Below are positions 1-64,000 of a stretch of 64,000 nucleotides of DNA, piece by piece. The stretch covers positions 1-64,000 of IMG/VR virus record IMGVR_UViG_3300043399_000272; one strand, 5' to 3'. Position 1 is the stretch's first letter, and every line of letters begins with the position of its first letter. The notes under the pieces are model-generated. The model had not been told where the DNA came from, made no database searches, and saw nothing but the letters and a program-made list of their open reading frames with translations. Made by a program: the position numbers and the translations under genes.

Positions 1-254
1 TTAATCTTGTCACGACTAAACTTAATTGCGCCGTTCCACGCCTTGAATGTGCTTGCCGAAGGTCCCCATACGTCTTTGTTATTATCGGTCCCTATGCCGC
101 CAGCAAAACATTTTTCCATGCTATCAACACATTCCTGAACAATCAACTCGGCGAACTTTTCCAATTCATCGTTGTCAAATACTGTAAGCCCATCATTGTC
201 AGTATCGGGATGTTTAAGAGCCTGTTCAGCAAGTTCTCGAATTCGGGGGTTCAT
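1..254 (-). CDS. hypothetical protein (partial), MNxRIxELAEQA...FAELIV family paralog
   Basis: Read by hand: MNPRIRELAEQA...EKFAELIVQEC; runs off the window edge; shares motifs with the next three ORFs. Confidence 0.75.
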   Translation of the reverse strand, partial: MNPRIRELAEQALKHPDTDNDGLTVFDNDELEKFAELIVQECVDSMEKCFAGGIGTDNNKDVWGPSASTFKAWNGAIKFSRDKI

Positions 255-502
255 TCTTCAACTCCGTAACGGGACAGAAGATATTCACTGATTACATAAG
301 AACCAGTTCTAAAATCAGTATCGGGACTTGCTCGACCCTTAGCCAATACTGCCTCAGCACAGTCCTTGATAATCAACTCGGTGAGTTTTTCTGTGTAGGT
401 CGCAAGCCAAGAGAATTGTTTATTACGATCCTCAGTCCAACTTTCAGCCTGATCGGCGTGGTCCTCGGCTTTTTGAGAAAGTTCATCAAGTAATTTGTTC
501 AT
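251..502 (-). CDS. hypothetical protein, same paralog family
   Basis: ORF track; ELIIKDC and C-terminal YGVEE motifs; overlapping start/stop coupling. Confidence 0.75.
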   Translation of the reverse strand: MNKLLDELSQKAEDHADQAESWTEDRNKQFSWLATYTEKLTELIIKDCAEAVLAKGRASPDTDFRTGSYVISEYLLSRYGVEE

Positions 503-705
503 TATTCAACTCCGAAATGTTTTGCCAGTTCTTCTGATGCTTCTTTTACATCCTTACCGCCGAATTCATCCTCAAGTAGATATCCAGCAGTCTTACGCAT
601 ACATTCCCTGACAATCAACTCAGCGAACACTTGGTCGCGAATATCTGGATCGTCCCCACCTTGTTCGTCAGCTTGTTCAACCAGTTCCCAAAATCGTTCG
701 TTCAT
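502..705 (-). CDS. hypothetical protein, same paralog family
   Basis: MNERFWELVEQA...FAELIVREC...HFGVE. Confidence 0.8.
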   Translation of the reverse strand: MNERFWELVEQADEQGGDDPDIRDQVFAELIVRECMRKTAGYLLEDEFGGKDVKEASEELAKHFGVE

Positions 706-956
706 TGTTCAACTCCGAAATGTTCAATCAAAGCATAGGCAAAATCTTTAGCAGGATTCTCGCTAACAATGTTGGCTATGTCGTTTTCAGTTTGCTTTTC
801 TATTGCTACTCGGGCACATTCCCTCACAATCAACTCGGCGAACTTTTTCATTTCTTCTTCACAGGTTTCATTATGGTATTCCAAATACCAAATATCTTTG
901 TAATCTTCATAAAAAAATCCTGCTTGTATAGCAAGTTCTTTAATTCGTTCGTTCAT
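702..956 (-). CDS. hypothetical protein, same paralog family
   Basis: MNERIKELAIQA...FAELIVREC...HFGVEQ; the start could be 968. Confidence 0.8.
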   Translation of the reverse strand: MNERIKELAIQAGFFYEDYKDIWYLEYHNETCEEEMKKFAELIVRECARVAIEKQTENDIANIVSENPAKDFAYALIEHFGVEQ

Positions 957-1038
957 TTTAGAATCCATCCTTGATGATTGCCAGGCCCATGATGACGACA
1001 GGCATCAATACGATAACAAGATTAGTGATAGCGGTCAT

Positions 1039-1236
1039 TTACATTTCCTCCATTTGTTCGTCAGTTACTTCAACCAGTTCAGCACCATCATCGCTGTAAA
1101 AACGATTGACGATATCAACGAGGTCTCGGGGCGTGATGCGGTGACCTTCAAAAATCAGGTCACTAGAATAAAACACTTTGACCCAATCACCGGACTCCAT
1201 TGAGTTAGTGACTACACGAATTTCAAGCTTGCTCAT
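1039..1236 (-). CDS. hypothetical protein
   Basis: ORF track; ATGA overlap with the upstream gene. Confidence 0.7.
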   Translation of the reverse strand: MSKLEIRVVTNSMESGDWVKVFYSSDLIFEGHRITPRDLVDIVNRFYSDDGAELVEVTDEQMEEM

Positions 1237-1445
1237 ACCAGTTCTCCGGTTTCATCGTTGACACAGCCTAGGTAGACTGCCTTAATCATGTCATCATCCA
1301 TTGGTTCAAAATTAGCGTCACACCAGTTGATATAATCTAGTGCTGCCTCTTTAGTATCAAATTCTCTTTCCCATTTAACCTTATACAGGTTAGGCTCACC
1401 GTTCTCTACGGGGTGGACTTGGACGATGTGAAAGTATTTGGTCAT
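1233..1445 (-). CDS. hypothetical protein
   Basis: ORF track; GGAG SD upstream. Confidence 0.7.
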   Translation of the reverse strand: MTKYFHIVQVHPVENGEPNLYKVKWEREFDTKEAALDYINWCDANFEPMDDDMIKAVYLGCVNDETGELV

Positions 1446-1449
1446 GTTA

Positions 1450-1611
1450 TTACTCCGTAACTACTTCGCAAATTTCGTAGTGGTTGTCAACAAAATCGTA
1501 GGCTTCGTCTTCGGTGGTGAAGCGACCCAACTCCATACCCAACCAACGCTCGGGTCCGGTGCCATCAACATCGCCGCCGAATTCTACTTGGTATACAACA
1601 AATTGGGTCAT
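1450..1611 (-). CDS. small hypothetical protein (MTQFVVYQVEFGGD...)
   Basis: Read by hand; fills the gap in the operon with an ATGA overlap. Confidence 0.6.
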   Translation of the reverse strand: MTQFVVYQVEFGGDVDGTGPERWLGMELGRFTTEDEAYDFVDNHYEICEVVTE

Positions 1612-1808
1612 TTCAGTGCTTCCTTGCGAGTTTTGAACGGGCCTGCTACTTTAGTGAAGCCTTCTTGTGCGTGGTATTGATCCAGCGTCATACGACCTTC
1701 GATTTGGCTAGCGTTTTCTGCCCAACGATGTGCAGTTTCAGTGCCATCTGCCTTGCGAACCTTGTACCAAACAAAACGAATGTAACTCACTGCTCGTCCT
1801 TTAATCAA
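1608..1808 (-). CDS. hypothetical protein
   Basis: ORF track; the true start is probably the GTG after AAGGA near 1790. Confidence 0.6.
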   Translation of the reverse strand: MIKGRAVSYIRFVWYKVRKADGTETAHRWAENASQIEGRMTLDQYHAQEGFTKVAGPFKTRKEALK

Positions 1809-1819
1809 TCAATACATGT

Positions 1820-1848
1820 ATTATATGTCCAAAACCATTTATCGTCAA
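1820..1848 (-). promoter_or_regulatory. sigma70-type early promoter
   Basis: TTGACG-17-TATAAT on the minus strand. Confidence 0.75.
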
Positions 1849-2096
1849 CCTTTGCTGTCCTTGAGGTAGTCAAACAAGTGTGCCTTATCGTAAGCATTTT
1901 TGACTACAGGAAGGTTGTTACGCCAAATTGCGAACTTTCGTATTACATTTTCTACCCCGTTCAATGACCAGTTACGGAAGGGTGGAATCAGTGCTAAGAT
2001 TATAGCACATAGTAAGAAAAGTATTACAAAGGGGACAAAGGGAGCGGTAATACTATAGAATACAATATTGAGTTTTGCGTTAGGGCTTAGTTTCAT
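1845..2096 (-). CDS. hypothetical membrane protein
   Basis: Long hydrophobic segment at residues ~11-37. Confidence 0.7.
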   Translation of the reverse strand: MKLSPNAKLNIVFYSITAPFVPFVILFLLCAIILALIPPFRNWSLNGVENVIRKFAIWRNNLPVVKNAYDKAHLFDYLKDSKG

Positions 2097-2097
2097 T

Positions 2098-2610
2098 TTA
2101 GACCTTCACAGTTGCGCGGGGGTTGTTGATAGTCAGTGTTTGGTCTTCTGCCTCGTCACGGACAGTCAGTTTGCGATTCATAATGCCGTAACTTGCCATG
2201 AAAGGCTTTTTAGCGATAGCAATAACTTCAACACGGCGCACTTCGTTTTTACTGGCAATCATCAGTGTATCGCCAACACCGATTTCGTTACCATAGCGAT
2301 CAAAAGGAACGCACATGTCCATGTAAACATCATCATAGTTTACGCCTTCTTCGGTGATTACAACTTTAGGCTGACTACCCAGTTTAGGGATAGGACGATA
2401 CATTGGACGAGAAACTTCCTCCAACCAGATGCCTTCATAAACACCTTGGTCGTATTTGTCTTTTGCCATTGCCGCAACTTGGTGGCTGTCAAACTTTTCC
2501 AAGACAAATTGCTCGGGGTAATCCTGAACACCGATTTGCTGACCGTCAATGACCAGACCCTTGAGGTCACCGGTCAAGATTTTGTAGCGATGGGGATAAG
2601 TGCGAGCCAT
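2098..2610 (-). CDS. hypothetical protein
   Basis: 170-aa ORF directly after a promoter. Confidence 0.75.
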   Translation of the reverse strand: MARTYPHRYKILTGDLKGLVIDGQQIGVQDYPEQFVLEKFDSHQVAAMAKDKYDQGVYEGIWLEEVSRPMYRPIPKLGSQPKVVITEEGVNYDDVYMDMCVPFDRYGNEIGVGDTLMIASKNEVRRVEVIAIAKKPFMASYGIMNRKLTVRDEAEDQTLTINNPRATVKV

Positions 2611-2639
2611 TTGTGTCTTTCAGTGAATCAATACTATGT

Positions 2640-2668
2640 ATTATATGCCCAAACCGATTATTAGTCAA
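2640..2668 (-). promoter_or_regulatory. sigma70-type early promoter
   Basis: TTGACT-17-TATAAT; spacer shares ATCGGTTTGGGCA with 2851-2879. Confidence 0.75.
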
Positions 2669-2675
2669 CCTTAGG

Positions 2676-2819
2676 TCATACAGCCCAACAGTCGTCAATA
2701 TCAACAACATAGAATTTTCCGGCAGATTTGATCTTAGCCTTGAACGGACCAACATACTTTACAAACACCCCGGTTTCTTCGCTCAGTGTCTCGGGGTTGA
2801 TAAAAGTTACCTTATCCAT
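2676..2819 (-). CDS. small hypothetical protein (47 aa, MDKVTFINPE...)
   Basis: Read by hand; GGAG SD; lies after a promoter. Confidence 0.6.
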   Translation of the reverse strand: MDKVTFINPETLSEETGVFVKYVGPFKAKIKSAGKFYVVDIDDCWAV

Positions 2820-2850
2820 TGCTTACTCCGTTTTCTCATTCAATACATGT

Positions 2851-2879
2851 ATTATATGCCCAAACCGATTTATTGTCAA
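2851..2879 (-). promoter_or_regulatory. sigma70-type early promoter
   Basis: Perfect TTGACA-17-TATAAT. Confidence 0.8.
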
Positions 2880-2991
2880 CCGCGGATATAACGCCAACCA
2901 AGTCGTTCGCCGCTGTAGTAAAACAACTTACCACACCAGTCTTGGAACTGACCCATTTGTTGCTCCAGTCGGTCCTTGTCAGAGATATACA

Positions 2992-3321
2992 TTATTTGAC
3001 TCCAAAAGTATTGAGTTGGGGTTGCAGGGTGTTAATCAATTCAGTCTCGCGGGCATGAGCAGGACGCTTACCACGCACGACCTCGATAACACCGAACACA
3101 AAACGCTCGGCTCCACGCTCACGCAATGCACGGCTCAGACCCCAATTCTTGTTTTCAGCAAGGGCCCTTTGCATGTGTTTTTGCATACGACGGTTGAGAG
3201 TTTTGCGTACATTGCCTTTAAATGACAAAGCGGTAAGACCAATGTAATACTCAAGTGTTACAACATCCTGGATGTAGTAGATTACTTGGTTACGATCGGA
3301 CCTGCGCTTGCGTTTCATCAT
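2992..3321 (-). CDS. GIY-YIG family nuclease-like protein
   Basis: VIYYI...YYIG motif, R...H, E..LI...LN; the ATG at 3321 coincides with the predicted +1. Confidence 0.7.
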   Translation of the reverse strand: MMKRKRRSDRNQVIYYIQDVVTLEYYIGLTALSFKGNVRKTLNRRMQKHMQRALAENKNWGLSRALRERGAERFVFGVIEVVRGKRPAHARETELINTLQPQLNTFGVK

Positions 3322-3327
3322 TTTTGT

Positions 3328-3356
3328 ATTATGACACACCTTGGATTTATTGTCAA
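3328..3356 (-). promoter_or_regulatory. sigma70-type promoter (leaderless transcript)
   Basis: TTGACA-17-CATAAT; ATG 7 nt downstream. Confidence 0.65.
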
Positions 3357-3514
3357 GTTTTGGGCAAGAAATTTACTTTGGTATTCCCCTGAAATTTACT
3401 TTGGTGTTTCTTGTGCATCAGAGTACACCTCAGGGAAAAGTATCGGTCCTAGCGTTCCTGACAGGCGAAAATGAATACTTTAGTTACTGAAATTGTAAGT
3501 AGATAGTATTCATT

Positions 3515-4042
3515 TTAACATGCGAATTCCTTGACCAGCATCGTGACAAAATCCTCGCTACTATCGCCCAAGTCTTTCTCGCCTTGCGGGTAGACAAAAA
3601 CATCACCGTACTTTGCTAATTTTTCACCAGCATCGTCACCGTCGCAAACTACAACGACCAAGCGGTTCAATGTTTTCAACCAGTTCTTAAAATCAGCACC
3701 AGGATTGTTACTCAAAACTGCAACTGCGCTAACTCCTCGGCTAGTCAATCTTGCGGCATCGAACAGTCCCTCACAGACAAACAAAACATGAGGGGTAAGG
3801 TGTAAACTTTCGACACCCCAAACTGCGACTGTGGGTTGACTGCGGTATGTGAAATACTTACCTTGCTTGGGGTTGTTTTGGGGCTTCTTTTCACCCTCAG
3901 GGCGGTATTGTTGGTAGCCAACTAATGCACCCGAGAGATTGTACAGGAAGAAAGTCGCAACACGATTTTTCTCGTCCACCATAGGACGATGCAACTCAAG
4001 GTTGAGGTGTCTGTCTTTGAGGTGTTCTGTAACTGTTTTCAT
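3515..4042 (-). CDS. Toprim-domain (primase-like) protein
   Basis: VCEGLFDA and VVCDGDDAG Toprim motifs, KDLGD. Confidence 0.8.
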   Translation of the reverse strand: MKTVTEHLKDRHLNLELHRPMVDEKNRVATFFLYNLSGALVGYQQYRPEGEKKPQNNPKQGKYFTYRSQPTVAVWGVESLHLTPHVLFVCEGLFDAARLTSRGVSAVAVLSNNPGADFKNWLKTLNRLVVVVCDGDDAGEKLAKYGDVFVYPQGEKDLGDSSEDFVTMLVKEFAC

Positions 4043-4048
4043 ACCTCA

Positions 4049-4077
4049 ATTATAAACCCAAACTGATTATTAGTCAA
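4049..4077 (-). promoter_or_regulatory. sigma70-type promoter (leaderless transcript)
   Basis: TTGACT-17-TATAAT; ATG 7 nt downstream. Confidence 0.65.
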
Positions 4078-4097
4078 GTTTGGGTTGTAGTACTTAG

Positions 4098-4286
4098 TTA
4101 CACTTTTGTGATTTCAGCACGCCAGAAGTAATCAGGAGTGCCTCCTTCTTCCCAACGGGCCTTGTAGGCTTTGGCTTCCTCTAGGGTAGTGAAATACTTA
4201 GTGTCGTTAGGATCAACTCGCTGACCCCATCCACGCTCATATTCAGTGACGGTGACTTTGTAAACACCACTCAGTTTGACTTCCAT
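4098..4286 (-). CDS. hypothetical protein
   Basis: AGGAG SD; EYERGWGQR motif. Confidence 0.75.
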   Translation of the reverse strand: MEVKLSGVYKVTVTEYERGWGQRVDPNDTKYFTTLEEAKAYKARWEEGGTPDYFWRAEITKV

Positions 4287-4333
4287 TTCCCACTCCTTTC
4301 GTCTACTGTACTTACAGTTTACTACTGAGCGGA

Positions 4334-4765
4334 TTATTTGTCAACTATTGCCAGTGCATCAGAAAAGACTTGGTCTAATCTATGTTTAACATCGAGTTCC
4401 CAAGGAAGATTTTCATAATCTTGAAATGACATATTTTCTGGCATTTCTTTAGTAATAAAAACACCATGCCAATAACTAGAACCATCACGTTTTATTTTCA
4501 AAACACCAATATGCTTTTGATGTACATGTATTAATTCGTGAGTTAATATTTTAGGAATCTGTTCTAATGGAACATTTACATTTATACCTACTCTGTTAAT
4601 ACGATACATATCAATACCTCCATAAATGTTTTGTCCTAAATCGTATAAACAAACATCAATTAACGGGGGTAATTCAATGACTTTAGATACAGCAATAGTA
4701 AATCTGTTTATTATTGCCTCTTGTTGGTATCTAGGTTTATTGTCTTGGTAATAAAACCTAACCAT
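4334..4765 (-). CDS. zincin-like metallopeptidase
   Basis: HELIHVHQ (HExxH) and downstream LPWE. Confidence 0.7.
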   Translation of the reverse strand: MVRFYYQDNKPRYQQEAIINRFTIAVSKVIELPPLIDVCLYDLGQNIYGGIDMYRINRVGINVNVPLEQIPKILTHELIHVHQKHIGVLKIKRDGSSYWHGVFITKEMPENMSFQDYENLPWELDVKHRLDQVFSDALAIVDK

Positions 4766-5226
4766 TAAACACTTGTAGATTTTTCTATTGGCTTTGTATA
4801 TTCGTAATTAACAGTATCTACATTTTCACGAAATACAATTGCTCCATTACGCAAATGGAATCGTCTAGCTAATTCAGTTTTCGGACTTAATGTAACAAAG
4901 CGAGTTACGCTGGGATATTCACGCTGTATGCCCTTTACTGATTCTATTAATAATTCTTGACCCTTACCTGCTTTATAACTCCATATTGTATAAAATACAG
5001 CAGTAGTAGGTACTTGGGTAGTATTATTTAAATCATCAACATTTTCAGGAACAAAATCATGGAAACTTACACAAACCATTGCGTCTGGTTTTTCTTCATC
5101 GCTAGTTAATGCGGCGACCATTCTACCGTTCGATACTCTAAAATCTTTAGGAATATCTGGACGAACAGGATCGTCTTTAATAAATTCAAGTAGTTTGTGT
5201 GTTAGGTCTTTGATGAAGGTAAGCAT
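4765..5226 (-). CDS. conserved phage protein, possibly GNAT-like fold
   Basis: DDPVRP, FYTIWSY..GKG, VTLSP...RFHLRNGA. Confidence 0.6.
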   Translation of the reverse strand: MLTFIKDLTHKLLEFIKDDPVRPDIPKDFRVSNGRMVAALTSDEEKPDAMVCVSFHDFVPENVDDLNNTTQVPTTAVFYTIWSYKAGKGQELLIESVKGIQREYPSVTRFVTLSPKTELARRFHLRNGAIVFRENVDTVNYEYTKPIEKSTSV

Positions 5227-5264
5227 GATAAGTGTATTTATACATAACGTATAAAATACGTATA

Positions 5265-6023
5265 TTATGCATTATAAATTGATTTTAGTAACCTGTCAAC
5301 TACTGCTTGTCGTTCATGTTTTGTTTTTGCTCCCAAAACGGTTATGTTGTACAAATGATTATTTGCGTTGATAATCATAGTTACACAAAAGCCAGCAGCC
5401 TTGGTAAACCCTGTTTTGATAGCTACTACTCCATCACGACCGAAATACTGACTGGTTGAATTAGTGGTAATCTTTAATTTCTTTTTACCTTGTTTAGAAT
5501 TCACAGTTACAGTTTTAGATTTGGCAGCATCACGCACTATGTCAAATTCTTGCATTGCTTTAGATAACAAGATAATATCAGATATTGTGCTATAGTTCAT
5601 AGGACTTAATCCAGTTGGTTCTACAAACCCAGTATTATTCATATTCAAATCACGTGAATGTTGATTCATCTTGTGAATAAAATAACTGTACCCGATCGGG
5701 AAGTTTTCTGCTAATGTTTGCGCGGCTAGATTATCACTACTGATTAGTGTGAGTTTGATCAAGTCTAATCTACTTAATGACATTCCTTTACTGATTTTAG
5801 TATTAGGAGTCTTTTTACTAGTGACGGTTAATATTTCATCCAAATCCTGATTCTCTTTTAGAATAGTATAAACCGTCATTAACTTACTAATACTAGCAAT
5901 ACTTAATTCAGAGTTATCCAATGAACCTTCTAGGATTTTGTCGTTGGTTATATCATATGCTACGGCCGTAGGTTGAGCAAAAGCGGCGAACGGTAATAAT
6001 AAAAATATAAAAATTTTAAGCAT
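5265..6023 (-). CDS. D-Ala-D-Ala peptidase (peptidase S11, PBP7-like)
   Basis: Signal peptide; SISK (SxxK), SDN and KTG motifs. Confidence 0.9.
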   Translation of the reverse strand: MLKIFIFLLLPFAAFAQPTAVAYDITNDKILEGSLDNSELSIASISKLMTVYTILKENQDLDEILTVTSKKTPNTKISKGMSLSRLDLIKLTLISSDNLAAQTLAENFPIGYSYFIHKMNQHSRDLNMNNTGFVEPTGLSPMNYSTISDIILLSKAMQEFDIVRDAAKSKTVTVNSKQGKKKLKITTNSTSQYFGRDGVVAIKTGFTKAAGFCVTMIINANNHLYNITVLGAKTKHERQAVVDRLLKSIYNA

Positions 6024-6087
6024 AATATATTTAGTTTATCATAAATTACATGAATTAGTCAAAAGTAACGGATAATCCGTAATAACC

Positions 6088-6116
6088 AAAAAAATAGGGG
6101 CCGAAGCCCCTATTTT
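6088..6116. terminator. intrinsic terminator
   Basis: AAAATAGGGG-CCGAAG-CCCCTATTTT hairpin with a U-tract on the minus strand. Confidence 0.8.
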
Positions 6117-6738
6117 AACCTGGTCCATAGACCTCTTCTCGGCTTTTCATTCCAACCAAGCCCCCTTCTGCTTCGATTCGTTTGAATACATCCTCAAGCA
6201 AAATAGGTCTAAAGTCAGTCTGCTCTACACAAACACAGTGATATCGAGGATCAACTACTTCCTCTTCTACTGTAAAGGGTCTAGGATCATACTTACTAGT
6301 CCTTTCAACCTTGACACTTTTCATCACACGGTGAGCATGAAGATGTCCGTGAATGTTAGTACCAAATCGACCAAGGTTGCTTTCATGCACAGGGATGTGA
6401 CTGAGGATACAACCATTCATCACATGATACGCACGAATATCCCTAAAGTAAGGAGTGTAGTCCTCAAGTCTAAAGATATCGTGGTTGCCCTTGATAAGCA
6501 CCTTGTCGCCATTAAGTCTTGCAAGAGTCTTAAGGGCTTTGCGATTGATTACAACATCCCCGAGGTGATAGACTTTATCATTGGGACGAACTGTTTCATT
6601 CCAACGACGGATCATTTCTTCATCCATTTCCTCGGGACTATCCCAAGGACGGAGTTTCGTCACACCATCGGGGCCCATGAACCTACAAACACCTGTGTGA
6701 CCAAAGTGTGTATCACTAACTAAAAATACCGCGGGCAT
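6115..6738 (-). CDS. calcineurin-like metallophosphoesterase
   Basis: DTHFGH, HLGD, GNHD, SH, HGHLH motifs. Confidence 0.9.
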   Translation of the reverse strand: MPAVFLVSDTHFGHTGVCRFMGPDGVTKLRPWDSPEEMDEEMIRRWNETVRPNDKVYHLGDVVINRKALKTLARLNGDKVLIKGNHDIFRLEDYTPYFRDIRAYHVMNGCILSHIPVHESNLGRFGTNIHGHLHAHRVMKSVKVERTSKYDPRPFTVEEEVVDPRYHCVCVEQTDFRPILLEDVFKRIEAEGGLVGMKSREEVYGPG

Positions 6739-6739
6739 T

Positions 6740-6967
6740 TTATGCTCCTCTCAATTCTAATTTCTTATTCAGATAAGCAACAAACTCGGTATAGAATTTA
6801 GTACCAAAGTCTGGATGCCTTTTCAGGTCACCGACTGTTTTGTCACGTAATGCAACCATGTCTTCGGTTGACATATCATTGTAATAACGTTCCAAATCAA
6901 ATGTCGGTTGACCTTCGGCAGTTGTTGTTCTGTATTTCAACAGAAAGGCTTGTCGTTCTGTAGTCAC
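6740..6967 (-). CDS. hypothetical protein
   Basis: ORF track; operon context. Confidence 0.65.
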   Translation of the reverse strand: MTTERQAFLLKYRTTTAEGQPTFDLERYYNDMSTEDMVALRDKTVGDLKRHPDFGTKFYTEFVAYLNKKLELRGA

Positions 6968-7176
6968 TTTCGTTTTCCAACCTTGCTTACAACATCAGCC
7001 TTGCTTTGTTGCAACTGAGCCAAGAACCTGCGATAGACACGCAATGCGGCGATGCTCATTGGGTCTTCCTTACCTTCCAGTTCTTGGATACGGTCTTGTA
7101 ATTCTTTCTCTTTAGCACGATGACGTTCAACATCGGCTTTGAGACCTTTAGCATCGCCCCAGAAAAACTTAGTCAT
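6964..7176 (-). CDS. hypothetical coiled-coil protein
   Basis: AGGAG SD. Confidence 0.7.
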   Translation of the reverse strand: MTKFFWGDAKGLKADVERHRAKEKELQDRIQELEGKEDPMSIAALRVYRRFLAQLQQSKADVVSKVGKRK

Positions 7177-7190
7177 ATCGTGCTCCTTTC

Positions 7191-7385
7191 TTAAAAGTTA
7201 AAACTGCGAACCCACTCAAACCTAGTTGATGCAGGTACCCATCGGAATTGTTGCTTTTTACGCTCGGCTTGCTCCCAATCAACACAGAGCATAACCCAAC
7301 CACGATCGGTAGAGAAACCCACAGTGTCGGCAACACGGACGACTTGAAAAAGTCTACCTTGCATCTTTGCGACTACAACTGTCAT
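7191..7385 (-). CDS. hypothetical protein
   Basis: AGGAG SD; TTGACA-17-TATAAT promoter at ~7415-7443. Confidence 0.7.
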   Translation of the reverse strand: MTVVVAKMQGRLFQVVRVADTVGFSTDRGWVMLCVDWEQAERKKQQFRWVPASTRFEWVRSFNF

Positions 7386-7452
7386 TTTGGGCTCCTTTCA
7401 TAATCTATTCCATTATTATATGCCCAAAATGATTTATTGTCAATGTAATACT

Positions 7453-7917
7453 TTATGATGCATACCAGATTTCCTTAAAACCTTCATTTTCAGAAGGCAT
7501 GTCGAAGTTTTCAATCATGCTACTCATAACATGATCCGGAATGTTTTTACCAGGACGGTTTGCCAAACGCTTGGCTAATTCTTCTTTTTCGGGTGTAGCA
7601 AATACTATAGCAATATGCTCATAGTCTTGTAACATGTTGAACTTACGCTGGCGGCTCTTTACAGTTGTCGATGTTTGATCCCAAATAATATCTTTGCCTT
7701 GTTCTCGGGCTTCAACTACTTTGTCAGTCATTAAAGTTACAGCGATTGGCATATATTCATCAAATACCTCAGAATATGTTTTGCCCTGCTCTTTAGCATA
7801 CGCTTCTACAAATTCATCAGTGGAAACAATTACACACTCGTTAATCCAATTTTGATTCTTGACCCAAGTAGATTTACCTGAGCCAGGAACTCCTACTAAT
7901 TGATAGCACTTAGACAT
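7453..7917 (-). CDS. P-loop kinase (AAA_33 / polynucleotide-kinase-like)
   Basis: GVPGSGKST Walker A, STD, DQT, RxxxR lid. Confidence 0.85.
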   Translation of the reverse strand: MSKCYQLVGVPGSGKSTWVKNQNWINECVIVSTDEFVEAYAKEQGKTYSEVFDEYMPIAVTLMTDKVVEAREQGKDIIWDQTSTTVKSRQRKFNMLQDYEHIAIVFATPEKEELAKRLANRPGKNIPDHVMSSMIENFDMPSENEGFKEIWYAS

Positions 7918-8137
7918 ATTCTTTCTTTACTCGTCCAATACGGCTTGATTTGTTCCAGTCGTATGCAACACCGTCAGGAGTCTTACCGTCTTTTACAGAG
8001 TCAACACCAAACATGCCGCAGATTTCAAAGTCATCACTAGATATAGTGACAAATTCGTTCATCACCTTTGCGGTGTGCATTGCTTCTTCTAAAGTCATAA
8101 CCTCGAATGTTACTTTTGAACCTGTTACTTTAATCAT
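7910..8137 (-). CDS. hypothetical protein
   Basis: ORF track; overlaps both neighbours. Confidence 0.7.
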   Translation of the reverse strand: MIKVTGSKVTFEVMTLEEAMHTAKVMNEFVTISSDDFEICGMFGVDSVKDGKTPDGVAYDWNKSSRIGRVKKEYV

Positions 8138-8624
8138 AATTATCTTCTTTCATGTTGGGGACAATTATCCCACTATCTAAAACTGTACCATTGATATTGT
8201 GTGGTTCGTTTTCATCATAAGTCCAACCCAACACTTTCATCATCTTGTGTTTGACCATTAAGTTGGGGCTACGAAAGGTCTCGGTGTCATCGAATCCCAT
8301 CATTACGCCAACTTCACAGACTGCACCACTGCGACATACACCGGCGACACAATGCACGATAACATCCATGCGATTGTCTAATGCATGTTGCAACAGTTTA
8401 ACAAGTTTGTCAGCCTGTTCGTCAGTGATTTTGAATTCTTCACCCCAAGGGTCATTAAGTTCAAGGTCTAGGAACTCAAATTGATGAATCTCTTTAAACT
8501 GATATTTAGGGGTGGGGAACTCCATTGCAGGATCAACAATTTGAATCAGCATGGAATTCTCGCCAACACGGGTATGATATCCTTTTGGTATATCGGCAAG
8601 TGCTACGTTTTGAATCCAAGGCAT
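8130..8624 (-). CDS. Cys-dependent (PTP/DSP-like) phosphatase
   Basis: HCVAGVCRS (HCx5R); start moved to MPWIQN because the upstream part is a tRNA. Confidence 0.8.
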   Translation of the reverse strand: MPWIQNVALADIPKGYHTRVGENSMLIQIVDPAMEFPTPKYQFKEIHQFEFLDLELNDPWGEEFKITDEQADKLVKLLQHALDNRMDVIVHCVAGVCRSGAVCEVGVMMGFDDTETFRSPNLMVKHKMMKVLGWTYDENEPHNINGTVLDSGIIVPNMKEDNYD

Positions 8625-8641
8625 GATAACTCTCTTTTGTT

Positions 8642-8728
8642 TGGTACCCTGAGGGAGATTCGAACTCCCAGCTATTCGCTTAACCCACGACCTCAACGTG
8701 GTGACTCTACCAATTCGTCCACCAGGGC
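8642..8728 (-). tRNA. tRNA-Leu(GAG)
   Basis: Cloverleaf, loop TTGAGGT, long V arm, encoded CCA. Confidence 0.85.
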
Positions 8729-9188
8729 ATAATGTATTGTAAATTGTTTTGGGATTTTTGTCAACCGCTTAAAGAGCACCCTAGTTGCACTAAATGAATA
8801 TTAAAGTATTAAAATAAAGAACGTGTCGTTAGAAAGACTATTTGCGGTTGTTCGTCTAGGATGCTTTTGGAAGTACACTACCTTTTCACTAACAGAGCCT
8901 GTCTTATCGGCAGGGTGCGTAATATACTTTCAAAATTGTCGGCTACTCTCACTACAAAGCCCCGACATGAGTTTAAGGTGCTGTCCTACTTTATTGAATC
9001 TGGACAATTAAGTTATGCCCCACGACAGTTTTAAGTATCCCATGTAAGCGGGACTTAAGGTCAAGTTCGTGCGTACCTAGCAGTTTCTATGGTGATTGCC
9101 CCACCCACTTTAGATAACGTCAAAGTGTAAACCGAGTGATTGAGAGCAAGCACGTGTTTTCACAGAGGTGCTTGGCATATACTACTAT

Positions 9189-10625
9189 TTAGACCTTTTC
9201 AGGCAAATCGTAGCGATCCTTCATAACGGTCTTCAACATGACAGCTTCGGGTGTGAAGTCTTCCAAGTCGTTAGCCATTACAGAAGTAGCCAGCGCAGGG
9301 CTGAAGCCAGAAACAAGAGCGGTACCACTCTTATCGAACTTGACAGGGGTGTTGCCATAGGCAGCGTTCAAGTTCCAGAAAACTACACGAGGTAGTTCGT
9401 AGCCAGCTTCCTTGTACTTGCGTTCCATCATCTTGATGGCAGATTCATCCTTACCGTCAACAGCTCCGTCGAACTGCATGTCGGAGAAGATTACAAGAGT
9501 ACCAGGCATTTCTGCTTGTGGGACCTTGTTCTGAACCGCAGTCTTAAGGATCAAATCAAACGCCGCGTTCAAGTTAGTGTTAGCCACTTCGCCAGTGTTC
9601 ATTTGGTCAATCTTTTGATTGATGTTACCCTTAAGGTTGACTAGCTTCGGAGTACGGCTGAATGTTAGGAAACAGTCAGCAAACTTACCCTTGTTCTTGT
9701 CAGCAAAGTACAAGCCCAGAGATAGTGCAACATCCAAGCAGGACAAGCCAGACTTGGAGTTGTAACCACCTGCGGCGCAAGTCATAGAGCCGCTAGAGTC
9801 TACCATAGGTAGAACATCTGCATCACCGATGTAGTTAGGTAGTGCATCCCATTGTGCTTGTAGCGCATCAAGTTCTGTCTTAGACATGGACTTGCGGCTC
9901 CAGCTGTTGATAGCACCCTTCAATACATCGTAAGGGTATACTGCACCGGCGTTGATTTTAACGCCAGCTTCACCCTTCACCAACTTAGTTACGTATTCAG
10001 CGTAAGTTGTGCCGTGACGGCCAAACGCCTTCTTGTAACGTGCATGTGCCACAGAGGGAACATGGTTATAGTTGATGTTGTCCCAGTCGTTGGCACACAT
10101 TTGTGTTTCAACAACATTAGTCAAAGCAACAAGGCTCTTGCGATATTGCTTAGGAGTCATACCGAAGAATTCACGGATTTCACGTGCTACTTCGCCCTTA
10201 CGTGGAGTCCACTTTGCCGCCAAGCCGTTACGTGCGCGGAGCGCATCACCAAGCATAGTATATGCCTTGGCCTTTAGAGGCTTGGTCTTAAACACAAGTA
10301 GGTCATCGTAACGACCCAATTCAGGGACCTTTGCCATCAGACGCATAGCATCTTCTGGATTAGTCTTTTCCAGATACTGCAAGATATCACGGAAAAGTTG
10401 ACGTTCACCGGAACCACCACGAGCATCACGTGCCCATTGTGCGATACGGAGAGCCAGATCGGAGTTTTCTACGTAAGCCGCAGTGAAAGCAGGAACGATG
10501 TTCTTGCCACGGCTTGCACCGATGTTATAGAACAAGTCAACACATGCGTTAGCACTGGACTTGCGAGCCTTCATACCATTTGTGGTACGAGTAGATTGGT
10601 TCTTGATTGCTTCTGCGAATTGCAT
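9189..10625 (-). CDS. DUF2828-family helical + vWA protein (Ro60/TROVE-like)
   Basis: RDARGGSGER, GRYDDL, LAAKWTPR, MIDAS-type VDSSGSM, IFSDMQFD, VFWNL, LVSGFSP; AGGAG SD. Confidence 0.85.
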   Translation of the reverse strand: MQFAEAIKNQSTRTTNGMKARKSSANACVDLFYNIGASRGKNIVPAFTAAYVENSDLALRIAQWARDARGGSGERQLFRDILQYLEKTNPEDAMRLMAKVPELGRYDDLLVFKTKPLKAKAYTMLGDALRARNGLAAKWTPRKGEVAREIREFFGMTPKQYRKSLVALTNVVETQMCANDWDNINYNHVPSVAHARYKKAFGRHGTTYAEYVTKLVKGEAGVKINAGAVYPYDVLKGAINSWSRKSMSKTELDALQAQWDALPNYIGDADVLPMVDSSGSMTCAAGGYNSKSGLSCLDVALSLGLYFADKNKGKFADCFLTFSRTPKLVNLKGNINQKIDQMNTGEVANTNLNAAFDLILKTAVQNKVPQAEMPGTLVIFSDMQFDGAVDGKDESAIKMMERKYKEAGYELPRVVFWNLNAAYGNTPVKFDKSGTALVSGFSPALATSVMANDLEDFTPEAVMLKTVMKDRYDLPEKV

Positions 10626-10652
10626 AGTACTCTCCTTTCTATGATTTTATGC

Positions 10653-10712
10653 AACAGGATGCGCTTTTAGTTTCATTTACAGTGAAATTTTAAAGTTGCT
10701 GAATGCATCCTA
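10653..10712 (-). ncRNA. CAGCA-handle RNA 1 (5' leader of the DUF2828 gene; Tyr-type anticodon hairpin)
   Basis: UAGGAUGC-AUUCAGCAA...UUUCA-CUGUAAA-UGAAA...GCAUCCUG. Confidence 0.7.
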
Positions 10713-10719
10713 AAAAAGA

Positions 10720-10748
10720 ATTATACTACAGTTTTGTTTATTTGTCAA
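10720..10748 (-). promoter_or_regulatory. sigma70-type promoter
   Basis: Perfect TTGACA-17-TATAAT; predicted +1 at ~10713, the 5' end of handle RNA 1. Confidence 0.85.
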
Positions 10749-10764
10749 CTGTAGTATAGATACG

Positions 10765-10931
10765 ACAGGATCGTTGTTGGCTGCTTTTAGTATACTCAGG
10801 CCACCACTCTGAGTTTGCTAGTCTTGCTTCAATAAGCACCTTCAAGGCTAGGCAGTTTTACGTGCTTCGCTCCAGTAACTTACCACAGTGTCTAGCGGAT
10901 CATATAAATGATAATTGCTGTACCGATCCTA
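10765..10931 (-). ncRNA. CAGCA-handle RNA 2 (multi-hairpin module)
   Basis: UAGGAUCG-GUACAGCAA...CGAUCCUG. Confidence 0.65.
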
Positions 10932-10941
10932 AAAAATAAAA

Positions 10942-11169
10942 ACGGGATGTTCGGAGACGTAATTTTATTTTCTGGTTCTGCTCTGGTTACTCCCAGAACC
11001 CTAGCAACGATTCACGTTGCCTAGCTAGTGTTGTGTCTGTACTAGCATCATAGAATGTCTTTCCAATCTGTCATCAGTTCCGTTAGCGTCTAGTTTCCTA
11101 GATAAACCCTTTGGGGGCACCGTCTACTGCATTAGTTCAGTATGTTTTTAAATGCTGTAATCATCCCTA
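10942..11169 (-). ncRNA. CAGCA-handle RNA 3 (~230-nt multi-hairpin module)
   Basis: UAGGGAUG-AUUACAGCA...CAUCCCG. Confidence 0.65.
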
Positions 11170-11188
11170 CAAATCATTTAATAAACGT

Positions 11189-11216
11189 ATTATACATAAT
11201 TTTGGTTATCTGTCAA
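11189..11216 (-). promoter_or_regulatory. sigma70-type promoter for handle RNAs 3 and 2
   Basis: TTGACA-16-TATAAT. Confidence 0.7.
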
Positions 11217-11237
11217 ACAATTTCGGATAAATACTCT

Positions 11238-11846
11238 ATGAACTTATACGAAGAATTAGAGTTACCCAAAAACTGTTCTCCTGAACAAATTAAACAACAA
11301 TACCGTCATATGGCAGGTATTCATCATCCTGACAAAGGCGGAGATGCTGAAAAGTTCAAAAGAATAAAACTCGCCTATGAAGTATTAAGTGACCCTTCCC
11401 GTAGAAAAACATACGATGAGACCAATGTTATCAGCGAGAGTAATGGCATACGCAATGAAGCGTTAAACACACTATCTCTGGTATTCTTTAAAGTAATTTC
11501 TTCTATCGATTTACATAATGGTAACTTAGTAGAAGCGATGAAAACTGAAATAGCAGGTGGTAACGCCAAACTAGATGCTGATGCTGCCAACTGTAAAAAA
11601 TATATTTTAAATCTCGAATTAGCTAAACAAAAATTAATATTCAAAAATCCAGTAGATGAAAATATATTACTAGGATTTTTAGAAACTCAACTTAGCGCCA
11701 GACAGAATGATTTGCGTGTTATTGCACATCAAAGAGAAGTAAATGATTTAATGTTGATATTATTAGAAGACTATATGTATGGGTTCTTAGAACTACCCAC
11801 ACATATACCTGATGTAGTCAATGACGAGGGTAATCCTAATCCTTGA
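11238..11846 (+). CDS. J-domain (DnaJ-like) protein
   Basis: LYEELEL...HHPDKGGD...AYEVLSD; ATG just after TAAATA. Confidence 0.85.
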   Translation: MNLYEELELPKNCSPEQIKQQYRHMAGIHHPDKGGDAEKFKRIKLAYEVLSDPSRRKTYDETNVISESNGIRNEALNTLSLVFFKVISSIDLHNGNLVEAMKTEIAGGNAKLDADAANCKKYILNLELAKQKLIFKNPVDENILLGFLETQLSARQNDLRVIAHQREVNDLMLILLEDYMYGFLELPTHIPDVVNDEGNPNP

Positions 11847-11862
11847 CTGTTTATTAACTGAT

Positions 11863-11938
11863 TGGTGGAGGTGACAGGACTCGAACCCGCTACCTTCTGA
11901 ATGCAAATCAGACGCTCTCCCAGCTGAGCTACACCCCC
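11863..11938 (-). tRNA. tRNA-Ala(TGC)
   Basis: Canonical cloverleaf, G3:U70, CCA. Confidence 0.95.
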
Positions 11939-11947
11939 ACTAGTGTT

Positions 11948-12154
11948 TTATTTATACCGAATACGTTTGAGGTAATCTTTACCTACAAGCCCTTCTTCAA
12001 TTTCCGTAAGTGCAGTAACTACTGGACCATGCTTAATATCTAATTTTGGTCTATGACCATTTCGTAATTCACGAACTCGCTGACTTGCAACGAGAATCAA
12101 ATCATACCTATTTCCAATTTGTTCTACTGCTTTTTCGCTACTAATTCTTGCCAT
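11948..12154 (-). CDS. rpoZ: RNA polymerase omega subunit homolog
   Basis: MARISSEKAVEQIGNRYDLILVASQRVREL...TALTEIEEG. Confidence 0.85.
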   Translation of the reverse strand: MARISSEKAVEQIGNRYDLILVASQRVRELRNGHRPKLDIKHGPVVTALTEIEEGLVGKDYLKRIRYK

Positions 12155-12158
12155 ATAT

Positions 12159-12482
12159 TCACCAATAATAAATGTGTGGTTTGCGACCGACACCGGGATA
12201 ATCTTCATCAATAAGTTCCTCAATAGGACACTTAACAATTTTCTTTTCCCACTGCTTGCCACGAGCACGTTGAGGCTGATTCATAAATTCACGGATGAAC
12301 CAACTAGGTTCAGTCATCCAATGATTTTCAGTGTCAACATGCTTCTTTTTCTTTGTCAGTACACCGCGATATTCAAGGAAGCAAAAGCGATATGGCCAAG
12401 CTCCACAGCGGTAATACCTGTAATCCCATTGTTGTTCAGGAAACCTGATTTTAGTGGGACGGTCTTTATACGTTCTAGACAT
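12159..12482 (-). CDS. basic hypothetical protein (MSRTYKD...)
   Basis: AAGGAG SD. Confidence 0.7.
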   Translation of the reverse strand: MSRTYKDRPTKIRFPEQQWDYRYYRCGAWPYRFCFLEYRGVLTKKKKHVDTENHWMTEPSWFIREFMNQPQRARGKQWEKKIVKCPIEELIDEDYPGVGRKPHIYYW

Positions 12483-12537
12483 GTTTTTCTCCTTAACATC
12501 TAAAATCGCATATTAACCTCTACTTTCTTTTTAAATT

Positions 12538-12613
12538 TGGAGCGGGCAAAGAGACTCGAACTCTCGACATTCACCTTGGCAAGGTGACGCTCTACCAACT
12601 GAGCTATACCCGC
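12538..12613 (-). tRNA. tRNA-Gly(GCC)
   Basis: Canonical, U73, CCA. Confidence 0.95.
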
Positions 12614-12614
12614 A

Positions 12615-12764
12615 TTAACTTGGTATCATATGAGGCATAAAGGGAACTGCTCTGGGTCCATGACGTTGTTGTAAAAGCATTCGTGCTTCTTCTGCACTGT
12701 TTGCACCAACACGGTCTTTGAACTCTTTACCGTTTACTCTAATTGTTGCCTCAAATAATTTCAT
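12615..12764 (-). CDS. small hypothetical protein (MKLFEATIR...)
   Basis: Lies between two tRNAs. Confidence 0.6.
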   Translation of the reverse strand: MKLFEATIRVNGKEFKDRVGANSAEEARMLLQQRHGPRAVPFMPHMIPS

Positions 12765-12770
12765 ATTCTT

Positions 12771-12846
12771 TGGTGGATCGTGACAGGCTCGAACTGCCGA
12801 CATTCTGCGTGTAAGGCAGACACTCTACCAACTGAGTTAACGATCC
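12771..12846 (-). tRNA. tRNA-Val(TAC)
   Basis: Canonical cloverleaf. Confidence 0.95.
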
Positions 12847-12856
12847 TATATCTTAT

Positions 12857-13036
12857 TTAGCCGCCTTGCTCACTATCTTTAATTTCTGTTTGCTGAGCAA
12901 TACGTTCAAATTCTTCGTCCTCTTGAAGTTGTTCTTCTTCAAGGCGTTTGTCTTTACGGAAGATTCTGTCAAAGTTATTAGCGAATTCTTCCTGACTTAC
13001 ACTAAATGGTCTTGGACTAGAACCTTTGCCGCTCAT
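12857..13036 (-). CDS. small hypothetical protein (MSGKGSSPRPFSV...)
   Basis: Read by hand, 59 aa; ATGA overlap. Confidence 0.7.
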   Translation of the reverse strand: MSGKGSSPRPFSVSQEEFANNFDRIFRKDKRLEEEQLQEDEEFERIAQQTEIKDSEQGG

Positions 13037-13203
13037 TTTTCATTATCCTTAACTTTGACAAAACTGCGTGATTCACCTTGTGCAATTTCAACGAAACTAC
13101 GAATGAATGCCCCGCGGGCGTGTGCATCACGAATAGTAGCGGCACGGCGCTTAATTGCTTTTGAAATCTTCACTGCCTTCGGGCTATATCCTCTACAAGT
13201 CAT
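13033..13203 (-). CDS. small basic hypothetical protein (MTCRGYSPKAVK...)
   Basis: Read by hand; AAGGAG SD. Confidence 0.7.
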   Translation of the reverse strand: MTCRGYSPKAVKISKAIKRRAATIRDAHARGAFIRSFVEIAQGESRSFVKVKDNEK

Positions 13204-13223
13204 AATTACTCCTTTAGTTTAAG

Positions 13224-13299
13224 TGGTCTCGGTAGAGGGATTTGAACCCCCACCACATGCTCCCAAAGCATGGACGCTACCAGGTTACGCCATACCGAG
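13224..13299 (-). tRNA. tRNA-Pro(TGG)
   Basis: Cloverleaf, loop TTTGGGA. Confidence 0.9.
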
Positions 13300-13866
13300 T
13301 TTAAATCTATTTACATAGTCATCAACTATGTGTTGAATTTCTCCTGCGTATCTGCTATGTAGATACTGATGATGTGTGGGACATAATGGAACTAGATTTT
13401 CAGGTCTATCATCAAAATGATCCTCATTATAATGATGGACTGCTACAATCTTATTTTCACCACATACTACACACTCTTTTTTATGATTCGCAAAACATTT
13501 ATATTGATACGAATCACCTTTAAAATTACCATTGTTCTCGCCAACTTTGAAAAAGCTATTAGCGCAACTTTTGCTACAAGTTCCCTTTGAAGTCTTGTAA
13601 TTTTTTATAGGTTTTCCGCAAAAATTACATTCTTTCAGATTAGCAGGATTCATGTAGCAATGATGCTCATGTTTCTTTATATTAGCGATCCCGTATTCTT
13701 CTCCACAAAATCTACATTTTCTTTTCCTAGCGTTTATCTCACTGAACCCGCCTGTACCAGGATTAGATAAATGTGCGATGAATGCTTTCAAAGACTTGTA
13801 GTTTTTGTTGTTCTTAGGACTAGTAAAAGTTCCGTCAGTGTTTTGATATTGTATGTATTGTTGCAT
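13285..13866 (-). CDS. HNH endonuclease with Zn-finger repeats
   Basis: CxxC repeats; VHH...NLVPLCPTHH. Confidence 0.8.
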   Translation of the reverse strand: MQQYIQYQNTDGTFTSPKNNKNYKSLKAFIAHLSNPGTGGFSEINARKRKCRFCGEEYGIANIKKHEHHCYMNPANLKECNFCGKPIKNYKTSKGTCSKSCANSFFKVGENNGNFKGDSYQYKCFANHKKECVVCGENKIVAVHHYNEDHFDDRPENLVPLCPTHHQYLHSRYAGEIQHIVDDYVNRFKLGMA

Positions 13867-13924
13867 ACACTTATTTATGCTCGGAGTGCTAAATTTGAGA
13901 TTTTATGCACTCTGACCAAAGATT

Positions 13925-13993
13925 TGGTTGCGGGTAAGGATTCGAACCTCTGGGCCGAGCTTATGAGACTGACCTATCACCTGATTTCCCGCG
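13925..13993 (-). tRNA. degenerate tRNA-fMet-like (CAT)
   Basis: CGCGGG/CCCGCA-ACCA with C1:A72, loop CTCATAA, reduced D arm. Confidence 0.55.
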
Positions 13994-14013
13994 TAGATAT
14001 TTAACTGAATTAT

Positions 14014-14135
14014 AACAGGTTCTCTTTTTTCGTGCTACCATTACACTACAGTGACGACCAATTCACTGCCGGGATTCGAACTCGGACCTTCTTTTTTCCA
14101 GAAAGATAAAATTTAAATTGCTGAAAAGAACCTAA
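14014..14135 (-). ncRNA. CAGCA-handle RNA 4: circularly permuted tRNA (Ser GGA-type arm), YrlA-like
   Basis: Handle, anticodon arm, T arm (UUCGAAU), closed acceptor CAGUGA/UCACUG, D arm, handle. Confidence 0.75.
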
Positions 14136-14147
14136 TGGTCAAATGTG

Positions 14148-14224
14148 TGGTGCCCTCAGCGGGACTTGAACCCGCAGAATCCTGATTTTGAGTCAGGCAC
14201 GTATACCAATTCCATCACAAGGGC
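14148..14224 (-). tRNA. tRNA-Leu(CAA), short variable loop
   Basis: 77-nt cloverleaf. Confidence 0.85.
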
Positions 14225-14225
14225 G

Positions 14226-14399
14226 TTACTTACTCCTGCGATATTCGATCTTCATTTGTTCAGAAATGTTGAAAGAATTCAACAACCCTGCATCTTTGTC
14301 CGCTTTAATTTGCGGCCAAAATTGATTAGGGTCGTATTTCTCGCCAGAGACTGTTACGGTTTTGTATAGTTTGTCGTTGATGTAAATTTTGATTTCCAT
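14226..14399 (-). CDS. small hypothetical protein (MEIKIYINDK...)
   Basis: Read by hand; TAAATA 5 nt upstream. Confidence 0.6.
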   Translation of the reverse strand: MEIKIYINDKLYKTVTVSGEKYDPNQFWPQIKADKDAGLLNSFNISEQMKIEYRRSK

Positions 14400-14417
14400 A
14401 ACAGTATTTATGATATT

Positions 14418-14494
14418 TGGTGCCCCAGAGGAGACTCGAACTCCTAAAATTTGGCTTCTAAGACCAACACGTATACCAATTCCGTCACCGGGGC
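14418..14494 (-). tRNA. tRNA-Leu(TAG), short variable loop
   Basis: 77-nt cloverleaf. Confidence 0.85.
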
Positions 14495-14606
14495 AATTAA
14501 TTTTTAAAGAACAAAGTAAAGTATATCAAATAAAATTTACTTTGTCAAATGTTTTGGTTAACTGTTTCTCATCCTATACATTGTAAACAATGAGAAACAC
14601 TTTTAT

Positions 14607-14680
14607 TGGAGCGGGGTAAGAGAATCGAACTCTCCGCATCAGCTTGGAAGGCTGAGGTATTACCACTATACGAACCCCGC
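14607..14680 (-). tRNA. tRNA-Gly(TCC)
   Basis: Canonical cloverleaf. Confidence 0.95.
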
Positions 14681-14693
14681 GATAAATATATTT

Positions 14694-14858
14694 ATGTATA
14701 CATACGATGCTATTACAAAAACCGGGTTACATATTCATTTATCAATGAACGAGAACGCAGATTGTTACATCCTAGTATACGATTTGTATACCTATGATAT
14801 TGAAATGAAATTCTTTACAGACCAAGAGGCTGCTAAAAGATTTATCAATTCTCTATAA
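14694..14858 (+). CDS. small hypothetical protein (MYTYDAITK...)
   Basis: Read by hand; TAAATA upstream. Confidence 0.5.
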   Translation: MYTYDAITKTGLHIHLSMNENADCYILVYDLYTYDIEMKFFTDQEAAKRFINSL

Positions 14859-14860
14859 TA

Positions 14861-15286
14861 TTAATCATCTAATGGCACTTCTTGCCAGGAGCTATCTCCC
14901 ATCAATTTCACTGCCATAACAAACTTATTATGTTCACCTGGACCAGCACACCATCTTTGAGGATGAGTATGACATAACCAGTTTATATTCTTGTATGAAT
15001 CATTATAAACATAATAAGTGTGTCCATGTACTACTCTAAATCCATAAACGCATTTGTGCATTATGTCACTAACTGCCATGCGATTTACAAGTGATTCGGC
15101 TTGTCTTTTTAAGACTTCTACCTGCTCCATAATACGTTCATACTCTAGTTGAGCATGTAGCTTACCAGTATTAAGTATTATATCTTTTTCTTTTTCTACA
15201 TTGATAGGAGCAAAAGAAGGACTGCCTAATTCCATTGGATACGGCAAACTGTTTCTCTTGTCTCTGTCCTCTTTAGTTAAATCCAT
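14861..15286 (-). CDS. DUF2452-like protein
   Basis: SLPYPMELGSPSFAP...GHTYYVY...DSSW; start corrected to exclude the tRNA. Confidence 0.65.
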   Translation of the reverse strand: MDLTKEDRDKRNSLPYPMELGSPSFAPINVEKEKDIILNTGKLHAQLEYERIMEQVEVLKRQAESLVNRMAVSDIMHKCVYGFRVVHGHTYYVYNDSYKNINWLCHTHPQRWCAGPGEHNKFVMAVKLMGDSSWQEVPLDD

Positions 15287-15333
15287 AATAGTCAGAATTA
15301 TATATCGCTTGACGATGTTTGTCAAATATAAAT

Positions 15334-15433
15334 TGGTGCCCCTAGCAGGACTCGAACCTGCACACGCTGGCTTATCTGGCCAGTGCTTTGACGGAGTATA
15401 AGGCCGCTTCTTTACCAATTAAGCTATAGGGGC
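15334..15433 (-). tRNA. tRNA-like RNA with a TAT loop plus an extra GAT-loop arm
   Basis: Normal acceptor, D and T arms; loops CTTATAC and CAGATAA. Confidence 0.6.
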
Positions 15434-15445
15434 AATAAATACAAC

Positions 15446-15640
15446 ATGAACCGAACAGACGCTATTAAACTAGTAGAAGAATTGTTAGAGTTATATGCTA
15501 ACAAAAACTACGGTTCGGCTCAGATGGTAGCCATATATCAGCGAGGTTATCTCACAGGAGTACTGGCTGATCTAATCCGTTTAGATTTCTACGCAGAACA
15601 CAAAATCAGGCAGAAAATTGAGGAGCGTAGAAAAAAATAA
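15446..15640 (+). CDS. hypothetical protein
   Basis: TAAATA 4 nt upstream of the ATG. Confidence 0.65.
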   Translation: MNRTDAIKLVEELLELYANKNYGSAQMVAIYQRGYLTGVLADLIRLDFYAEHKIRQKIEERRKK

Positions 15641-15644
15641 TATT

Positions 15645-15718
15645 TGGCATCCCCCCAGGGATTCGAACCCCGACCAAGGGTTTTGGAGACCCGTATGCTG
15701 CCGTTACACTAGGGAGAT
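15645..15718 (-). tRNA. tRNA-Trp(CCA)
   Basis: Cloverleaf, G73. Confidence 0.9.
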
Positions 15719-15725
15719 ATCATCT

Positions 15726-15815
15726 TGGTGGAAGCGGTGAGATTCGAACTCACGGGACTCGTAAAAGACCGACGGTTTTCAAGACCGTTGCGTTAAACCA
15801 CTCTGCCACGCTTCC
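15726..15815 (-). tRNA. tRNA-Ser(TGA)
   Basis: Long V arm. Confidence 0.9.
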
Positions 15816-15816
15816 A

Positions 15817-15999
15817 TTAAGTTTTTTTATCAATACTATTACCTTTATCAGGAGTTCTCTCTACTACACCGTGTCGAGTGTACACCTCACATGTAATAAC
15901 TTTTTTACCTGTTACAGGATTTTGTATTGTCTTGTAAATTCTTGTTTGTATAGAATCTCTTACATAGTTTACAAGATGTTGAACACTGGTTACTATCAT
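15817..15999 (-). CDS. hypothetical protein
   Basis: TAAATA upstream. Confidence 0.55.
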   Translation of the reverse strand: MIVTSVQHLVNYVRDSIQTRIYKTIQNPVTGKKVITCEVYTRHGVVERTPDKGNSIDKKT

Positions 16000-16013
16000 A
16001 GATAATATTTATT

Positions 16014-16092
16014 TACCATATAGAAACACACTAGTACCCTACTGATTCCTGCTAGCGGTTTGTTTCAGACCGTAATGTGTTTTTATATGGTA
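16014..16092 (-). repeat. long-stem element L1 (18-bp inverted repeat)
   Basis: TACCATATAGAAACACAC...ATGTGTTTTTATATGGTA; overlaps the tRNA-Lys CCA. Confidence 0.7.
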
Positions 16093-16164
16093 GACGCTGT
16101 GGGATTCGAACCCACGACTCTCGGATTAAAAGTCCGATACTCTAGCCAACTGAGTTAAGCGTCC
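16088..16164 (-). tRNA. tRNA-Lys(TTT)
   Basis: Canonical cloverleaf. Confidence 0.95.
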
Positions 16165-16170
16165 ATGAAT

Positions 16171-16245
16171 TGGTCCCAGTGCTGAGATTCGAACTCAGTT
16201 CTCTCGGCTTAAGAGGCCGGACTTCACCGTCAAAGTTTCTCTGGG
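16171..16245 (-). tRNA. tRNA-Lys(CTT), atypical
   Basis: Cloverleaf with an atypical D region and an acceptor mismatch. Confidence 0.75.
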
Positions 16246-16272
16246 ATAGTACGTATTATAACTTGATTTTAC

Positions 16273-16346
16273 GTGCCATCCCTAGACCAATACATGAACG
16301 TCTAAGAATGACACTAACGTTTACCTCGTTTCATGTCAATCTCCTT
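16273..16346 (-). other. mini-ORF MKRGKR-UAG followed by a 15-bp hairpin
   Basis: AAGGAG SD, ATG at 16334, TAG at 16314-16316, stem 16300-16314 / 16273-16287. Confidence 0.55.
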
Positions 16347-16370
16347 AAAAAAATGTAAACTGAATTATTG

Positions 16371-16433
16371 TCAAAACTTTCGTAGGACAATGTACAACAT
16401 CACAAAAAGAACAATTATAACTATGATTGCCAT
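16371..16433 (-). CDS. 20-aa hydrophobic peptide (MAIIVIIVLFVMLYIVLRKF)
   Basis: AAGGAG SD; single TM-like segment. Confidence 0.5.
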   Translation of the reverse strand: MAIIVIIVLFVMLYIVLRKF

Positions 16434-16454
16434 ATCATTCTCCTTGTTAGTGTT

Positions 16455-16529
16455 TGGAGGTCAGGGTAGGAATTTAACCTACCTAATACGGGTTTGCAAT
16501 CCGTCGCATAAACGATCTGCCACCTGACC
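16455..16529 (-). tRNA. tRNA-Cys(GCA)
   Basis: Cloverleaf, U73, atypical T loop TTAAATT. Confidence 0.85.
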
Positions 16530-16538
16530 ATAAATTCT

Positions 16539-16632
16539 TGGCAGAGAGTGAGGGATTCGAACCCTCGGTGCTAGTTTTTGCTAGCACGCTTTCTTAGCAG
16601 GAAAGTGATTTAAGCCTCTCATCCAACTCTCT
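16539..16632 (-). tRNA. tRNA-Ser(GCT)
   Basis: Long V arm, G73. Confidence 0.9.
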
Positions 16633-16637
16633 ATAAA

Positions 16638-16811
16638 ACCATAAATTAGTGTACTTGGGTTGGCAGACTGTAAACAGACATTACCTTTCTATTATTGTAA
16701 TGTCATAGTGGTTGTACGTTTGCAACCATACAACCACCGGAGTCTGGCAGATATATTAATTGATTCAAAATATTACTATGTATATTAAAACCAAGTACAC
16801 TAACTTATGGT
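16638..16811 (-). repeat. long-stem element L2 (~21-bp inverted repeat)
   Basis: ACCATAAATTAGTGTACTTGG...CCAAGTACACTAACTTATGGT. Confidence 0.7.
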
Positions 16812-16884
16812 GCGCCCACTAGGACTTGAACCTAGGACCAATGGATTATGAGTCCACTGCTCTGACCAACTGAGCTATAGGCGC
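16808..16884 (-). tRNA. tRNA-Ile2/Met(CAT)
   Basis: Loop CTCATAA; C4 and C5 in the acceptor suggest Ile2. Confidence 0.85.
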
Positions 16885-16894
16885 ACTTGTTCAA

Positions 16895-17077
16895 ACCATA
16901 TTATAATACACTCCCAATGCATGTCAAGCACTGTAACTTTGTAGTATACCTTAAGCCAGAGTTTCGAACCTCTGAGATATAGCACTAGTCAAAAGCGACC
17001 TTTCGATCCTTTAAAAACTCTTGACTCCACGGGCAAGCTAGGTCCCCCGATATGACAAGAATGTACTATAATATGGT
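16895..17077 (-). repeat. long-stem element L3 (19-bp inverted repeat)
   Basis: ACCATATTATAATACACTC...GAATGTACTATAATATGGT. Confidence 0.7.
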
Positions 17078-17158
17078 GCGCCTAGCCGGAATCGAACCAG
17101 CACGACCGAAGTCGGGAGATTTTAAGTCTCCTGTGTCTACCTATTTCACCATAGGCGC
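17074..17158 (-). tRNA. tRNA-Leu(TAA)
   Basis: Long V arm. Confidence 0.9.
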
Positions 17159-17397
17159 AAAATTGTTAAACAAATTTTTAAAGAACAGACGATAGTATAT
17201 ATCATCTATTATTTGTTGTCAATGAATTTGTGAGCCTGACGCCTCCCTCATTCATCAGCATTTTACCCTTGATATTAAGCCGGCAGGGTTAGAGGTACGT
17301 AGTTCTAGTTGTTACTTGTTTGCTACTAGGATAATTAGTCCCAACTCACAAGGATTTCGAGGCCCTTGCTTTCCCAACATCTACACTCACAAAACTT

Positions 17398-17474
17398 TGG
17401 CGATGCGTACCGGGCTCGAACCGGTGACCACTTGCGTGACAGGCAAGTATTCTAACCAACTGAACTAACGCACC
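17398..17474 (-). tRNA. tRNA-Asp(GTC)
   Basis: Canonical, G73. Confidence 0.95.
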
Positions 17475-17580
17475 ATTATAAAAATCGAAACCAGTACACA
17501 TGGTAGCTAATTTGTGCTTGCACTGCACTCAAGGCAGTGAACAGTCGCCACTCTGTCTTTCCTCTGATTTCAAAAACTTT

Positions 17581-17859
17581 GAAGGATTACACGGCGTTAA
17601 ACTGTCAGCCTATGCTCGTTTAACTTCTGTCCTTCGGCAGCTTGACCGCTGACAATACTTTTTCTTACCCTACTGGACCGACTTACCTTTTGAGCATCGT
17701 TGCTTTCGCAAAGCCCCCGCGCTCCGGCAGGGGTCGGTTTCCGTCTACTCTAGTACTTGTTATTGTCTTAGTATTTGGACGCTCTCCTTTGCACCTGATC
17801 TGTGGGAGATTAAGCAACTGACTTATCCAATCAGTCTAATCAGTCGCTACGATTATTCT
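17581..17859 (-). ncRNA. putative ~280-nt structured RNA
   Basis: GC-richer intergenic stretch with several long-range complementarities and GNRA-like loops. Confidence 0.45.
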
Positions 17860-17946
17860 TGGTGGAGACGACTGGAGTCGAACCAGTAGTGCCTTTCGGG
17901 CGGCGGATTTACAGTCCACTGGGGTTACCAATTTTCCTACATCTCC
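17860..17946 (-). tRNA. tRNA-Tyr(GTA)
   Basis: Long V arm. Confidence 0.9.
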
Positions 17947-17952
17947 ATAATT

Positions 17953-18027
17953 TGGAAGCGCCACGGGGAGTCGAACCCCGCTTCTCAGGATGAAAACCTG
18001 ATGTCCTAACCGATAGACGATGGCGCC
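17953..18027 (-). tRNA. tRNA-Glu(TTC)
   Basis: Cloverleaf. Confidence 0.9.
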
Positions 18028-18047
18028 ATGAATTTGTTTTTATTATT

Positions 18048-18164
18048 AATCACTATATGAAAACACACTTGACAAAACGTGCCTCCCTATTTTGTCGATA
18101 GGTTCCAACGTGAGGATCAAGTACGGTTCGGCGTACCACGATAGTGTGTTTACATATAGTGATT
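18048..18164 (-). repeat. long-stem element L4 (22-bp inverted repeat)
   Basis: AATCACTATATGAAAACACACT...AGTGTGTTTACATATAGTGATT. Confidence 0.7.
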
Positions 18165-18309
18165 GCTTCACAGCAATTTATATGTTGGATAACTTTTTAA
18201 AGAACCTTAGTGATAAGCAAGATTGCTTTCTCACTGTCAATACAAGTATTGTAGCACCGACTTGATTATTTGTCAAATCTTTTTTGTGTAATACTTGTGT
18301 ATTAACATT

Positions 18310-18384
18310 TGGTCCGGCGTAGAGGAATCGAACCTCTATCTATGGCTTAGAAGGCCACTGTTCTATCCGTTGAACTAACGCCAG
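18310..18384 (-). tRNA. tRNA-Arg(TCT)
   Basis: Cloverleaf. Confidence 0.9.
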
Positions 18385-18451
18385 ATAATAGAGATATTAT
18401 ACTTCCTCAAAGAAAAAATGTCAAGTCTTTTTAAGAACTTGACATTTTGAT

Positions 18452-18528
18452 TGGCTCCCCGTCGTGGGCTCGAACCACGGACATTCTGATTAACAGTCAG
18501 ACGCATCTACCAACTGTGCTAACGGGGA
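18452..18528 (-). tRNA. tRNA-Asn(GTT)
   Basis: Cloverleaf, G73. Confidence 0.95.
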
Positions 18529-18535
18529 ATAAACT

Positions 18536-18611
18536 TGGTGCTGGATGTCGGGTTCGAACTGACGACCTTTCGCTTACAAGGCGAGTGCTCTACCAACTGA
18601 GCTAATCCAGC
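18536..18611 (-). tRNA. tRNA-Thr(TGT)
   Basis: Canonical cloverleaf. Confidence 0.95.
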
Positions 18612-18679
18612 TACTGAAATTATTTATATAGAGTGTATCACCGCGATAATTTTTTGTCAACTATCGCGGTGATATCGTC

Positions 18680-19240
18680 CTATGAAAGCAAGATTCTGCT
18701 ATGCTTAGGAACACCTGATAGCAGGTATTCCATTTGGTCAGCACGGATCGTGCGGTTTTGTAGAATCATGTTTTCATAGTGGTTAGGTTCATAAGGAACA
18801 TATAGCAATTCAAGGCCAGCTTCTTTTAGAGTCTTATGACCCTTCTTGCTGTTACATTCTTTACATGCAGTAACCACGTTCATCCAAGTGTTTTCGCCAC
18901 CACGTGCCCGAGGGATAATATGGTCACGACTTAGATTTGTATGGTTAACAAAGTGCCCGCCGCAATATGCACAAACATGTCGGTCACGACCGAACAATGT
19001 TCGGTTGCTTAATGCAACATGACTATGCTTATAAGGGTTGAATCCATGACCCTTGATAGCGATGATACTAGGTGTTTCTAGGTACGACATTGTGCCGTCG
19101 TTTTGAATACCTCCGCGGTACTGTGCGACAACATCACCCATACTCCATGCTACTGAGTTAGTAGCCCAGTATGAAATTGCGTCATCAGTGGAGATCCACT
19201 GCCGGGGAACTCCTGAAATGTCAAGTGCTAGAACAGCCAT
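18680..19240 (-). CDS. HNH endonuclease (McrA-like)
   Basis: RDRHVCAYCG...DHIIPRARGG...NVVTACKECNSKK; AGGAG SD. Confidence 0.9.
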   Translation of the reverse strand: MAVLALDISGVPRQWISTDDAISYWATNSVAWSMGDVVAQYRGGIQNDGTMSYLETPSIIAIKGHGFNPYKHSHVALSNRTLFGRDRHVCAYCGGHFVNHTNLSRDHIIPRARGGENTWMNVVTACKECNSKKGHKTLKEAGLELLYVPYEPNHYENMILQNRTIRADQMEYLLSGVPKHSRILLS

Positions 19241-19286
19241 GCTATACTCCTTCTCTGTTACTGTCTACATGTATTTAGATCCTGTT

Positions 19287-19363
19287 TGGAGGGACATGAG
19301 GGATTTGAACCCCCGACCTTTGGTTTCGAAGACCAAGACTCTTCCGAACTGAGTTAATGTCCC
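19287..19363 (-). tRNA. tRNA-Arg(TCG)
   Basis: Loop CTTCGAA. Confidence 0.9.
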
Positions 19364-19404
19364 ATATATTAATTATACAACAAATACCATTATTTGTCAA
19401 AAAC

Positions 19405-19487
19405 TGGTACCCCCTCTCGGGCTCGAACCGAGAAATTACACTCCTCTGTTTGAGAGAGGCGACTTTACCAAATTTGTCCAAGGGGGC
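19405..19487 (-). tRNA. tRNA-Leu(CAA), second copy
   Basis: Loop CTCAAAC, intermediate V arm. Confidence 0.8.
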
Positions 19488-19490
19488 ATT

Positions 19491-19566
19491 TGGTGCCAAA
19501 GACTGGGATCGAACCAGTGACACACGGATTTTCAATCCGCTGCTCTACCATCTGAGCTACATTGGC
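19491..19566 (-). tRNA. tRNA-Phe(GAA)
   Basis: Canonical cloverleaf. Confidence 0.95.
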
Positions 19567-19567
19567 G

Positions 19568-19741
19568 TTACTTGGGTTCAGGAATCTTCTTTAGTGATTC
19601 TTTTCTTACAAGACAATCACGTTGCGTTCCTAAACGAAAAACTCTCAAGTATTCGACACCATCGATCATCTGAATATCTTTGGTGTCTTTGCAATAAAAT
19701 TTCTCCCTATTACGGAGATTCTCAAAGTAAATAGTTTTCAT
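19568..19741 (-). CDS. small hypothetical protein (MKTIYFENLRN...)
   Basis: Read by hand; AAGGAG SD. Confidence 0.65.
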   Translation of the reverse strand: MKTIYFENLRNREKFYCKDTKDIQMIDGVEYLRVFRLGTQRDCLVRKESLKKIPEPK

Positions 19742-19755
19742 TTTAGTCTCCTTAT

Positions 19756-19830
19756 TGGTATCTCTGCCCAGAGTTGAACTGAGATTTATTCTTTAGGAGA
19801 GAATTGTTCTATCCATTGAACTACAGAGAT
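19756..19830 (-). tRNA. tRNA-Arg(CCT)
   Basis: Loop CTCCTAA. Confidence 0.85.
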
Positions 19831-19833
19831 ATG

Positions 19834-20208
19834 TTATCTTGTTACTTTTGCTCTGGCTGCTACCATGTCTTCAAACGAACCTTTTTCCATCACGTTCGTG
19901 TATGTGTCAGTCAGGCCACTAGCATGGTCTACTACTCTGTTATCACATTCATGGTACGTTCTGATTCTCTCAGTGCCTGCTTGGTATCTTTCAGTGTCCT
20001 CATGAAAATGAGCCTGAACTCTACTCAGACAAGTAATGTATGCTTGACGTTTGTTATCTTCACGACTACGACTATTCGTGCCGTTCGCAGTTATTCCAGT
20101 TGGCTCATGTATACAGCGGCAACAGTTTTGATGTTTGTTGCGATGCTGGCCACCTTTGCCAGTTCCAGAAAACCATTCATATCTAAATTGATCCTCAGTG
20201 ACTTTCAT
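19834..20208 (-). CDS. stand-alone GGQ peptidyl-tRNA hydrolase (RF-1 domain; ArfB/PrfH-like)
   Basis: SGTGKGGQHRNK, HEPTGI, SRSREDNK, ERIRTY...RVVDH. Confidence 0.85.
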   Translation of the reverse strand: MKVTEDQFRYEWFSGTGKGGQHRNKHQNCCRCIHEPTGITANGTNSRSREDNKRQAYITCLSRVQAHFHEDTERYQAGTERIRTYHECDNRVVDHASGLTDTYTNVMEKGSFEDMVAARAKVTR

Positions 20209-20233
20209 ATTGTTCTCCACTGATATTTATAAT

Positions 20234-20324
20234 TGGCAGTGAGTGAGAGATTCGAACTCTCGTGCCGTGTAATACGACCATCATCTTTCCAGGATGCGCC
20301 CTTAAGCCTCTCAGGCAACTCACT
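20234..20324 (-). tRNA. tRNA-Ser(GGA)
   Basis: Long V arm, G73. Confidence 0.9.
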
Positions 20325-20329
20325 ATGTT

Positions 20330-20405
20330 TGGTGTCCAGTACTGGGATCGAACCAGTGACCTCTACCGTGTCAAGGTAGCGTTCATACCGCTGAACTAAC
20401 CGGAC
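20330..20405 (-). tRNA. tRNA-Val(GAC)
   Basis: Canonical cloverleaf. Confidence 0.95.
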
Positions 20406-20470
20406 ATATAAACTACTAAAGTACATGATTCTACTACTTTGAAAGTACTAAGTACTTCAAAGGAAATATC

Positions 20471-20740
20471 ATGAACGATCAACATCTATTACGCACATAC
20501 CTTAACATCATCAATGAGGCAGTTGGTGCCATCAACGAGAAGTGGGGCAAGTCTACTGTAGTTAGCCCAGAAGAAAAAGGCAAATATGCTGGCAAATCTA
20601 AAGCTGAATTACTTAAACAATATAATGCTCTTAAAGCAAGCGGCCCTCATAAGAAAGGTTCTCCCGAGTACGGAAGAATGCGTGAATTAGCATTTGCTAT
20701 TCGTGCAAAAAGTAATTGGGGTAAAGTTAAAGATGAATAA
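20471..20740 (+). CDS. hypothetical protein
   Basis: AAGGA SD; N-terminal LRTYLNIINE motif. Confidence 0.75.
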   Translation: MNDQHLLRTYLNIINEAVGAINEKWGKSTVVSPEEKGKYAGKSKAELLKQYNALKASGPHKKGSPEYGRMRELAFAIRAKSNWGKVKDE

Positions 20741-20948
20741 TGTCATGCGTAACTTTATCAACATACTTAATGAGACACATATATCATATGGTCACAAAAT
20801 AGATAAATCTTCTGCTAACTACACTGACCACGGGGTCGGCGGCGAAGTATGTCACAATTGTAGACATTTCCGTGCACCACATAGATGTGAAATAGTTGAC
20901 GGATACATCGAACCTGGTGGTTGGTGTAGATACTTTGAAGAAGAATAA
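20733..20948 (+). CDS. HiPIP-like iron-sulfur protein
   Basis: Y...CHNCRHF...C...V.G.I...GWC..F pattern; overlapping start. Confidence 0.65.
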   Translation: MNNVMRNFINILNETHISYGHKIDKSSANYTDHGVGGEVCHNCRHFRAPHRCEIVDGYIEPGGWCRYFEEE

Positions 20949-21066
20949 AACGGGATACTTTTCTTGACGAATGCTCTACCTAATGAGCTAATCTGGCATG
21001 AAGCCAAATGTTGGAATCGAACCAACTACCTATCGTTTGATAGAATTTTGCTGTATGTATCCCTAA
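20949..21066 (-). ncRNA. CAGCA-handle RNA 5: circularly permuted tRNA, YrlA-like
   Basis: GGGAUAC-AUACAGCAA, T arm, acceptor closed by a UUCAU loop, D arm, GUAUCCC. Confidence 0.8.
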
Positions 21067-21068
21067 AC

Positions 21069-21146
21069 TGGTCTGGGTAGCAGGATTTGAACCTGCAGCC
21101 TCGAAGTTCCAAGCCTCGCCGTCTACCAAGTTGACAATATACCCAG
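21069..21146 (-). tRNA. tRNA-Pro(TGG), second copy, atypical
   Basis: Loop CTTGGAA (A37). Confidence 0.8.
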
Positions 21147-21153
21147 ATATTTT

Positions 21154-21519
21154 TTACAAACTAGAAATTGTTTTTCTTTTATATTTTCTAGCGTATTCTA
21201 TGCTACCCTTCATTGCGGCAGCACAACAAAATTTGTGATCTTTCCTAAAGATCCATTCATTCAACTTGAATGATTTCAATACTCTATCACCATTCCACCA
21301 TCCACGTTGAGTTTCAATGTAACCTTCTTGTTCAAGTTGGTCTCTCAATTTAGTGAATTCGTCATGGTCTTTATTACTGACACTAACTGCCTTGTCATAA
21401 CCCTTAAGAATTTTGATAAGGTCTTCATGTGTAGGATTGGTGCGGTCTTTAATAAAATCATGTTCAATCCTCACAGACACATCGGTAATGTATTGCTCGT
21501 CAATGACAAATTGTTTCAT
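21154..21519 (-). CDS. hypothetical protein
   Basis: AAGGA SD. Confidence 0.7.
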   Translation of the reverse strand: MKQFVIDEQYITDVSVRIEHDFIKDRTNPTHEDLIKILKGYDKAVSVSNKDHDEFTKLRDQLEQEGYIETQRGWWNGDRVLKSFKLNEWIFRKDHKFCCAAAMKGSIEYARKYKRKTISSL

Positions 21520-21685
21520 AACATTTCCTTATAGATTGGGAGCCTAGCTATCTGTCGTTACACAGCCTCACTAGATTGTCTCGTATACAAGAGTTTATAC
21601 TACCTTACTAATCTACTGATGTGTCACATACCAGCACAGTATGCTAGATTAGAAGGGACTCAATCGTACCGTCTATCCCATAAAT

Positions 21686-21760
21686 TGGTGCTCCTTGAAG
21701 GAATCGAACCTCCACCCCTGGATTACAAAACCAGTCCACTACCATTATGATTAAAAGAGC
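21686..21760 (-). tRNA. tRNA-Thr(TGT), second copy, atypical
   Basis: Loop TTTGTAA. Confidence 0.8.
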
Positions 21761-21765
21761 AATAT

Positions 21766-21888
21766 TGGTGCCGCCGCTAGGATTCGAACCTAGATAACCC
21801 CCTCGACATGGTTAAAGAAAATATGCTGAACGTACTCTAAAACAGAGTCACCCTTTTATAAGGCGTCCTACCGTTAGACGACAGCGGC
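21766..21888 (-). ncRNA. CAGCA-handle RNA 6: tRNA body with the handle in place of the anticodon loop
   Basis: GCCGCUG/CGGCGGC-ACCA, D and T arms; insert ACUCUG-UUU-UAGAGU-ACGUUCAGCAU. Confidence 0.75.
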
Positions 21889-21896
21889 ATTAAATT

Positions 21897-21972
21897 TGGT
21901 GCAGCCAGTGGACTCGAACCACTGCGGGAATCTAGAATGCGGGGGACATGCCCCCTACCCCTCCATTACTGC
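21897..21972 (-). ncRNA. tRNA-like RNA with acceptor and T arm only
   Basis: UUCGAGU T loop and ACCA end; no D arm; GGGGG-CAUGU-CCCCC hairpin. Confidence 0.55.
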
Positions 21973-21977
21973 AAAAC

Positions 21978-22052
21978 TGGCGCCGTAGAAGGGAATCGAA
22001 CCCTCATAGGACGGATAGACAATCCGTTGCATTACCAGTCTACCACTACGGC
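21978..22052 (-). tRNA. tRNA-Asp(GTC), second copy, atypical
   Basis: Loop TTGTCTA (U37), G73. Confidence 0.8.
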
Positions 22053-22062
22053 ATTAATTGAA

Positions 22063-22128
22063 TTTAGGGTGACAGTGCGTTAGTGGCCGATACTGTCATT
22101 CACCACTCGCTTCTACGCATACCCTAAA
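22063..22128 (-). ncRNA. putative compact pseudoknot RNA
   Basis: Four complementary segment pairs in 66 nt. Confidence 0.45.
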
Positions 22129-22132
22129 ATAT

Positions 22133-22207
22133 TGGCTCCGGTGGCTGGGATCGAACCAACGACCAATTGATTAACAGTCAACTGCACTACCGCTGTGCTA
22201 CACCGGA
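22133..22207 (-). tRNA. tRNA-Asn(GTT), second copy
   Basis: Cloverleaf. Confidence 0.9.
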
Positions 22208-22208
22208 A

Positions 22209-22595
22209 TTAAATTTTACAGAAAATACCTTTGAGAATTTTACTTGCCGGTTCAAAGTGTTCTTCCATGATATGATTTGCCATACCATATGCTGTTGTTC
22301 CCATGTCTATGTAATATCTAGGACTGGGCCAACGATTTTGTTTGAACGGATAACTATGAATAAGCAAGCATTCATCACCGACTTTTAACAAGTCTTTCTG
22401 TTTACCAGTACTTATTGCAGTAAGCATTTCAATTGCAACTGCATTGTTACCGATATCAGTTCTTTGAAAGTTATTTGCCATCAAGTGAACCACATAGGCT
22501 TCTACCTCGTGTTCTAGTATGATGCCATTAACACCTTCACTCTCTACTACTAGGTCGTAGCATGATTTAACATAATCAAACCAGTGCTTGCTCAT
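22209..22595 (-). CDS. hypothetical protein
   Basis: VGDECL motif; TAAATA upstream. Confidence 0.75.
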   Translation of the reverse strand: MSKHWFDYVKSCYDLVVESEGVNGIILEHEVEAYVVHLMANNFQRTDIGNNAVAIEMLTAISTGKQKDLLKVGDECLLIHSYPFKQNRWPSPRYYIDMGTTAYGMANHIMEEHFEPASKILKGIFCKI

Positions 22596-22609
22596 AGTAG
22601 TATTTATTC

Positions 22610-22686
22610 TGGTGCCGCCACATGGATTTGAACCATGGACCCCCGCCTTATCAAGACGGTGCTCTAACCAACTGAGCTATGGAGGC
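22610..22686 (-). tRNA. tRNA-Ile(GAT)
   Basis: Cloverleaf. Confidence 0.9.
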
Positions 22687-22691
22687 ATTAC

Positions 22692-22765
22692 TGGTTCCTC
22701 CACCAGGTTACGATCCTGGGTCTCACGATTATCAGTCGTGGGCTCTTCCATTGAGCTATAGAGGA
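22692..22765 (-). tRNA. tRNA-Ile(GAT), second copy, atypical T loop
   Basis: T loop ATCGTAA. Confidence 0.8.
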
Positions 22766-22766
22766 A

Positions 22767-23111
22767 TTAACTTACATAACCCCAGCGATTATTCTTCTGG
22801 GATTTAATTCTTGTTTCATCAAATTCAATTAAGCGAGTTAAGTTAACTGTGCCTGCATGAATCTTTCTATGACAATGCGAACACAACATTACACACTTCT
22901 TAGCCTCTGCCATAAGATTCTCCCATGACATAATTTTGCTAGACAGTGAGAATTCCTTGTGTTCACTGTTCAAATGATGAAAGTCGTAAACGATTGGATC
23001 ATCCTGTAAATCACAGACCGAACATCTATTATCAAACCCTTCTACAAGTTTAACCTTAGTGTTCTTTCTCCACTCTTTTACTTTTTCGTATCTTCTTTCT
23101 TTCGGTGTCAT
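22767..23111 (-). CDS. HNH endonuclease
   Basis: CSVC...DFHH...KCVMLCSHCHRKIH. Confidence 0.85.
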   Translation of the reverse strand: MTPKERRYEKVKEWRKNTKVKLVEGFDNRCSVCDLQDDPIVYDFHHLNSEHKEFSLSSKIMSWENLMAEAKKCVMLCSHCHRKIHAGTVNLTRLIEFDETRIKSQKNNRWGYVS

Positions 23112-23178
23112 AATATTTCCTCAGTTATCTTGTATTTATAACTGATTCACAAAAAATGACACCGGGTATAAACTTCTT

Positions 23179-23256
23179 TGGGGTGGATAGTCGGGATCGA
23201 ACCGACGCAATACCGGAATCACAACCCGGGGCCTTAACCACTTGGCTATACCCACC
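23179..23256 (-). tRNA. tRNA-His(GTG)
   Basis: C73 and encoded G-1. Confidence 0.9.
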
Positions 23257-23267
23257 ACAAAGAAGTC

Positions 23268-23342
23268 TGGTGGAAGTAGTAAGATTCGAACTTACGATAG
23301 GCACCGTATGAAGATGCTGCATTACCACTTTGCTATACTTCC
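23268..23342 (-). tRNA. tRNA-Met(CAT)
   Basis: Loop TTCATAC. Confidence 0.85.
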
Positions 23343-23351
23343 ATTATGAAT

Positions 23352-23423
23352 CAATTTGAAATACACTATTTTTCACCCCATCAGTAGAGTGACCCATCAG
23401 TAGGCGTAGTGTATTTCAAATTG
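23352..23423 (-). repeat. long-stem element L5 (17-bp perfect inverted repeat, internal 12-nt direct repeat)
   Basis: CAATTTGAAATACACTA...TAGTGTATTTCAAATTG; ACCCATCAGTAG x2 inside. Confidence 0.7.
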
Positions 23424-23495
23424 GTGCGGGGTAAGGGAGTCGAACCCTTGACTAAACGTTGGCAACGTTTGATTTTACCGTTAAACTAACCACGC
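23422..23495 (-). tRNA. tRNA-Gly(GCC), second copy, A73
   Basis: Cloverleaf with an atypical discriminator. Confidence 0.8.
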
Positions 23496-23587
23496 ATTAA
23501 ACTGGGCCCTTGAGGTCACCGTCGAAAGTGACATTACCAACTATTAACGGGTTGCGCGCCAGCCGCGTCAAACTCAAGGATAAAACT

Positions 23588-23663
23588 TGGTACCTGAGAC
23601 TGGACTCGAACCAGTATCGCTCACTGTGTAAAAGTGACGTATGACCTCTCTACGCACTCAGGT
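23588..23663 (-). tRNA. tRNA-Val(TAC), second copy
   Basis: Loop TTTACAC. Confidence 0.8.
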
Positions 23664-23670
23664 ATAATCT

Positions 23671-23748
23671 TGGAACACCGGGTCAGATTCGAACTGACGG
23701 TTTTGCGGATTTGCAATCCACTGCATTGGGCCTCTCTGCCACCGGTGC
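23671..23748 (-). tRNA. tRNA-Cys(GCA), second copy
   Basis: U73. Confidence 0.85.
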
Positions 23749-23755
23749 ATAAATT

Positions 23756-23831
23756 TGGTGCTGATACCGAGAGTCGAACTCGGGACCTCATCATTACCAA
23801 TGATGTATTCTACCAACTGAACTATATCAGC
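23756..23831 (-). tRNA. tRNA-Thr(GGT)
   Basis: Canonical cloverleaf. Confidence 0.95.
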
Positions 23832-23833
23832 AT

Positions 23834-23899
23834 AACAGGATCGTTTTTTACGGTTTAGATTAGAAGTCTAATGTATTTTGATTGCTGAACCGATCCTAA
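23834..23899 (-). ncRNA. CAGCA-handle RNA 7 (Arg UCU-type anticodon hairpin)
   Basis: UAGGAUCG-GUUCAGCAA...UUAGA-CUUCUAA-UCUAA...CGAUCCUG. Confidence 0.75.
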
Positions 23900-23903
23900 A
23901 ACT

Positions 23904-23980
23904 TGGCGCGTCTGGCAGGATTCGAACCCACGACCCCTTGGTTCGTAGCCAAGTACTCTATCCAACTGAGCTACAGACGC
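23904..23980 (-). tRNA. tRNA-Arg(ACG)
   Basis: Canonical cloverleaf. Confidence 0.95.
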
Positions 23981-24075
23981 ATAAATTCGTGCCGCTTCTT
24001 GGGACTTGTACCCCAGTTACTCCATTCCCTTGTCGCGGCTCCGAGGGCGAGTCTGTTTTCTTCTAGCTAGAATTC

Positions 24076-24151
24076 TGGCACCCCCTGATGGACTCGAACC
24101 ACCGAATGTCGGAATCAAAATCCGATGCCTTACCAACTTGGCGAAGGAGGT
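24076..24151 (-). tRNA. tRNA-Gln(TTG)
   Basis: Loop TTTTGAT, G73. Confidence 0.9.
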
Positions 24152-24158
24152 ATAATAT

Positions 24159-24221
24159 AACAGGATGCTGGTTTGCTTTTTTCCAAATAAAAAGTTTTTT
24201 AATTTGCTGGAAGCATCCTAA
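24159..24221 (-). ncRNA. CAGCA-handle RNA 8
   Basis: UAGGAUGC-UUCCAGCAA...CUUUUU-AUUUGGA-AAAAAG...GCAUCCUG. Confidence 0.7.
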
Positions 24222-24225
24222 AACT

Positions 24226-24300
24226 TGGTGGAAGCCGAGGGAGTTGAACCCTTCTAGACAGCGATCTTGCAAGGATCACCCGTAGCCCGCTACTGCCCCC
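24226..24300 (-). tRNA. tRNA-Ala(TGC), second copy, atypical D arm
   Basis: G3:U70, A73, loop CTTGCAA. Confidence 0.75.
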
Positions 24301-24308
24301 AAATTGTA

Positions 24309-24386
24309 TGGTGTGTCCTGCAAGAATCGAACTTGCTTCTACGATTTTTCAGACCGTCGCTGAATGACCACACTAGCTCAAGACAC
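24309..24386 (-). tRNA. tRNA-Phe(GAA), second copy, atypical
   Basis: Loop CTGAAAA. Confidence 0.8.
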
Positions 24387-24390
24387 ATAT

Positions 24391-24477
24391 TGGTGGAGCC
24401 CTAAGGAATCGAACCTCTTGCCACCACCCACCTTATTATGGCTACGATTTTACAGACCGCAAGCGGGAAAGGGCTCC
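24391..24477 (-). tRNA. D-armless tRNA-Tyr(GTA)-like RNA
   Basis: Perfect acceptor stem, loop CTGTAAA, no D hairpin. Confidence 0.65.
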
Positions 24478-24487
24478 ATTAAATTGT

Positions 24488-24562
24488 TGGTATCCTGTAT
24501 GGGTTTTGATCCCATCTCACTAGTTTGAAGGACTAGCGGCCACACCAGCTGCCTCACAGGAT
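24488..24562 (-). tRNA. tRNA-Glu(TTC), second copy, atypical
   Basis: Loop CCTTCAA (C33), T loop ATCAAAA. Confidence 0.7.
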
Positions 24563-24571
24563 ATATATTGT

Positions 24572-24649
24572 TGGCAAGGGTGACTGGATTCGAACCAGTG
24601 ATGACGATTTCAAAGACCGTTGCCTTAGGCCAGACTAGGCGACACCCCA
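24572..24649 (-). tRNA. tRNA-Gln(TTG), second copy
   Basis: Loop CTTTGAA, G73. Confidence 0.85.
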
Positions 24650-24655
24650 ACATAA

Positions 24656-24733
24656 ATGCTATTCAATAATATACAGGCGAACTCCGTCAGAGGGAGCCGT
24701 ATGATGTTTGTCCTGTATACTAATGAATAGCAT
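24656..24733 (-). repeat. long-stem element L6 (22-bp inverted repeat)
   Basis: ATGCTATTCAATAATATACAGG...CCTGTATACTAATGAATAGCAT. Confidence 0.7.
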
Positions 24734-24882
24734 CTTTCGATGCTATGTCAGGGTCTGTGCCCTGACCAGTGATTTTACTTTCTGCGTTACCGCCACAGAT
24801 TTCATCCTACTGTCCGCCCGTTTACAACTTATTATAGTGTGTTGCGAGGACCTCGTTCCCTCATTCTAACACTGTTAATCAT

Positions 24883-25044
24883 TTAAAACCTTACTAGCCT
24901 TTTAAGCTGATTCAGTTTTTCATGATCCTTCTTGGCTCGCTCATACTTGTTACGTATAAGCTGCCTAACTTGTTCTTGCGACAAAGTGTGATTTTTTAAC
25001 CAATCCTTTTTGTCAGAAGAACCAGATTCTAGATCCTTTGTCAT
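24883..25044 (-). CDS. small basic protein (53 aa, MTKDLESG...)
   Basis: Read by hand; first ORF after the attenuator. Confidence 0.5.
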   Translation of the reverse strand: MTKDLESGSSDKKDWLKNHTLSQEQVRQLIRNKYERAKKDHEKLNQLKRLVRF

Positions 25045-25087
25045 TTTATGTCAAACCTTTTTGTGTTGTATTTTTACTACAGTACAT

Positions 25088-25128
25088 AAACAAAAACCCC
25101 TGGGACTTTTTAGTTTCCCAGGGGCTTC
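25088..25128 (-). terminator. intrinsic terminator of the putative attenuator
   Basis: CCCCUGGGA-loop-UCCCAGGGG-UUUUUGUUU; the 5' arm is complementary to 25175-25183. Confidence 0.85.
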
Positions 25129-25144
25129 TTAGATTCTGTTGAGA

Positions 25145-25318
25145 TTAGATTCTTGGAATCTTTTCTCCTTCTATGAAGCCCCTAGATAATCCCTGGTCAT
25201 CATTGCCACGGCAAATACTAGGTGTGTTATAACCCTCAAAGGCCCATGACATCGCGGACACTGGAGCTATTGCTCTGGTGCTCGTATGTTTCGGCAGTTG
25301 ATGGTTAAATTGTTTCAT
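25145..25318 (-). CDS. putative pan-codon leader peptide (57 aa)
   Basis: MKQFNHQLPKHTSTRAIAPVSAMSWAFEGYNTPSICRGNDDQGLSRGFIEGEKIPRI; codons 7-46 are all different. Confidence 0.7.
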   Translation of the reverse strand: MKQFNHQLPKHTSTRAIAPVSAMSWAFEGYNTPSICRGNDDQGLSRGFIEGEKIPRI

Positions 25319-25396
25319 AGTAATCTATTTAGTCCTGGTTAAAAAATTTGTCTTTTAAGTCGCCTTTTCTGCGCCTTTTGTTAATTCGATGAACGA

Positions 25397-25425
25397 AGTA
25401 TACTTGTATTTAGATTAATTGTCAA
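25397..25425 (-). promoter_or_regulatory. sigma70-type promoter at the head of the tRNA array
   Basis: TTGACA-17-TATACT; a TAAATA late-type motif also lies at 25326-25331. Confidence 0.75.
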
Positions 25426-25470
25426 CACCTAGAAAAAACTTTGTTGCCCAAAATAGAATTTAAATACTTT

Positions 25471-27012
25471 ATGTTATTTAATCCCACCGAGTATACAACA
25501 GTTTTTCTTAGTTTTGACGAACCTAACGCTGACACCAACTATCAACACTTACTAACACTATGCCCTGGAGCATTACGTGTGCATGGCGTTAAGGGTAGTG
25601 ACACCGCTCACAAAGCAGTCGCACAAATTAGTCAAACGAAAAATGTAATTATAGTAGATGCCGACAATTTTGTCAAGCCTGATTTTTATTCTCAGACTTA
25701 CGAGATTGGCAACACCGACCTTACCTCTACTGTACTCAGCTTCACAGCACATAACAAGATAAATGGGCAACAATACGGGAATGGTGGCATCAAAGTATGG
25801 CCTGTAGAGTTGCTAAAAAGTATGAAAACGCATGAAAATTCTGATAATGCTAGTACTTTAGTAGACTTTGATTTCAGCAACTATAAACAAATGAACTATG
25901 TTGCTAGTGAGGTCAGATATGCTAGCCATAGACAAGCATGGCGTGCTGGCTTCCGTGAGGGTGTCAAACTTATGCTAGACAATGGGCAGTACCAACGTGA
26001 TATACATAACATCGACTGGCGCAACTATGACAGACTTTGGAACTGGATGCACATCGGCAGTGATGTTGAGCATGGGTACTGGGCTATACACGGAGCACGG
26101 TTTGGATGCTGGAATGCTGTTAGAAAATTTGACCTATCCAAACTACACAACTTTGAGTATTTGGACTATTTGTTTGACCTTTTCAAAGATACGAACTTTG
26201 TAGATGGTTGTGAACAATTCGGGCATCACATACAAACATTGACTAATGACAGACGTATAGGCACAGTCTACAGTCCTAGACTTAGTAAAGAGTATAGAGA
26301 ATCAGTCAAGCCCTGTTTGCGTATGCCCAATGACGAACCCTATGACATTGTGTTTATTAGCTACAACGAATTAAACGCAGACAAAAACTACCGTGAACTA
26401 ATAAAACGATTCCCGAGGGCTAAGCGAATTGACGGAGTACAGGGCATACACAATGCACACATAGAAGCAGCAAAACTATGTTCTACAGACTATTTCTGGG
26501 TCGTAGACGGTGACGCAGAAATTGTTCCCGAATTTAATTTTGATTATGTTGTCCCATTCTATGACACATTAAAAGTTAGGGTGTGGCGTGCTGAAAATCC
26601 AGTTAACGGCTTGACATATGGCTACGGAGGTGTTAAACTATTACCTAGAATAGCCACGGTTCGTATGCGTACAGATAGACCCGACATGACTACAAGTATC
26701 TGTAAGGATTACGAGCCAATCTTTGTTGTTAGTAATATAACACGTTTTGATACTGATCCATTTAATACTTGGCGAAGTGCATTTAGAGAATGTACTAAGC
26801 TAGCAAGTCAAGTAATAGACAACTCATACGAAAGTATAGAACGACTAGATATTTGGTGTTCAGTGGGTGATAATGACTACGCAATAGACGGAGCAAAAGC
26901 AGGTCGTGAGTATGGCACTTATAATAAAGACAATTTGACAGCATTAAGAAAGATAAACGACTTCATGTGGATGCGTGAACAGTATGACAGATTTTACAAA
27001 AATACCCTTTGA
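25471..27012 (+). CDS. tandem glycosyltransferase-like (GT-A, DxD) domain protein
   Basis: Two homologous halves: F.S..E.NAD, AH, VDAD/VDGD, YG.GG.K, WR..FRE. Confidence 0.75.
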   Translation: MLFNPTEYTTVFLSFDEPNADTNYQHLLTLCPGALRVHGVKGSDTAHKAVAQISQTKNVIIVDADNFVKPDFYSQTYEIGNTDLTSTVLSFTAHNKINGQQYGNGGIKVWPVELLKSMKTHENSDNASTLVDFDFSNYKQMNYVASEVRYASHRQAWRAGFREGVKLMLDNGQYQRDIHNIDWRNYDRLWNWMHIGSDVEHGYWAIHGARFGCWNAVRKFDLSKLHNFEYLDYLFDLFKDTNFVDGCEQFGHHIQTLTNDRRIGTVYSPRLSKEYRESVKPCLRMPNDEPYDIVFISYNELNADKNYRELIKRFPRAKRIDGVQGIHNAHIEAAKLCSTDYFWVVDGDAEIVPEFNFDYVVPFYDTLKVRVWRAENPVNGLTYGYGGVKLLPRIATVRMRTDRPDMTTSICKDYEPIFVVSNITRFDTDPFNTWRSAFRECTKLASQVIDNSYESIERLDIWCSVGDNDYAIDGAKAGREYGTYNKDNLTALRKINDFMWMREQYDRFYKNTL

Positions 27013-27946
27013 CCGTATAGTTAAGTTCGGTCAAGACACTATGCTAGACAAGAACTTGTTTAGTATTAGCTGGATACTGGGTAGATTCTGTAATTACAAA
27101 TGTAGCTATTGTTGGCCTTACGCTAATGGCGACAAGCCAGATCACTTAGAATTAGAGTTGTATAAGAGAACAATGGATGAGATTCGCTGTCAGGCGGCAT
27201 TAAATGGGTTCACAAGTTTTCATTGGTCGTTTAGTGGCGGAGAACCAACCGCATATAAACATGTAATAGAACTCAGTCAAAAGGTTTTATTAGACAGTAT
27301 TCATATGACTACCAATCTAAGCCCGGGATTTCAGTTTTGGGATCGATGGTTGAATTCTACTGTGTTGAGTAGGCGCAGAAGTTTAACTGCTAGCTTTCAC
27401 CATGAGTTTGCTAACGAACAAGAGTTTGGAGACAAGATACTACACTTAATGAATAGTGGTGTGTTAGTAACCATAAATCAAGTTATGGTTCCAGAAAAGT
27501 TTGACGAGTTGTATGAGCGTTGTATAAGATTCAACGATAGAGGTATTAACGTAACACTAAAGCCCCAATCTGATCCTACAGCAAGTCGTGTCGTAGATGG
27601 CTACAGTGATGAAATGATGAACAAAATGAGAACAGGTTTTCCGCAACATTTCAACGACACCGACATACTACAAGTCAAACTAATAGACGATGAAAATAAA
27701 GTTTGGCATCTGGATCAAGCTGAAAGATTTAACAGTTATGGGTTTAACAAGTTTACCAATTGGACTTGTAATTCTGGATACCAAAGTATTATAATTAGAG
27801 GTAATGAGGTTAAGCGTGGTTATAGTTGCCACGACAAACCATTAGGAACACTCACTGACGGATTTAAAATCTTTGAAGAAAAACAAAGATGTATAACTCC
27901 TTCATGTGTAAGTAGCGCAGATAGTAAGATACCAAAATGCAAATAG
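26984..27946 (+). CDS. radical SAM protein
   Basis: CNYKCSYC, SGGEPT, C-terminal Cys cluster. Confidence 0.9.
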   Translation: MTDFTKIPFDRIVKFGQDTMLDKNLFSISWILGRFCNYKCSYCWPYANGDKPDHLELELYKRTMDEIRCQAALNGFTSFHWSFSGGEPTAYKHVIELSQKVLLDSIHMTTNLSPGFQFWDRWLNSTVLSRRRSLTASFHHEFANEQEFGDKILHLMNSGVLVTINQVMVPEKFDELYERCIRFNDRGINVTLKPQSDPTASRVVDGYSDEMMNKMRTGFPQHFNDTDILQVKLIDDENKVWHLDQAERFNSYGFNKFTNWTCNSGYQSIIIRGNEVKRGYSCHDKPLGTLTDGFKIFEEKQRCITPSCVSSADSKIPKCK

Positions 27947-28554
27947 ATACAGAACATTTACATCACTGGATGAGAGCCATACGACAAAGCAATAATCCTA
28001 TGCGTACTATGGATGCTTTCTGGAGTGGACAGATTAAAAGCAAAGAATGGCTAATCAATTGTTTGGGGCAAGTTGTTGATAAGCCTGTTACAGTTGACAT
28101 TCACGGAGGATGGGTAGGTGTACTTGCTAGTATGTTATTTCAAAGCAACATTCCATGTACGTATATTCGTAGCGTAGACATTGACCCATTGTGCGAACAT
28201 ACAGCAAATACAATGAATCAAATAGAATATGACAGCGGTAGATTTAGAGCTATCACCTCAGATATGTGTGACATACGCAGTGATACTGATGTTATTATAA
28301 ACACTAGCGCGGAGCATATAACACAAGATCAATATGATTTGTGGCTGTCAGGACTACCCAACAATTCCTTAATTGTCATTCAGGGAAATAATTATGACAT
28401 TCCTGAGCATGTTAGAATCAGCAAAGACTTAGATGACTTTGCCGAACAATCACAGTTAGACATAGATTTTATCGGAGAACTCGATTTACCGATATATAAA
28501 AGATACATGATTATAGGGAGAAAACATGGATACAACAGTTCGTACACTGGTTAA
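27937..28554 (+). CDS. SAM-dependent methyltransferase-like protein
   Basis: IHGGWVGVLA, SVDIDP, INTSAEH. Confidence 0.75.
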   Translation: MQIDTEHLHHWMRAIRQSNNPMRTMDAFWSGQIKSKEWLINCLGQVVDKPVTVDIHGGWVGVLASMLFQSNIPCTYIRSVDIDPLCEHTANTMNQIEYDSGRFRAITSDMCDIRSDTDVIINTSAEHITQDQYDLWLSGLPNNSLIVIQGNNYDIPEHVRISKDLDDFAEQSQLDIDFIGELDLPIYKRYMIIGRKHGYNSSYTG

Positions 28555-28948
28555 GACGTTAAGTTACAGAATTACAGCGGCAGCGACTGTATTTCTATTG
28601 AGCATTCTTTTGGCTTATGGATCTGGCTTTGGAGTCAAGTTCCTAATCATCACACTTACTCTAGGTTATGTAATCTATTTCACACATGAATTCTTGTGGA
28701 ATAAGTTTAACTTACTACGAGTAGACGGTGATGATAAGCCTATGCGTAGTCTTATCAAAACGATTAGCTGGCGTATTACTAGCTTTATTGTTATGTTCTT
28801 TATTAGCAAGGCTTTGGGCTTGTCGAATGAGGACGCACTATATTGGGTAATCGCTAACAATATCGCATTCTTGGTTGTACATTACCTACACGAACGTGTG
28901 TGGAATCGTATTACTTGGGGTAAAAAATCTATTCTAGCAACAGCATAA
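28526..28948 (+). CDS. tandem DUF2061-like membrane protein
   Basis: Two repeats of KT.S.RI...Y..HE..W. Confidence 0.75.
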   Translation: MDTTVRTLVKTLSYRITAAATVFLLSILLAYGSGFGVKFLIITLTLGYVIYFTHEFLWNKFNLLRVDGDDKPMRSLIKTISWRITSFIVMFFISKALGLSNEDALYWVIANNIAFLVVHYLHERVWNRITWGKKSILATA

Positions 28949-29889
28949 AAGTACTTCATTTAGAAGTTACTAATAAGTGTCAAGCAAGTTGTCCCATGTG
29001 CGCCCGAAATTTACAGGGCGGCATGGACAACCCTTTTATGTCCTTAAGTGAAATCACATTTGAGGATTTTAAGTCGTGGTTTAGTGTTGACTTCATTAAA
29101 CAATTAGACAAGTTATATATGTGCGGTAACTTAGGCGATCCAATCATTGCCAAAGACACAATAGAAATATTCAGTTATTGTAGAGAAATCAACCCAGATA
29201 TGTGGTTGAGTATGAATACTAACGGCAGTGCCAGAACACGTAGATTCTGGGAACAACTAGCAGAATTAAGAGTAGTTGTCAGGTTTGGAATAGATGGTTT
29301 GTCCGATACACATAGTTTATACAGAAAAGGTACAGACTTTGATACTATTATCAAAAACGCAACAACATTCATTAGACATGGTGGTATGGCTATTTGGGAC
29401 ATGTTAATATTTGAACACAATAAAGACCAAGTAGACGAATGCCATGAACTAAGTAAAGAATTAGGATTTAGTGAATTCGTACCCAAGAATACAGCCAGAT
29501 TCAAAGAAGATAAATTAGATGTAATAGATAGAACTGGAAAGAAAATCTATACACTATATCCTAGCGATAAGAGTAAAAAACTAATAAAGAACGAGATAAA
29601 GCCTAGCGAGATTAAGTGTAAGGTAAAGTTTGGTAGCTTATATGTTACTAGTAACGGTATTGTTACTCCTTGTTGTTGGCTTGGTATTGATGAATTACCG
29701 CATCATAATCCTAGTAGAATAGATTATCTTACTAAAATTGGTAAGTTCTATTCACTAAAAGAAAATACATTACAAGAAATCTTTGACAGTAAAGTATTTG
29801 AAAAGATTGAAGAAACGTGGAGTTCTGATCCATTAACCGAATGTAGCAAACAGTGTGGAAGTTATGACAGATTCAATAGTCAATTCTAA
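28927..29889 (+). CDS. radical SAM/SPASM protein with no ATG upstream of its CxxxCxxC motif
   Basis: Frame open from 28924: KIYSSNSIKVLHLEVTNKCQASCPMC; start uncertain. Confidence 0.75.
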   Translation: MYSSNSIKVLHLEVTNKCQASCPMCARNLQGGMDNPFMSLSEITFEDFKSWFSVDFIKQLDKLYMCGNLGDPIIAKDTIEIFSYCREINPDMWLSMNTNGSARTRRFWEQLAELRVVVRFGIDGLSDTHSLYRKGTDFDTIIKNATTFIRHGGMAIWDMLIFEHNKDQVDECHELSKELGFSEFVPKNTARFKEDKLDVIDRTGKKIYTLYPSDKSKKLIKNEIKPSEIKCKVKFGSLYVTSNGIVTPCCWLGIDELPHHNPSRIDYLTKIGKFYSLKENTLQEIFDSKVFEKIEETWSSDPLTECSKQCGSYDRFNSQF

Positions 29890-31201
29890 AACGTTCTGCC
29901 CACTACCTTTTATACATATGGCAACAAGACCTAACGGTGATGTTCGTGTATGTTGTACTGCTAACGCTAGTGGTGCTGATATTGTAGACAGTAAAGAGAT
30001 AGGGCTTGTGACACAAAACGGAATCAAAATGAATCTACGTAGTCATACTATAGAAGAAGTATGGAACTCTGATAGTATGCGTAGAACACGTTTACAGATT
30101 AGTGAAGGTACGATACCCGAAAGCTGTACTAAATGCTTTGAAGAAGAAAATAAGGGAATAAAAAGTAAACGCAATTGGGAAACGATAGTCTGGAGTGAAA
30201 GACTGAACTTACATGATATCGTAACTAAGATGAATGTTGATGGAAGCATGCCAGTAGAAATTCCATACTTTGATTTAAGACTAGGAAATCTATGTAATTT
30301 AAAATGCGTGATGTGCAGCCCGCATGATAGTTCTAGCTGGATCAAAGATTATAAAATACAATATCCAAAGTACAAATCAATCTCACTAATTAATGATAGT
30401 CAGTGGGATAGAACTATGGACTATACATGGTACAAGAAGGGTTCGTTTATTGATTCTATGAAGAATCAAATCAAGTATATCAAAGAATTGTACTTTGCTG
30501 GCGGCGAGCCACTATTGATTCCAGAACACTATAGTATATTACAATGGCTTGTTGACGAAGGACATAGCAAAAATGTTATACTGAGATACAACTCAAATGG
30601 AACTGAGTTGCCAGAACATTTAATTAAATTATGGGAACAGTTCAAGTTAGTCAAGTTTAATTTCAGTATTGACGCTTACGGAGACAAAAACGATTATATA
30701 CGTTATCCAAGCAAGTGGACTGATATTGCTAGTAACTTACATATGTTAGACGAAACCGCAGACAATATTGTTGTCAATGTTGCGTGTGCTGTTAATTTAC
30801 TAAATGTCTGTTACTTAGACGAATTAGTAGACTGGAAAATGGGTCAGAATTTCACTAAGGTTAATACAAAACAGTATGGGGCTGGACTGATTGGATTACA
30901 TTTAGTATATTTGCCTAGCTATCTAAACGTCAGAGTATTACCCGAGCACATCAAGCGCCAAGCTACACTAAAGATTAATCAACTGTTAAAACGATATAGT
31001 GATAGAGACTTTGATGCTGATCCATACGGAAAACAACGATGGATTGGCTTGATTAACTATATGAGTATTGATTGGACTCATAAACTACACGACTGTGTAG
31101 AATACTTAAAAACAACTGACGAAACTAGGGGTACGGATTTTACTAAAACTTTTCCAATATTGAGTGAATTGGAAGAGCATAGTCTATTCCTTCAAAAGTA
31201 A
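29864..31201 (+). CDS. twitch-domain radical SAM protein
   Basis: FCPLPF...VCC, CNLKCVMC, AGGEP. Confidence 0.9.
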   Translation: MTDSIVNSKTFCPLPFIHMATRPNGDVRVCCTANASGADIVDSKEIGLVTQNGIKMNLRSHTIEEVWNSDSMRRTRLQISEGTIPESCTKCFEEENKGIKSKRNWETIVWSERLNLHDIVTKMNVDGSMPVEIPYFDLRLGNLCNLKCVMCSPHDSSSWIKDYKIQYPKYKSISLINDSQWDRTMDYTWYKKGSFIDSMKNQIKYIKELYFAGGEPLLIPEHYSILQWLVDEGHSKNVILRYNSNGTELPEHLIKLWEQFKLVKFNFSIDAYGDKNDYIRYPSKWTDIASNLHMLDETADNIVVNVACAVNLLNVCYLDELVDWKMGQNFTKVNTKQYGAGLIGLHLVYLPSYLNVRVLPEHIKRQATLKINQLLKRYSDRDFDADPYGKQRWIGLINYMSIDWTHKLHDCVEYLKTTDETRGTDFTKTFPILSELEEHSLFLQK

Positions 31202-31315
31202 CTTTTATATACTTGATGTTGTGTAGTTAGTATATCTTCACGTACTATTCTTTGGTTTAGTAGTTTATGCATATAAATATCTTATACCTATATACTGTAT
31301 AGACGACAATAAATT

Positions 31316-31942
31316 ATGATTTACAATAACCTTTGTTTATTGGGCGACAATGTAAAGTTGAAGCTACAAATAGATACACATTCTATATTGAATAAACTAC
31401 AAGAATTCGATGCTGAGTGGGTGCCCTATAACCAAAAGAAAGATACAGTTAATAACCGTTATGGGTTAGCATTAACTAGTCACAGTGGTTCAGTAAATGA
31501 TACAGAACATTTAAACAGCTTTGGCTACGCTAAACGTAATTTAGATATTGAATTGCGTGAGGATAATTTCAACAAATATACTGAGGCAATGTATCAATTA
31601 ACTGAGATTAAAGATATTGTAGATTTATTTCCAGATATCGGTCGTGTACATATATTGCGTGTAGGTAAGGGAGGATACTTTCCACCACATAGAGACTTCC
31701 CACAATTAAATCCCGAGTATGTTAGACTTAGTTGTGTGTTCGGGAAGTGTAAGCCAGAAAACTATTGTATGTTATATGATGGTAGACCCTTTTATCAGGA
31801 TCCAGGATTCTTTTATTTCAACAATTATATCAAGGATCATAGTCTATTCAGTTTTAGTGACTATGTTTATGTCGTTATATTAACAGTTAAAATGACTGAG
31901 GACACATACAATAAAATCGTCAAATACAGCATGGTAGAATGA
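31316..31942 (+). CDS. Asp/Asn beta-hydroxylase-like 2OG-Fe(II) oxygenase
   Basis: PPHRD...N...H. Confidence 0.7.
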   Translation: MIYNNLCLLGDNVKLKLQIDTHSILNKLQEFDAEWVPYNQKKDTVNNRYGLALTSHSGSVNDTEHLNSFGYAKRNLDIELREDNFNKYTEAMYQLTEIKDIVDLFPDIGRVHILRVGKGGYFPPHRDFPQLNPEYVRLSCVFGKCKPENYCMLYDGRPFYQDPGFFYFNNYIKDHSLFSFSDYVYVVILTVKMTEDTYNKIVKYSMVE

Positions 31943-32856
31943 TTAGTTACGAAAACCCAGACAAAGTTAATTGGTTTCTAGTTAGTTGGACGCTTAGTAA
32001 TAAGTGTAACTACCGTTGTAATTATTGCCCCGAACACTTACACAGTGGGTATACGGGTTGGCCTGAATATTCTACAATAGAGCGATTCATTAAAAACTTT
32101 AGTGTAGACAAAGAAATATGCTATAGAATCAGCGGTGGAGAGCCTACATATTGGAAACACTTTATGGGTATGGCACGACTAGTTAAAGAGTGCGGTCATA
32201 CATTTAGCTTTATTACAAACGGTAGTCAGACAGTTGATTATTATATAGATATCAGTAGATATACTGATGGAATGATAATCAGTTATCACCCACAATACGC
32301 CGACATTTCACATATAATTAAAGTTGCTAATAGTGTAGATTGTCCCGTAGCACTTAACTTAATGATGGTTAAGGAAGACTTTAATGAAATGCTTATTACC
32401 GCTAAGAATATCTATGAGAATACGGATAAATTAGCAATATGGCCCAAGATAGTATTAGACAAATCTAATATAGATAATATTTCAAACAAGCCCACTGAGT
32501 ATACACAGGAACAATTAGATATTATAAAGAACTGGCAATATTTCCGCAAACTAGATGATAGTAAACTACATCGTGGAAATATATTATTAGACGGTGTTAA
32601 AACTGACGCAAACGAATTAATATTAAAAGGACAAAACTGTCATAGAAACTGGGAATGCTATGGTGGTTTAGATATGATTAATATAGATATGTGGGGCAAT
32701 ATCTATCGCAGTGACTGTCAAAATGGTGGCCCATTAGGTAATATTGAAAGATATAGATTACCTACAGTACCTATTCGTTGCGATATGAATAGTTGTAACT
32801 GTTTAAGCGATATTTACTTACGCAAAAATAAAATCGAACTCAGGACAAACATCTAA
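31939..32856 (+). CDS. radical SAM protein
   Basis: CNYRCNYC, SGGEPT. Confidence 0.9.
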   Translation: MISYENPDKVNWFLVSWTLSNKCNYRCNYCPEHLHSGYTGWPEYSTIERFIKNFSVDKEICYRISGGEPTYWKHFMGMARLVKECGHTFSFITNGSQTVDYYIDISRYTDGMIISYHPQYADISHIIKVANSVDCPVALNLMMVKEDFNEMLITAKNIYENTDKLAIWPKIVLDKSNIDNISNKPTEYTQEQLDIIKNWQYFRKLDDSKLHRGNILLDGVKTDANELILKGQNCHRNWECYGGLDMINIDMWGNIYRSDCQNGGPLGNIERYRLPTVPIRCDMNSCNCLSDIYLRKNKIELRTNI

Positions 32857-33891
32857 TATATTTGTCCCGCGAATCTCGTCTAATCGTTTAGTATATTCAA
32901 CAAATACAGGCAATTGATCGGCTAATGTAATATCATGCCAAAACCCTGTACCGTGTAATATATCTTTAGGCAATAATGTAGGATTTAAGTACTCGGGCGT
33001 AGTAACAGTATTATTGAAATACATATCATATTTGGGGTAGTTCATTATAAAATACTTCATAGTTTCCCCGAAGTGTCTGACGTTATAAGTCATTACGGTT
33101 CCTGCTAATATAACTCTATCAAACTTATTAAATCGTGGTAAGTTACTTAAAAACTGTTCCCATGTATAGTTTTGTCCCCCGCGGATATATTCATAGAGTT
33201 TACCTGTAGCTTCTACACTAATATGAATCTTGGTTTTAAACTGAGTTAATAGTTCTTCAAACTCTGGATTTTCAGTCGTTCCATTAGTAGATAAATCAAT
33301 TGTTACTTGTTTGTTCAGATTAAGTTCTATTAACTTATTCAACAACTTGATATTACTTTCTTCCATAAAGGGTTCCCCGCCCTTTATATTGACATATTCT
33401 AAGTTCTTTAAATAACTGGGATATTCAAATAACCTATCGATAATATCGTTACTAATGATTCTGTAACCAAAGTCAGGATGATTGATAGGTCTTTCAATAC
33501 CCAACTCATGTAGTTTAATATCTTCTTTAATCCATGCTGTACTATTCACCCCAGAACACATAACGCATTTTAAATTACACTTATTAGATATATTAACTTC
33601 TAAAAATCTGATATCGTTTGTGGGTGTTCTAGGAACGTGACTTAATATCTGGTCAAAGAATATACGACGGCTATGATTATTAATACTTTCTTTCTTTTCG
33701 CATTGAATACATTGTTTAGGTAATATACCTTTTTCTATAGATGTTTGTGTGGATAATAGTCCTGGGTGCTGTAATAAGCTAGGTAAACTATCTTCATGTA
33801 TATTACCATTGCGTCCTGTGTATACACAATCAGGGGTTATGTCCCCATTAAATCTAACACTTATTGCCTTCCAGGGCGCTAAACATTTCAT
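32818..33891 (-). CDS. twitch-domain radical SAM protein
   Basis: CLAPW, CNLKCVMC, KGGEPF. Confidence 0.9.
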   Translation of the reverse strand: MKCLAPWKAISVRFNGDITPDCVYTGRNGNIHEDSLPSLLQHPGLLSTQTSIEKGILPKQCIQCEKKESINNHSRRIFFDQILSHVPRTPTNDIRFLEVNISNKCNLKCVMCSGVNSTAWIKEDIKLHELGIERPINHPDFGYRIISNDIIDRLFEYPSYLKNLEYVNIKGGEPFMEESNIKLLNKLIELNLNKQVTIDLSTNGTTENPEFEELLTQFKTKIHISVEATGKLYEYIRGGQNYTWEQFLSNLPRFNKFDRVILAGTVMTYNVRHFGETMKYFIMNYPKYDMYFNNTVTTPEYLNPTLLPKDILHGTGFWHDITLADQLPVFVEYTKRLDEIRGTNILDVCPEFDFIFA

Positions 33892-35027
33892 AAATCAATT
33901 ACCTCTGATTCAAATCTATCATTGAAAATATACATATGATGTGTTTCTTTTACTGTGTCGTAGCTTAGCACATGTATTTTATCTTTATAAATTACTGGTC
34001 TACCAAACATTTGATTTTCAAAATGATATACTCTAAATATAAGCCCACTCTCATTGATTACAAATATAGGACATTGAGGGGTTCCACCGGGAAAGAACCA
34101 AGCAAAACCCTTGTATTCAATACCCGTTCTATATCTATATTTGCCACCGTGACTAATACCAATATCAATACTTTTACTATCTTTAGTTACTGTATCAAAT
34201 ACTACTCCATAATTACTATCTTGTGTAAATTCGTCCCCATAAGGCATTCCAATAATCTTATTACCTAATCTAACCATGCTATTATACTTCTTAGCAAAGT
34301 CTGGTATATTAAGTTTATGTAATAATACTTCTCCGGTTACCGTGTCAAACTCTACAGCTTCATTTAATCCTGGTTGTTCTCCATATGGCAATGAATATAG
34401 TTTGTTACCTATAGCAATTAAATCTGTAAATTTTCTTGTAATCTCTGGGTTTACAGGTATGTAATAGTATGTGAAGTATTCTCCATTATAACACACTAAA
34501 TCATTGTATCCGGGCTGATCACCTCTAGGCATACTATAATAACTACCGTTACAATATACTGTTCCCATATGTGCTTTTTCAACACTTTCAAAGGGAATTA
34601 ATTCAGGTTTATTATCTTTAATATAGAGACAATATTGTGTGCCACTATAACCTAATGGGAAACTAAATGCTGTTTCATTATCACTTGCCCCGCTGTAAAA
34701 CTGTCCCTTACCTTTAGCTAAAACTTGATGATATTCTGGCTTATCGCCGGATAGTTTCAATACAGTTCCATAATCATTCTCATATATGCCATAGGGTATA
34801 AACCATGAATCATTTCCCACAGTTACAACACAGTTTGTTTTACTAACGGCTGGGGGTAGTTCTGTGTCAATATACGATACAGTTCCGTCATACTTCATTA
34901 TCTTGTTATAATCTACACAACGTTCTGTACTAAAAGGAGGACTAATCAAATATCCATTATGTGTATATAATAATAGATGTTTGATATTACCTTCACGATA
35001 CCAATCTTGAAATGCTTTATAACTCAT
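33888..35027 (-). CDS. beta-propeller-like repeat protein
   Basis: Repeated Y..PYG/PRG units. Confidence 0.6.
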   Translation of the reverse strand: MSYKAFQDWYREGNIKHLLLYTHNGYLISPPFSTERCVDYNKIMKYDGTVSYIDTELPPAVSKTNCVVTVGNDSWFIPYGIYENDYGTVLKLSGDKPEYHQVLAKGKGQFYSGASDNETAFSFPLGYSGTQYCLYIKDNKPELIPFESVEKAHMGTVYCNGSYYSMPRGDQPGYNDLVCYNGEYFTYYYIPVNPEITRKFTDLIAIGNKLYSLPYGEQPGLNEAVEFDTVTGEVLLHKLNIPDFAKKYNSMVRLGNKIIGMPYGDEFTQDSNYGVVFDTVTKDSKSIDIGISHGGKYRYRTGIEYKGFAWFFPGGTPQCPIFVINESGLIFRVYHFENQMFGRPVIYKDKIHVLSYDTVKETHHMYIFNDRFESEVIDL

Positions 35028-36282
35028 TTAAATCTATGGTTTTAATTACTTTTTCAGTTATAGTGTCAAACACTAATATAGTTTGAAACCTATCGCTTTC
35101 GCCGTAAGGGAAAGCAAATATTACATCATCTATTAAAAGACATTGATTATACTTTTCTATCGTGGTATTATCCGTAAAATATTCGCTTATGTCAATAGTA
35201 TAATGGGTATCGTTATTAGTGTCAACGACCAATACTTCCGTTAAATCCCCATATTGTTTCCAATTACTTTCTGGTTCACAAACACATCCTCCGCGAGGAA
35301 TATAATAGATTTTACCTTGACTATTCTCACAGCCCGCAAAATACTTTTTACTTTCTTTGCCTATATTTAAATCGTGTATATAATATACTAGTGAATCACT
35401 GTTGCTATCTATAACTAGCATTTCACTCCAGTCTTCCTCGTGGCCTGCGGGAGGGAAATAAATCTTACCATTTTTAGCGACAGTATGACTATAGTATTTT
35501 CTACTGGTTTCTTTTAATTGGGTATGTTCATAATGCCATTTACCGTTGTTATACATACACAACAAATCAAAGTTTTTATTCTCACTATAGGGCGGGGCAT
35601 ATAGTTTATTATTGGCTTTAGCCAACGTAGTATATTTCTTATTGCTGAAACCCTCTTCGTCAATCTCAAACCACATAGGACTCATATTCGATAGTTTATA
35701 TGAATAATTATCACAATCGAACTCTATTCTATATGGGAAATAGGGCTTTTCTATACGTTCGCCGCGGGGTAATCCATGTATAGTATTACCCAATAATTGT
35801 GTAGTATGCCACTTCTTTTTATCGTTTATGTCACAACATATATTCTTAAAGACAATCGATTTAGTAACTGTGTCAAATATCAAAACAAAATTAAACTCAT
35901 CCTCAGTCCCATAAGGTAACGCAATGATTTTATCTTTATACAAATGTCCTTGAATGTACTTTCCACGTTCTTTAAAGCCTATATTAATGTATGAGACCTC
36001 GTCTGTATTACAATCTACGATTAATATCCTACCCTCGTTATATGGTAAAAAGTATAGTTTCTCATTATGTAATATACCCGTAGTCCACTTCTCAGTCGAT
36101 TCATCTACTGATAATGGAATCTTTTTGATACTGTATGTCTTTGGATTAAGTTTCAACATATAGTTGATTGATTCATTTAATCCATAGGGAGGCAAATAAA
36201 TCATATTATTTGATCCTAAAGTACCATAACTAAATGCCTGCGGCGTCATTAAATCTTTCTCCAAAACCTGAACGTAAGTCAC
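35017..36282 (-). CDS. beta-propeller-like repeat protein
   Basis: Repeated KIY.PP/PYG...LV.D units; the start may be further downstream. Confidence 0.6.
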   Translation of the reverse strand: MTYVQVLEKDLMTPQAFSYGTLGSNNMIYLPPYGLNESINYMLKLNPKTYSIKKIPLSVDESTEKWTTGILHNEKLYFLPYNEGRILIVDCNTDEVSYINIGFKERGKYIQGHLYKDKIIALPYGTEDEFNFVLIFDTVTKSIVFKNICCDINDKKKWHTTQLLGNTIHGLPRGERIEKPYFPYRIEFDCDNYSYKLSNMSPMWFEIDEEGFSNKKYTTLAKANNKLYAPPYSENKNFDLLCMYNNGKWHYEHTQLKETSRKYYSHTVAKNGKIYFPPAGHEEDWSEMLVIDSNSDSLVYYIHDLNIGKESKKYFAGCENSQGKIYYIPRGGCVCEPESNWKQYGDLTEVLVVDTNNDTHYTIDISEYFTDNTTIEKYNQCLLIDDVIFAFPYGESDRFQTILVFDTITEKVIKTIDLNEL

Positions 36283-36682
36283 TGTGTAACTTGTTCATAT
36301 ATTCATACTCACTGTAAATCCCTATGTTGTCCCAGTCAATTAGTTTGAATGTATTGTCGGGACAATATATGATATTGCTTAATACCCAATCACCATGCAC
36401 ATAGGGCTTTGTTTCTTCTATATTCTCTAAACAGTATTGATATACACTTTTAATAAGACTATCAGTATGTTCTAGTTTACTTACCGGGGTGCCAACTATT
36501 TCATTGAAACTTATCCAATTACTACCATATTCATAAACATATTCATGTGATACAAAATGTCGTAATAATCTAACATGCTCAACAATCCATTGAGGCTTGA
36601 CATTATACCATATTTTGATATATTTACCATTCTTGTAAAATACTCTACGACCCTTGTCAATATTAGATTTAACTAAAATCAT
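36230..36682 (-). CDS. small kinase-like (APH/RIO-type) protein
   Basis: HGDWVLSNI and LIDWD motifs. Confidence 0.7.
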   Translation of the reverse strand: MILVKSNIDKGRRVFYKNGKYIKIWYNVKPQWIVEHVRLLRHFVSHEYVYEYGSNWISFNEIVGTPVSKLEHTDSLIKSVYQYCLENIEETKPYVHGDWVLSNIIYCPDNTFKLIDWDNIGIYSEYEYMNKLHSDLRSGFGERFNDAAGI

Positions 36683-37709
36683 AATGTTCTGCTACTAACG
36701 GCAAGTACTCACATATATCTATGTTTCTATGTTGGTCTAATGTCTTTGTCATTGTTACAAACTTATCAACCTCAGACTGATTTATTAGACTATTTTTCAG
36801 ATATTCAGTATGTTTGGGTAGGGCATACTTTTCCCGCATGCTAATTGGCATGTTTTTAATATCAAAATGTGTGGGATTTATCAGTATTGTATCATAATGC
36901 GGTATATTATATCTATCGCAATAGTCCCAAAGTTGTTGAATATATGGATAATTGTATATCTGAATAGTGGGTGTGATACTGACATTCAACCCATATGTAG
37001 CCGAAACATGTAGATTATTCTCTATTGTTCCCCAGTCACTCCCGTAACGTATATAGTCATTAACTTTTCCTATACCATCGATGCTAAAGGCTAAATTAAC
37101 AGTATTAAATTCGCTTAATAAATTCAATAATTTATTATTGGTCAGTGTGCCATTTGTATTAAATCTCAACTGTACGTTTCTATCTAATTTGTCTATGAAC
37201 TTGTCTAAGCCCTTAACCATAAAGGGCTCTCCTCCCGTCAAATAGACTTCTTTTAGTGTAGGAATATTAGCCAATTGATCTATTAAATCTTCACGGAACC
37301 AATTGAATTCTTCTGCTACAATATTTCCCCAGGGACTATTCTTGCCCAATTGTTTATGTTCTAGCATAAGAGAACTAGAACTATGTGGGCCGCACATTAC
37401 ACAGCGTAAATTACATTGATTACTGAATCTGATATCTAAGTGGCTTAACCCCGGGCCATATACCGTTGGACGTTGTCTCATGCTTTGTATTCCAGATTCT
37501 TCATCTGTTTTACAACGTAAGCAACTATCAGGAAAAACATCATTTTCCAATGATTGTTTTGCTTGCTTGTGTACTGGACTGTCTAACCACTGTTCTATTG
37601 TATGTGTTTTAATGTTGTACCCATGGTCTGGTTCTATGCTAGCGCAACATAATCTATACTCGCCGTTGGTTCTGACACAGACTTGATGGTCTAGGTATTT
37701 ACATTTCAT
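36669..37709 (-). CDS. twitch-domain radical SAM protein
   Basis: CNLRCVMC, TGGEPF; start at MKCKY after TAAATA. Confidence 0.9.
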   Translation of the reverse strand: MKCKYLDHQVCVRTNGEYRLCCASIEPDHGYNIKTHTIEQWLDSPVHKQAKQSLENDVFPDSCLRCKTDEESGIQSMRQRPTVYGPGLSHLDIRFSNQCNLRCVMCGPHSSSSLMLEHKQLGKNSPWGNIVAEEFNWFREDLIDQLANIPTLKEVYLTGGEPFMVKGLDKFIDKLDRNVQLRFNTNGTLTNNKLLNLLSEFNTVNLAFSIDGIGKVNDYIRYGSDWGTIENNLHVSATYGLNVSITPTIQIYNYPYIQQLWDYCDRYNIPHYDTILINPTHFDIKNMPISMREKYALPKHTEYLKNSLINQSEVDKFVTMTKTLDQHRNIDICEYLPLVAEHYDFS

Positions 37710-37750
37710 CACATATTTATAGGGTAGTCTATTTTCCATTAAATATCTAC

Positions 37751-38464
37751 ATGTACCCCAAAGAATTAATTGAATTTATTGAAGAAAATAAGAAAAATCA
37801 ATTTCAGCATCGATACCCAGACTTCTTTGACCCAAAATGGGTAGTCACTGAGAGTCACTATCCATGGTTCAGACTGAGTGTATTTGATAATATGCCCTGG
37901 CATGATATGTATCTTGAGGCTGAAAAACTCATAGACAAATTTCACGTACACCGTGACGATTATGGGCATGGATGGCGTAGTTTAACTATTCATGGAGTCA
38001 ATGAGGATAGTCAGAGTTTGAACAGTTATGGTGAACGTGATCAAGTATTAAAAGAGTTACACTATACATGGGTAGCAGAACAATGTCCAACTGTTAAAAA
38101 GTTCTTAACAGATGTATGGCCAGCAGAATATCTAAATCGTGTTCGCTTTATGTTATTAGAGCCCGGGGGCTATATATTACCACATCAGGATAGACCGGAC
38201 AGTGAGCGTAGATTGAGTGTTTGTAATATCAGTTTAAATCACCCAGAGGGCTGTGAATTTATATTTAAAGACCATGGCGTAGTTCCATTTGACAATAATG
38301 GGTCAGCGTTTCTAGTTGATATATCTAATAAACATGCATATATTAACAATTCTGACAAGCCAAGAATTCATATGATAATTCACTATGAAATTGGAAATAA
38401 ATTACGTGATTTCTTCTATGTATTGCGTAAAAGTTATTATACCAATAGGATGAAAAATGCGTGA
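37751..38464 (+). CDS. Asp/Asn beta-hydroxylase-like oxygenase
   Basis: LEPGGYILPHQD...H...N.S...RIH. Confidence 0.8.
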   Translation: MYPKELIEFIEENKKNQFQHRYPDFFDPKWVVTESHYPWFRLSVFDNMPWHDMYLEAEKLIDKFHVHRDDYGHGWRSLTIHGVNEDSQSLNSYGERDQVLKELHYTWVAEQCPTVKKFLTDVWPAEYLNRVRFMLLEPGGYILPHQDRPDSERRLSVCNISLNHPEGCEFIFKDHGVVPFDNNGSAFLVDISNKHAYINNSDKPRIHMIIHYEIGNKLRDFFYVLRKSYYTNRMKNA

Positions 38465-39932
38465 TTGGAATAGCATAACATACGATAGATATCTCAGTGA
38501 CAATAAACTTTACACTAAAGTAGGGCACGGGATATTAGATATTAGCCGTGATATTACTAATGAAAAACTACGTAAAAGAACATTTGATTTAACATTCTGG
38601 ATGGTAAATCAATGCTTGAAAATGGGCTTTGGAACATATCGTGGGTACAATCATAGTATAAAAGAACTGTTAACCGAGAGTTTAAATAACGGTGATGAAT
38701 TGTGTATCATACAAGCACAAGGTATGATGAGTTTAAGATTAGCTCACATCGTTACTTTATCTGTAGACTATTTTAAAAAGAATCCTGATAGTTTTGTAGT
38801 GGGTCATATTATGAACCGTAAGGGTAGATATCCCGGACTACATCGTCAGATATTGATTGTTAATTTAAGTGTATGGGATAAATTAGGACGTCCGGAATAT
38901 TTAGAAAATGGATTTTATTGGGACCGTAAATTTATTGGATGTAATTATTCTGTCAGTGAGAATAAAATAGCCAGTGAATATACTCCCGAATATATAGAAC
39001 CTAGCCCGGGGGAAACTAAGTTTGATGTGACAGAAGATGGCAGTAATTGGATTGACTTAGCACTACGTAATAATATACGCATAGATAATTTAAACTTAGA
39101 AATGCGTGAGTGTAAGGTCTTTATCTATCCATATGAAGAATCCGATAAGTTAATGGAATGTTGGGATAATCTACAGAATATTGCATTGATTGACAGTATA
39201 CAAAACTATGGGGCTAGGTCTTGGTTTCGCAAGCAAAGTTACCAAGAGTTTATTGAAAAAGACAGAGTATATGCTTTCAATACTGAACGATTAAGTGCTG
39301 AGGGTATACGTAGTCCAGGGCCAATAGATAGTTTATATTGTGCGGCAGCGGGTTTCAAACCATTGGCATTGTTACGTAATAATGGTTTCCATGATAAAAC
39401 AGTTGTGCATTACTTTGATTGGTGTCCGGCTAGTCTCAATTATAAAAAGCATTTATTAGAAACATGGGATGGTTACGACTTAGACAAATGGTTATTAGAA
39501 AATGACGGATTATATAATTTTAGCTCTACTTATCGCGGTACTTATTTTGAATTCTGGCAATTGGAGCTAAGTAAAGAATTCGGGTCACGTGAAGAATTTA
39601 AACAGTTATGGGACAGATACCGTAAACTAGAACATCAATATCATATTATTGATATCGTAAACGAACCAGAGAAATTATTTAATTTAATGGGCCCGGGCAA
39701 TAACACATTATGGACTACTAATATATGGGCTAGTCTACAGTTACATTGGAATATAGAACCTGAAATCTTAGAAGAAAAATACAAACATTTTGAGAGTTTG
39801 ATACCAGATAATCTTACATTATACGGACAAGATTACATGGCTAGAGACTTACAAGACCGTGTACGTGGCAATCTAAAATTATCGCACCCACACTATAAAT
39901 CCACCAATAAATATATCAATATGGGACTATAG
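38457..39932 (+). CDS. hypothetical protein (possible transferase)
   Basis: 491-aa ORF in the operon. Confidence 0.7.
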   Translation: MRDWNSITYDRYLSDNKLYTKVGHGILDISRDITNEKLRKRTFDLTFWMVNQCLKMGFGTYRGYNHSIKELLTESLNNGDELCIIQAQGMMSLRLAHIVTLSVDYFKKNPDSFVVGHIMNRKGRYPGLHRQILIVNLSVWDKLGRPEYLENGFYWDRKFIGCNYSVSENKIASEYTPEYIEPSPGETKFDVTEDGSNWIDLALRNNIRIDNLNLEMRECKVFIYPYEESDKLMECWDNLQNIALIDSIQNYGARSWFRKQSYQEFIEKDRVYAFNTERLSAEGIRSPGPIDSLYCAAAGFKPLALLRNNGFHDKTVVHYFDWCPASLNYKKHLLETWDGYDLDKWLLENDGLYNFSSTYRGTYFEFWQLELSKEFGSREEFKQLWDRYRKLEHQYHIIDIVNEPEKLFNLMGPGNNTLWTTNIWASLQLHWNIEPEILEEKYKHFESLIPDNLTLYGQDYMARDLQDRVRGNLKLSHPHYKSTNKYINMGL

Positions 39933-39933
39933 T

Positions 39934-40671
39934 ATGGACAGAGTTATTAAAGACTATGATAGTAAAGATATCACAACAGACTTTTTATACAACACAAATG
40001 ACTGGGATCTTGTTGAATTGAACTATAAACTAGATCCTAACAAGTTAACTAGCTGGTATAAAGAGTTATCTACTAATTTTGACTATATGCGTTTTAGATT
40101 CGACAAGTTTCCCGAGAAACTAGAATTAGAAATAAGCAAACGTATGGTTGAGGAAGGATATTGCGGATATTATTGCGGTCCTATAGATGGTATTACATTA
40201 GCATGGCCCAAAGAAAAATATGAGCCATTACCCCCGCCCGTTCAGGCTAATTTAAGTTTGTTCCCAGAAGTTAATAGAGAGACATTTATTGACGATGCTA
40301 AGATAATGACTAAATTTAAAATGGGCTATTTAAAAGAAATGATAGACGTTTTGGGAGAAGACAGTTTCCGTCAAGCTATTATAACTACACATCATCCCGG
40401 TATGTATATTCGTCAGCATATAGATAGTAAGGTATTAAAACTACATATACCTGTAGAAACGCACGAAAACGCACTATTTCATTTTGGCGAGAATAAAGAA
40501 AGAAGTTACCATATGAAATTGGGACATATCTATATTTTGAATACAGGGTATTGGCACGGTACTACAAATGAGGGCGATAAATTACGCAGTCATATCATTA
40601 CCCGAATAATAGAAAGTCACGTTAGTTACGTATTAGGATTAAACAATGAGGTTAGTACAGAATTACAGTAA
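39934..40671 (+). CDS. Asp/Asn beta-hydroxylase-like oxygenase
   Basis: HID...LHIP...NTG.WHGT.N.G...RSH. Confidence 0.8.
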   Translation: MDRVIKDYDSKDITTDFLYNTNDWDLVELNYKLDPNKLTSWYKELSTNFDYMRFRFDKFPEKLELEISKRMVEEGYCGYYCGPIDGITLAWPKEKYEPLPPPVQANLSLFPEVNRETFIDDAKIMTKFKMGYLKEMIDVLGEDSFRQAIITTHHPGMYIRQHIDSKVLKLHIPVETHENALFHFGENKERSYHMKLGHIYILNTGYWHGTTNEGDKLRSHIITRIIESHVSYVLGLNNEVSTELQ

Positions 40672-41374
40672 CTTGTCAATAGACTTTATCAACAGTAACG
40701 ATTGGGATTTAATTGTACTAAACAAAAAAGTAGACAGTGTAAATCTATTGAATTGGTACGTTGAAATAGAAGATAGATTAAGTTACTTACGCTGTAACTT
40801 ATACAAAAACAAAGACTTATTAAAGCCCGCGGTCAAAGGTTATTTTACTAATAAAGAGAAGGAAAACTTCTTTGATTTGAGTAAAGCAGACGAACGATTA
40901 TTAAACAGTTACGCATTATCTTGGCCAGTACAAAAAGATATACCATTACCCCCGCCCTGGGCATGTAATTTAGAGTTATACCCAGAACTACAAGAATATT
41001 ATAACGGTGACGATTTAATTAAAGATTTTGATTATAATAACTGGGTCTACTTAGACCAATATATGTTTGGGGCATGGAAAAACTTAGTAGATGAAATAGG
41101 TATCTATTTTAGAAACCCAAGAATTGCACAGCATTTAAATGGATTAATATTACCTCAGCATACAGACGGAATGACAGTTAGATTACATATTCCTATTACT
41201 ACAGATAATAGTTATTTCTATTGGGGTGAAACACCCTATAAACTAATGCCCGGAAATATGTACTTAATTAATACTAGATTAAGTCACGGTACAACTAATT
41301 ACGGGCCAACTAGAGCAAACATAATTAGTGATATAGATGATAAAGATATAATGGATATACTATGCTTAAAATGA
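40646..41374 (+). CDS. Asp/Asn beta-hydroxylase-like oxygenase
   Basis: HTD...RLHIP...NT..SHGT.N. Confidence 0.8.
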   Translation: MRLVQNYSNLSIDFINSNDWDLIVLNKKVDSVNLLNWYVEIEDRLSYLRCNLYKNKDLLKPAVKGYFTNKEKENFFDLSKADERLLNSYALSWPVQKDIPLPPPWACNLELYPELQEYYNGDDLIKDFDYNNWVYLDQYMFGAWKNLVDEIGIYFRNPRIAQHLNGLILPQHTDGMTVRLHIPITTDNSYFYWGETPYKLMPGNMYLINTRLSHGTTNYGPTRANIISDIDDKDIMDILCLK

Positions 41375-42006
41375 AACGATATATCCAACACTTTGAACCC
41401 GTAGATTTAGGGTTTGTAGTTAAGAAATACTTCCCAGTTGATATTGATAAACTACGTGAATGGTTCCATAACTTAGAAAATGATTATAACGATTGGAAGT
41501 TTATTATCGGGGAAAATCATCATGTATGGAATGAACCTATTGTAGATATGACAGGACAAACTGGGCATATATTACCCGATGATGTTTATTACTATACACT
41601 ATGTTATAACGGTGACGTAGAAGGACCATTACCCTTTGAGCGCGGATGTGCTAAACCCGAATATCACGATATAGATGAAGATTTATTATATCCTAGAAAA
41701 TGCTTTAATGGATACGCATTGGACTTAATACAGAATATGCCTGTACGCAGTAAACGCTGGTTAGTTACTGTACATACTCCCGGAACTAAATTAATTACAC
41801 ATACTGATAGCCCAGACAAAATACGTGTACATATTCCAATATATACTAACGATGACAGCAATTGGATCATCGACGGAGTAGAATATCATATGGAACCTGG
41901 ATATGCTTATCTAGTTAATACTACTCTTCCGCATAGTGTAGAGAATCGTGGAACTACAAATAGAATACATTTATATGGGAAAGTATGGACAGAGGATTTT
42001 CTATGA
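41362..42006 (+). CDS. Asp/Asn beta-hydroxylase-like oxygenase
   Basis: HTD...RVHIP...PHSVEN...RIH. Confidence 0.8.
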   Translation: MLKMKRYIQHFEPVDLGFVVKKYFPVDIDKLREWFHNLENDYNDWKFIIGENHHVWNEPIVDMTGQTGHILPDDVYYYTLCYNGDVEGPLPFERGCAKPEYHDIDEDLLYPRKCFNGYALDLIQNMPVRSKRWLVTVHTPGTKLITHTDSPDKIRVHIPIYTNDDSNWIIDGVEYHMEPGYAYLVNTTLPHSVENRGTTNRIHLYGKVWTEDFL

Positions 42007-42446
42007 AAGTAACTGTGTATAGTATGAATAATTTTGGTAAGTCAGTATATAATGACGATACTGTAGATGATTATCATCATAGTCGTTTTATCTGTATACA
42101 TAGTACTAACTGGGTACATAGTTTACCATACTTTGATAGACCACATAATAATGTATTGAATCTAAACTTTGACGATGTGAATGATGATTGTACTAAAACC
42201 GTACAATGGTTTAATAATACAACAAAGACTATTACCGCACGTAAAATGACTGTTATTCAAGCTAAACAGATATTAGAATTCGTGGGTAATAGCACAGATA
42301 TTCATGTATATTGTGCTAAGGGTAAAAGCCGTAGTACAGCAGTTGCTAAGTATCTATTAGATAAAAAAAACATAGATAGCTCACATATTAGTGAGTATAA
42401 CCATTATGTATATAATCTATTGAAAGAAGTAGATGTACAAGATTAA
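42003..42446 (+). CDS. Cys-dependent phosphatase-like protein
   Basis: YCAKGKSRS (Cx5R), FDD. Confidence 0.75.
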   Translation: MKVTVYSMNNFGKSVYNDDTVDDYHHSRFICIHSTNWVHSLPYFDRPHNNVLNLNFDDVNDDCTKTVQWFNNTTKTITARKMTVIQAKQILEFVGNSTDIHVYCAKGKSRSTAVAKYLLDKKNIDSSHISEYNHYVYNLLKEVDVQD

Positions 42447-43026
42447 ACGGTTAGATAATATTAAGTTCGATTTAAATGAACTACGTGAATACTATCAAAA
42501 CGTGATAGAAAAATACCCACATCTTAAATGGGAAGCACGGTTAAGTAATATCGATAGAAAAACGCACAAAATAGAAGATGTTTATAGTTATGCTATACAA
42601 ACTAATCTAGTTGATATTAACAAACCCTGTCCTCCTTATCATATTAAACATGATGAACAGATTATAGAATCCGACGACTTCTCTAAGCCAACTGACTTAG
42701 TATTTGGATTTGCTAAAAAAATTATAGATACATTACCCAATGTCAGACAAACGGTTATCAGTTGTCATCCAAAAGGAACTTATATCGATACTCATATAGA
42801 TAATGACGAGTTTTTAAAAATACACATTCCCATATATACTACGGACAGTAGTTATTTCTTTTTTGACGATGAAAAGTTTGTATTAGAAGCCGGGTATGCG
42901 TATCTAGTAAATACCAGCATTAACCACGGCACTGATAATCAAGGTGACAATGATAGAATACATTTTATCACTAAGTTTAGTAAGTCCGATATCGATGTAA
43001 TTTTAAACACAGAATATGAACTTTGA
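42433..43026 (+). CDS. Asp/Asn beta-hydroxylase-like oxygenase
   Basis: HID...IHIP...HGTDN...RIH. Confidence 0.8.
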   Translation: MYKIKRLDNIKFDLNELREYYQNVIEKYPHLKWEARLSNIDRKTHKIEDVYSYAIQTNLVDINKPCPPYHIKHDEQIIESDDFSKPTDLVFGFAKKIIDTLPNVRQTVISCHPKGTYIDTHIDNDEFLKIHIPIYTTDSSYFFFDDEKFVLEAGYAYLVNTSINHGTDNQGDNDRIHFITKFSKSDIDVILNTEYEL

Positions 43027-43624
43027 CATAAAAGAACTACCTAATGTACATTTTGACTATAATGAGTTATTGGACTATTTCAATAATGTAGTTAAAAACA
43101 ACGAACAGTTAAGATTTACTATCCCGCCCAGAGATTTATCTATTGACCAAAATATATATCCTCCAAATTTTGATGATAGTGTGGGTATATATGGCTATGG
43201 AATACAAAGCAATTTAGACGATGTTACGAAACCATTAGTTCCGCCCGGTGATTTTAAACAGATAAAAAGCAAGAATAGTTTTACTAAGCCCACTGTATTA
43301 TTACAGGGTTTCGCACAAAAATTATTAGATGCGTTTCCATATTGTGAAGAACTGGGTATAACTTGTCATATACCCGGTAGTAAACTTCACCCGCATATAG
43401 ATAAAGATAATCATATGCGTATACATTTACCTATTCAATCTACAGATAAAAGTTATTTTATATATGAGAATAGGTATGTTTTAGAGCCCGGAAAATGTTA
43501 TCTAGTTAATACTAAACGAACACATAGTACAGAAAATCACGGTGACTTAGATAGAATACATTTACTATTCAAAGTCCCATTAGATAAGATTGACGAGATT
43601 ATCTCAAAAGACTATTGGGTATAA
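43016..43624 (+). CDS. Asp/Asn beta-hydroxylase-like oxygenase
   Basis: HID...RIHLP...HSTEN...RIH. Confidence 0.8.
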   Translation: MNFDIKELPNVHFDYNELLDYFNNVVKNNEQLRFTIPPRDLSIDQNIYPPNFDDSVGIYGYGIQSNLDDVTKPLVPPGDFKQIKSKNSFTKPTVLLQGFAQKLLDAFPYCEELGITCHIPGSKLHPHIDKDNHMRIHLPIQSTDKSYFIYENRYVLEPGKCYLVNTKRTHSTENHGDLDRIHLLFKVPLDKIDEIISKDYWV

Positions 43625-44213
43625 TCTTACTTCGTTCTTCTAAATAGAATTCGTGGTTTACTTTATATATGTTTTGAGTTGTATTGTATAGTACAACATT
43701 TTCTTTATATAAAGACCAAAAGCCACGTTTCTCCATTAATGGCATAATAGTCTTATTCATCTTATAAGATTTAGCGCCTTGATTACTATTTACGTTAGTT
43801 GATATAAAGAACTTAGCATTTGGATTTATATCCAATATGTCTAAAATCTGTACGTATAAAAAATATCCAAAGTGTATCTTTATAGCGTTTTTGAATAGAT
43901 TGCTACATAATGTAGGCATGTAACCTGGCAATTGTGCGCCACGAAACAAACAACGATAGCTGTCAGGATCAACTTCTGGTAAGTGATGTACTCCGGCGAT
44001 ACTGAATATGTTGCCCCTATCGATATCTACTGCGATGTGATATTTGCCATAGGGCATTTTCATCTGCTCTAGTTTCATCGCTTTGAAACTAGAGTTATTA
44101 ACATAGCCTAATGTGCTACATAACTCACAGAAGATTTGAAGTCTATCATAATATTCTTCCGTGAGTTCTACAATTTTAAATCTGGGTTTTCCAGGTACTA
44201 TTAACGGCAGCAT
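43599..44213 (-). CDS. hypothetical protein (possibly GNAT-like)
   Basis: ORF track; YRCLFRG motif. Confidence 0.6.
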   Translation of the reverse strand: MLPLIVPGKPRFKIVELTEEYYDRLQIFCELCSTLGYVNNSSFKAMKLEQMKMPYGKYHIAVDIDRGNIFSIAGVHHLPEVDPDSYRCLFRGAQLPGYMPTLCSNLFKNAIKIHFGYFLYVQILDILDINPNAKFFISTNVNSNQGAKSYKMNKTIMPLMEKRGFWSLYKENVVLYNTTQNIYKVNHEFYLEERSKIIPNSLLR

Positions 44214-44826
44214 TTTTCCTACGTAGATATTTTTTAGTATTTACATCAAACAAATCGCCGGTGTGAAAACCATTGACAACGCATTCACCCTCATCGGTAA
44301 ATTCGATTGAATACCCGTCACGTGGCTTAAAGTCAAACTCAGTACCATTGTATGCGACAAAAACGGGAGGGGGCAATTCTGTACTACCATACCAGTTTGC
44401 TACAGTCTGTACTCCTTTGTTACGCAATGAATCAATCATTTCTTGGGGCACATCCATGCTACCCATAGTCATATATTTTACACAACTCATGTCTAAGTTA
44501 TGCCATTCTTTTGTTCCATTCAACACTTCCACGTGTTTGGGAATCAATGCGATATGTGTAGGTCTATACGTATTGAAAAGTTTTGTATATGTATAGGGAT
44601 CAAAGTTAGCAGAGATAAGTTTAGCTGACGACAACTGGGCGGGTAATGCTGAAATTGTATAGTGTGCTATAACGTTGCTAGGAAAGATATTCAATACAGT
44701 ATCATTGCTAGTCATGTTCATTTCTTGTATACTACGATACGCACATTTATAGATATACTCCCAAGAATGTTGTATCTCTTTAGGTTCTTTAGTACTACCG
44801 GACGTGTGAAGGATTAAGTTGCTCAT
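44176..44826 (-). CDS. minimal AMP-binding (adenylate-forming) enzyme
   Basis: TSGSTKEPK, YGSTE and TGD motifs. Confidence 0.8.
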   Translation of the reverse strand: MSNLILHTSGSTKEPKEIQHSWEYIYKCAYRSIQEMNMTSNDTVLNIFPSNVIAHYTISALPAQLSSAKLISANFDPYTYTKLFNTYRPTHIALIPKHVEVLNGTKEWHNLDMSCVKYMTMGSMDVPQEMIDSLRNKGVQTVANWYGSTELPPPVFVAYNGTEFDFKPRDGYSIEFTDEGECVVNGFHTGDLFDVNTKKYLRRKNAAVNSTWKTQI

Positions 44827-45656
44827 AGTGATTTTATTATCATGTTATGCGCTATGCTATGTATACCAATACCCGGATGACCTGTATAACTATCACCTAA
44901 TAGTCTAACGTCTCGGGCATAGCAGAAATTAATGTCTGATGAATTAGTATCAACATCTACTATGTTGGGTACGTTTTGTTTCGCAAAACTGTCGTGTTTT
45001 TCGAAACTAATTTCTATCAGTTTTATACCTAATCTTTTACATGTAGCTCTAACCATGTGTTGGTATATGTTTGCTTCTTGGTAATAGAAATCAGCATCAC
45101 GCATCTTATTATACAATTCTATTTGAGGGTTGTACATACTATCGGGTAAATGCTTACCATAACATAGTACAAACTTGTCTTTAACGTAAAACGTATATCC
45201 AGTACAAGGAGCATATTCCATCACTAGAATTTTAGGTAGTTTGTACCCACTGTTAATTAAGTTAAAGAAGTTGATTACTTGTGCCTTACAGCTATAAGTT
45301 GCTCCGGCGCAATTTATAAAGTCTAAGTTAAGTTCTTTGGCTACTGTATTACTAAATCTATCATCTTCGTGTAGTCCTATACCCATTGAATAGCTAGTAC
45401 CACTAAAGAAGATGTAATTATCATCTACTTGATTTAGATTTTTACTCATACGTAACCCGTCACTATTAAACGTGTAGGTTATTTCTTTGTCAAGGTAGAT
45501 CCAATTTGTTCTATTCTTTTTGTTTCGTTCGAATAGTTGTTCGGTGTCAGTTGCATAAAAGTTTGTTGTGATGTTAGGAACCATAGATTCGTGCCTGTAT
45601 GGAAACGAATATATGGGTAAGTCAACTACAGTGTTTAATACAACTTTATTTTCCAT
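44823..45656 (-). CDS. SGNH-like hypothetical protein
   Basis: FN..G.R, GTSYSMGIG, HPG...H. Confidence 0.6.
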   Translation of the reverse strand: MENKVVLNTVVDLPIYSFPYRHESMVPNITTNFYATDTEQLFERNKKNRTNWIYLDKEITYTFNSDGLRMSKNLNQVDDNYIFFSGTSYSMGIGLHEDDRFSNTVAKELNLDFINCAGATYSCKAQVINFFNLINSGYKLPKILVMEYAPCTGYTFYVKDKFVLCYGKHLPDSMYNPQIELYNKMRDADFYYQEANIYQHMVRATCKRLGIKLIEISFEKHDSFAKQNVPNIVDVDTNSSDINFCYARDVRLLGDSYTGHPGIGIHSIAHNMIIKSL

Positions 45657-45667
45657 TATTTGATGGC

Positions 45668-46234
45668 TTAATTTTTTTCCTCATTGTCATCAATACAAAT
45701 CCAACCCAATTTCAGTAAGTCTTCTCGCACTTCATCGGTGACTACGCTTTCACTGACAAATTGAGTTTTAGTGTATAGATAATACTCTTGTTGCTCTTTA
45801 GATAATTCATTGTATTCTTCGTCAGAAATATCGTTGCGAATGCCAGAACAATACCAATCAATATAGTCACCTTTCTCAACCATATTAGCAAGAATGCCAC
45901 CAGCACAGCGCCAGCTAGCGGACCAGCGCTTATTGGTTAAGATAGGCCATACATCATTTTTAATAAATTCATTATTACACATCGCGGCATATAGATTTTG
46001 TGCATATGCTTCACTTGCTTTAGCTTTGTCACAAATCCACTTAGTGGAGCGAAGGTCATACTCCATGTTGTCTACTTTCCATTCGTCAGTAGCTTCATGT
46101 TCTCTACGTAGCTCTTCCCAAGACTTATAAAACTCAATCATGTGTTGGGCTTCTTCGGGTGTTTTCTCACCTTCTTCAACACGTTTGAGTTCGCATTCAA
46201 TGTGGAATGATCCGCGATCTGGACTAGTATTCAT
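45668..46234 (-). CDS. conserved phage hypothetical protein
   Basis: YAQNLYAAMCN, GDYIDWYCSG. Confidence 0.75.
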   Translation of the reverse strand: MNTSPDRGSFHIECELKRVEEGEKTPEEAQHMIEFYKSWEELRREHEATDEWKVDNMEYDLRSTKWICDKAKASEAYAQNLYAAMCNNEFIKNDVWPILTNKRWSASWRCAGGILANMVEKGDYIDWYCSGIRNDISDEEYNELSKEQQEYYLYTKTQFVSESVVTDEVREDLLKLGWICIDDNEEKN

Positions 46235-46776
46235 TGCTTTTTATAGTTTTTTGCGTAAAAAATATGATTACCGATCTGAACTACTCTTTTGTGTGGCCAA
46301 TTAGGTTCAACACTTGTATTGTGGAAAAACAAAGTAGATTTTGTCACAACATCTTTGTATGCATCATGTACCATAACTTGATATGCGGTATCCATTGCTT
46401 TCAAATATCTAGGATCGTTTTTGTTTGGGGTTGTTTTACCCTCACATACCCAACTGAACTGACATATTTTTTTATCGTCAATTTTAGTTACTTGATATAT
46501 TACTTTGCATGGGTCAGCACCGAAACCGTGACGGACTCTATTCATAACAACTCTAGCTACTGCGGCTTGACCTGTAACAGTCTCTGACCCGGCTTCATAA
46601 AAAATATTGTTTGCCATACAAATAAGTTGCTTCATATCTATTTTTTTAACAGAATTGGCAATTTGGTCTGAGGTGTGTGCTATGTTAGTTTTTACCTTTG
46701 CGGGCATTAACAAACTAACAAAAATTAAAGAAAGTAATACTAAAATTTTAGTATTAACGTATAGAATGTGCTTCAT
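46231..46776 (-). CDS. cell wall hydrolase (SleB / Hydrolase_2)
   Basis: NIFYEAGSE, VVMNRV, QFSW, IGNHIFY. Confidence 0.9.
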   Translation of the reverse strand: MKHILYVNTKILVLLSLIFVSLLMPAKVKTNIAHTSDQIANSVKKIDMKQLICMANNIFYEAGSETVTGQAAVARVVMNRVRHGFGADPCKVIYQVTKIDDKKICQFSWVCEGKTTPNKNDPRYLKAMDTAYQVMVHDAYKDVVTKSTLFFHNTSVEPNWPHKRVVQIGNHIFYAKNYKKQ

Positions 46777-46855
46777 TGATTTCCTTTCCTCAGGCTACTA
46801 TAAGTATACGCCCGATTTTGAGTTTTGCACAATGATTTTGGTTATATAACCAAAA

Positions 46856-48889
46856 TCACAAATTGTCCCAACAATCGCAATTACACAATACAACTTGGTT
46901 AACTGCTTCGTCAGGAGTTACGACTGAATCGCACACTGGCTGAATCAGTATAGATAGATTTGTTGGTATTAGTGTCGTTTCACTTGAACCAGCAAGACTA
47001 CCCGGAATAGTTGCAGCACCAGTAACTATTGGTACATTACTTATCTGACTGCAACTCGTAAATCCATTGATAGGTAATTCGTTTAGTGTTTTTCCAGTTG
47101 GTCTTGGTAGTACCAACTCACTAGAACTGTTGACATCATTATCTTGTTCAGTTCCAGTAAGACCCAAACGAATAGCATTTCTAGCTTCACGCATGGCACC
47201 AATCGTACTATTACCACCAATGGTTGCTCTATTGCATATGTTTTCGATAACTAGTGCCATGCCCTTAACTTCAGTGTTTTGAGCATAACTATCTAAACTT
47301 TCTTCAAACGCAATGATATCCATACTAGTAGTTTCTAAATCACTAACATTAGGTATAGCGATACTCCTAGCTGTTTGTTCGATTTGCAAGAAAGAACCAA
47401 ACTGAGAATATGTAGCGTTTAATTGATTAGCTAATGTTGCTTTTGTATTTTTGATATTGGTAATTTCTTGATTAGCACGATTGATTAGTATCTGCATAGT
47501 TGAATAGTCAGTTGAATTCATGACCGTCAACATCTCATTGTATATTGCATCTAGTTGAAGTGACTGAACATTTTTAATTTGCGTTTGCAAATCTTCCCAA
47601 CGATAATGTAGATTTGTCATAGACCCGAAGAAATCACACATATTGTATGAGCCGTCACTGTTAGAGCCTTTAGCCAAACTGTTCAACACACTGTTTGCCA
47701 TTTGTGGATTAGTGGGTGTCGTAGTTCCGCTAATATTTACCAATCCCTCAGTATTTTCTAAGTTAAAAACTACTTGACTGAATTTTTCAATATTCATTGA
47801 CTGAATGTTTTTAATTTGTAACATAGCTAAACTAAATGCATCACACGTAGCTGCTAATTCGGCTGGCACCATGTTTCGTAGTCTAGTGCCTAGACTTACG
47901 CCTGAATTTAAATTAGGACTATTTCCTGAATAGATTAGATAATATGTCTTACTGTTAGTTGGTTGGACAGTTCCATTGAATACTGGGAAAGTTAATGTCT
48001 TATAACTATTGGGGAATAATTTCTTTACATCTAATAAATCTGCTAATGTTTCAAGTCCAATAGTTTGACAATTCAACGGAATCATTGCTTCAGCTAAGTC
48101 ATTACCCACGATGACACAAAATGCGCTGTACATCAAACGCTGTTGTTCTAACGTAGGTGTCTCGCCCTCTATCAGTCTTGTTAACATAGAAGTAGACATT
48201 CCAGCACTCAACAATGCTAGATTAATAGACTTAGTTAGTGCTTGATTTTTATATAACGTTCTTAACAGATTTACGGGTTCTCCAAACGTATTGATAGATG
48301 TTAAATCAATTGCTTTACCTAAAGTAATTAAATCTTGTCCCCAGTAGAATGTACTTAACGAAACACCAGTGATATCACTGGTAATCAAATCATTCATGTT
48401 ACTATAGATTCCGTCCAAGAAAGTAATGCTGTTATTAGCTGACTTTATTACATCATTGAGTTGATTTTTCTTAGAAAAACAGGTAGATAATGTATTAGTG
48501 AAGTCGCTGTAAGACCCGTTGTTTAGATAAAATTCATTATATGCTTGATATGGAATTAGTCGTAGCCATCCAAATCTTGTGATTTGACCTGTGTAAGTAT
48601 TGGTGTATGTCGATGGCTTGCTATTTCCTAATGCAGGGATCGTTGTACTTCCAATAGAAATTAAGTTCTGGTATACGGTTGAAGAAATTCCAGAACCAAT
48701 CTTTTGATAAGCTAGATTAATTACAGTTGATAATTTTGCTAACACAGTTGATGAGACTGTTGTACCCTGAGTATAGTTGCTTAAAGATGTGCTTGAACCC
48801 ATATAGGTGACTGCATCTGAATTAATGTTAAATCCAGAATTTTGTAATAGGTCCCCTAAGGAATTAATCTTTAACGGTGTTAGACTCAT
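46856..48889 (-). CDS. putative baseplate/tail structural protein
   Basis: 677 aa, S/T/N-rich, coupled to the PAAR gene. Confidence 0.6.
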   Translation of the reverse strand: MSLTPLKINSLGDLLQNSGFNINSDAVTYMGSSTSLSNYTQGTTVSSTVLAKLSTVINLAYQKIGSGISSTVYQNLISIGSTTIPALGNSKPSTYTNTYTGQITRFGWLRLIPYQAYNEFYLNNGSYSDFTNTLSTCFSKKNQLNDVIKSANNSITFLDGIYSNMNDLITSDITGVSLSTFYWGQDLITLGKAIDLTSINTFGEPVNLLRTLYKNQALTKSINLALLSAGMSTSMLTRLIEGETPTLEQQRLMYSAFCVIVGNDLAEAMIPLNCQTIGLETLADLLDVKKLFPNSYKTLTFPVFNGTVQPTNSKTYYLIYSGNSPNLNSGVSLGTRLRNMVPAELAATCDAFSLAMLQIKNIQSMNIEKFSQVVFNLENTEGLVNISGTTTPTNPQMANSVLNSLAKGSNSDGSYNMCDFFGSMTNLHYRWEDLQTQIKNVQSLQLDAIYNEMLTVMNSTDYSTMQILINRANQEITNIKNTKATLANQLNATYSQFGSFLQIEQTARSIAIPNVSDLETTSMDIIAFEESLDSYAQNTEVKGMALVIENICNRATIGGNSTIGAMREARNAIRLGLTGTEQDNDVNSSSELVLPRPTGKTLNELPINGFTSCSQISNVPIVTGAATIPGSLAGSSETTLIPTNLSILIQPVCDSVVTPDEAVNQVVLCNCDCWDNL

Positions 48890-49167
48890 GGTACGTAAAC
48901 GTCTGGACTACCTTCAACTATGCTATGACCACAACTATTTCCCGATCCAACTCTTAACACAGGATCACCTTCAGCAAATACAGTAGGGCTTCCGTCGGTT
49001 GTAGTCGCATTTTTGTGTGGGGGGTGTGGTCTACCGTAAGGTGCGTGAGGAGTAATAGGACTAACGTGTAACCCAACTGGTTTTCCATTTGCAAACACTG
49101 TTCCGGCACCACGAATAATCTTTCCGCCGGTTGTGTTTTGATCTCCTTGTCTGCTTAATGCTGGCAT
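48886..49167 (-). CDS. PAAR spike-tip protein
   Basis: GSPTVFAEG.PV.RVG...CGH...GSPDV. Confidence 0.85.
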   Translation of the reverse strand: MPALSRQGDQNTTGGKIIRGAGTVFANGKPVGLHVSPITPHAPYGRPHPPHKNATTTDGSPTVFAEGDPVLRVGSGNSCGHSIVEGSPDVYVP

Positions 49168-49168
49168 T

Positions 49169-49468
49169 TTATCCTAATATAATTTTTTTCTCAGGAACTT
49201 TAATTCCTGTAGTCGCTTCTAGGTACTTCATTTTAACACTATCTTCTGCTTCACAGTACATAGCAATACTATTAATATTTATCATGACGGATGATCCAGG
49301 GTCTGCGGTAAACAAACTGGGAATTAATCCAACTCCCTGTGCGCTAGGTGCAACTGATAATGGGTCTGTGACTGAGATATAATTATCTTTAGTCTCTGCG
49401 ACCTTAGCAATCATTTCTTCGCCTGAATTAAATTTAAGGGTATAAACTTTACCTACTTCTATTGTCAT
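49169..49468 (-). CDS. Sm-like phage protein
   Basis: TLKFNSGEEMIAK and C-terminal TTGIKVP. Confidence 0.6.
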   Translation of the reverse strand: MTIEVGKVYTLKFNSGEEMIAKVAETKDNYISVTDPLSVAPSAQGVGLIPSLFTADPGSSVMININSIAMYCEAEDSVKMKYLEATTGIKVPEKKIILG

Positions 49469-49698
49469 TATTTGCTTTCTGTTAATTTTTGTTTAAGTTC
49501 TGTGAATCCACCAATTAATTCACCATCTAAAAAGATTTGCGGAACGGTTCTTGCTGTAGGAACTGCTTCTAATAAATCTTCTTTCGTGTATCCATCACCG
49601 ATTTTACGTTCTTCGTATTGGATTCCTTTTTGTGTTAGTAATGCCTTTGCTTGTTCGCAGTAGGGGCATTGATATTTGCTCCACACTATAGCTTTCAT
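49468..49698 (-). CDS. glutaredoxin
   Basis: CPYC, TVPQIF, IGGF. Confidence 0.95.
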   Translation of the reverse strand: MKAIVWSKYQCPYCEQAKALLTQKGIQYEERKIGDGYTKEDLLEAVPTARTVPQIFLDGELIGGFTELKQKLTESK

Positions 49699-49708
49699 AA
49701 TATTTCCT

Positions 49709-50011
49709 TTATTTTTTAGTTTTTTCGGGTAGTTTAATCACACATGGACTATCAATTTTTACACTCATTTGGTGTACGGACTGACTCCATGACAACAATT
49801 TGTCTGATAGCCAATCTAAAAACTTGACCCTAATGCATCGTTCTTTTTGTTCAATACGTTGCAGATTGTTCCAAACACTAAGAGTAGTGTCTTTAGCTTG
49901 AGCCCATTCGCGGCGTTTGCTTTCTTTTAGTATATATTCCGTCGTTTCTTTTGCTATTTCTACACGTTTTTGTTTTTCTTCTGGGGTTAATTCTTGTGTT
50001 GTTGACGACAT
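49709..50011 (-). CDS. hypothetical protein
   Basis: AAGGAG SD. Confidence 0.7.
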   Translation of the reverse strand: MSSTTQELTPEEKQKRVEIAKETTEYILKESKRREWAQAKDTTLSVWNNLQRIEQKERCIRVKFLDWLSDKLLSWSQSVHQMSVKIDSPCVIKLPEKTKK

Positions 50012-50221
50012 AGTAACTCCTTAATATATTATATATAGTCTATTGAAAAATGTAAAGTATTAATTGTTAAAAGTGGGAGTTTATCCAAATTTGATAAATA
50101 ATAGATAAAAGAATAAATTTTGCCTAGTAACTTGTATAGAGGAACGAAGATGGCGTGGTATGAGGACTGTTGTCCTTTGCTGGCTACCTGTATATAAGTT
50201 ATAGCAGTATAAGGATAAAAC

Positions 50222-53200
50222 ATGGCCATTAAAGTTTGTAATACCACAATCATCAACAACAGTTGTCAACTAGATAACGTTCAAAACTTCAATGCATCGG
50301 GGACTAACTTCTTTGCTGGAACCAATGCAGGTAGTTGCAATAACGCTAGCGGCGTAAATAACACATTTATCGGGTCTGGTGCAGGCCAAGCTAACACTTC
50401 TGGTAATAACAACACATTCATTGGTTTAAATGCTGGCCAATGCAACACTACCGGCAATCACAACTTCTTTGCAGGACAATGTGCTGGTTTTAAGAATACA
50501 ACTGGTATCAATAATATCTTCATCGGTCAAAACACTGGTAGGTGTAATACCACAGGAACTTATAATACTTTCATAGGATATGGCGCTGGCGGATATAACG
50601 TTTCAGGTCGTAATAACGTCTTTATAGGAAAAAATGCCGGTAACACCAACTCATACGGTAATAAAAACGTCTTTATAGGTGAAACGGCTGGTCAGAACAA
50701 TTCAATAGGTAAATATAATACTTTCGTCGGGGCGGGCGCGGGTTATAGTAATACAACCGGTTGCGGTAATACCTTGATCGGTTATTACGCTGGTAACAGT
50801 ACTACATCAGGGGTAGATAATACTTTTATAGGTAAATATGCAGGGCGCTATAATACATTTGGTAATTTTAACGTCTTTTTAGGATGTAGCGCTGGTTTAA
50901 AAAACACAACCGGTATTAACAACTTCTTCGCTGGTCAGTGTGCAGGTTTATGTAACACAACCGGTACTAACAACACATTTATTGGATGCAATGCAGGTTG
51001 TGCAGTAACAACTGGCAGTAATAACTTGATTATTGGATCTTATGCGGGCACTGCTGGACTAAGCAACACTATTCGTCTACAAGCAGGTACTCAGTGCTTA
51101 CAAGTTTCAGGTGGCTCATTAACAGTCAACGGAGCTGCTGTTGGTGGCTCAAGTGCATTCAATGTATGCAATACAACTAACATTGTAAGCTGTATCGGTG
51201 GTACAGGTGGTACTGGCACTGATAACTTCTTTGCTGGACAATGTGCAGGTTACAATAACACGACTGGTTGTAGCAACACCTTCATAGGTCAATGTGCTGG
51301 CTATTCTAACACAACTGGTGCATGTAATTTCTTTGTTGGTCAATGTGCTGGCTATTCTAACACAACTGGGTGTCATAACGTCTTTGCCGGTTTCTGTGCT
51401 GGTTATAGAAACACAAGCGGCGTAGATAATATATTTTTCGGCCGTCGTGCCGGTATGTGTAATACTACTGCTCAATCCAACGTATTTATAGGATATAATG
51501 CTGGATCCCGTAGTACAACCGGCGGTTCTAATACATTTATCGGAGCATCTGCTGGTGCATACAATGTATCAGGTACTAAGAATATATTTATTGGTGAAGG
51601 TGCAGGTTTAAGCAGCACATACGGTTCACAAAACATTTTTCTAGGAGAGAAAACAGGATTTTATAACATATCCGGTTGCTATAATACTTTCATTGGTGCC
51701 AGGGCTGGATATTGCAACACATCTGGTAATTACAACTTCTTTGCTGGAAAATGTGCGGGTTATAATAACACAACCGGTACTAACAACACATTCATTGGTT
51801 TAAATGCTGGCCAATGTAACACAACTGGTACTAACAACTTCTTTGCTGGACAATGTGCTGGTTTTAAGAATACAACCGGCAGCTGTAATGTCTTTATAGG
51901 ACAAAATGCTGGTCTATGTAACACAACCGGTACTGATAACTTCTTTGTTGGGGGTGAAGCTGGTTTATATAACACAACTGGTAAATATAACGTCTTTGCC
52001 GGGCGAGCTGCAGGTTGTAAAAATACCACCGGCGGAATAAACGTTTTTATAGGGTATCTAGCTGGCAGATTTAATACATCCGGTACTTATAATACTTTCA
52101 TCGGCGGCAATGCCGGTTACAGTAACACATTCGGAAAAAATAATACTTTCATCGGCGGCGCCGCCGGTTACAGTAACACAACCGGTAATTATAATACGTT
52201 TATAGGAAAAAATGCTGGCTACTGTAATACAACTGGAAGTAACAACTTTATCACTGGTTACTATGCAGGTTTCAAAACATCAACTGGTACTAATAACTTC
52301 ATTGCCGGTCTGTGTGCAGGTTATAATACCTCAAGTGGTACAAACAATACATTCCTTGGTTGCAATGCAGGTTGTAGTGTAACTACTGGTTCTAATAACT
52401 TAATCATTGGTAGTTATGCAGGTAGTGCTGGATTAAGCAACACTATTCGTCTACAAGCAGGTACTCAGTGTCTACAGGTATCAGGTGGCTCATTAACAGT
52501 CAATGGAGCTGCTGTTGGTGGTTCAAGTGCATTCAACGTATGCAACACAACTAACATCGTAAGCTGTATCAGCGGTACAGGTGGTACTGGTTCTGATAAC
52601 TTCTTTGCTGGTCTATGTGCTGGTTCGGCAACAACGACCGGTACTGATAACATCTTTATTGGTGAGTGTGCAGGCAGATGTAACACAACCGGAAGTTTTA
52701 ACTTTTTTGCAGGTATGTGTGCTGGTTTCAAAAATACAACTGGAATTAGAAATACTTTCATCGGTCGACAAGCTGGTTATTGTAACGTCACTGGTTGCCT
52801 CAATAATTATATAGGTGCCTATACCGGTTACTATGGAACTAGTGCTTCTTGGAATAATTTGTTCGGAGATCAAGCAGGATATGCTATAACAACTGGTTCA
52901 TGTAACAACTTAATGGGAGGCATTGCTGGAGGTAACATAACAACTGGTTGTAATAATCAGATGATGGGTTATGCTGCTGGAAGATATACTACTACAGGTT
53001 CTTTTAATGTATTTTTAGGTGGTTGTGCAGGTTTCCGTAATACAACTGGCCTTGGCAACATATCTATAGGTCTATGTGCTGGTGCTTGTAACACAACCGG
53101 TAAATATAACACAATAATAGGTTACAAGTCAGGAGTGTGCAGTAACTCAGTCAATAATGTCTTTATAGGTACATATACAGGTTACTTCACTACAACCGGC

Positions 53201-54409
53201 AACAACAACGTCTTCATCGGTAATTCTGCAGGATACTGTAACGTAAGTGGCGTAGATAACATATTCATAGGTGAATCTACTGGCTTTAAAAATACTTTTG
53301 GTAACCATAACGTGTTCATGGGTTGCGGAACTGGATGTAATAACACAACCGGTTCTTATAATACTTTCATCGGGCGTTATGCAGGTACTGCGAACACAAA
53401 CGGTGTTAACAATATATTTGTTGGTTGGAATGCTGGATGTAGTAACACAACCGGTAATGACAACATTTTCTTAGGTAGACAGTCTGGTCGATCAGTTACA
53501 ACCGGCGGTTGTAATTTCTTTGCTGGTTTCTGTGCTGGTTTCTGTAACACAACAGGTATTAATAACACATTCATAGGTCAATGTGCTGGTTATTGTAACG
53601 TCTCCGGTACTTGCAACATCATCATCGGTGATTACGTAGGTACTTCAAACATGACCAACAACATCTTCTTGAAGGCAGGTACTAACTGTATGCAAGTTTG
53701 TGGTTCTGGTTGCGTATTAGTTAACGGTTCTGCTCTTGTACCACTAGGTAACGGTGAAGGATTCTTCAACGATGCAATTCAAGGTGGTTCATGTTATGCA
53801 TTGACAACATCAATGGCAACTGCAATTACATTTGGTGCAGATGCGATTGTTCATTCGTTGTTCATCTCTAACATTAATACAACAACATGCATCACCGTTG
53901 ATAGTAACTTCACTCCATCAGGTGGTTCTGCTATTGGTCTATTCTGTGCGATTCCGGTGCCAATTCGTTCATCTGTTGAAATGCTCAAGAAGCCACAAGT
54001 TGTTAAGAACGGTGACGTTATTGCACTTAAGGCATCTAATGCATCATCGGCATACGCAACAATCGTTTACGAAAATGCACAAAATTCTAACTATATGAGA
54101 AGTGCTGCACTAGCAACAACTTCGTCAGTAGCTTTGTATACATCTACAACATACAAGTCAGTTGTTGAAAGTATTAAGATAGCGAACGTTGACTCTGCTG
54201 GAAACAACCACGGTATTACAATTACCTGGACTGATTCATCGAATGTGATTAAGAGTTACTTGTGTTATGAATTGATTATTCCAGCAGGAGCTACAGTTGA
54301 GTTGAGTGATAATCCAAAGTTCATGGCTATTGGTGATAAGATTGCTATTCAAGGAACAACTGCTAATGTATTGAGCGTATTTGTATCTGCTAAAAATATA
54401 ACAGTATAA
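50222..54409 (+). CDS. Cys-rich repeat fibre/adhesin-like virion protein
   Basis: Dozens of ~16-aa NTTGxxNxFIGxxAG repeats in three blocks with a duplicated linker. Confidence 0.75.
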   Translation: MAIKVCNTTIINNSCQLDNVQNFNASGTNFFAGTNAGSCNNASGVNNTFIGSGAGQANTSGNNNTFIGLNAGQCNTTGNHNFFAGQCAGFKNTTGINNIFIGQNTGRCNTTGTYNTFIGYGAGGYNVSGRNNVFIGKNAGNTNSYGNKNVFIGETAGQNNSIGKYNTFVGAGAGYSNTTGCGNTLIGYYAGNSTTSGVDNTFIGKYAGRYNTFGNFNVFLGCSAGLKNTTGINNFFAGQCAGLCNTTGTNNTFIGCNAGCAVTTGSNNLIIGSYAGTAGLSNTIRLQAGTQCLQVSGGSLTVNGAAVGGSSAFNVCNTTNIVSCIGGTGGTGTDNFFAGQCAGYNNTTGCSNTFIGQCAGYSNTTGACNFFVGQCAGYSNTTGCHNVFAGFCAGYRNTSGVDNIFFGRRAGMCNTTAQSNVFIGYNAGSRSTTGGSNTFIGASAGAYNVSGTKNIFIGEGAGLSSTYGSQNIFLGEKTGFYNISGCYNTFIGARAGYCNTSGNYNFFAGKCAGYNNTTGTNNTFIGLNAGQCNTTGTNNFFAGQCAGFKNTTGSCNVFIGQNAGLCNTTGTDNFFVGGEAGLYNTTGKYNVFAGRAAGCKNTTGGINVFIGYLAGRFNTSGTYNTFIGGNAGYSNTFGKNNTFIGGAAGYSNTTGNYNTFIGKNAGYCNTTGSNNFITGYYAGFKTSTGTNNFIAGLCAGYNTSSGTNNTFLGCNAGCSVTTGSNNLIIGSYAGSAGLSNTIRLQAGTQCLQVSGGSLTVNGAAVGGSSAFNVCNTTNIVSCISGTGGTGSDNFFAGLCAGSATTTGTDNIFIGECAGRCNTTGSFNFFAGMCAGFKNTTGIRNTFIGRQAGYCNVTGCLNNYIGAYTGYYGTSASWNNLFGDQAGYAITTGSCNNLMGGIAGGNITTGCNNQMMGYAAGRYTTTGSFNVFLGGCAGFRNTTGLGNISIGLCAGACNTTGKYNTIIGYKSGVCSNSVNNVFIGTYTGYFTTTGNNNVFIGNSAGYCNVSGVDNIFIGESTGFKNTFGNHNVFMGCGTGCNNTTGSYNTFIGRYAGTANTNGVNNIFVGWNAGCSNTTGNDNIFLGRQSGRSVTTGGCNFFAGFCAGFCNTTGINNTFIGQCAGYCNVSGTCNIIIGDYVGTSNMTNNIFLKAGTNCMQVCGSGCVLVNGSALVPLGNGEGFFNDAIQGGSCYALTTSMATAITFGADAIVHSLFISNINTTTCITVDSNFTPSGGSAIGLFCAIPVPIRSSVEMLKKPQVVKNGDVIALKASNASSAYATIVYENAQNSNYMRSAALATTSSVALYTSTTYKSVVESIKIANVDSAGNNHGITITWTDSSNVIKSYLCYELIIPAGATVELSDNPKFMAIGDKIAIQGTTANVLSVFVSAKNITV

Positions 54410-54421
54410 TATTGAGATTAT

Positions 54422-54811
54422 ATGGCAGAAACTAACACTACTGGAGCATTCTGGGGATATGATGTAAGGGCTAGGCAACTAGGTGGTTACTGGCCCACTT
54501 CATATTACAGTCCGCCATTATGGTATGGAAGTAGAGGTACGTTTGGTGGCGGTGATGGTCCATCCAATGTAATAGATTATGTTACTATTGCTACTACTGG
54601 TAATGCAACAGATTTCGGTGACTTAACTATTGCTAGGGAAAATCCAGCTGCTTGTGCAAATGGCACTCGCGGAGTGTTTGGTGGAGGTGAATATAGTGGA
54701 GGTAATTATAATGTTATTGATTATGTTACTATTGCTACACCAAGTAATGCTATAAACTTTGGTAATTTGTCAGTTGGAAGACGTTTTTTAGCTGCATGTT
54801 CAGGAACTTAA
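54422..54811 (+). CDS. short beta-propeller-repeat virion protein
   Basis: Two IDYVTIA..GNA.DFG.L repeats. Confidence 0.7.
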   Translation: MAETNTTGAFWGYDVRARQLGGYWPTSYYSPPLWYGSRGTFGGGDGPSNVIDYVTIATTGNATDFGDLTIARENPAACANGTRGVFGGGEYSGGNYNVIDYVTIATPSNAINFGNLSVGRRFLAACSGT

Positions 54812-54814
54812 ATT

Positions 54815-55786
54815 ATGGCAACAAAAGGAATTTTTTCAATACAAACAGTATACAATCTGCAACGTAGTTCGTCTTGGCCTACTACATATCAGCCAGCAAC
54901 TCCACCAGGTGAATTGTATGGTTGGTTCGGTGGCGCATACAATGTATCGTCAGTGAGCAGAATAGATTATGCTAATGATTCCGGTACAGCAACTGCACGA
55001 GGACCGTTGTCTGTCGGAAGATTTATGATTGGCGCTTCAGGAAACGGCAATTATGGTTGGTTCGCTGGCGGCGGATGGTCACCTAACATTTCTACCGTAG
55101 ATAGAATTGATTATTCAAATGACAATGCTACTGCAAGTGTTAGAGGACCATTAACTGGAACAGTTTATGCTGCAGGTTCTTCCGGAAATGCTGATTATTC
55201 ATGGGTCGGCGGCGGCAACAATCCAACGATTGACCGGATTGACAGAATCACTTATGCAAGTGATACAGGTACTGCAAGTACTAGAGGGCCGCTCAGCGCC
55301 TCAGGTAAATATTTTGCTGCACACGGTAACAGTAGTTATGGTTGGTATGCTAATGGAAAGGTAGTACCGGGGCCGACACCCACAGATAGAAGTGCAGTGT
55401 ATCGGATCCAATATGCAAGTGATACTAATACCGCAAGTACTAGAGGACCGTTGAGTTCTGCAAGATACGGTGTTAGTGCAACTAGTAACGGCAATTATGG
55501 TTGGTTTGCAGGAGGTTACACAAGTGTGCAATTCTCTACGATAGACCGTATTGACTATGCAAGTGATACCGGTACTGCAAGTGTTAGGGGGCCAATGGTA
55601 ACAGGAAAAACTCATGCAGGTGGTACTGGTACTACTACGTATGGGTATCTCGCATCAGGTGGTTGGCCTACATTATCTAATATACAACGTATTCAATATT
55701 CCAATGATTCCGTCGCTACATCAAATGTGGGTCTATTAGACAGAACTGCTACAGGAATGGGAGCAGTCGGCGGTTATGCAGGATAA
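54815..55786 (+). CDS. beta-propeller repeat virion protein
   Basis: Six YGWF.GG...RI.YA.D..TAS.RG.L repeats. Confidence 0.75.
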   Translation: MATKGIFSIQTVYNLQRSSSWPTTYQPATPPGELYGWFGGAYNVSSVSRIDYANDSGTATARGPLSVGRFMIGASGNGNYGWFAGGGWSPNISTVDRIDYSNDNATASVRGPLTGTVYAAGSSGNADYSWVGGGNNPTIDRIDRITYASDTGTASTRGPLSASGKYFAAHGNSSYGWYANGKVVPGPTPTDRSAVYRIQYASDTNTASTRGPLSSARYGVSATSNGNYGWFAGGYTSVQFSTIDRIDYASDTGTASVRGPMVTGKTHAGGTGTTTYGYLASGGWPTLSNIQRIQYSNDSVATSNVGLLDRTATGMGAVGGYAG

Positions 55787-55872
55787 CCAACATTAGCATT
55801 TGATAAAACGTTTAGTAAAGACTAAAAATTTATTTTAGACTAAATATATTATAAAACACATAGGAGATATTC

Positions 55873-56142
55873 ATGGAAAACGAGACACGCACATTAGAAC
55901 AAATTCAAGCAACTATTAGTGCTGCACGTGACAGCGTTTGGGTTGTTACTGATGAACTTCAAAAAATAGCAGACGGTGAAGCTGCAACTGCTGAACGTAA
56001 AGGTAATATTGAGCGTAATGTTAGTCATTTGAAACTTGTTGTTGCGGCCCAAGACGTTATTGATTCTGGTGAAGATATCAGTGATTTAATCGCAGCTATT
56101 GCCGCAGGCGAAAGCAAATTAGCAGAAAATATTTGGTCTTAA
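55873..56142 (+). CDS. hypothetical protein
   Basis: AGGAG SD. Confidence 0.75.
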   Translation: MENETRTLEQIQATISAARDSVWVVTDELQKIADGEAATAERKGNIERNVSHLKLVVAAQDVIDSGEDISDLIAAIAAGESKLAENIWS

Positions 56143-56163
56143 TAATTTACTTCAATGACTTAT

Positions 56164-56194
56164 AAAAACAGGACTTTTATAGTCCTGTTTTTTT
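56164..56194 (+). terminator. intrinsic terminator
   Basis: AAAAACAGGAC-TTTTATA-GTCCTGTTTTTTT. Confidence 0.8.
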
Positions 56195-56231
56195 ACCTAT
56201 AAATAAAATACTATAATTTACGTCAAACACT

Positions 56232-57071
56232 ATGAATCATGAATTTCTATTTTATTCTGGGTTACCACGCTCTGGTGGAACCATGCTTGCATCAGTATTA
56301 AACCAACATCCGGATCTATATGTCTCATCATTAAGTCCTACAATTGAGCTTTTGTATCATTGTGAAGAATATTTCAAAACTAGCGATCCTTTTATCGCCG
56401 ACCCAAATCACATAGGTAAAAATGCAATTTTAAGGTCGATGCCACAGCAATACTATGCTCATATTGAGAAAAAGTATATTGTTGATAATAGCAGAGGTTG
56501 GCCAAACAATATTCAACGAATAAAAGATCATATCACGCCTGATCCAAAAATTGTTTGTATCGTAAGAGACATACCAAGTATTCTAGCAAGTTTTATTACT
56601 TTAGCAGAGAATGAACAAAACAAAAGAAAAAACTTCATTGATTTATGGTTACTCGAAAACAATTTAGATTTGACTACTGAGAATAGGTGTATGTATTTGA
56701 TGCAACCAATCGGGATCGTCAATCAAAGTTTGTGGAGTATGTATCAAGGATATTCTAGTCCCGATAGCCACAGATTGCATATAGTCGAATATGATGATTT
56801 AGTTTCTAGCCCCGATGAGGTACTATACAACATTACTAAGTTTTGGGGTGTCAGTAACCATAAATTTGACTTTAACAACATTAAAAATGTGACTCCTGTA
56901 GATGATATGTCATATGGGTTTGATGGAATGCATGATGTGCGTCCTGTATTAAAGAATAGAAATTTAGATCCTGAAAAAATCCTTGGTAAAAAGTTAGTTG
57001 AACAATATTCTGGTTTAGAGTACTGGAGAAAAAGTAAAAAAATGAATAAATATAAAGTATTCGGAATATAA
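56232..57071 (+). CDS. sulfotransferase family protein
   Basis: SGLPRSGGT PAPS-binding loop; VRD...ILAS; YDDLV. Confidence 0.85.
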   Translation: MNHEFLFYSGLPRSGGTMLASVLNQHPDLYVSSLSPTIELLYHCEEYFKTSDPFIADPNHIGKNAILRSMPQQYYAHIEKKYIVDNSRGWPNNIQRIKDHITPDPKIVCIVRDIPSILASFITLAENEQNKRKNFIDLWLLENNLDLTTENRCMYLMQPIGIVNQSLWSMYQGYSSPDSHRLHIVEYDDLVSSPDEVLYNITKFWGVSNHKFDFNNIKNVTPVDDMSYGFDGMHDVRPVLKNRNLDPEKILGKKLVEQYSGLEYWRKSKKMNKYKVFGI

Positions 57072-57083
57072 TTTAGGAGCTTT

Positions 57084-58094
57084 ATGGCGGAAACTAACAC
57101 AACTGGTGCATTTTGGGGGTCTGATGTACGAGCAAGACAATTAGGCGGTTATTGGCCCACTACATATCAACCAGCAACTCCACCGGGAGAATTATATGGT
57201 TGGTTCGGTGGTGGTAAACCATCTCCATCAATAGACGCTTCGTTGGTCGATAGAATCGAGTATGCAAATGACACTGCGACAGCTAGCGTTAGAGGTCCCT
57301 TAACTGTAGTCAGACACAGGTTTACCGCAGCCGGTAATGGAAATTATGGTTGGTTTGGAGGGGGCAGACCAGACGTGCTTTCTAGCGTAGATCGTGTAGA
57401 TTATGCTAGCGACAGTTCTACTGCTAGTGCGAGAGGACCACTAAGTGCAGCAAGATATCTATTAGCAGCAACTGGTAATACTGATTACGGTTGGTTCGGT
57501 GGCGGTGGTAATGGTACCCCCAGTGTTTTAAGCACAGTTGATCGTATAACATATTCAAGTGATACAGGAACTGCCGGTGTTAGAGGAAGTTTATATGAAA
57601 TAATATTTCAACTTGCTGCAACAGGTAATAGTAACTATGGTTGGTTCGGGGGCGGAACAATAAATAATGGACCTGTACCAACTCAACGTTCATACTTAAC
57701 ACGAATTACATATTCAAGTGATTTAAGTACATCAAGTGTAAGAGGAAATTTAAATTCTACTGTAGTGGCGCCAGCAGCAGCCGGCAATAGTAACTATGGT
57801 TGGTGGGGCGGTGGAGTCGACCAGATTAATTCTTTATTGTTATCTAGGGTGGATAGAGTTGATTATGCAAGTGACACCGGACTCGCTAGCGTTAGAGGTC
57901 CGTTAACTGTAAACAGGTACTTATTTACTGCAACCGGTAATGCTGATTATGGTTATTTTGGTGCAGGTAGTCCCAATCTAATGTCATCAGTAGATCGCAT
58001 CACTTATGCGAGTGATTCTACTGCTGCATCATCAAGGGGTCCTCTAAGCGCAGGTAGATATGGATTAGCTGCTACTGGCGGGTATCCGGGATAA
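57084..58094 (+). CDS. beta-propeller repeat virion protein
   Basis: Same repeat type as 54815; same N terminus as 54422. Confidence 0.75.
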   Translation: MAETNTTGAFWGSDVRARQLGGYWPTTYQPATPPGELYGWFGGGKPSPSIDASLVDRIEYANDTATASVRGPLTVVRHRFTAAGNGNYGWFGGGRPDVLSSVDRVDYASDSSTASARGPLSAARYLLAATGNTDYGWFGGGGNGTPSVLSTVDRITYSSDTGTAGVRGSLYEIIFQLAATGNSNYGWFGGGTINNGPVPTQRSYLTRITYSSDLSTSSVRGNLNSTVVAPAAAGNSNYGWWGGGVDQINSLLLSRVDRVDYASDTGLASVRGPLTVNRYLFTATGNADYGYFGAGSPNLMSSVDRITYASDSTAASSRGPLSAGRYGLAATGGYPG

Positions 58095-58101
58095 TAAAAA
58101 T

Positions 58102-59058
58102 ATGAGTCAAATAACAGATGTTTTCACATTAAATGAAGTATATGAATTAATATTAGATGGGGTATGGCCCACTACATATTATCAACCAGTATGGTACGGT
58201 AGTAGAGGTACATTTGGTGGCGGCACCACTGGGTCGATCTCTAATGTAATTGATTATATTACTATTGCTAGTACCGGCAATGCTACAGATTTTGGTGATT
58301 TAACTGTTGGTAGACAAGGATTAGCTGCTTGTTCTAATGGGACAAGAGGTGTATTTGGTGGCGGTAGTAATGGTCCAATTTCAAATGTAATTGATTACAT
58401 TACTATTGCCACAACTGGTAACGCTACAGACTTCGGCGATTTAACTGTTAGTGGCAGGGAAGGTGTGAGTGCTTGTTCTAATGGGACAAGAGGTGTATTT
58501 GGTGGTGGATATGCTTCAAATGCAAATTCTAATGTAATTGATTATATTACGATTGCTACTACCGGCAATGCTACAGATTTTGGTGATTTGACTGCTGCCA
58601 GATATTCTGTAGGTGCATGTTCTGATTCTACTCGTGGTGTATTTGGTGGTGGATTTGGCGACTCAGCATATACCAATAAAATAGATTATGTTACAATTGC
58701 TACTACAGGTAATGCTACTAACTTTGGTAATTTAACAAATTTTAGAAGTGCTTTAGCTGCATGTTCTGATTCTACTCGTGGTGTATTTGGTGGTGGTAAT
58801 ACCGGTTCGCTCTCTAATGTAATTGATTATATTACTATTCAAACAACAGGCAATGCAACTAGTTTCGGTACTTTAACTGTTGCTAGAAAGGAGCTGTCTT
58901 CTTGTTCAAATGGAACAATAGGTGTATTTGGTGGTGGTTATACTACCGTAAATTCTAATGTAATTGATTATATTACTATTGCTAGTACCGGCAATGCTAC
59001 AGATTTTGGTGATTTAACTGTTAGTAGACAATCATTAGCTTCTTGCTCAGGAACTTAA
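58102..59058 (+). CDS. beta-propeller repeat virion protein
   Basis: Six RGVFGGG...IDYITIA.TGNATDFGDL repeats. Confidence 0.75.
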   Translation: MSQITDVFTLNEVYELILDGVWPTTYYQPVWYGSRGTFGGGTTGSISNVIDYITIASTGNATDFGDLTVGRQGLAACSNGTRGVFGGGSNGPISNVIDYITIATTGNATDFGDLTVSGREGVSACSNGTRGVFGGGYASNANSNVIDYITIATTGNATDFGDLTAARYSVGACSDSTRGVFGGGFGDSAYTNKIDYVTIATTGNATNFGNLTNFRSALAACSDSTRGVFGGGNTGSLSNVIDYITIQTTGNATSFGTLTVARKELSSCSNGTIGVFGGGYTTVNSNVIDYITIASTGNATDFGDLTVSRQSLASCSGT

Positions 59059-59112
59059 TTACTCGTATTCCAATCAGTATATAAATATATAGACCATTAT
59101 AGGTAATTATAT

Positions 59113-59925
59113 ATGACTACTGAACTATCAACCTCTGTTTCCTTTAATATTCCAACTATCGCAGAAAACAAAATTAACGCTGTAGCTGTTGCAAAAGTAA
59201 ATCAATTTTTACCCGAACTAACAGAAAAGACAAAGGCATTTGATCGTAGTAATAGTCAAACTACATTGGCATTAATGACATTGACTATGCTGAATGGTCA
59301 ATCACCAATGCGAATGATGAGACAGATTCTCGCAGAAGTTGAGAGTCGTAAAATGGCTTTAGCAGAAGCACAAGTCAATCATGCTAAATTAGTAAAAGAA
59401 ATTTCTCAACTACAAAATAGTACAGATTTAGTTGAGCAAGCCGAATGTCGTCAAAAGCAATTCAGTCTTGTTTTGATGGAATCAAAAATCAACGGAGCTT
59501 TCAAGGATATTGCGACATTAATCGATGCTTATGAAAACATAAAGTCAAAGAACAATATTGATGAATGGGATGAAGCAACGTTCGAAGCTGAAGAAAAACG
59601 TCACCATGTTCGTAGAGGATTTGAGTTAATGTATCGCAATATACTTGAAGGCGGTAGGGCACAGACTGCTACTATCGAATATCTACAACAGTATGGCGTT
59701 CACCCACAAGTTTCACTTACAGAAGTCACTGGGTACATTCAAGTAACTGCTATGAAAATTGCTGACGGTCAATTACCTCATTCAAATGATCTTGAAGACT
59801 TTTTAGATCATATGGCAGAGAAATATTATAAAAGTGTTGATAAAACATCAGAACGCATTTTTGGTGTTAAGGATTTTACTAATACTGACTACATGTTTAG
59901 ACTAACCGATAGTTCAGATAATTGA
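59113..59925 (+). CDS. coiled-coil hypothetical protein (fibre-locus associated)
   Basis: 270-aa ORF. Confidence 0.7.
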   Translation: MTTELSTSVSFNIPTIAENKINAVAVAKVNQFLPELTEKTKAFDRSNSQTTLALMTLTMLNGQSPMRMMRQILAEVESRKMALAEAQVNHAKLVKEISQLQNSTDLVEQAECRQKQFSLVLMESKINGAFKDIATLIDAYENIKSKNNIDEWDEATFEAEEKRHHVRRGFELMYRNILEGGRAQTATIEYLQQYGVHPQVSLTEVTGYIQVTAMKIADGQLPHSNDLEDFLDHMAEKYYKSVDKTSERIFGVKDFTNTDYMFRLTDSSDN

Positions 59926-59976
59926 ACATGCTCATTTTACACACTAAATAACTCTGATTATACAGGAGTTTTATTA

Positions 59977-60633
59977 ATGTCAGTATTGATTGCAATGCCG
60001 TGCTACGGTGGAGTTGTTTCGGATAAAACAACTAATTCACTTTTCAATTTAGGAAAATTGTTTGTTCGTAATAATATACCTCATGGGCTACTAACTATTG
60101 CCAACGAGTCGTTGATCTCCAAAGGTCGTTCACGTATTGCAAATTTTTTCATCAACAATACAGAGTTTGAATATCTATTCTTTCTTGATGCAGATGTAGG
60201 TTTCAATCCTCCTGACATGTTGAAGTTGTTTTCTCATCAAAAAGATATAGTATGTGGTGCTTACCCAATGAAGTCTATACCACTCAAGTGGAACTATACC
60301 CTGACAAACCCAATGCAGCGTGAGGGGGACCTTGTTGCAATCGACCGCATAGGTATTGGGTTTTCATTAATTCATAGAAGTGTTTTTGAAAAACTTACTG
60401 AAAAATACGGACATGAATTAAAGTACAGACCAAATAGTGAAAGTACTAATAGTCCACCAACACCAGCTGAAATTGAAAACTCATATCACTTTTTCTCTGA
60501 ACTTAGAGAGAATGACGTTTTTCTCCCTGAAGATTTGAGTTTCTTTGAAAGAGCTAAAAGATGTGGCATTCAACCTTGGTTAGATGTTTCTATTAATCTT
60601 GCTCACGTTGGCTCACATGTATTTCAAGAATGA
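59977..60633 (+). CDS. glycosyltransferase (GT-A)
   Basis: AMPCYGG, FLDAD, G.GF.LI.R, EDLSF, L.HVG. Confidence 0.8.
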   Translation: MSVLIAMPCYGGVVSDKTTNSLFNLGKLFVRNNIPHGLLTIANESLISKGRSRIANFFINNTEFEYLFFLDADVGFNPPDMLKLFSHQKDIVCGAYPMKSIPLKWNYTLTNPMQREGDLVAIDRIGIGFSLIHRSVFEKLTEKYGHELKYRPNSESTNSPPTPAEIENSYHFFSELRENDVFLPEDLSFFERAKRCGIQPWLDVSINLAHVGSHVFQE

Positions 60634-62456
60634 TTTCAGGCGCTACCGAATCCTCATATAAATTTTTATTTGAACATCTAAAAGTACCAGAAGATGTTGA
60701 AATAGACCATATCCCTAACAGGCTGATTCAATCAAACAAACCCATAAAGATATTATGGGCGCATTCAAACATTGACCAGCCCATGTATCTGGGAACAGAT
60801 TGGGGCAAGATTACTCATGTAGTGTGTGTATCAAAGTGGGAGAAGGAACAGTTTTTAAAATACAGTCCTGTACCAGAGTCAAAAATAACAGTAATACGCA
60901 ATGGGGTCGCTGATTACTTTTATACTGGTAAAAAAGAAAAAACTCTTATATACGCAAGCACTCCATTTAGGGGACTTGAATACTTACCGTATATCTTTAC
61001 CCGAGTTTTAGAAAAACACCCTGATGCAAAACTCAAAGTGTTTTCTGCTATGAATTTGTATGGATTGGAAGATTCAATTGAGCAAAAGAAATTATATAAA
61101 GAATTAATGTCTTTGCCAAATACAGAATATTCTCCTGCTATATCACACACAGAATTAGCAGACGAATTTGCAAAGGCTTATATATTTGCATATCCAAACA
61201 CATGGGAAGAAACATTCTGTGTTGCATTGGCTGAAGCAATGATTTCTGGATGCATTCCAGTTATATCAGATATAGGTGCTTTACCAGAAACATCAATGGG
61301 TTTTGGTGAAATTGTTAAAATGACTGGTAAGAACTCACCTTCTGGTTGGATACCCGACAGGATATTTTTAGACAATTTTGCAAACAAAATCATATGGGTT
61401 TTAGACAAGTATAAATATAACTCTAGTAAAGAAAATTCTTTTAAAGAATATTACAGTTGGGAGTCTATCTCTAAGGAATGGCTACAACTTTTAAACAAAT
61501 TGACAAATAAGGCAAACACAATGACAAAAGCAAGTATTTCCACTCTAGTGAATGAAACCGGTTCTGATATTGCAGCAGACGCAAAGGTGTTGAAGAAAGT
61601 ATACGATGAAGTATTCAAGTGGGAAGAATACGATAAAGAACATGCACAAGGTCGTTCTAATTTCCAAATTGAAAAGTTCATCGCACTAGACAATTTTACA
61701 ATTGCATCATCTTTCAATGCTTTATTGAAGAACCGTAGAATTATGGCAGAGGGCCTATTCAGTAAAGTAACTGAGATGAAGGAAAAGCAACGTGAATTTG
61801 AGTATAAGTGGAAAGATAAACCAAAGAACGACCCTATTGAATGGTTTGACAATCAAGGAAACAAAAAATTATGTTGGTATGATCTTGATTCAATGAATCT
61901 TGAAAACTTCTTAAAGTCTTCTGAACTTGAGATTCGTGACCGTGTGCAACAGATTGAGTTCTTTGACAAGTTACTAAACAAACTTATTGAGATGAACGGT
62001 GGTCCAATCACACGTGAACAGTTTGAAAAAGAAGATCACATTTACTGGGAACGTAGATTTGCGAACCAAGCGTTTGACGAAATGGTATCTCACAAGACTG
62101 GTATCAGCATCGGTAACATTCACAGTATGCGCCGTGGCACTGCACCTACATTAGTGTCTGATGATGTTAATAGAATTAAAAACGGATATCCTGACCTAGG
62201 CAAAGCTCTGTTGGGTGATCCATCTGAGTTACTACTAGGACTACAGGAAAAAGTAATGCAAGGTATTGAAGAAGTTACTGGAACTAGTCTTGCTCTAGGC
62301 AATGAATCTATCACACAACGATTAGATAATATGCATTCAGATCAAGTAAAACCTTCATTTGGTTCTGATGGTCAGCAATCAACTATGTCACCTAAAACTG
62401 TTCAGCAGTCTATTCCATCACCCAAAAAATTGTTTAACTCTGAATACAAAAAATAA
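60630..62456 (+). CDS. GT4 glycosyltransferase fused to a coiled-coil domain
   Basis: STPFRGL, ETFCVALAEAM..G, GALPE; unrelated C-terminal half. Confidence 0.8.
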   Translation: MISGATESSYKFLFEHLKVPEDVEIDHIPNRLIQSNKPIKILWAHSNIDQPMYLGTDWGKITHVVCVSKWEKEQFLKYSPVPESKITVIRNGVADYFYTGKKEKTLIYASTPFRGLEYLPYIFTRVLEKHPDAKLKVFSAMNLYGLEDSIEQKKLYKELMSLPNTEYSPAISHTELADEFAKAYIFAYPNTWEETFCVALAEAMISGCIPVISDIGALPETSMGFGEIVKMTGKNSPSGWIPDRIFLDNFANKIIWVLDKYKYNSSKENSFKEYYSWESISKEWLQLLNKLTNKANTMTKASISTLVNETGSDIAADAKVLKKVYDEVFKWEEYDKEHAQGRSNFQIEKFIALDNFTIASSFNALLKNRRIMAEGLFSKVTEMKEKQREFEYKWKDKPKNDPIEWFDNQGNKKLCWYDLDSMNLENFLKSSELEIRDRVQQIEFFDKLLNKLIEMNGGPITREQFEKEDHIYWERRFANQAFDEMVSHKTGISIGNIHSMRRGTAPTLVSDDVNRIKNGYPDLGKALLGDPSELLLGLQEKVMQGIEEVTGTSLALGNESITQRLDNMHSDQVKPSFGSDGQQSTMSPKTVQQSIPSPKKLFNSEYKK

Positions 62457-62467
62457 TTTGAAAGACT

Positions 62468-63130
62468 TTGATGAAAGATAACTTACTATCCAATATTTTA
62501 ATTAAGCCCAATGTCATTTCTAAAGAGGGTCTTGCCTTTATCACAGATTATGTTAGACAACAAAACAAAATTGATCTGTCTGTGTTTGATCCTGAAGAAA
62601 CTAACAAGTCAGGGAAGACTTCGTTCACGGTTGACAAAAAAGTACGTGATACACAAATGATAGATATTTCTGGCATCATGGATACTATCGTAGACTTATA
62701 TAGAGACATTGTTTTTAATATCATCAATCCAGCATATGATTTTGAGATTAGGGATTCTGAAGCTCCGCAGTTATTATCTTATTCAGTAGGCGGACATTAC
62801 TTGCCGCACGTAGACGGTCAATCATTATGGAAAGCTCCTGACGGAGAAGTATTATGGAGGAAATCAACAGATCGTGACTTGAGTACTGTTCTTTTTCTAA
62901 ACGATGATTTTGAAGGGGGTGATTTTGTATTCCCAGAACTTAGAGTCAGAATTCGTCCTGAGCCTGGTATGCTAGTATGCTTCCCTTCAACTTTTAGTTA
63001 TTTACATGGTGTAGAACCAGTAACTAAAGGACATCGTTTATCTATGGTAAATTGGATGACTGTCAAGGGTTTCACGACACTAGATGAAGAAACTAAGATT
63101 ATTAACGATAAATATAATATCAAAGGATAA
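62468..63130 (+). CDS. prolyl-4-hydroxylase-like 2OG-Fe(II) oxygenase
   Basis: HVD...FLNDDFEGG...HGV.PVT.G.R. Confidence 0.85.
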   Translation: MMKDNLLSNILIKPNVISKEGLAFITDYVRQQNKIDLSVFDPEETNKSGKTSFTVDKKVRDTQMIDISGIMDTIVDLYRDIVFNIINPAYDFEIRDSEAPQLLSYSVGGHYLPHVDGQSLWKAPDGEVLWRKSTDRDLSTVLFLNDDFEGGDFVFPELRVRIRPEPGMLVCFPSTFSYLHGVEPVTKGHRLSMVNWMTVKGFTTLDEETKIINDKYNIKG

Positions 63131-63135
63131 TAATT

Positions 63136-63501
63136 ATGCAATATTTAAAACACTACTACGTTGACAGCAGCAATCCATCAATATATTTAACTGAGAGCAA
63201 CATAGCACCGAACGGAAAAACACATCCGTTGATAGATGGGTTAGATGTAAAGATTTGGATCAATGAGCCACAATCAACAGTAGATTACTGTTTATCTGTA
63301 TGTCCAGATACTACTACTGTTACAGTAGTAACAGGCATTGAAGTATTAACATTTGATCAATGGGCAGATCAAGCAGAATCTCACTTCAATGAAGTCAAAG
63401 GTGATAGTTCCATAGTAATGAATAAGTCTAGTTTAGAAACAGTCATGCAGGCTTACTATGATTTAGCTGTTGAAAACGCTCCAGATATACCGCAACCATA
63501 A
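63136..63501 (+). CDS. hypothetical protein
   Basis: AAGGA SD. Confidence 0.7.
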   Translation: MQYLKHYYVDSSNPSIYLTESNIAPNGKTHPLIDGLDVKIWINEPQSTVDYCLSVCPDTTTVTVVTGIEVLTFDQWADQAESHFNEVKGDSSIVMNKSSLETVMQAYYDLAVENAPDIPQP

Positions 63502-63506
63502 AAAAT

Positions 63507-64000
63507 ATGAAGTTCAAGTATGCAGTTGTAGATGATTTCTACAATAATCCATATGATATAAGAAAATACGCACTGTCATTAGATTACCCCGAACCTTTTG
63601 AGGGATATACATATCCGGGAAGGAACTCTACGAAAAGTGTATATGACCAATCACTGCATAACGAGATAGAAAAAATTTGCGGTAGTAAACTTAGATATCC
63701 TAAATCTGATACGGAGGCGGGATATTTTAGACTTTCAACAGAAAACGACACGTTTGAACAATATATTCACGTTGATCCTGGTTGGGATATTGCTGGGGTA
63801 TTGTATTTAAATCCACCAAATCAGTGCGAAATTGAAGGTGGTACTAGTTTTTGGATGCACAAAAAATTAGGAATTGAGCATTGTCCTAGAAACCCTGAAG
63901 AAGCCGCACTATTAGGTTATGATACGTATCATAGTATTCGTGAAAACTTAATTTACGGGGACGGATTAGATGACACTAAATGGTTAAAGTACTTAATGGT
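63507..64000 (+). CDS. DUF6445-like 2OG oxygenase (partial)
   Basis: Read by hand: VVDDFYNNP...YPG...IHVD...AGVLYLNP...GGTSFW; runs off the window edge. Confidence 0.75.
   Translation, partial: MKFKYAVVDDFYNNPYDIRKYALSLDYPEPFEGYTYPGRNSTKSVYDQSLHNEIEKICGSKLRYPKSDTEAGYFRLSTENDTFEQYIHVDPGWDIAGVLYLNPPNQCEIEGGTSFWMHKKLGIEHCPRNPEEAALLGYDTYHSIRENLIYGDGLDDTKWLKYLM

What the first reader, a model, noticed from the sequence alone, without database searches (positions are those of the whole stretch)
25088..25425. Pan-codon leader-peptide attenuator at the head of the phage tRNA array
Seen, minus strand, in order: a TTGACA-17-TATACT promoter (25425-25397); a 57-codon ORF missing from the ORF track (25318-25145); a strong terminator (CCCCUGGGA/UCCCAGGGG + UUUUUGUUU); then the tRNA array. 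The ORF encodes all 20 amino acids with 44 different sense codons, including all four Ala, all three Ile and five Ser codons. Codons 7-46 are 40 consecutive codons with no repeat; by hand this is about 4e-8 for uniform draws from 61 codons, uncorrected for choosing the window. The run ends at AGG GGC UUC (25183-25175), a perfect 9-nt complement of GAAGCCCCU, the terminator 5' arm. A short CCUAG/CUAGG pairing offers a possible 1:2 helix. Established: trp/his/thr attenuators use runs of one or two amino acids' codons. Inference: this is the inverse design. Loss of almost any tRNA (host anticodon nucleases, starvation) would stall the ribosome, free the antiterminator and switch on the phage tRNA set. 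Limits: no close SD (a TAAATA motif 7 nt upstream suggests leaderless initiation), 17 codons are absent, and internal promoters exist further down the array.
Basis: partly seen in the sequence, partly recalled or inferred. Interest (0 to 1): 0.93.

Follow-up and report, generated by a model that had tools for sequence, protein, structure and literature searches.

The report
All-amino-acid leader attenuator before phage tRNAs
A family of uncultivated giant phages places, in front of its tRNA gene array, a short reading frame that uses all 20 amino acids and unusually varied codons and is wired to a transcription stop signal, so it looks like a switch that tests the cell's whole tRNA supply; this has not been tested at the bench.

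Summary
The minus strand carries a promoter (25425-25397), a 57-codon ORF (25318-25145), a terminator (25124-25088) and then the tRNA array. The ORF has 44 distinct codons, all 20 amino acids and a 40-codon run without a repeat. The next longest such run in the window is 30.

The unit recurs in about 70 distinct IMG/VR phage contigs and 178 protein clusters. It always sits at the 5' head of a same-strand tRNA array. No GenBank phage has it, and no paper I found describes it.

Peptide sequence drifts, but composition does not: 55 of 61 peptides, and 101 of 114 further ones, hold all 20 amino acids. A tree-based null expects 13.4 +/- 5.0 of 61. The neighbouring small ORF has only 14-18. Single Cys, Trp and His residues move position. 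Codon repeats are avoided.

A segment near the ORF's 3' end pairs with the terminator's 5' arm and flank. It is kept in two reading frames and the pairing shows compensatory changes.

Best reading: a ribosome-mediated attenuator whose leader samples every amino acid, so a stall at almost any codon allows read-through.

A second promoter and a conserved 53-aa ORF lie between terminator and tRNAs. The 40-codon run itself is not conserved. Function is untested.

The parts
25648..25676 (-). Upstream tandem promoter P0 (TTGACA-17-TATAAT, 12 of 12). It points towards the leader and lies antisense to the 5' end of the 523-aa GT2-like gene.
   Evidence: Further consensus promoters upstream of P1 occur in 33 of 67 family loci.
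25397..25425 (-). Promoter P1 (TTGACA-17-TATACT). The start site is inferred near 25390.
   Evidence: A promoter with 10-12 of 12 matches lies at the same place in about 67 of 70 relatives.
25326..25340 (-). Invariant 5'UTR 15-mer AACCAGGACTAAATA, 7 nt before the ATG. Its AGGA is 14 nt from the ATG. Role unknown.
   Evidence: It is also visible in members found by peptide profile only. Ordinary genes of the window have a Shine-Dalgarno motif 5-9 nt from the ATG.
25145..25318 (-). Leader ORF: 57 codons plus TAA, 44 distinct codons, all 20 amino acids.
   Evidence: The frame is open in 61 of 61 relatives, while the other two frames carry more than 4 stops each. No Pfam or PHROG hit. No predicted fold: pLDDT 59, pTM 0.12.
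25187..25318 (-). Proposed sensing track: codons 1-44, which already contain all 20 amino acids and lie upstream of element 2.
   Evidence: All 20 amino acids lie upstream of element 2 in all 55 peptides that have full coverage.
25169..25186 (-). Element 2, the 5' strand of the antiterminator (TCTAGGGGCTTCATAGAA, codons 45-50).
   Evidence: Best duplex partner of the terminator arm plus flank in every relative. The motif is kept in two reading frames. GCTTC/GAAGC here versus GTTTC/GAAAC elsewhere is a compensatory change.
25141..25167 (-). Spacer hairpin H between elements 2 and 3. The stop codon (25147-25145) lies in its 3' strand.
   Evidence: Folds. In long forms 85% of cells are paired and two of its pairs change on both sides.
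25117..25133 (-). Element 3: the terminator's 5' flank plus 5' arm, which pairs with element 2.
25088..25124 (-). Intrinsic terminator: 9-bp stem CCCCUGGGA/UCCCAGGGG, 10-nt loop, U tract 25096-25088.
   Evidence: Hairpin energy -17.5 kcal/mol. In relatives 98.9% of cells are paired and 3 pairs covary.
25026..25054 (-). Promoter P2 (TTGACA-17-TAGAAT), directly after the terminator.
   Evidence: Present at 10-12 of 12 matches in about 52 of 68 relatives and absent in about 16.
24883..25044 (-). ORF2, a conserved 53-aa protein of unknown function. Its ATG lies between the -35 and -10 of P2, so only read-through transcripts could encode all of it.
   Evidence: Homologues occur in 45 of 66 loci. 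They have 14-18 distinct amino acids.
8642..24649 (-). Array of 46 tRNA genes covering all 20 amino acids. The first is tRNA-Gln(UUG) at 24649-24572.
   Evidence: One more tRNA at 24562-24491 was found by Rfam only.

Best explanation
This is a ribosome-mediated transcription attenuator at the entrance of the phage's tRNA array.

Proposed mechanism:
- Strong early promoters (P1, often with tandem partners) transcribe a 44-58 codon leader ORF.
- A segment near the ORF's 3' end (element 2) can pair with the 5' arm and flank of the intrinsic terminator (element 3). That pairing prevents the terminator hairpin (3:4).
- A ribosome that translates the leader without delay reaches the stop codon. There it covers element 2 (short forms) or occupies the roughly 30-nt spacer between elements 2 and 3 (long forms, as in this window). 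The terminator then forms and transcription ends after about 300 nt.
- A ribosome held up anywhere in the first 40 or so codons leaves element 2 free. The 2:3 helix forms, and RNA polymerase reads on into ORF2 and the tRNA genes.
- The leader is kept by selection to contain every amino acid, to use both codon boxes of Ser, Arg and Leu, and to avoid repeating codons. A shortage of almost any aminoacyl-tRNA could therefore cause the stall. The phage tRNAs made by read-through would relieve it, closing a feedback loop.

Shown here: the conserved architecture, the mutually exclusive pairings with compensatory changes, selection for amino-acid coverage and codon diversity, and the position at the head of the arrays.

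Inferred: that the ORF is translated, the direction and size of the response, and the physiological trigger (codon-usage mismatch, host shut-off, or anticodon nucleases).
For: 1. Conserved unit. About 70 distinct phage contigs carry it, and it heads the tRNA array: 49 of 50 loci have same-strand tRNAs downstream and 0 of 68 have any upstream.

2. Amino-acid coverage.
- All 20 amino acids occur in 55 of 61 peptides, against 13.4 +/- 5.0 (maximum 27 in 400 runs) under a tree-based independent-column null.
- An independent profile search gave 114 new peptides, of which 101 have all 20.
- Background windows of the same length reach all 20 in only 2-9% of cases.
- The neighbouring ORF2 shows no excess (z -0.14) and has 14-18 kinds.
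- Cys, Trp and His occur exactly once in 56-58 of 61 peptides, yet their positions shift.

3. Codon diversity.
- Same-amino-acid pairs within a peptide share a codon in 24.2% of cases, against 30.6 +/- 1.6% in the tree null.
- Distinct codons per length are 0.747 against 0.677 +/- 0.011.
- All 17 subfamily representatives have z > 0.
- Both Leu codon boxes occur in 58 of 61 peptides against 40 +/- 8.

4. All 20 amino acids are encoded upstream of element 2.

5. The competing pairing.
- The best partner of the terminator arm plus flank is always at the ORF's 3' end. Mean duplex energy is -20.4 against -11.6 kcal/mol in dinucleotide shuffles.
- Short forms have 5 pairs with changes on both sides, matched by 0-1 of 500 shuffles.
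- Long forms have 92.5% of cells paired, against at most 51% when the register is slid.
- The motif is kept in two reading frames, Gly-Pro-Gly and Ala-Arg-Gly.
- In short forms it runs through the stop codon.

6. Terminator. It is 98.9% paired, with covariation.

7. Peptide. It drifts (codon-position entropies 0.99, 0.90, 1.18) while the frame stays open in 61 of 61. No fold is predicted.
Against: - No direct evidence of translation, termination or read-through. The one metatranscriptome contig that covers a relative's leader is at low depth and runs past both promoter and terminator.
- There is no Shine-Dalgarno motif at normal spacing.
- Promoter P2 directly after the terminator, in about three quarters of members including this window, gives the tRNAs a route that bypasses the switch. 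The regulated share may therefore be modest, or the main target may be ORF2.
- The compensatory changes lie in the flank part of the 2:3 helix. That part alone could coexist with the terminator. The arm part is supported by conserved complementarity and frame-independence, not by covariation.
- In long forms a ribosome at the stop codon does not cover element 2.
- A conserved 1:2 helix is not established.
- The conserved Ser-Ile-Arg-Gly peptide motif is not explained by a pure sensor model.
- Synonymous sites are not saturated between subfamilies (67% identical against 42% expected), so the codon-diversity tests are not fully independent across clades.
Confidence: 0.6

Rival explanations
1. 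An ordinary early gene for a small protein, with its own promoter and terminator. On this reading the element 2:3 pairing is a 3'-end structure that serves mRNA stability or translation termination and is not a switch, and the terminator only insulates the tRNA promoter P2 from upstream transcription.
For: - Promoter, ORF and terminator form a complete monocistronic unit, and P2 restarts transcription right after it.
- The Ser-Ile-Arg-Gly motif is kept with synonymous variation and its Arg is invariant.
- Covariation is confined to the flank helix, which need not exclude the terminator.
Against: - It gives no reason for selection to keep all 20 amino acids while their positions move, or to avoid codon repeats. 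The control ORF2 shows neither trait.
- Most of the peptide drifts, and no fold is predicted.
- The G-rich motif complementary to the terminator arm is kept in two reading frames.
- The unit is found only at the head of tRNA arrays.
Confidence: 0.15
2. An attenuator that reports general translation capacity or transcription-translation coupling (ribosome availability, global elongation rate, host shut-off) rather than the supply of individual tRNAs. On this reading the diverse composition only makes the track an average sample of codons.
For: The architecture is the same as in the main explanation. With no ribosome on the leader, the 2:3 helix is what folds before the 3' arm is made. Any block of translation would therefore give read-through.
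Against: An average sample would not need every rare amino acid present exactly once, nor relocation of Cys, Trp and His when they are lost. The two readings overlap and differ only in what selection acts on.
Confidence: 0.15
3. A structured small RNA of about 300 nt whose open frame is incidental.
For: The 5'UTR 15-mer is invariant and the terminator loop is conserved. The region is richer in G+C than the genome.
Against: The frame is open in 61 of 61 members, with lengths of 44-58 codons, while the other frames have more than 4 stops. Composition is constrained at the amino-acid and codon level. No Rfam family matches. Most of the ORF's RNA has no conserved structure.
Confidence: 0.03
4. The 40-codon no-repeat run in this window is a chance extreme with no meaning of its own.
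For: Relatives have runs of only 13-35 codons.
Against: The window's run far exceeds anything else in its 64 kb. The underlying trait, avoidance of codon repeats, holds family-wide against a tree-based null.
Confidence: 0.07

Closest known systems
Leader-peptide transcription attenuators of amino-acid operons in enterobacteria (trpL, hisL, leuL, thrL, ilvL, pheL)
   Same: A short ORF in the 5' leader, an intrinsic terminator, and a competing upstream pairing that uses the terminator's 5' arm. The position of the lead ribosome decides which pairing forms. In short forms, a ribosome at the stop codon covers the antiterminator strand, as in trp.
   Different: - The classical leaders have 14-32 codons with runs of one to three amino acids. 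This one has 44-58 codons, with every amino acid present, mostly once or a few times, and codon repeats avoided.
- They control biosynthetic enzymes of a cell. This one sits before a phage tRNA array.
- A conserved 1:2 helix is not established here.
- Here a second promoter follows the terminator.
Drug- or stall-sensing leader ORFs (ermCL, catA86L, vmlR, msrD leaders) and arrest peptides (SecM, TnaC)
   Same: A stalled ribosome on a short upstream ORF remodels the downstream RNA. A conserved peptide motif (Ser-Ile-Arg-Gly here) might act in the exit tunnel.
   Different: Those stall at one defined site in response to one ligand or force. Here the design implies many possible stall sites. An arrest function for Ser-Ile-Arg-Gly is only a lead from memory and was not tested.
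T-box riboswitches
   Same: They link the tRNA charging state to read-through of a terminator through an antiterminator.
   Different: T-boxes bind one uncharged tRNA directly and have no ORF. No T-box or any other Rfam family matches here.
pyrBI / pyrE coupling attenuators
   Same: The distance between the lead ribosome and RNA polymerase sets the efficiency of the terminator.
   Different: There a closely following ribosome prevents the terminator from forming. Here a ribosome that completes the ORF permits it.
tRNA gene clusters of large phages (T4, T5, KVP40, XacN1 and others)
   Same: A large phage-encoded tRNA set covering all amino acids, interspersed with promoters and small ORFs.
   Different: No attenuator or composition-constrained leader has been described for them, in my knowledge or in the paper searches. 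No sequence relative of this unit exists in 50,697 GenBank phage records.

Membership tests
Ribosome-mediated (leader-peptide) transcription attenuator | Short ORF in the 5' leader, conserved as an open frame | tested here: met
   The frame is open in 61 of 61 distinct relatives, with more than 4 stops in each other frame. A further 114 peptides came from a profile search.
Ribosome-mediated (leader-peptide) transcription attenuator | The ORF is actually translated | not testable with these tools
   The support is indirect: constraints at the amino-acid and codon level. There is no Shine-Dalgarno motif at normal spacing. The RNA data were uninformative.
Ribosome-mediated (leader-peptide) transcription attenuator | Intrinsic terminator between the leader ORF and the regulated genes | tested here: met
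   A 9-bp G+C-rich stem plus a U tract. In relatives 98.9% of cells are paired and 3 pairs covary.
Ribosome-mediated (leader-peptide) transcription attenuator | Alternative pairing that uses the terminator's 5' arm (antiterminator) | tested here: met
   The strongest partner lies at the ORF's 3' end in all members, with mean z -3.8 against shuffles. Compensatory changes are present and the motif is independent of reading frame. Caveat: the covariation lies in the flank part of the helix.
Ribosome-mediated (leader-peptide) transcription attenuator | A ribosome finishing the ORF masks the antiterminator strand | tested here: inconclusive
   Short forms: element 2 runs through the stop codon, so the feature is met. 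Long forms, including this window: element 2 ends 12-21 nt before the stop, and the ribosome would sit in the spacer between elements 2 and 3.
Ribosome-mediated (leader-peptide) transcription attenuator | Anti-antiterminator / pause helix (1:2) | tested here: inconclusive
RNAalifold proposes AUUCGCGG with CCCGGGGA in short forms, without double changes. No such helix appears in long forms.
Ribosome-mediated (leader-peptide) transcription attenuator | Regulatory codons: a run of codons for the sensed amino acid | tested here: not met
   There are no runs. Instead every amino acid is present and codon repeats are avoided. This is the point of difference from the classical family.
Ribosome-mediated (leader-peptide) transcription attenuator | Downstream genes are functionally tied to the sensed signal | tested here: met
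   A same-strand tRNA array follows in 49 of 50 loci, and none of 68 loci has a tRNA upstream.
Ribosome-mediated (leader-peptide) transcription attenuator | Read-through rises when the cognate charged tRNA is scarce | not testable with these tools
   This needs a reporter or an in vitro assay.
T-box riboswitch or other curated RNA family | Match to an Rfam covariance model | tested here: not met
   Only tRNAs reach threshold. No leader family matches in 24400-25800, even at E up to 1.
RiPP precursor peptide (considered because a radical SAM gene lies nearby) | Conserved core or leader peptide, co-oriented or tightly linked with its modifying enzyme | tested here: not met
   The peptide is transcribed divergently from the radical SAM gene. 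In L006 and L007 another gene is inserted between them. The peptide sequence drifts apart from Ser-Ile-Arg-Gly. There is no family hit.

The most novel reading that the evidence does not exclude
This would be a new sensing logic for attenuation: a leader peptide kept by selection to contain every amino acid and as many different codons as possible. It would act as a single test track for the whole aminoacyl-tRNA pool and autoregulate a virus's own complete tRNA set. It may also gate a small protein (ORF2) that can be made only from read-through transcripts. Such a device would let a phage detect tRNA loss from any cause, including host anticodon nucleases, and respond with replacement tRNAs.
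Probability: 0.5. Interest if true: 0.9.

Novelty: new variant of a known kind. Interest (0 to 1): 0.86.

Why it matters
Attenuation by leader peptides is a textbook mechanism, and every known case senses one or a few amino acids. A leader that samples all twenty would be the inverse design.

It would be the first regulatory element assigned to phage tRNA arrays, whose control is largely unknown. It would link phage tRNA genes to sensing of tRNA depletion, a current topic in phage defence and counter-defence.

It also shows a rare kind of selection: on the composition of a peptide rather than on its sequence. That gives a simple signature (20-amino-acid coverage plus avoidance of codon repeats in a short ORF before a terminator) that can be searched for elsewhere.

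The element is compact, about 340 nt, and directly testable in a cell-free system. It could also serve as a general reporter of tRNA or translation stress.

Tried and rejected
- GenBank phages. Megablast, blastn and tblastn of the unit and peptide against 50,697 records gave no relatives. The only neighbour-gene relative, Ralstonia phage RsoM2USA, has no tRNA array at that locus.
- Curated families. Rfam, Pfam and PHROGs gave nothing for the leader or ORF2.
- RNA evidence. Runs X3, X4 and X6 are probably DNA. Metatranscriptome X14 has one low-depth 430-nt contig of a 95-99% relative that extends beyond both promoter and terminator, so it says nothing about transcript ends.
- First antiterminator count on the long forms. 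It used the wrong register: 52% of cells paired, against 83% when slid by one. I redid it with the majority bulge.
- Pairing of the 5'UTR CCAGG with the terminator arm CCUGG. It appears in some minimum-energy folds. I rejected it because members with altered arms (L047, L102, L127) do not compensate.
- Relocation of Cys, Trp and His alone. By itself this is not strong evidence, because a second copy is expected by chance in about 60% of 50-residue peptides. I replaced that argument with the tree simulation and the ORF2 control.
- Match between the leader's codons and the Watson-Crick codons of the phage's own anticodons. By hand count 24 of 32 are present, against about 23 expected, so there is no signal.
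- Host. The only hint is one family member on a contig binned into a Neisseriaceae MAG.
- Names.

Full report
**What is in the window.** On the minus strand I find, in order:
- a 12-of-12 consensus promoter (25676-25648);
- a 5'UTR of about 72 nt;
- an ATG ORF of 57 codons (25318-25145);
- a hairpin CCCCUGGGA / 10-nt loop / UCCCAGGGG followed by UUUUUGUUU (25124-25088);
- a third consensus promoter P2 (25054-25026);
- a 53-aa ORF (25044-24883);
- 46 tRNA genes from 24649 down to 8642 that cover all 20 amino acids.

The window is the first 64 kb of a 260-kb JGI freshwater-type metagenome contig, also filed in IMG/VR.

**The codon statistic.**
- The ORF has 44 distinct sense codons, all 20 amino acids and no repeat in codons 7-46.
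- The uniform-draw probability of 3.8e-8 is reproduced.
- The next longest no-repeat run in any stop-free segment of the six frames is 30.
- The effect is specific to this frame.
- Given the peptide, random synonymous choice gives 35.6 +/- 2.2 distinct codons.

**Relatives.**
- Loci found through the neighbouring 523-aa gene show the same order of parts. They share an invariant 15-mer AACCAGGACTAAATA just before the ATG and a nearly identical terminator.
- A scan of IMG/VR for the 15-mer returned 120 loci. About 80 carry the terminator at the right distance. These give 71 distinct units and 61 distinct peptides of 44-58 residues.
- The unit is followed by a same-strand tRNA array in 49 of 50 loci with enough sequence. 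It is never preceded by a tRNA, in 68 loci.
- A profile search of 5.8 billion proteins found 178 clusters. All are unnamed, and 114 are new to the first set.
- No GenBank phage has the unit, and four full-text searches found no description of it.

**Composition, not sequence, is conserved.**
- The peptides are only 10-44% identical to the window's outside its own subgroup. Variation by codon position is nearly flat, with entropies of 0.99, 0.90 and 1.18. Yet the frame is open in all 61.
- 55 of 61 peptides contain all 20 amino acids and the rest contain 19. Among the 114 new peptides, 101 have 20. Several of the 19s are 5'-truncated gene calls.
- Windows of the same length in the family's long proteins reach 20 in only 2-9% of cases.
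- Cys, Trp and His occur exactly once in 56-58 of 61 peptides, but at different places in different lineages.
- Shared ancestry could mimic this, so I simulated each alignment column independently on the family tree, with its own residue profile and fitted rate. That null gives 13.4 +/- 5.0 full-coverage peptides (maximum 27 in 400 runs) against 55 observed.
- The same test on the adjacent ORF2 family gives z = -0.14. Those proteins have 14-18 kinds of residue.

**Codons.**
- Within a peptide, two positions with the same amino acid share a codon in 24.2% of cases. The tree-based codon null gives 30.6 +/- 1.6% (minimum 26.0), and the family's overall codon usage predicts about 42%.
- Distinct codons per length are 0.747 against 0.677 +/- 0.011.
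- All 17 subfamily representatives exceed expectation.
- Both Leu codon boxes occur in 58 of 61 peptides, against 40 +/- 8 in the null.
- The 40-codon run is not conserved: relatives have runs of 13-35. The window is therefore the extreme of a selected trait.
- Synonymous sites are not saturated between subfamilies, so these tests are not fully independent across clades.

**RNA switch.**
- In every member, the strongest partner of the terminator's 5' arm plus 9-nt flank lies at the 3' end of the ORF. Duplex energies are -13 to -28 kcal/mol, against -12 to -18 for the terminator hairpin. The mean is -20.4, against -11.6 in dinucleotide shuffles.
- In short forms (44-48 codons) this element 2 runs through the stop codon. 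Its pairs show compensatory change: 5 pairs and 34 cells, matched by 0-1 of 500 shuffles, with slid controls far lower.
- In long forms 92.5% of cells pair, against at most 51% when slid. The window's GCUUC:GAAGC replaces GUUUC:GAAAC of the others. The 2-3 spacer forms its own covarying hairpin, which holds the stop codon.
- The G-rich core of element 2 is kept in two reading frames, Gly-Pro-Gly in 19 members and Ala-Arg-Gly in 18. The constraint is therefore on the RNA.
- The terminator itself is 98.9% paired, with covariation.
- Before the 3' arm exists, the 2:3 helix is part of the minimum-energy fold in 6 of the 8 members folded, including the window.
- All 20 amino acids lie upstream of element 2 in all 55 full-coverage peptides.

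**Mechanism.** These parts fit classical attenuation. A ribosome that completes the leader blocks 2:3, and the terminator forms. A ribosome delayed in the first 40 or so codons leaves element 2 free, and polymerase reads on. The composition constraint implies that the delay may come from any amino acid or tRNA. This last step, like translation itself, is inferred.

**Open points.**
- No Shine-Dalgarno motif sits at normal spacing. AGGA is 14 nt from the ATG, against 5-9 nt for other genes of the window. The role of the invariant 15-mer is unknown.
- P2 follows the terminator in about three quarters of members, so tRNAs are not wholly dependent on read-through.
- ORF2 starts inside P2 and can be encoded whole only by read-through RNA. 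It may be the tightly gated product.
- Tandem promoters upstream of P1 occur in 33 of 67 loci.
- The Ser-Ile-Arg-Gly motif is conserved at the peptide level. In short forms its RNA may form a 1:2 helix.
- In long forms the ribosome at the stop codon sits between elements 2 and 3 rather than on element 2.
- The covariation lies in the flank part of the 2:3 helix, not in the arm part.
- RNA-seq data were uninformative.
- The peptide has no predicted fold.

**Verdict.** The finding is real. Its core interpretation passes every comparative test available here. It is a new variant of leader-peptide attenuation that awaits a bench test.

Noticed in passing
window 24883-25044 (minus) and 25026-25054: ORF2 is a conserved 48-58 aa Lys/Glu-rich protein (motif W.KNH.LS.EQ..LI..K..RA). 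Its ATG lies between the -35 and -10 hexamers of promoter P2. The -10 stays TAnAAT while the encoded residues change, so ORF2 can be encoded whole only by transcripts that read through the terminator.
   Followed up: partly
window 25326-25340 (minus): The 5'UTR 15-mer AACCAGGACTAAATA is invariant across the family, including members found by peptide profile only. Its AGGA is 14 nt from the ATG, which is unlike the ribosome-binding sites of the window's ordinary genes. Function unknown.
   Followed up: partly
window 25648-25676 (minus): A perfect consensus promoter (TTGACA-17-TATAAT) lies 250 nt upstream of P1, antisense to the start of the 523-aa GT2-like gene. Similar tandem promoters occur in 33 of 67 related loci.
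   Followed up: partly
window 15334-15433 (minus): A 100-nt tRNA gene that ARAGORN calls with a four-base anticodon (ctcc). Rfam scores it 57.6 bits as a tRNA. It may have an intron or a long variable arm, or it may be a frameshift-suppressor-like tRNA.
   Followed up: no
window 24491-24562 (minus): A further tRNA found by Rfam in E-value mode (36.6 bits) that ARAGORN does not list. It would be the second gene of the array.
   Followed up: no
window 25441-27946 (plus): Transcribed divergently from the leader are a 523-aa protein with a weak glycosyltransferase family 2 match, which looks like an internal duplication (two similar halves), and a radical SAM protein. In L006 and L007 another gene is inserted between the leader and this pair.
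   Followed up: partly
L130 (CANEUJ010000032.1, 13.5-kb contig): A complete copy of the unit plus 12 tRNA genes sits on a contig binned into a Neisseriaceae metagenome-assembled genome. This is probably a mis-binned phage contig and is only a weak hint at a betaproteobacterial host.
   Followed up: partly
window 25145-25318 and family ORFs: The leader is richer in G+C than the genome (50% in the no-repeat run and 43% as a family mean, against 38% for the window). It uses codons that are rare in the phage's own genes (GCC, GCG, CGC, CGG, AGG, GGG, CTG, ACG, CCG) far more often than the long ORFs do.
   Followed up: partly
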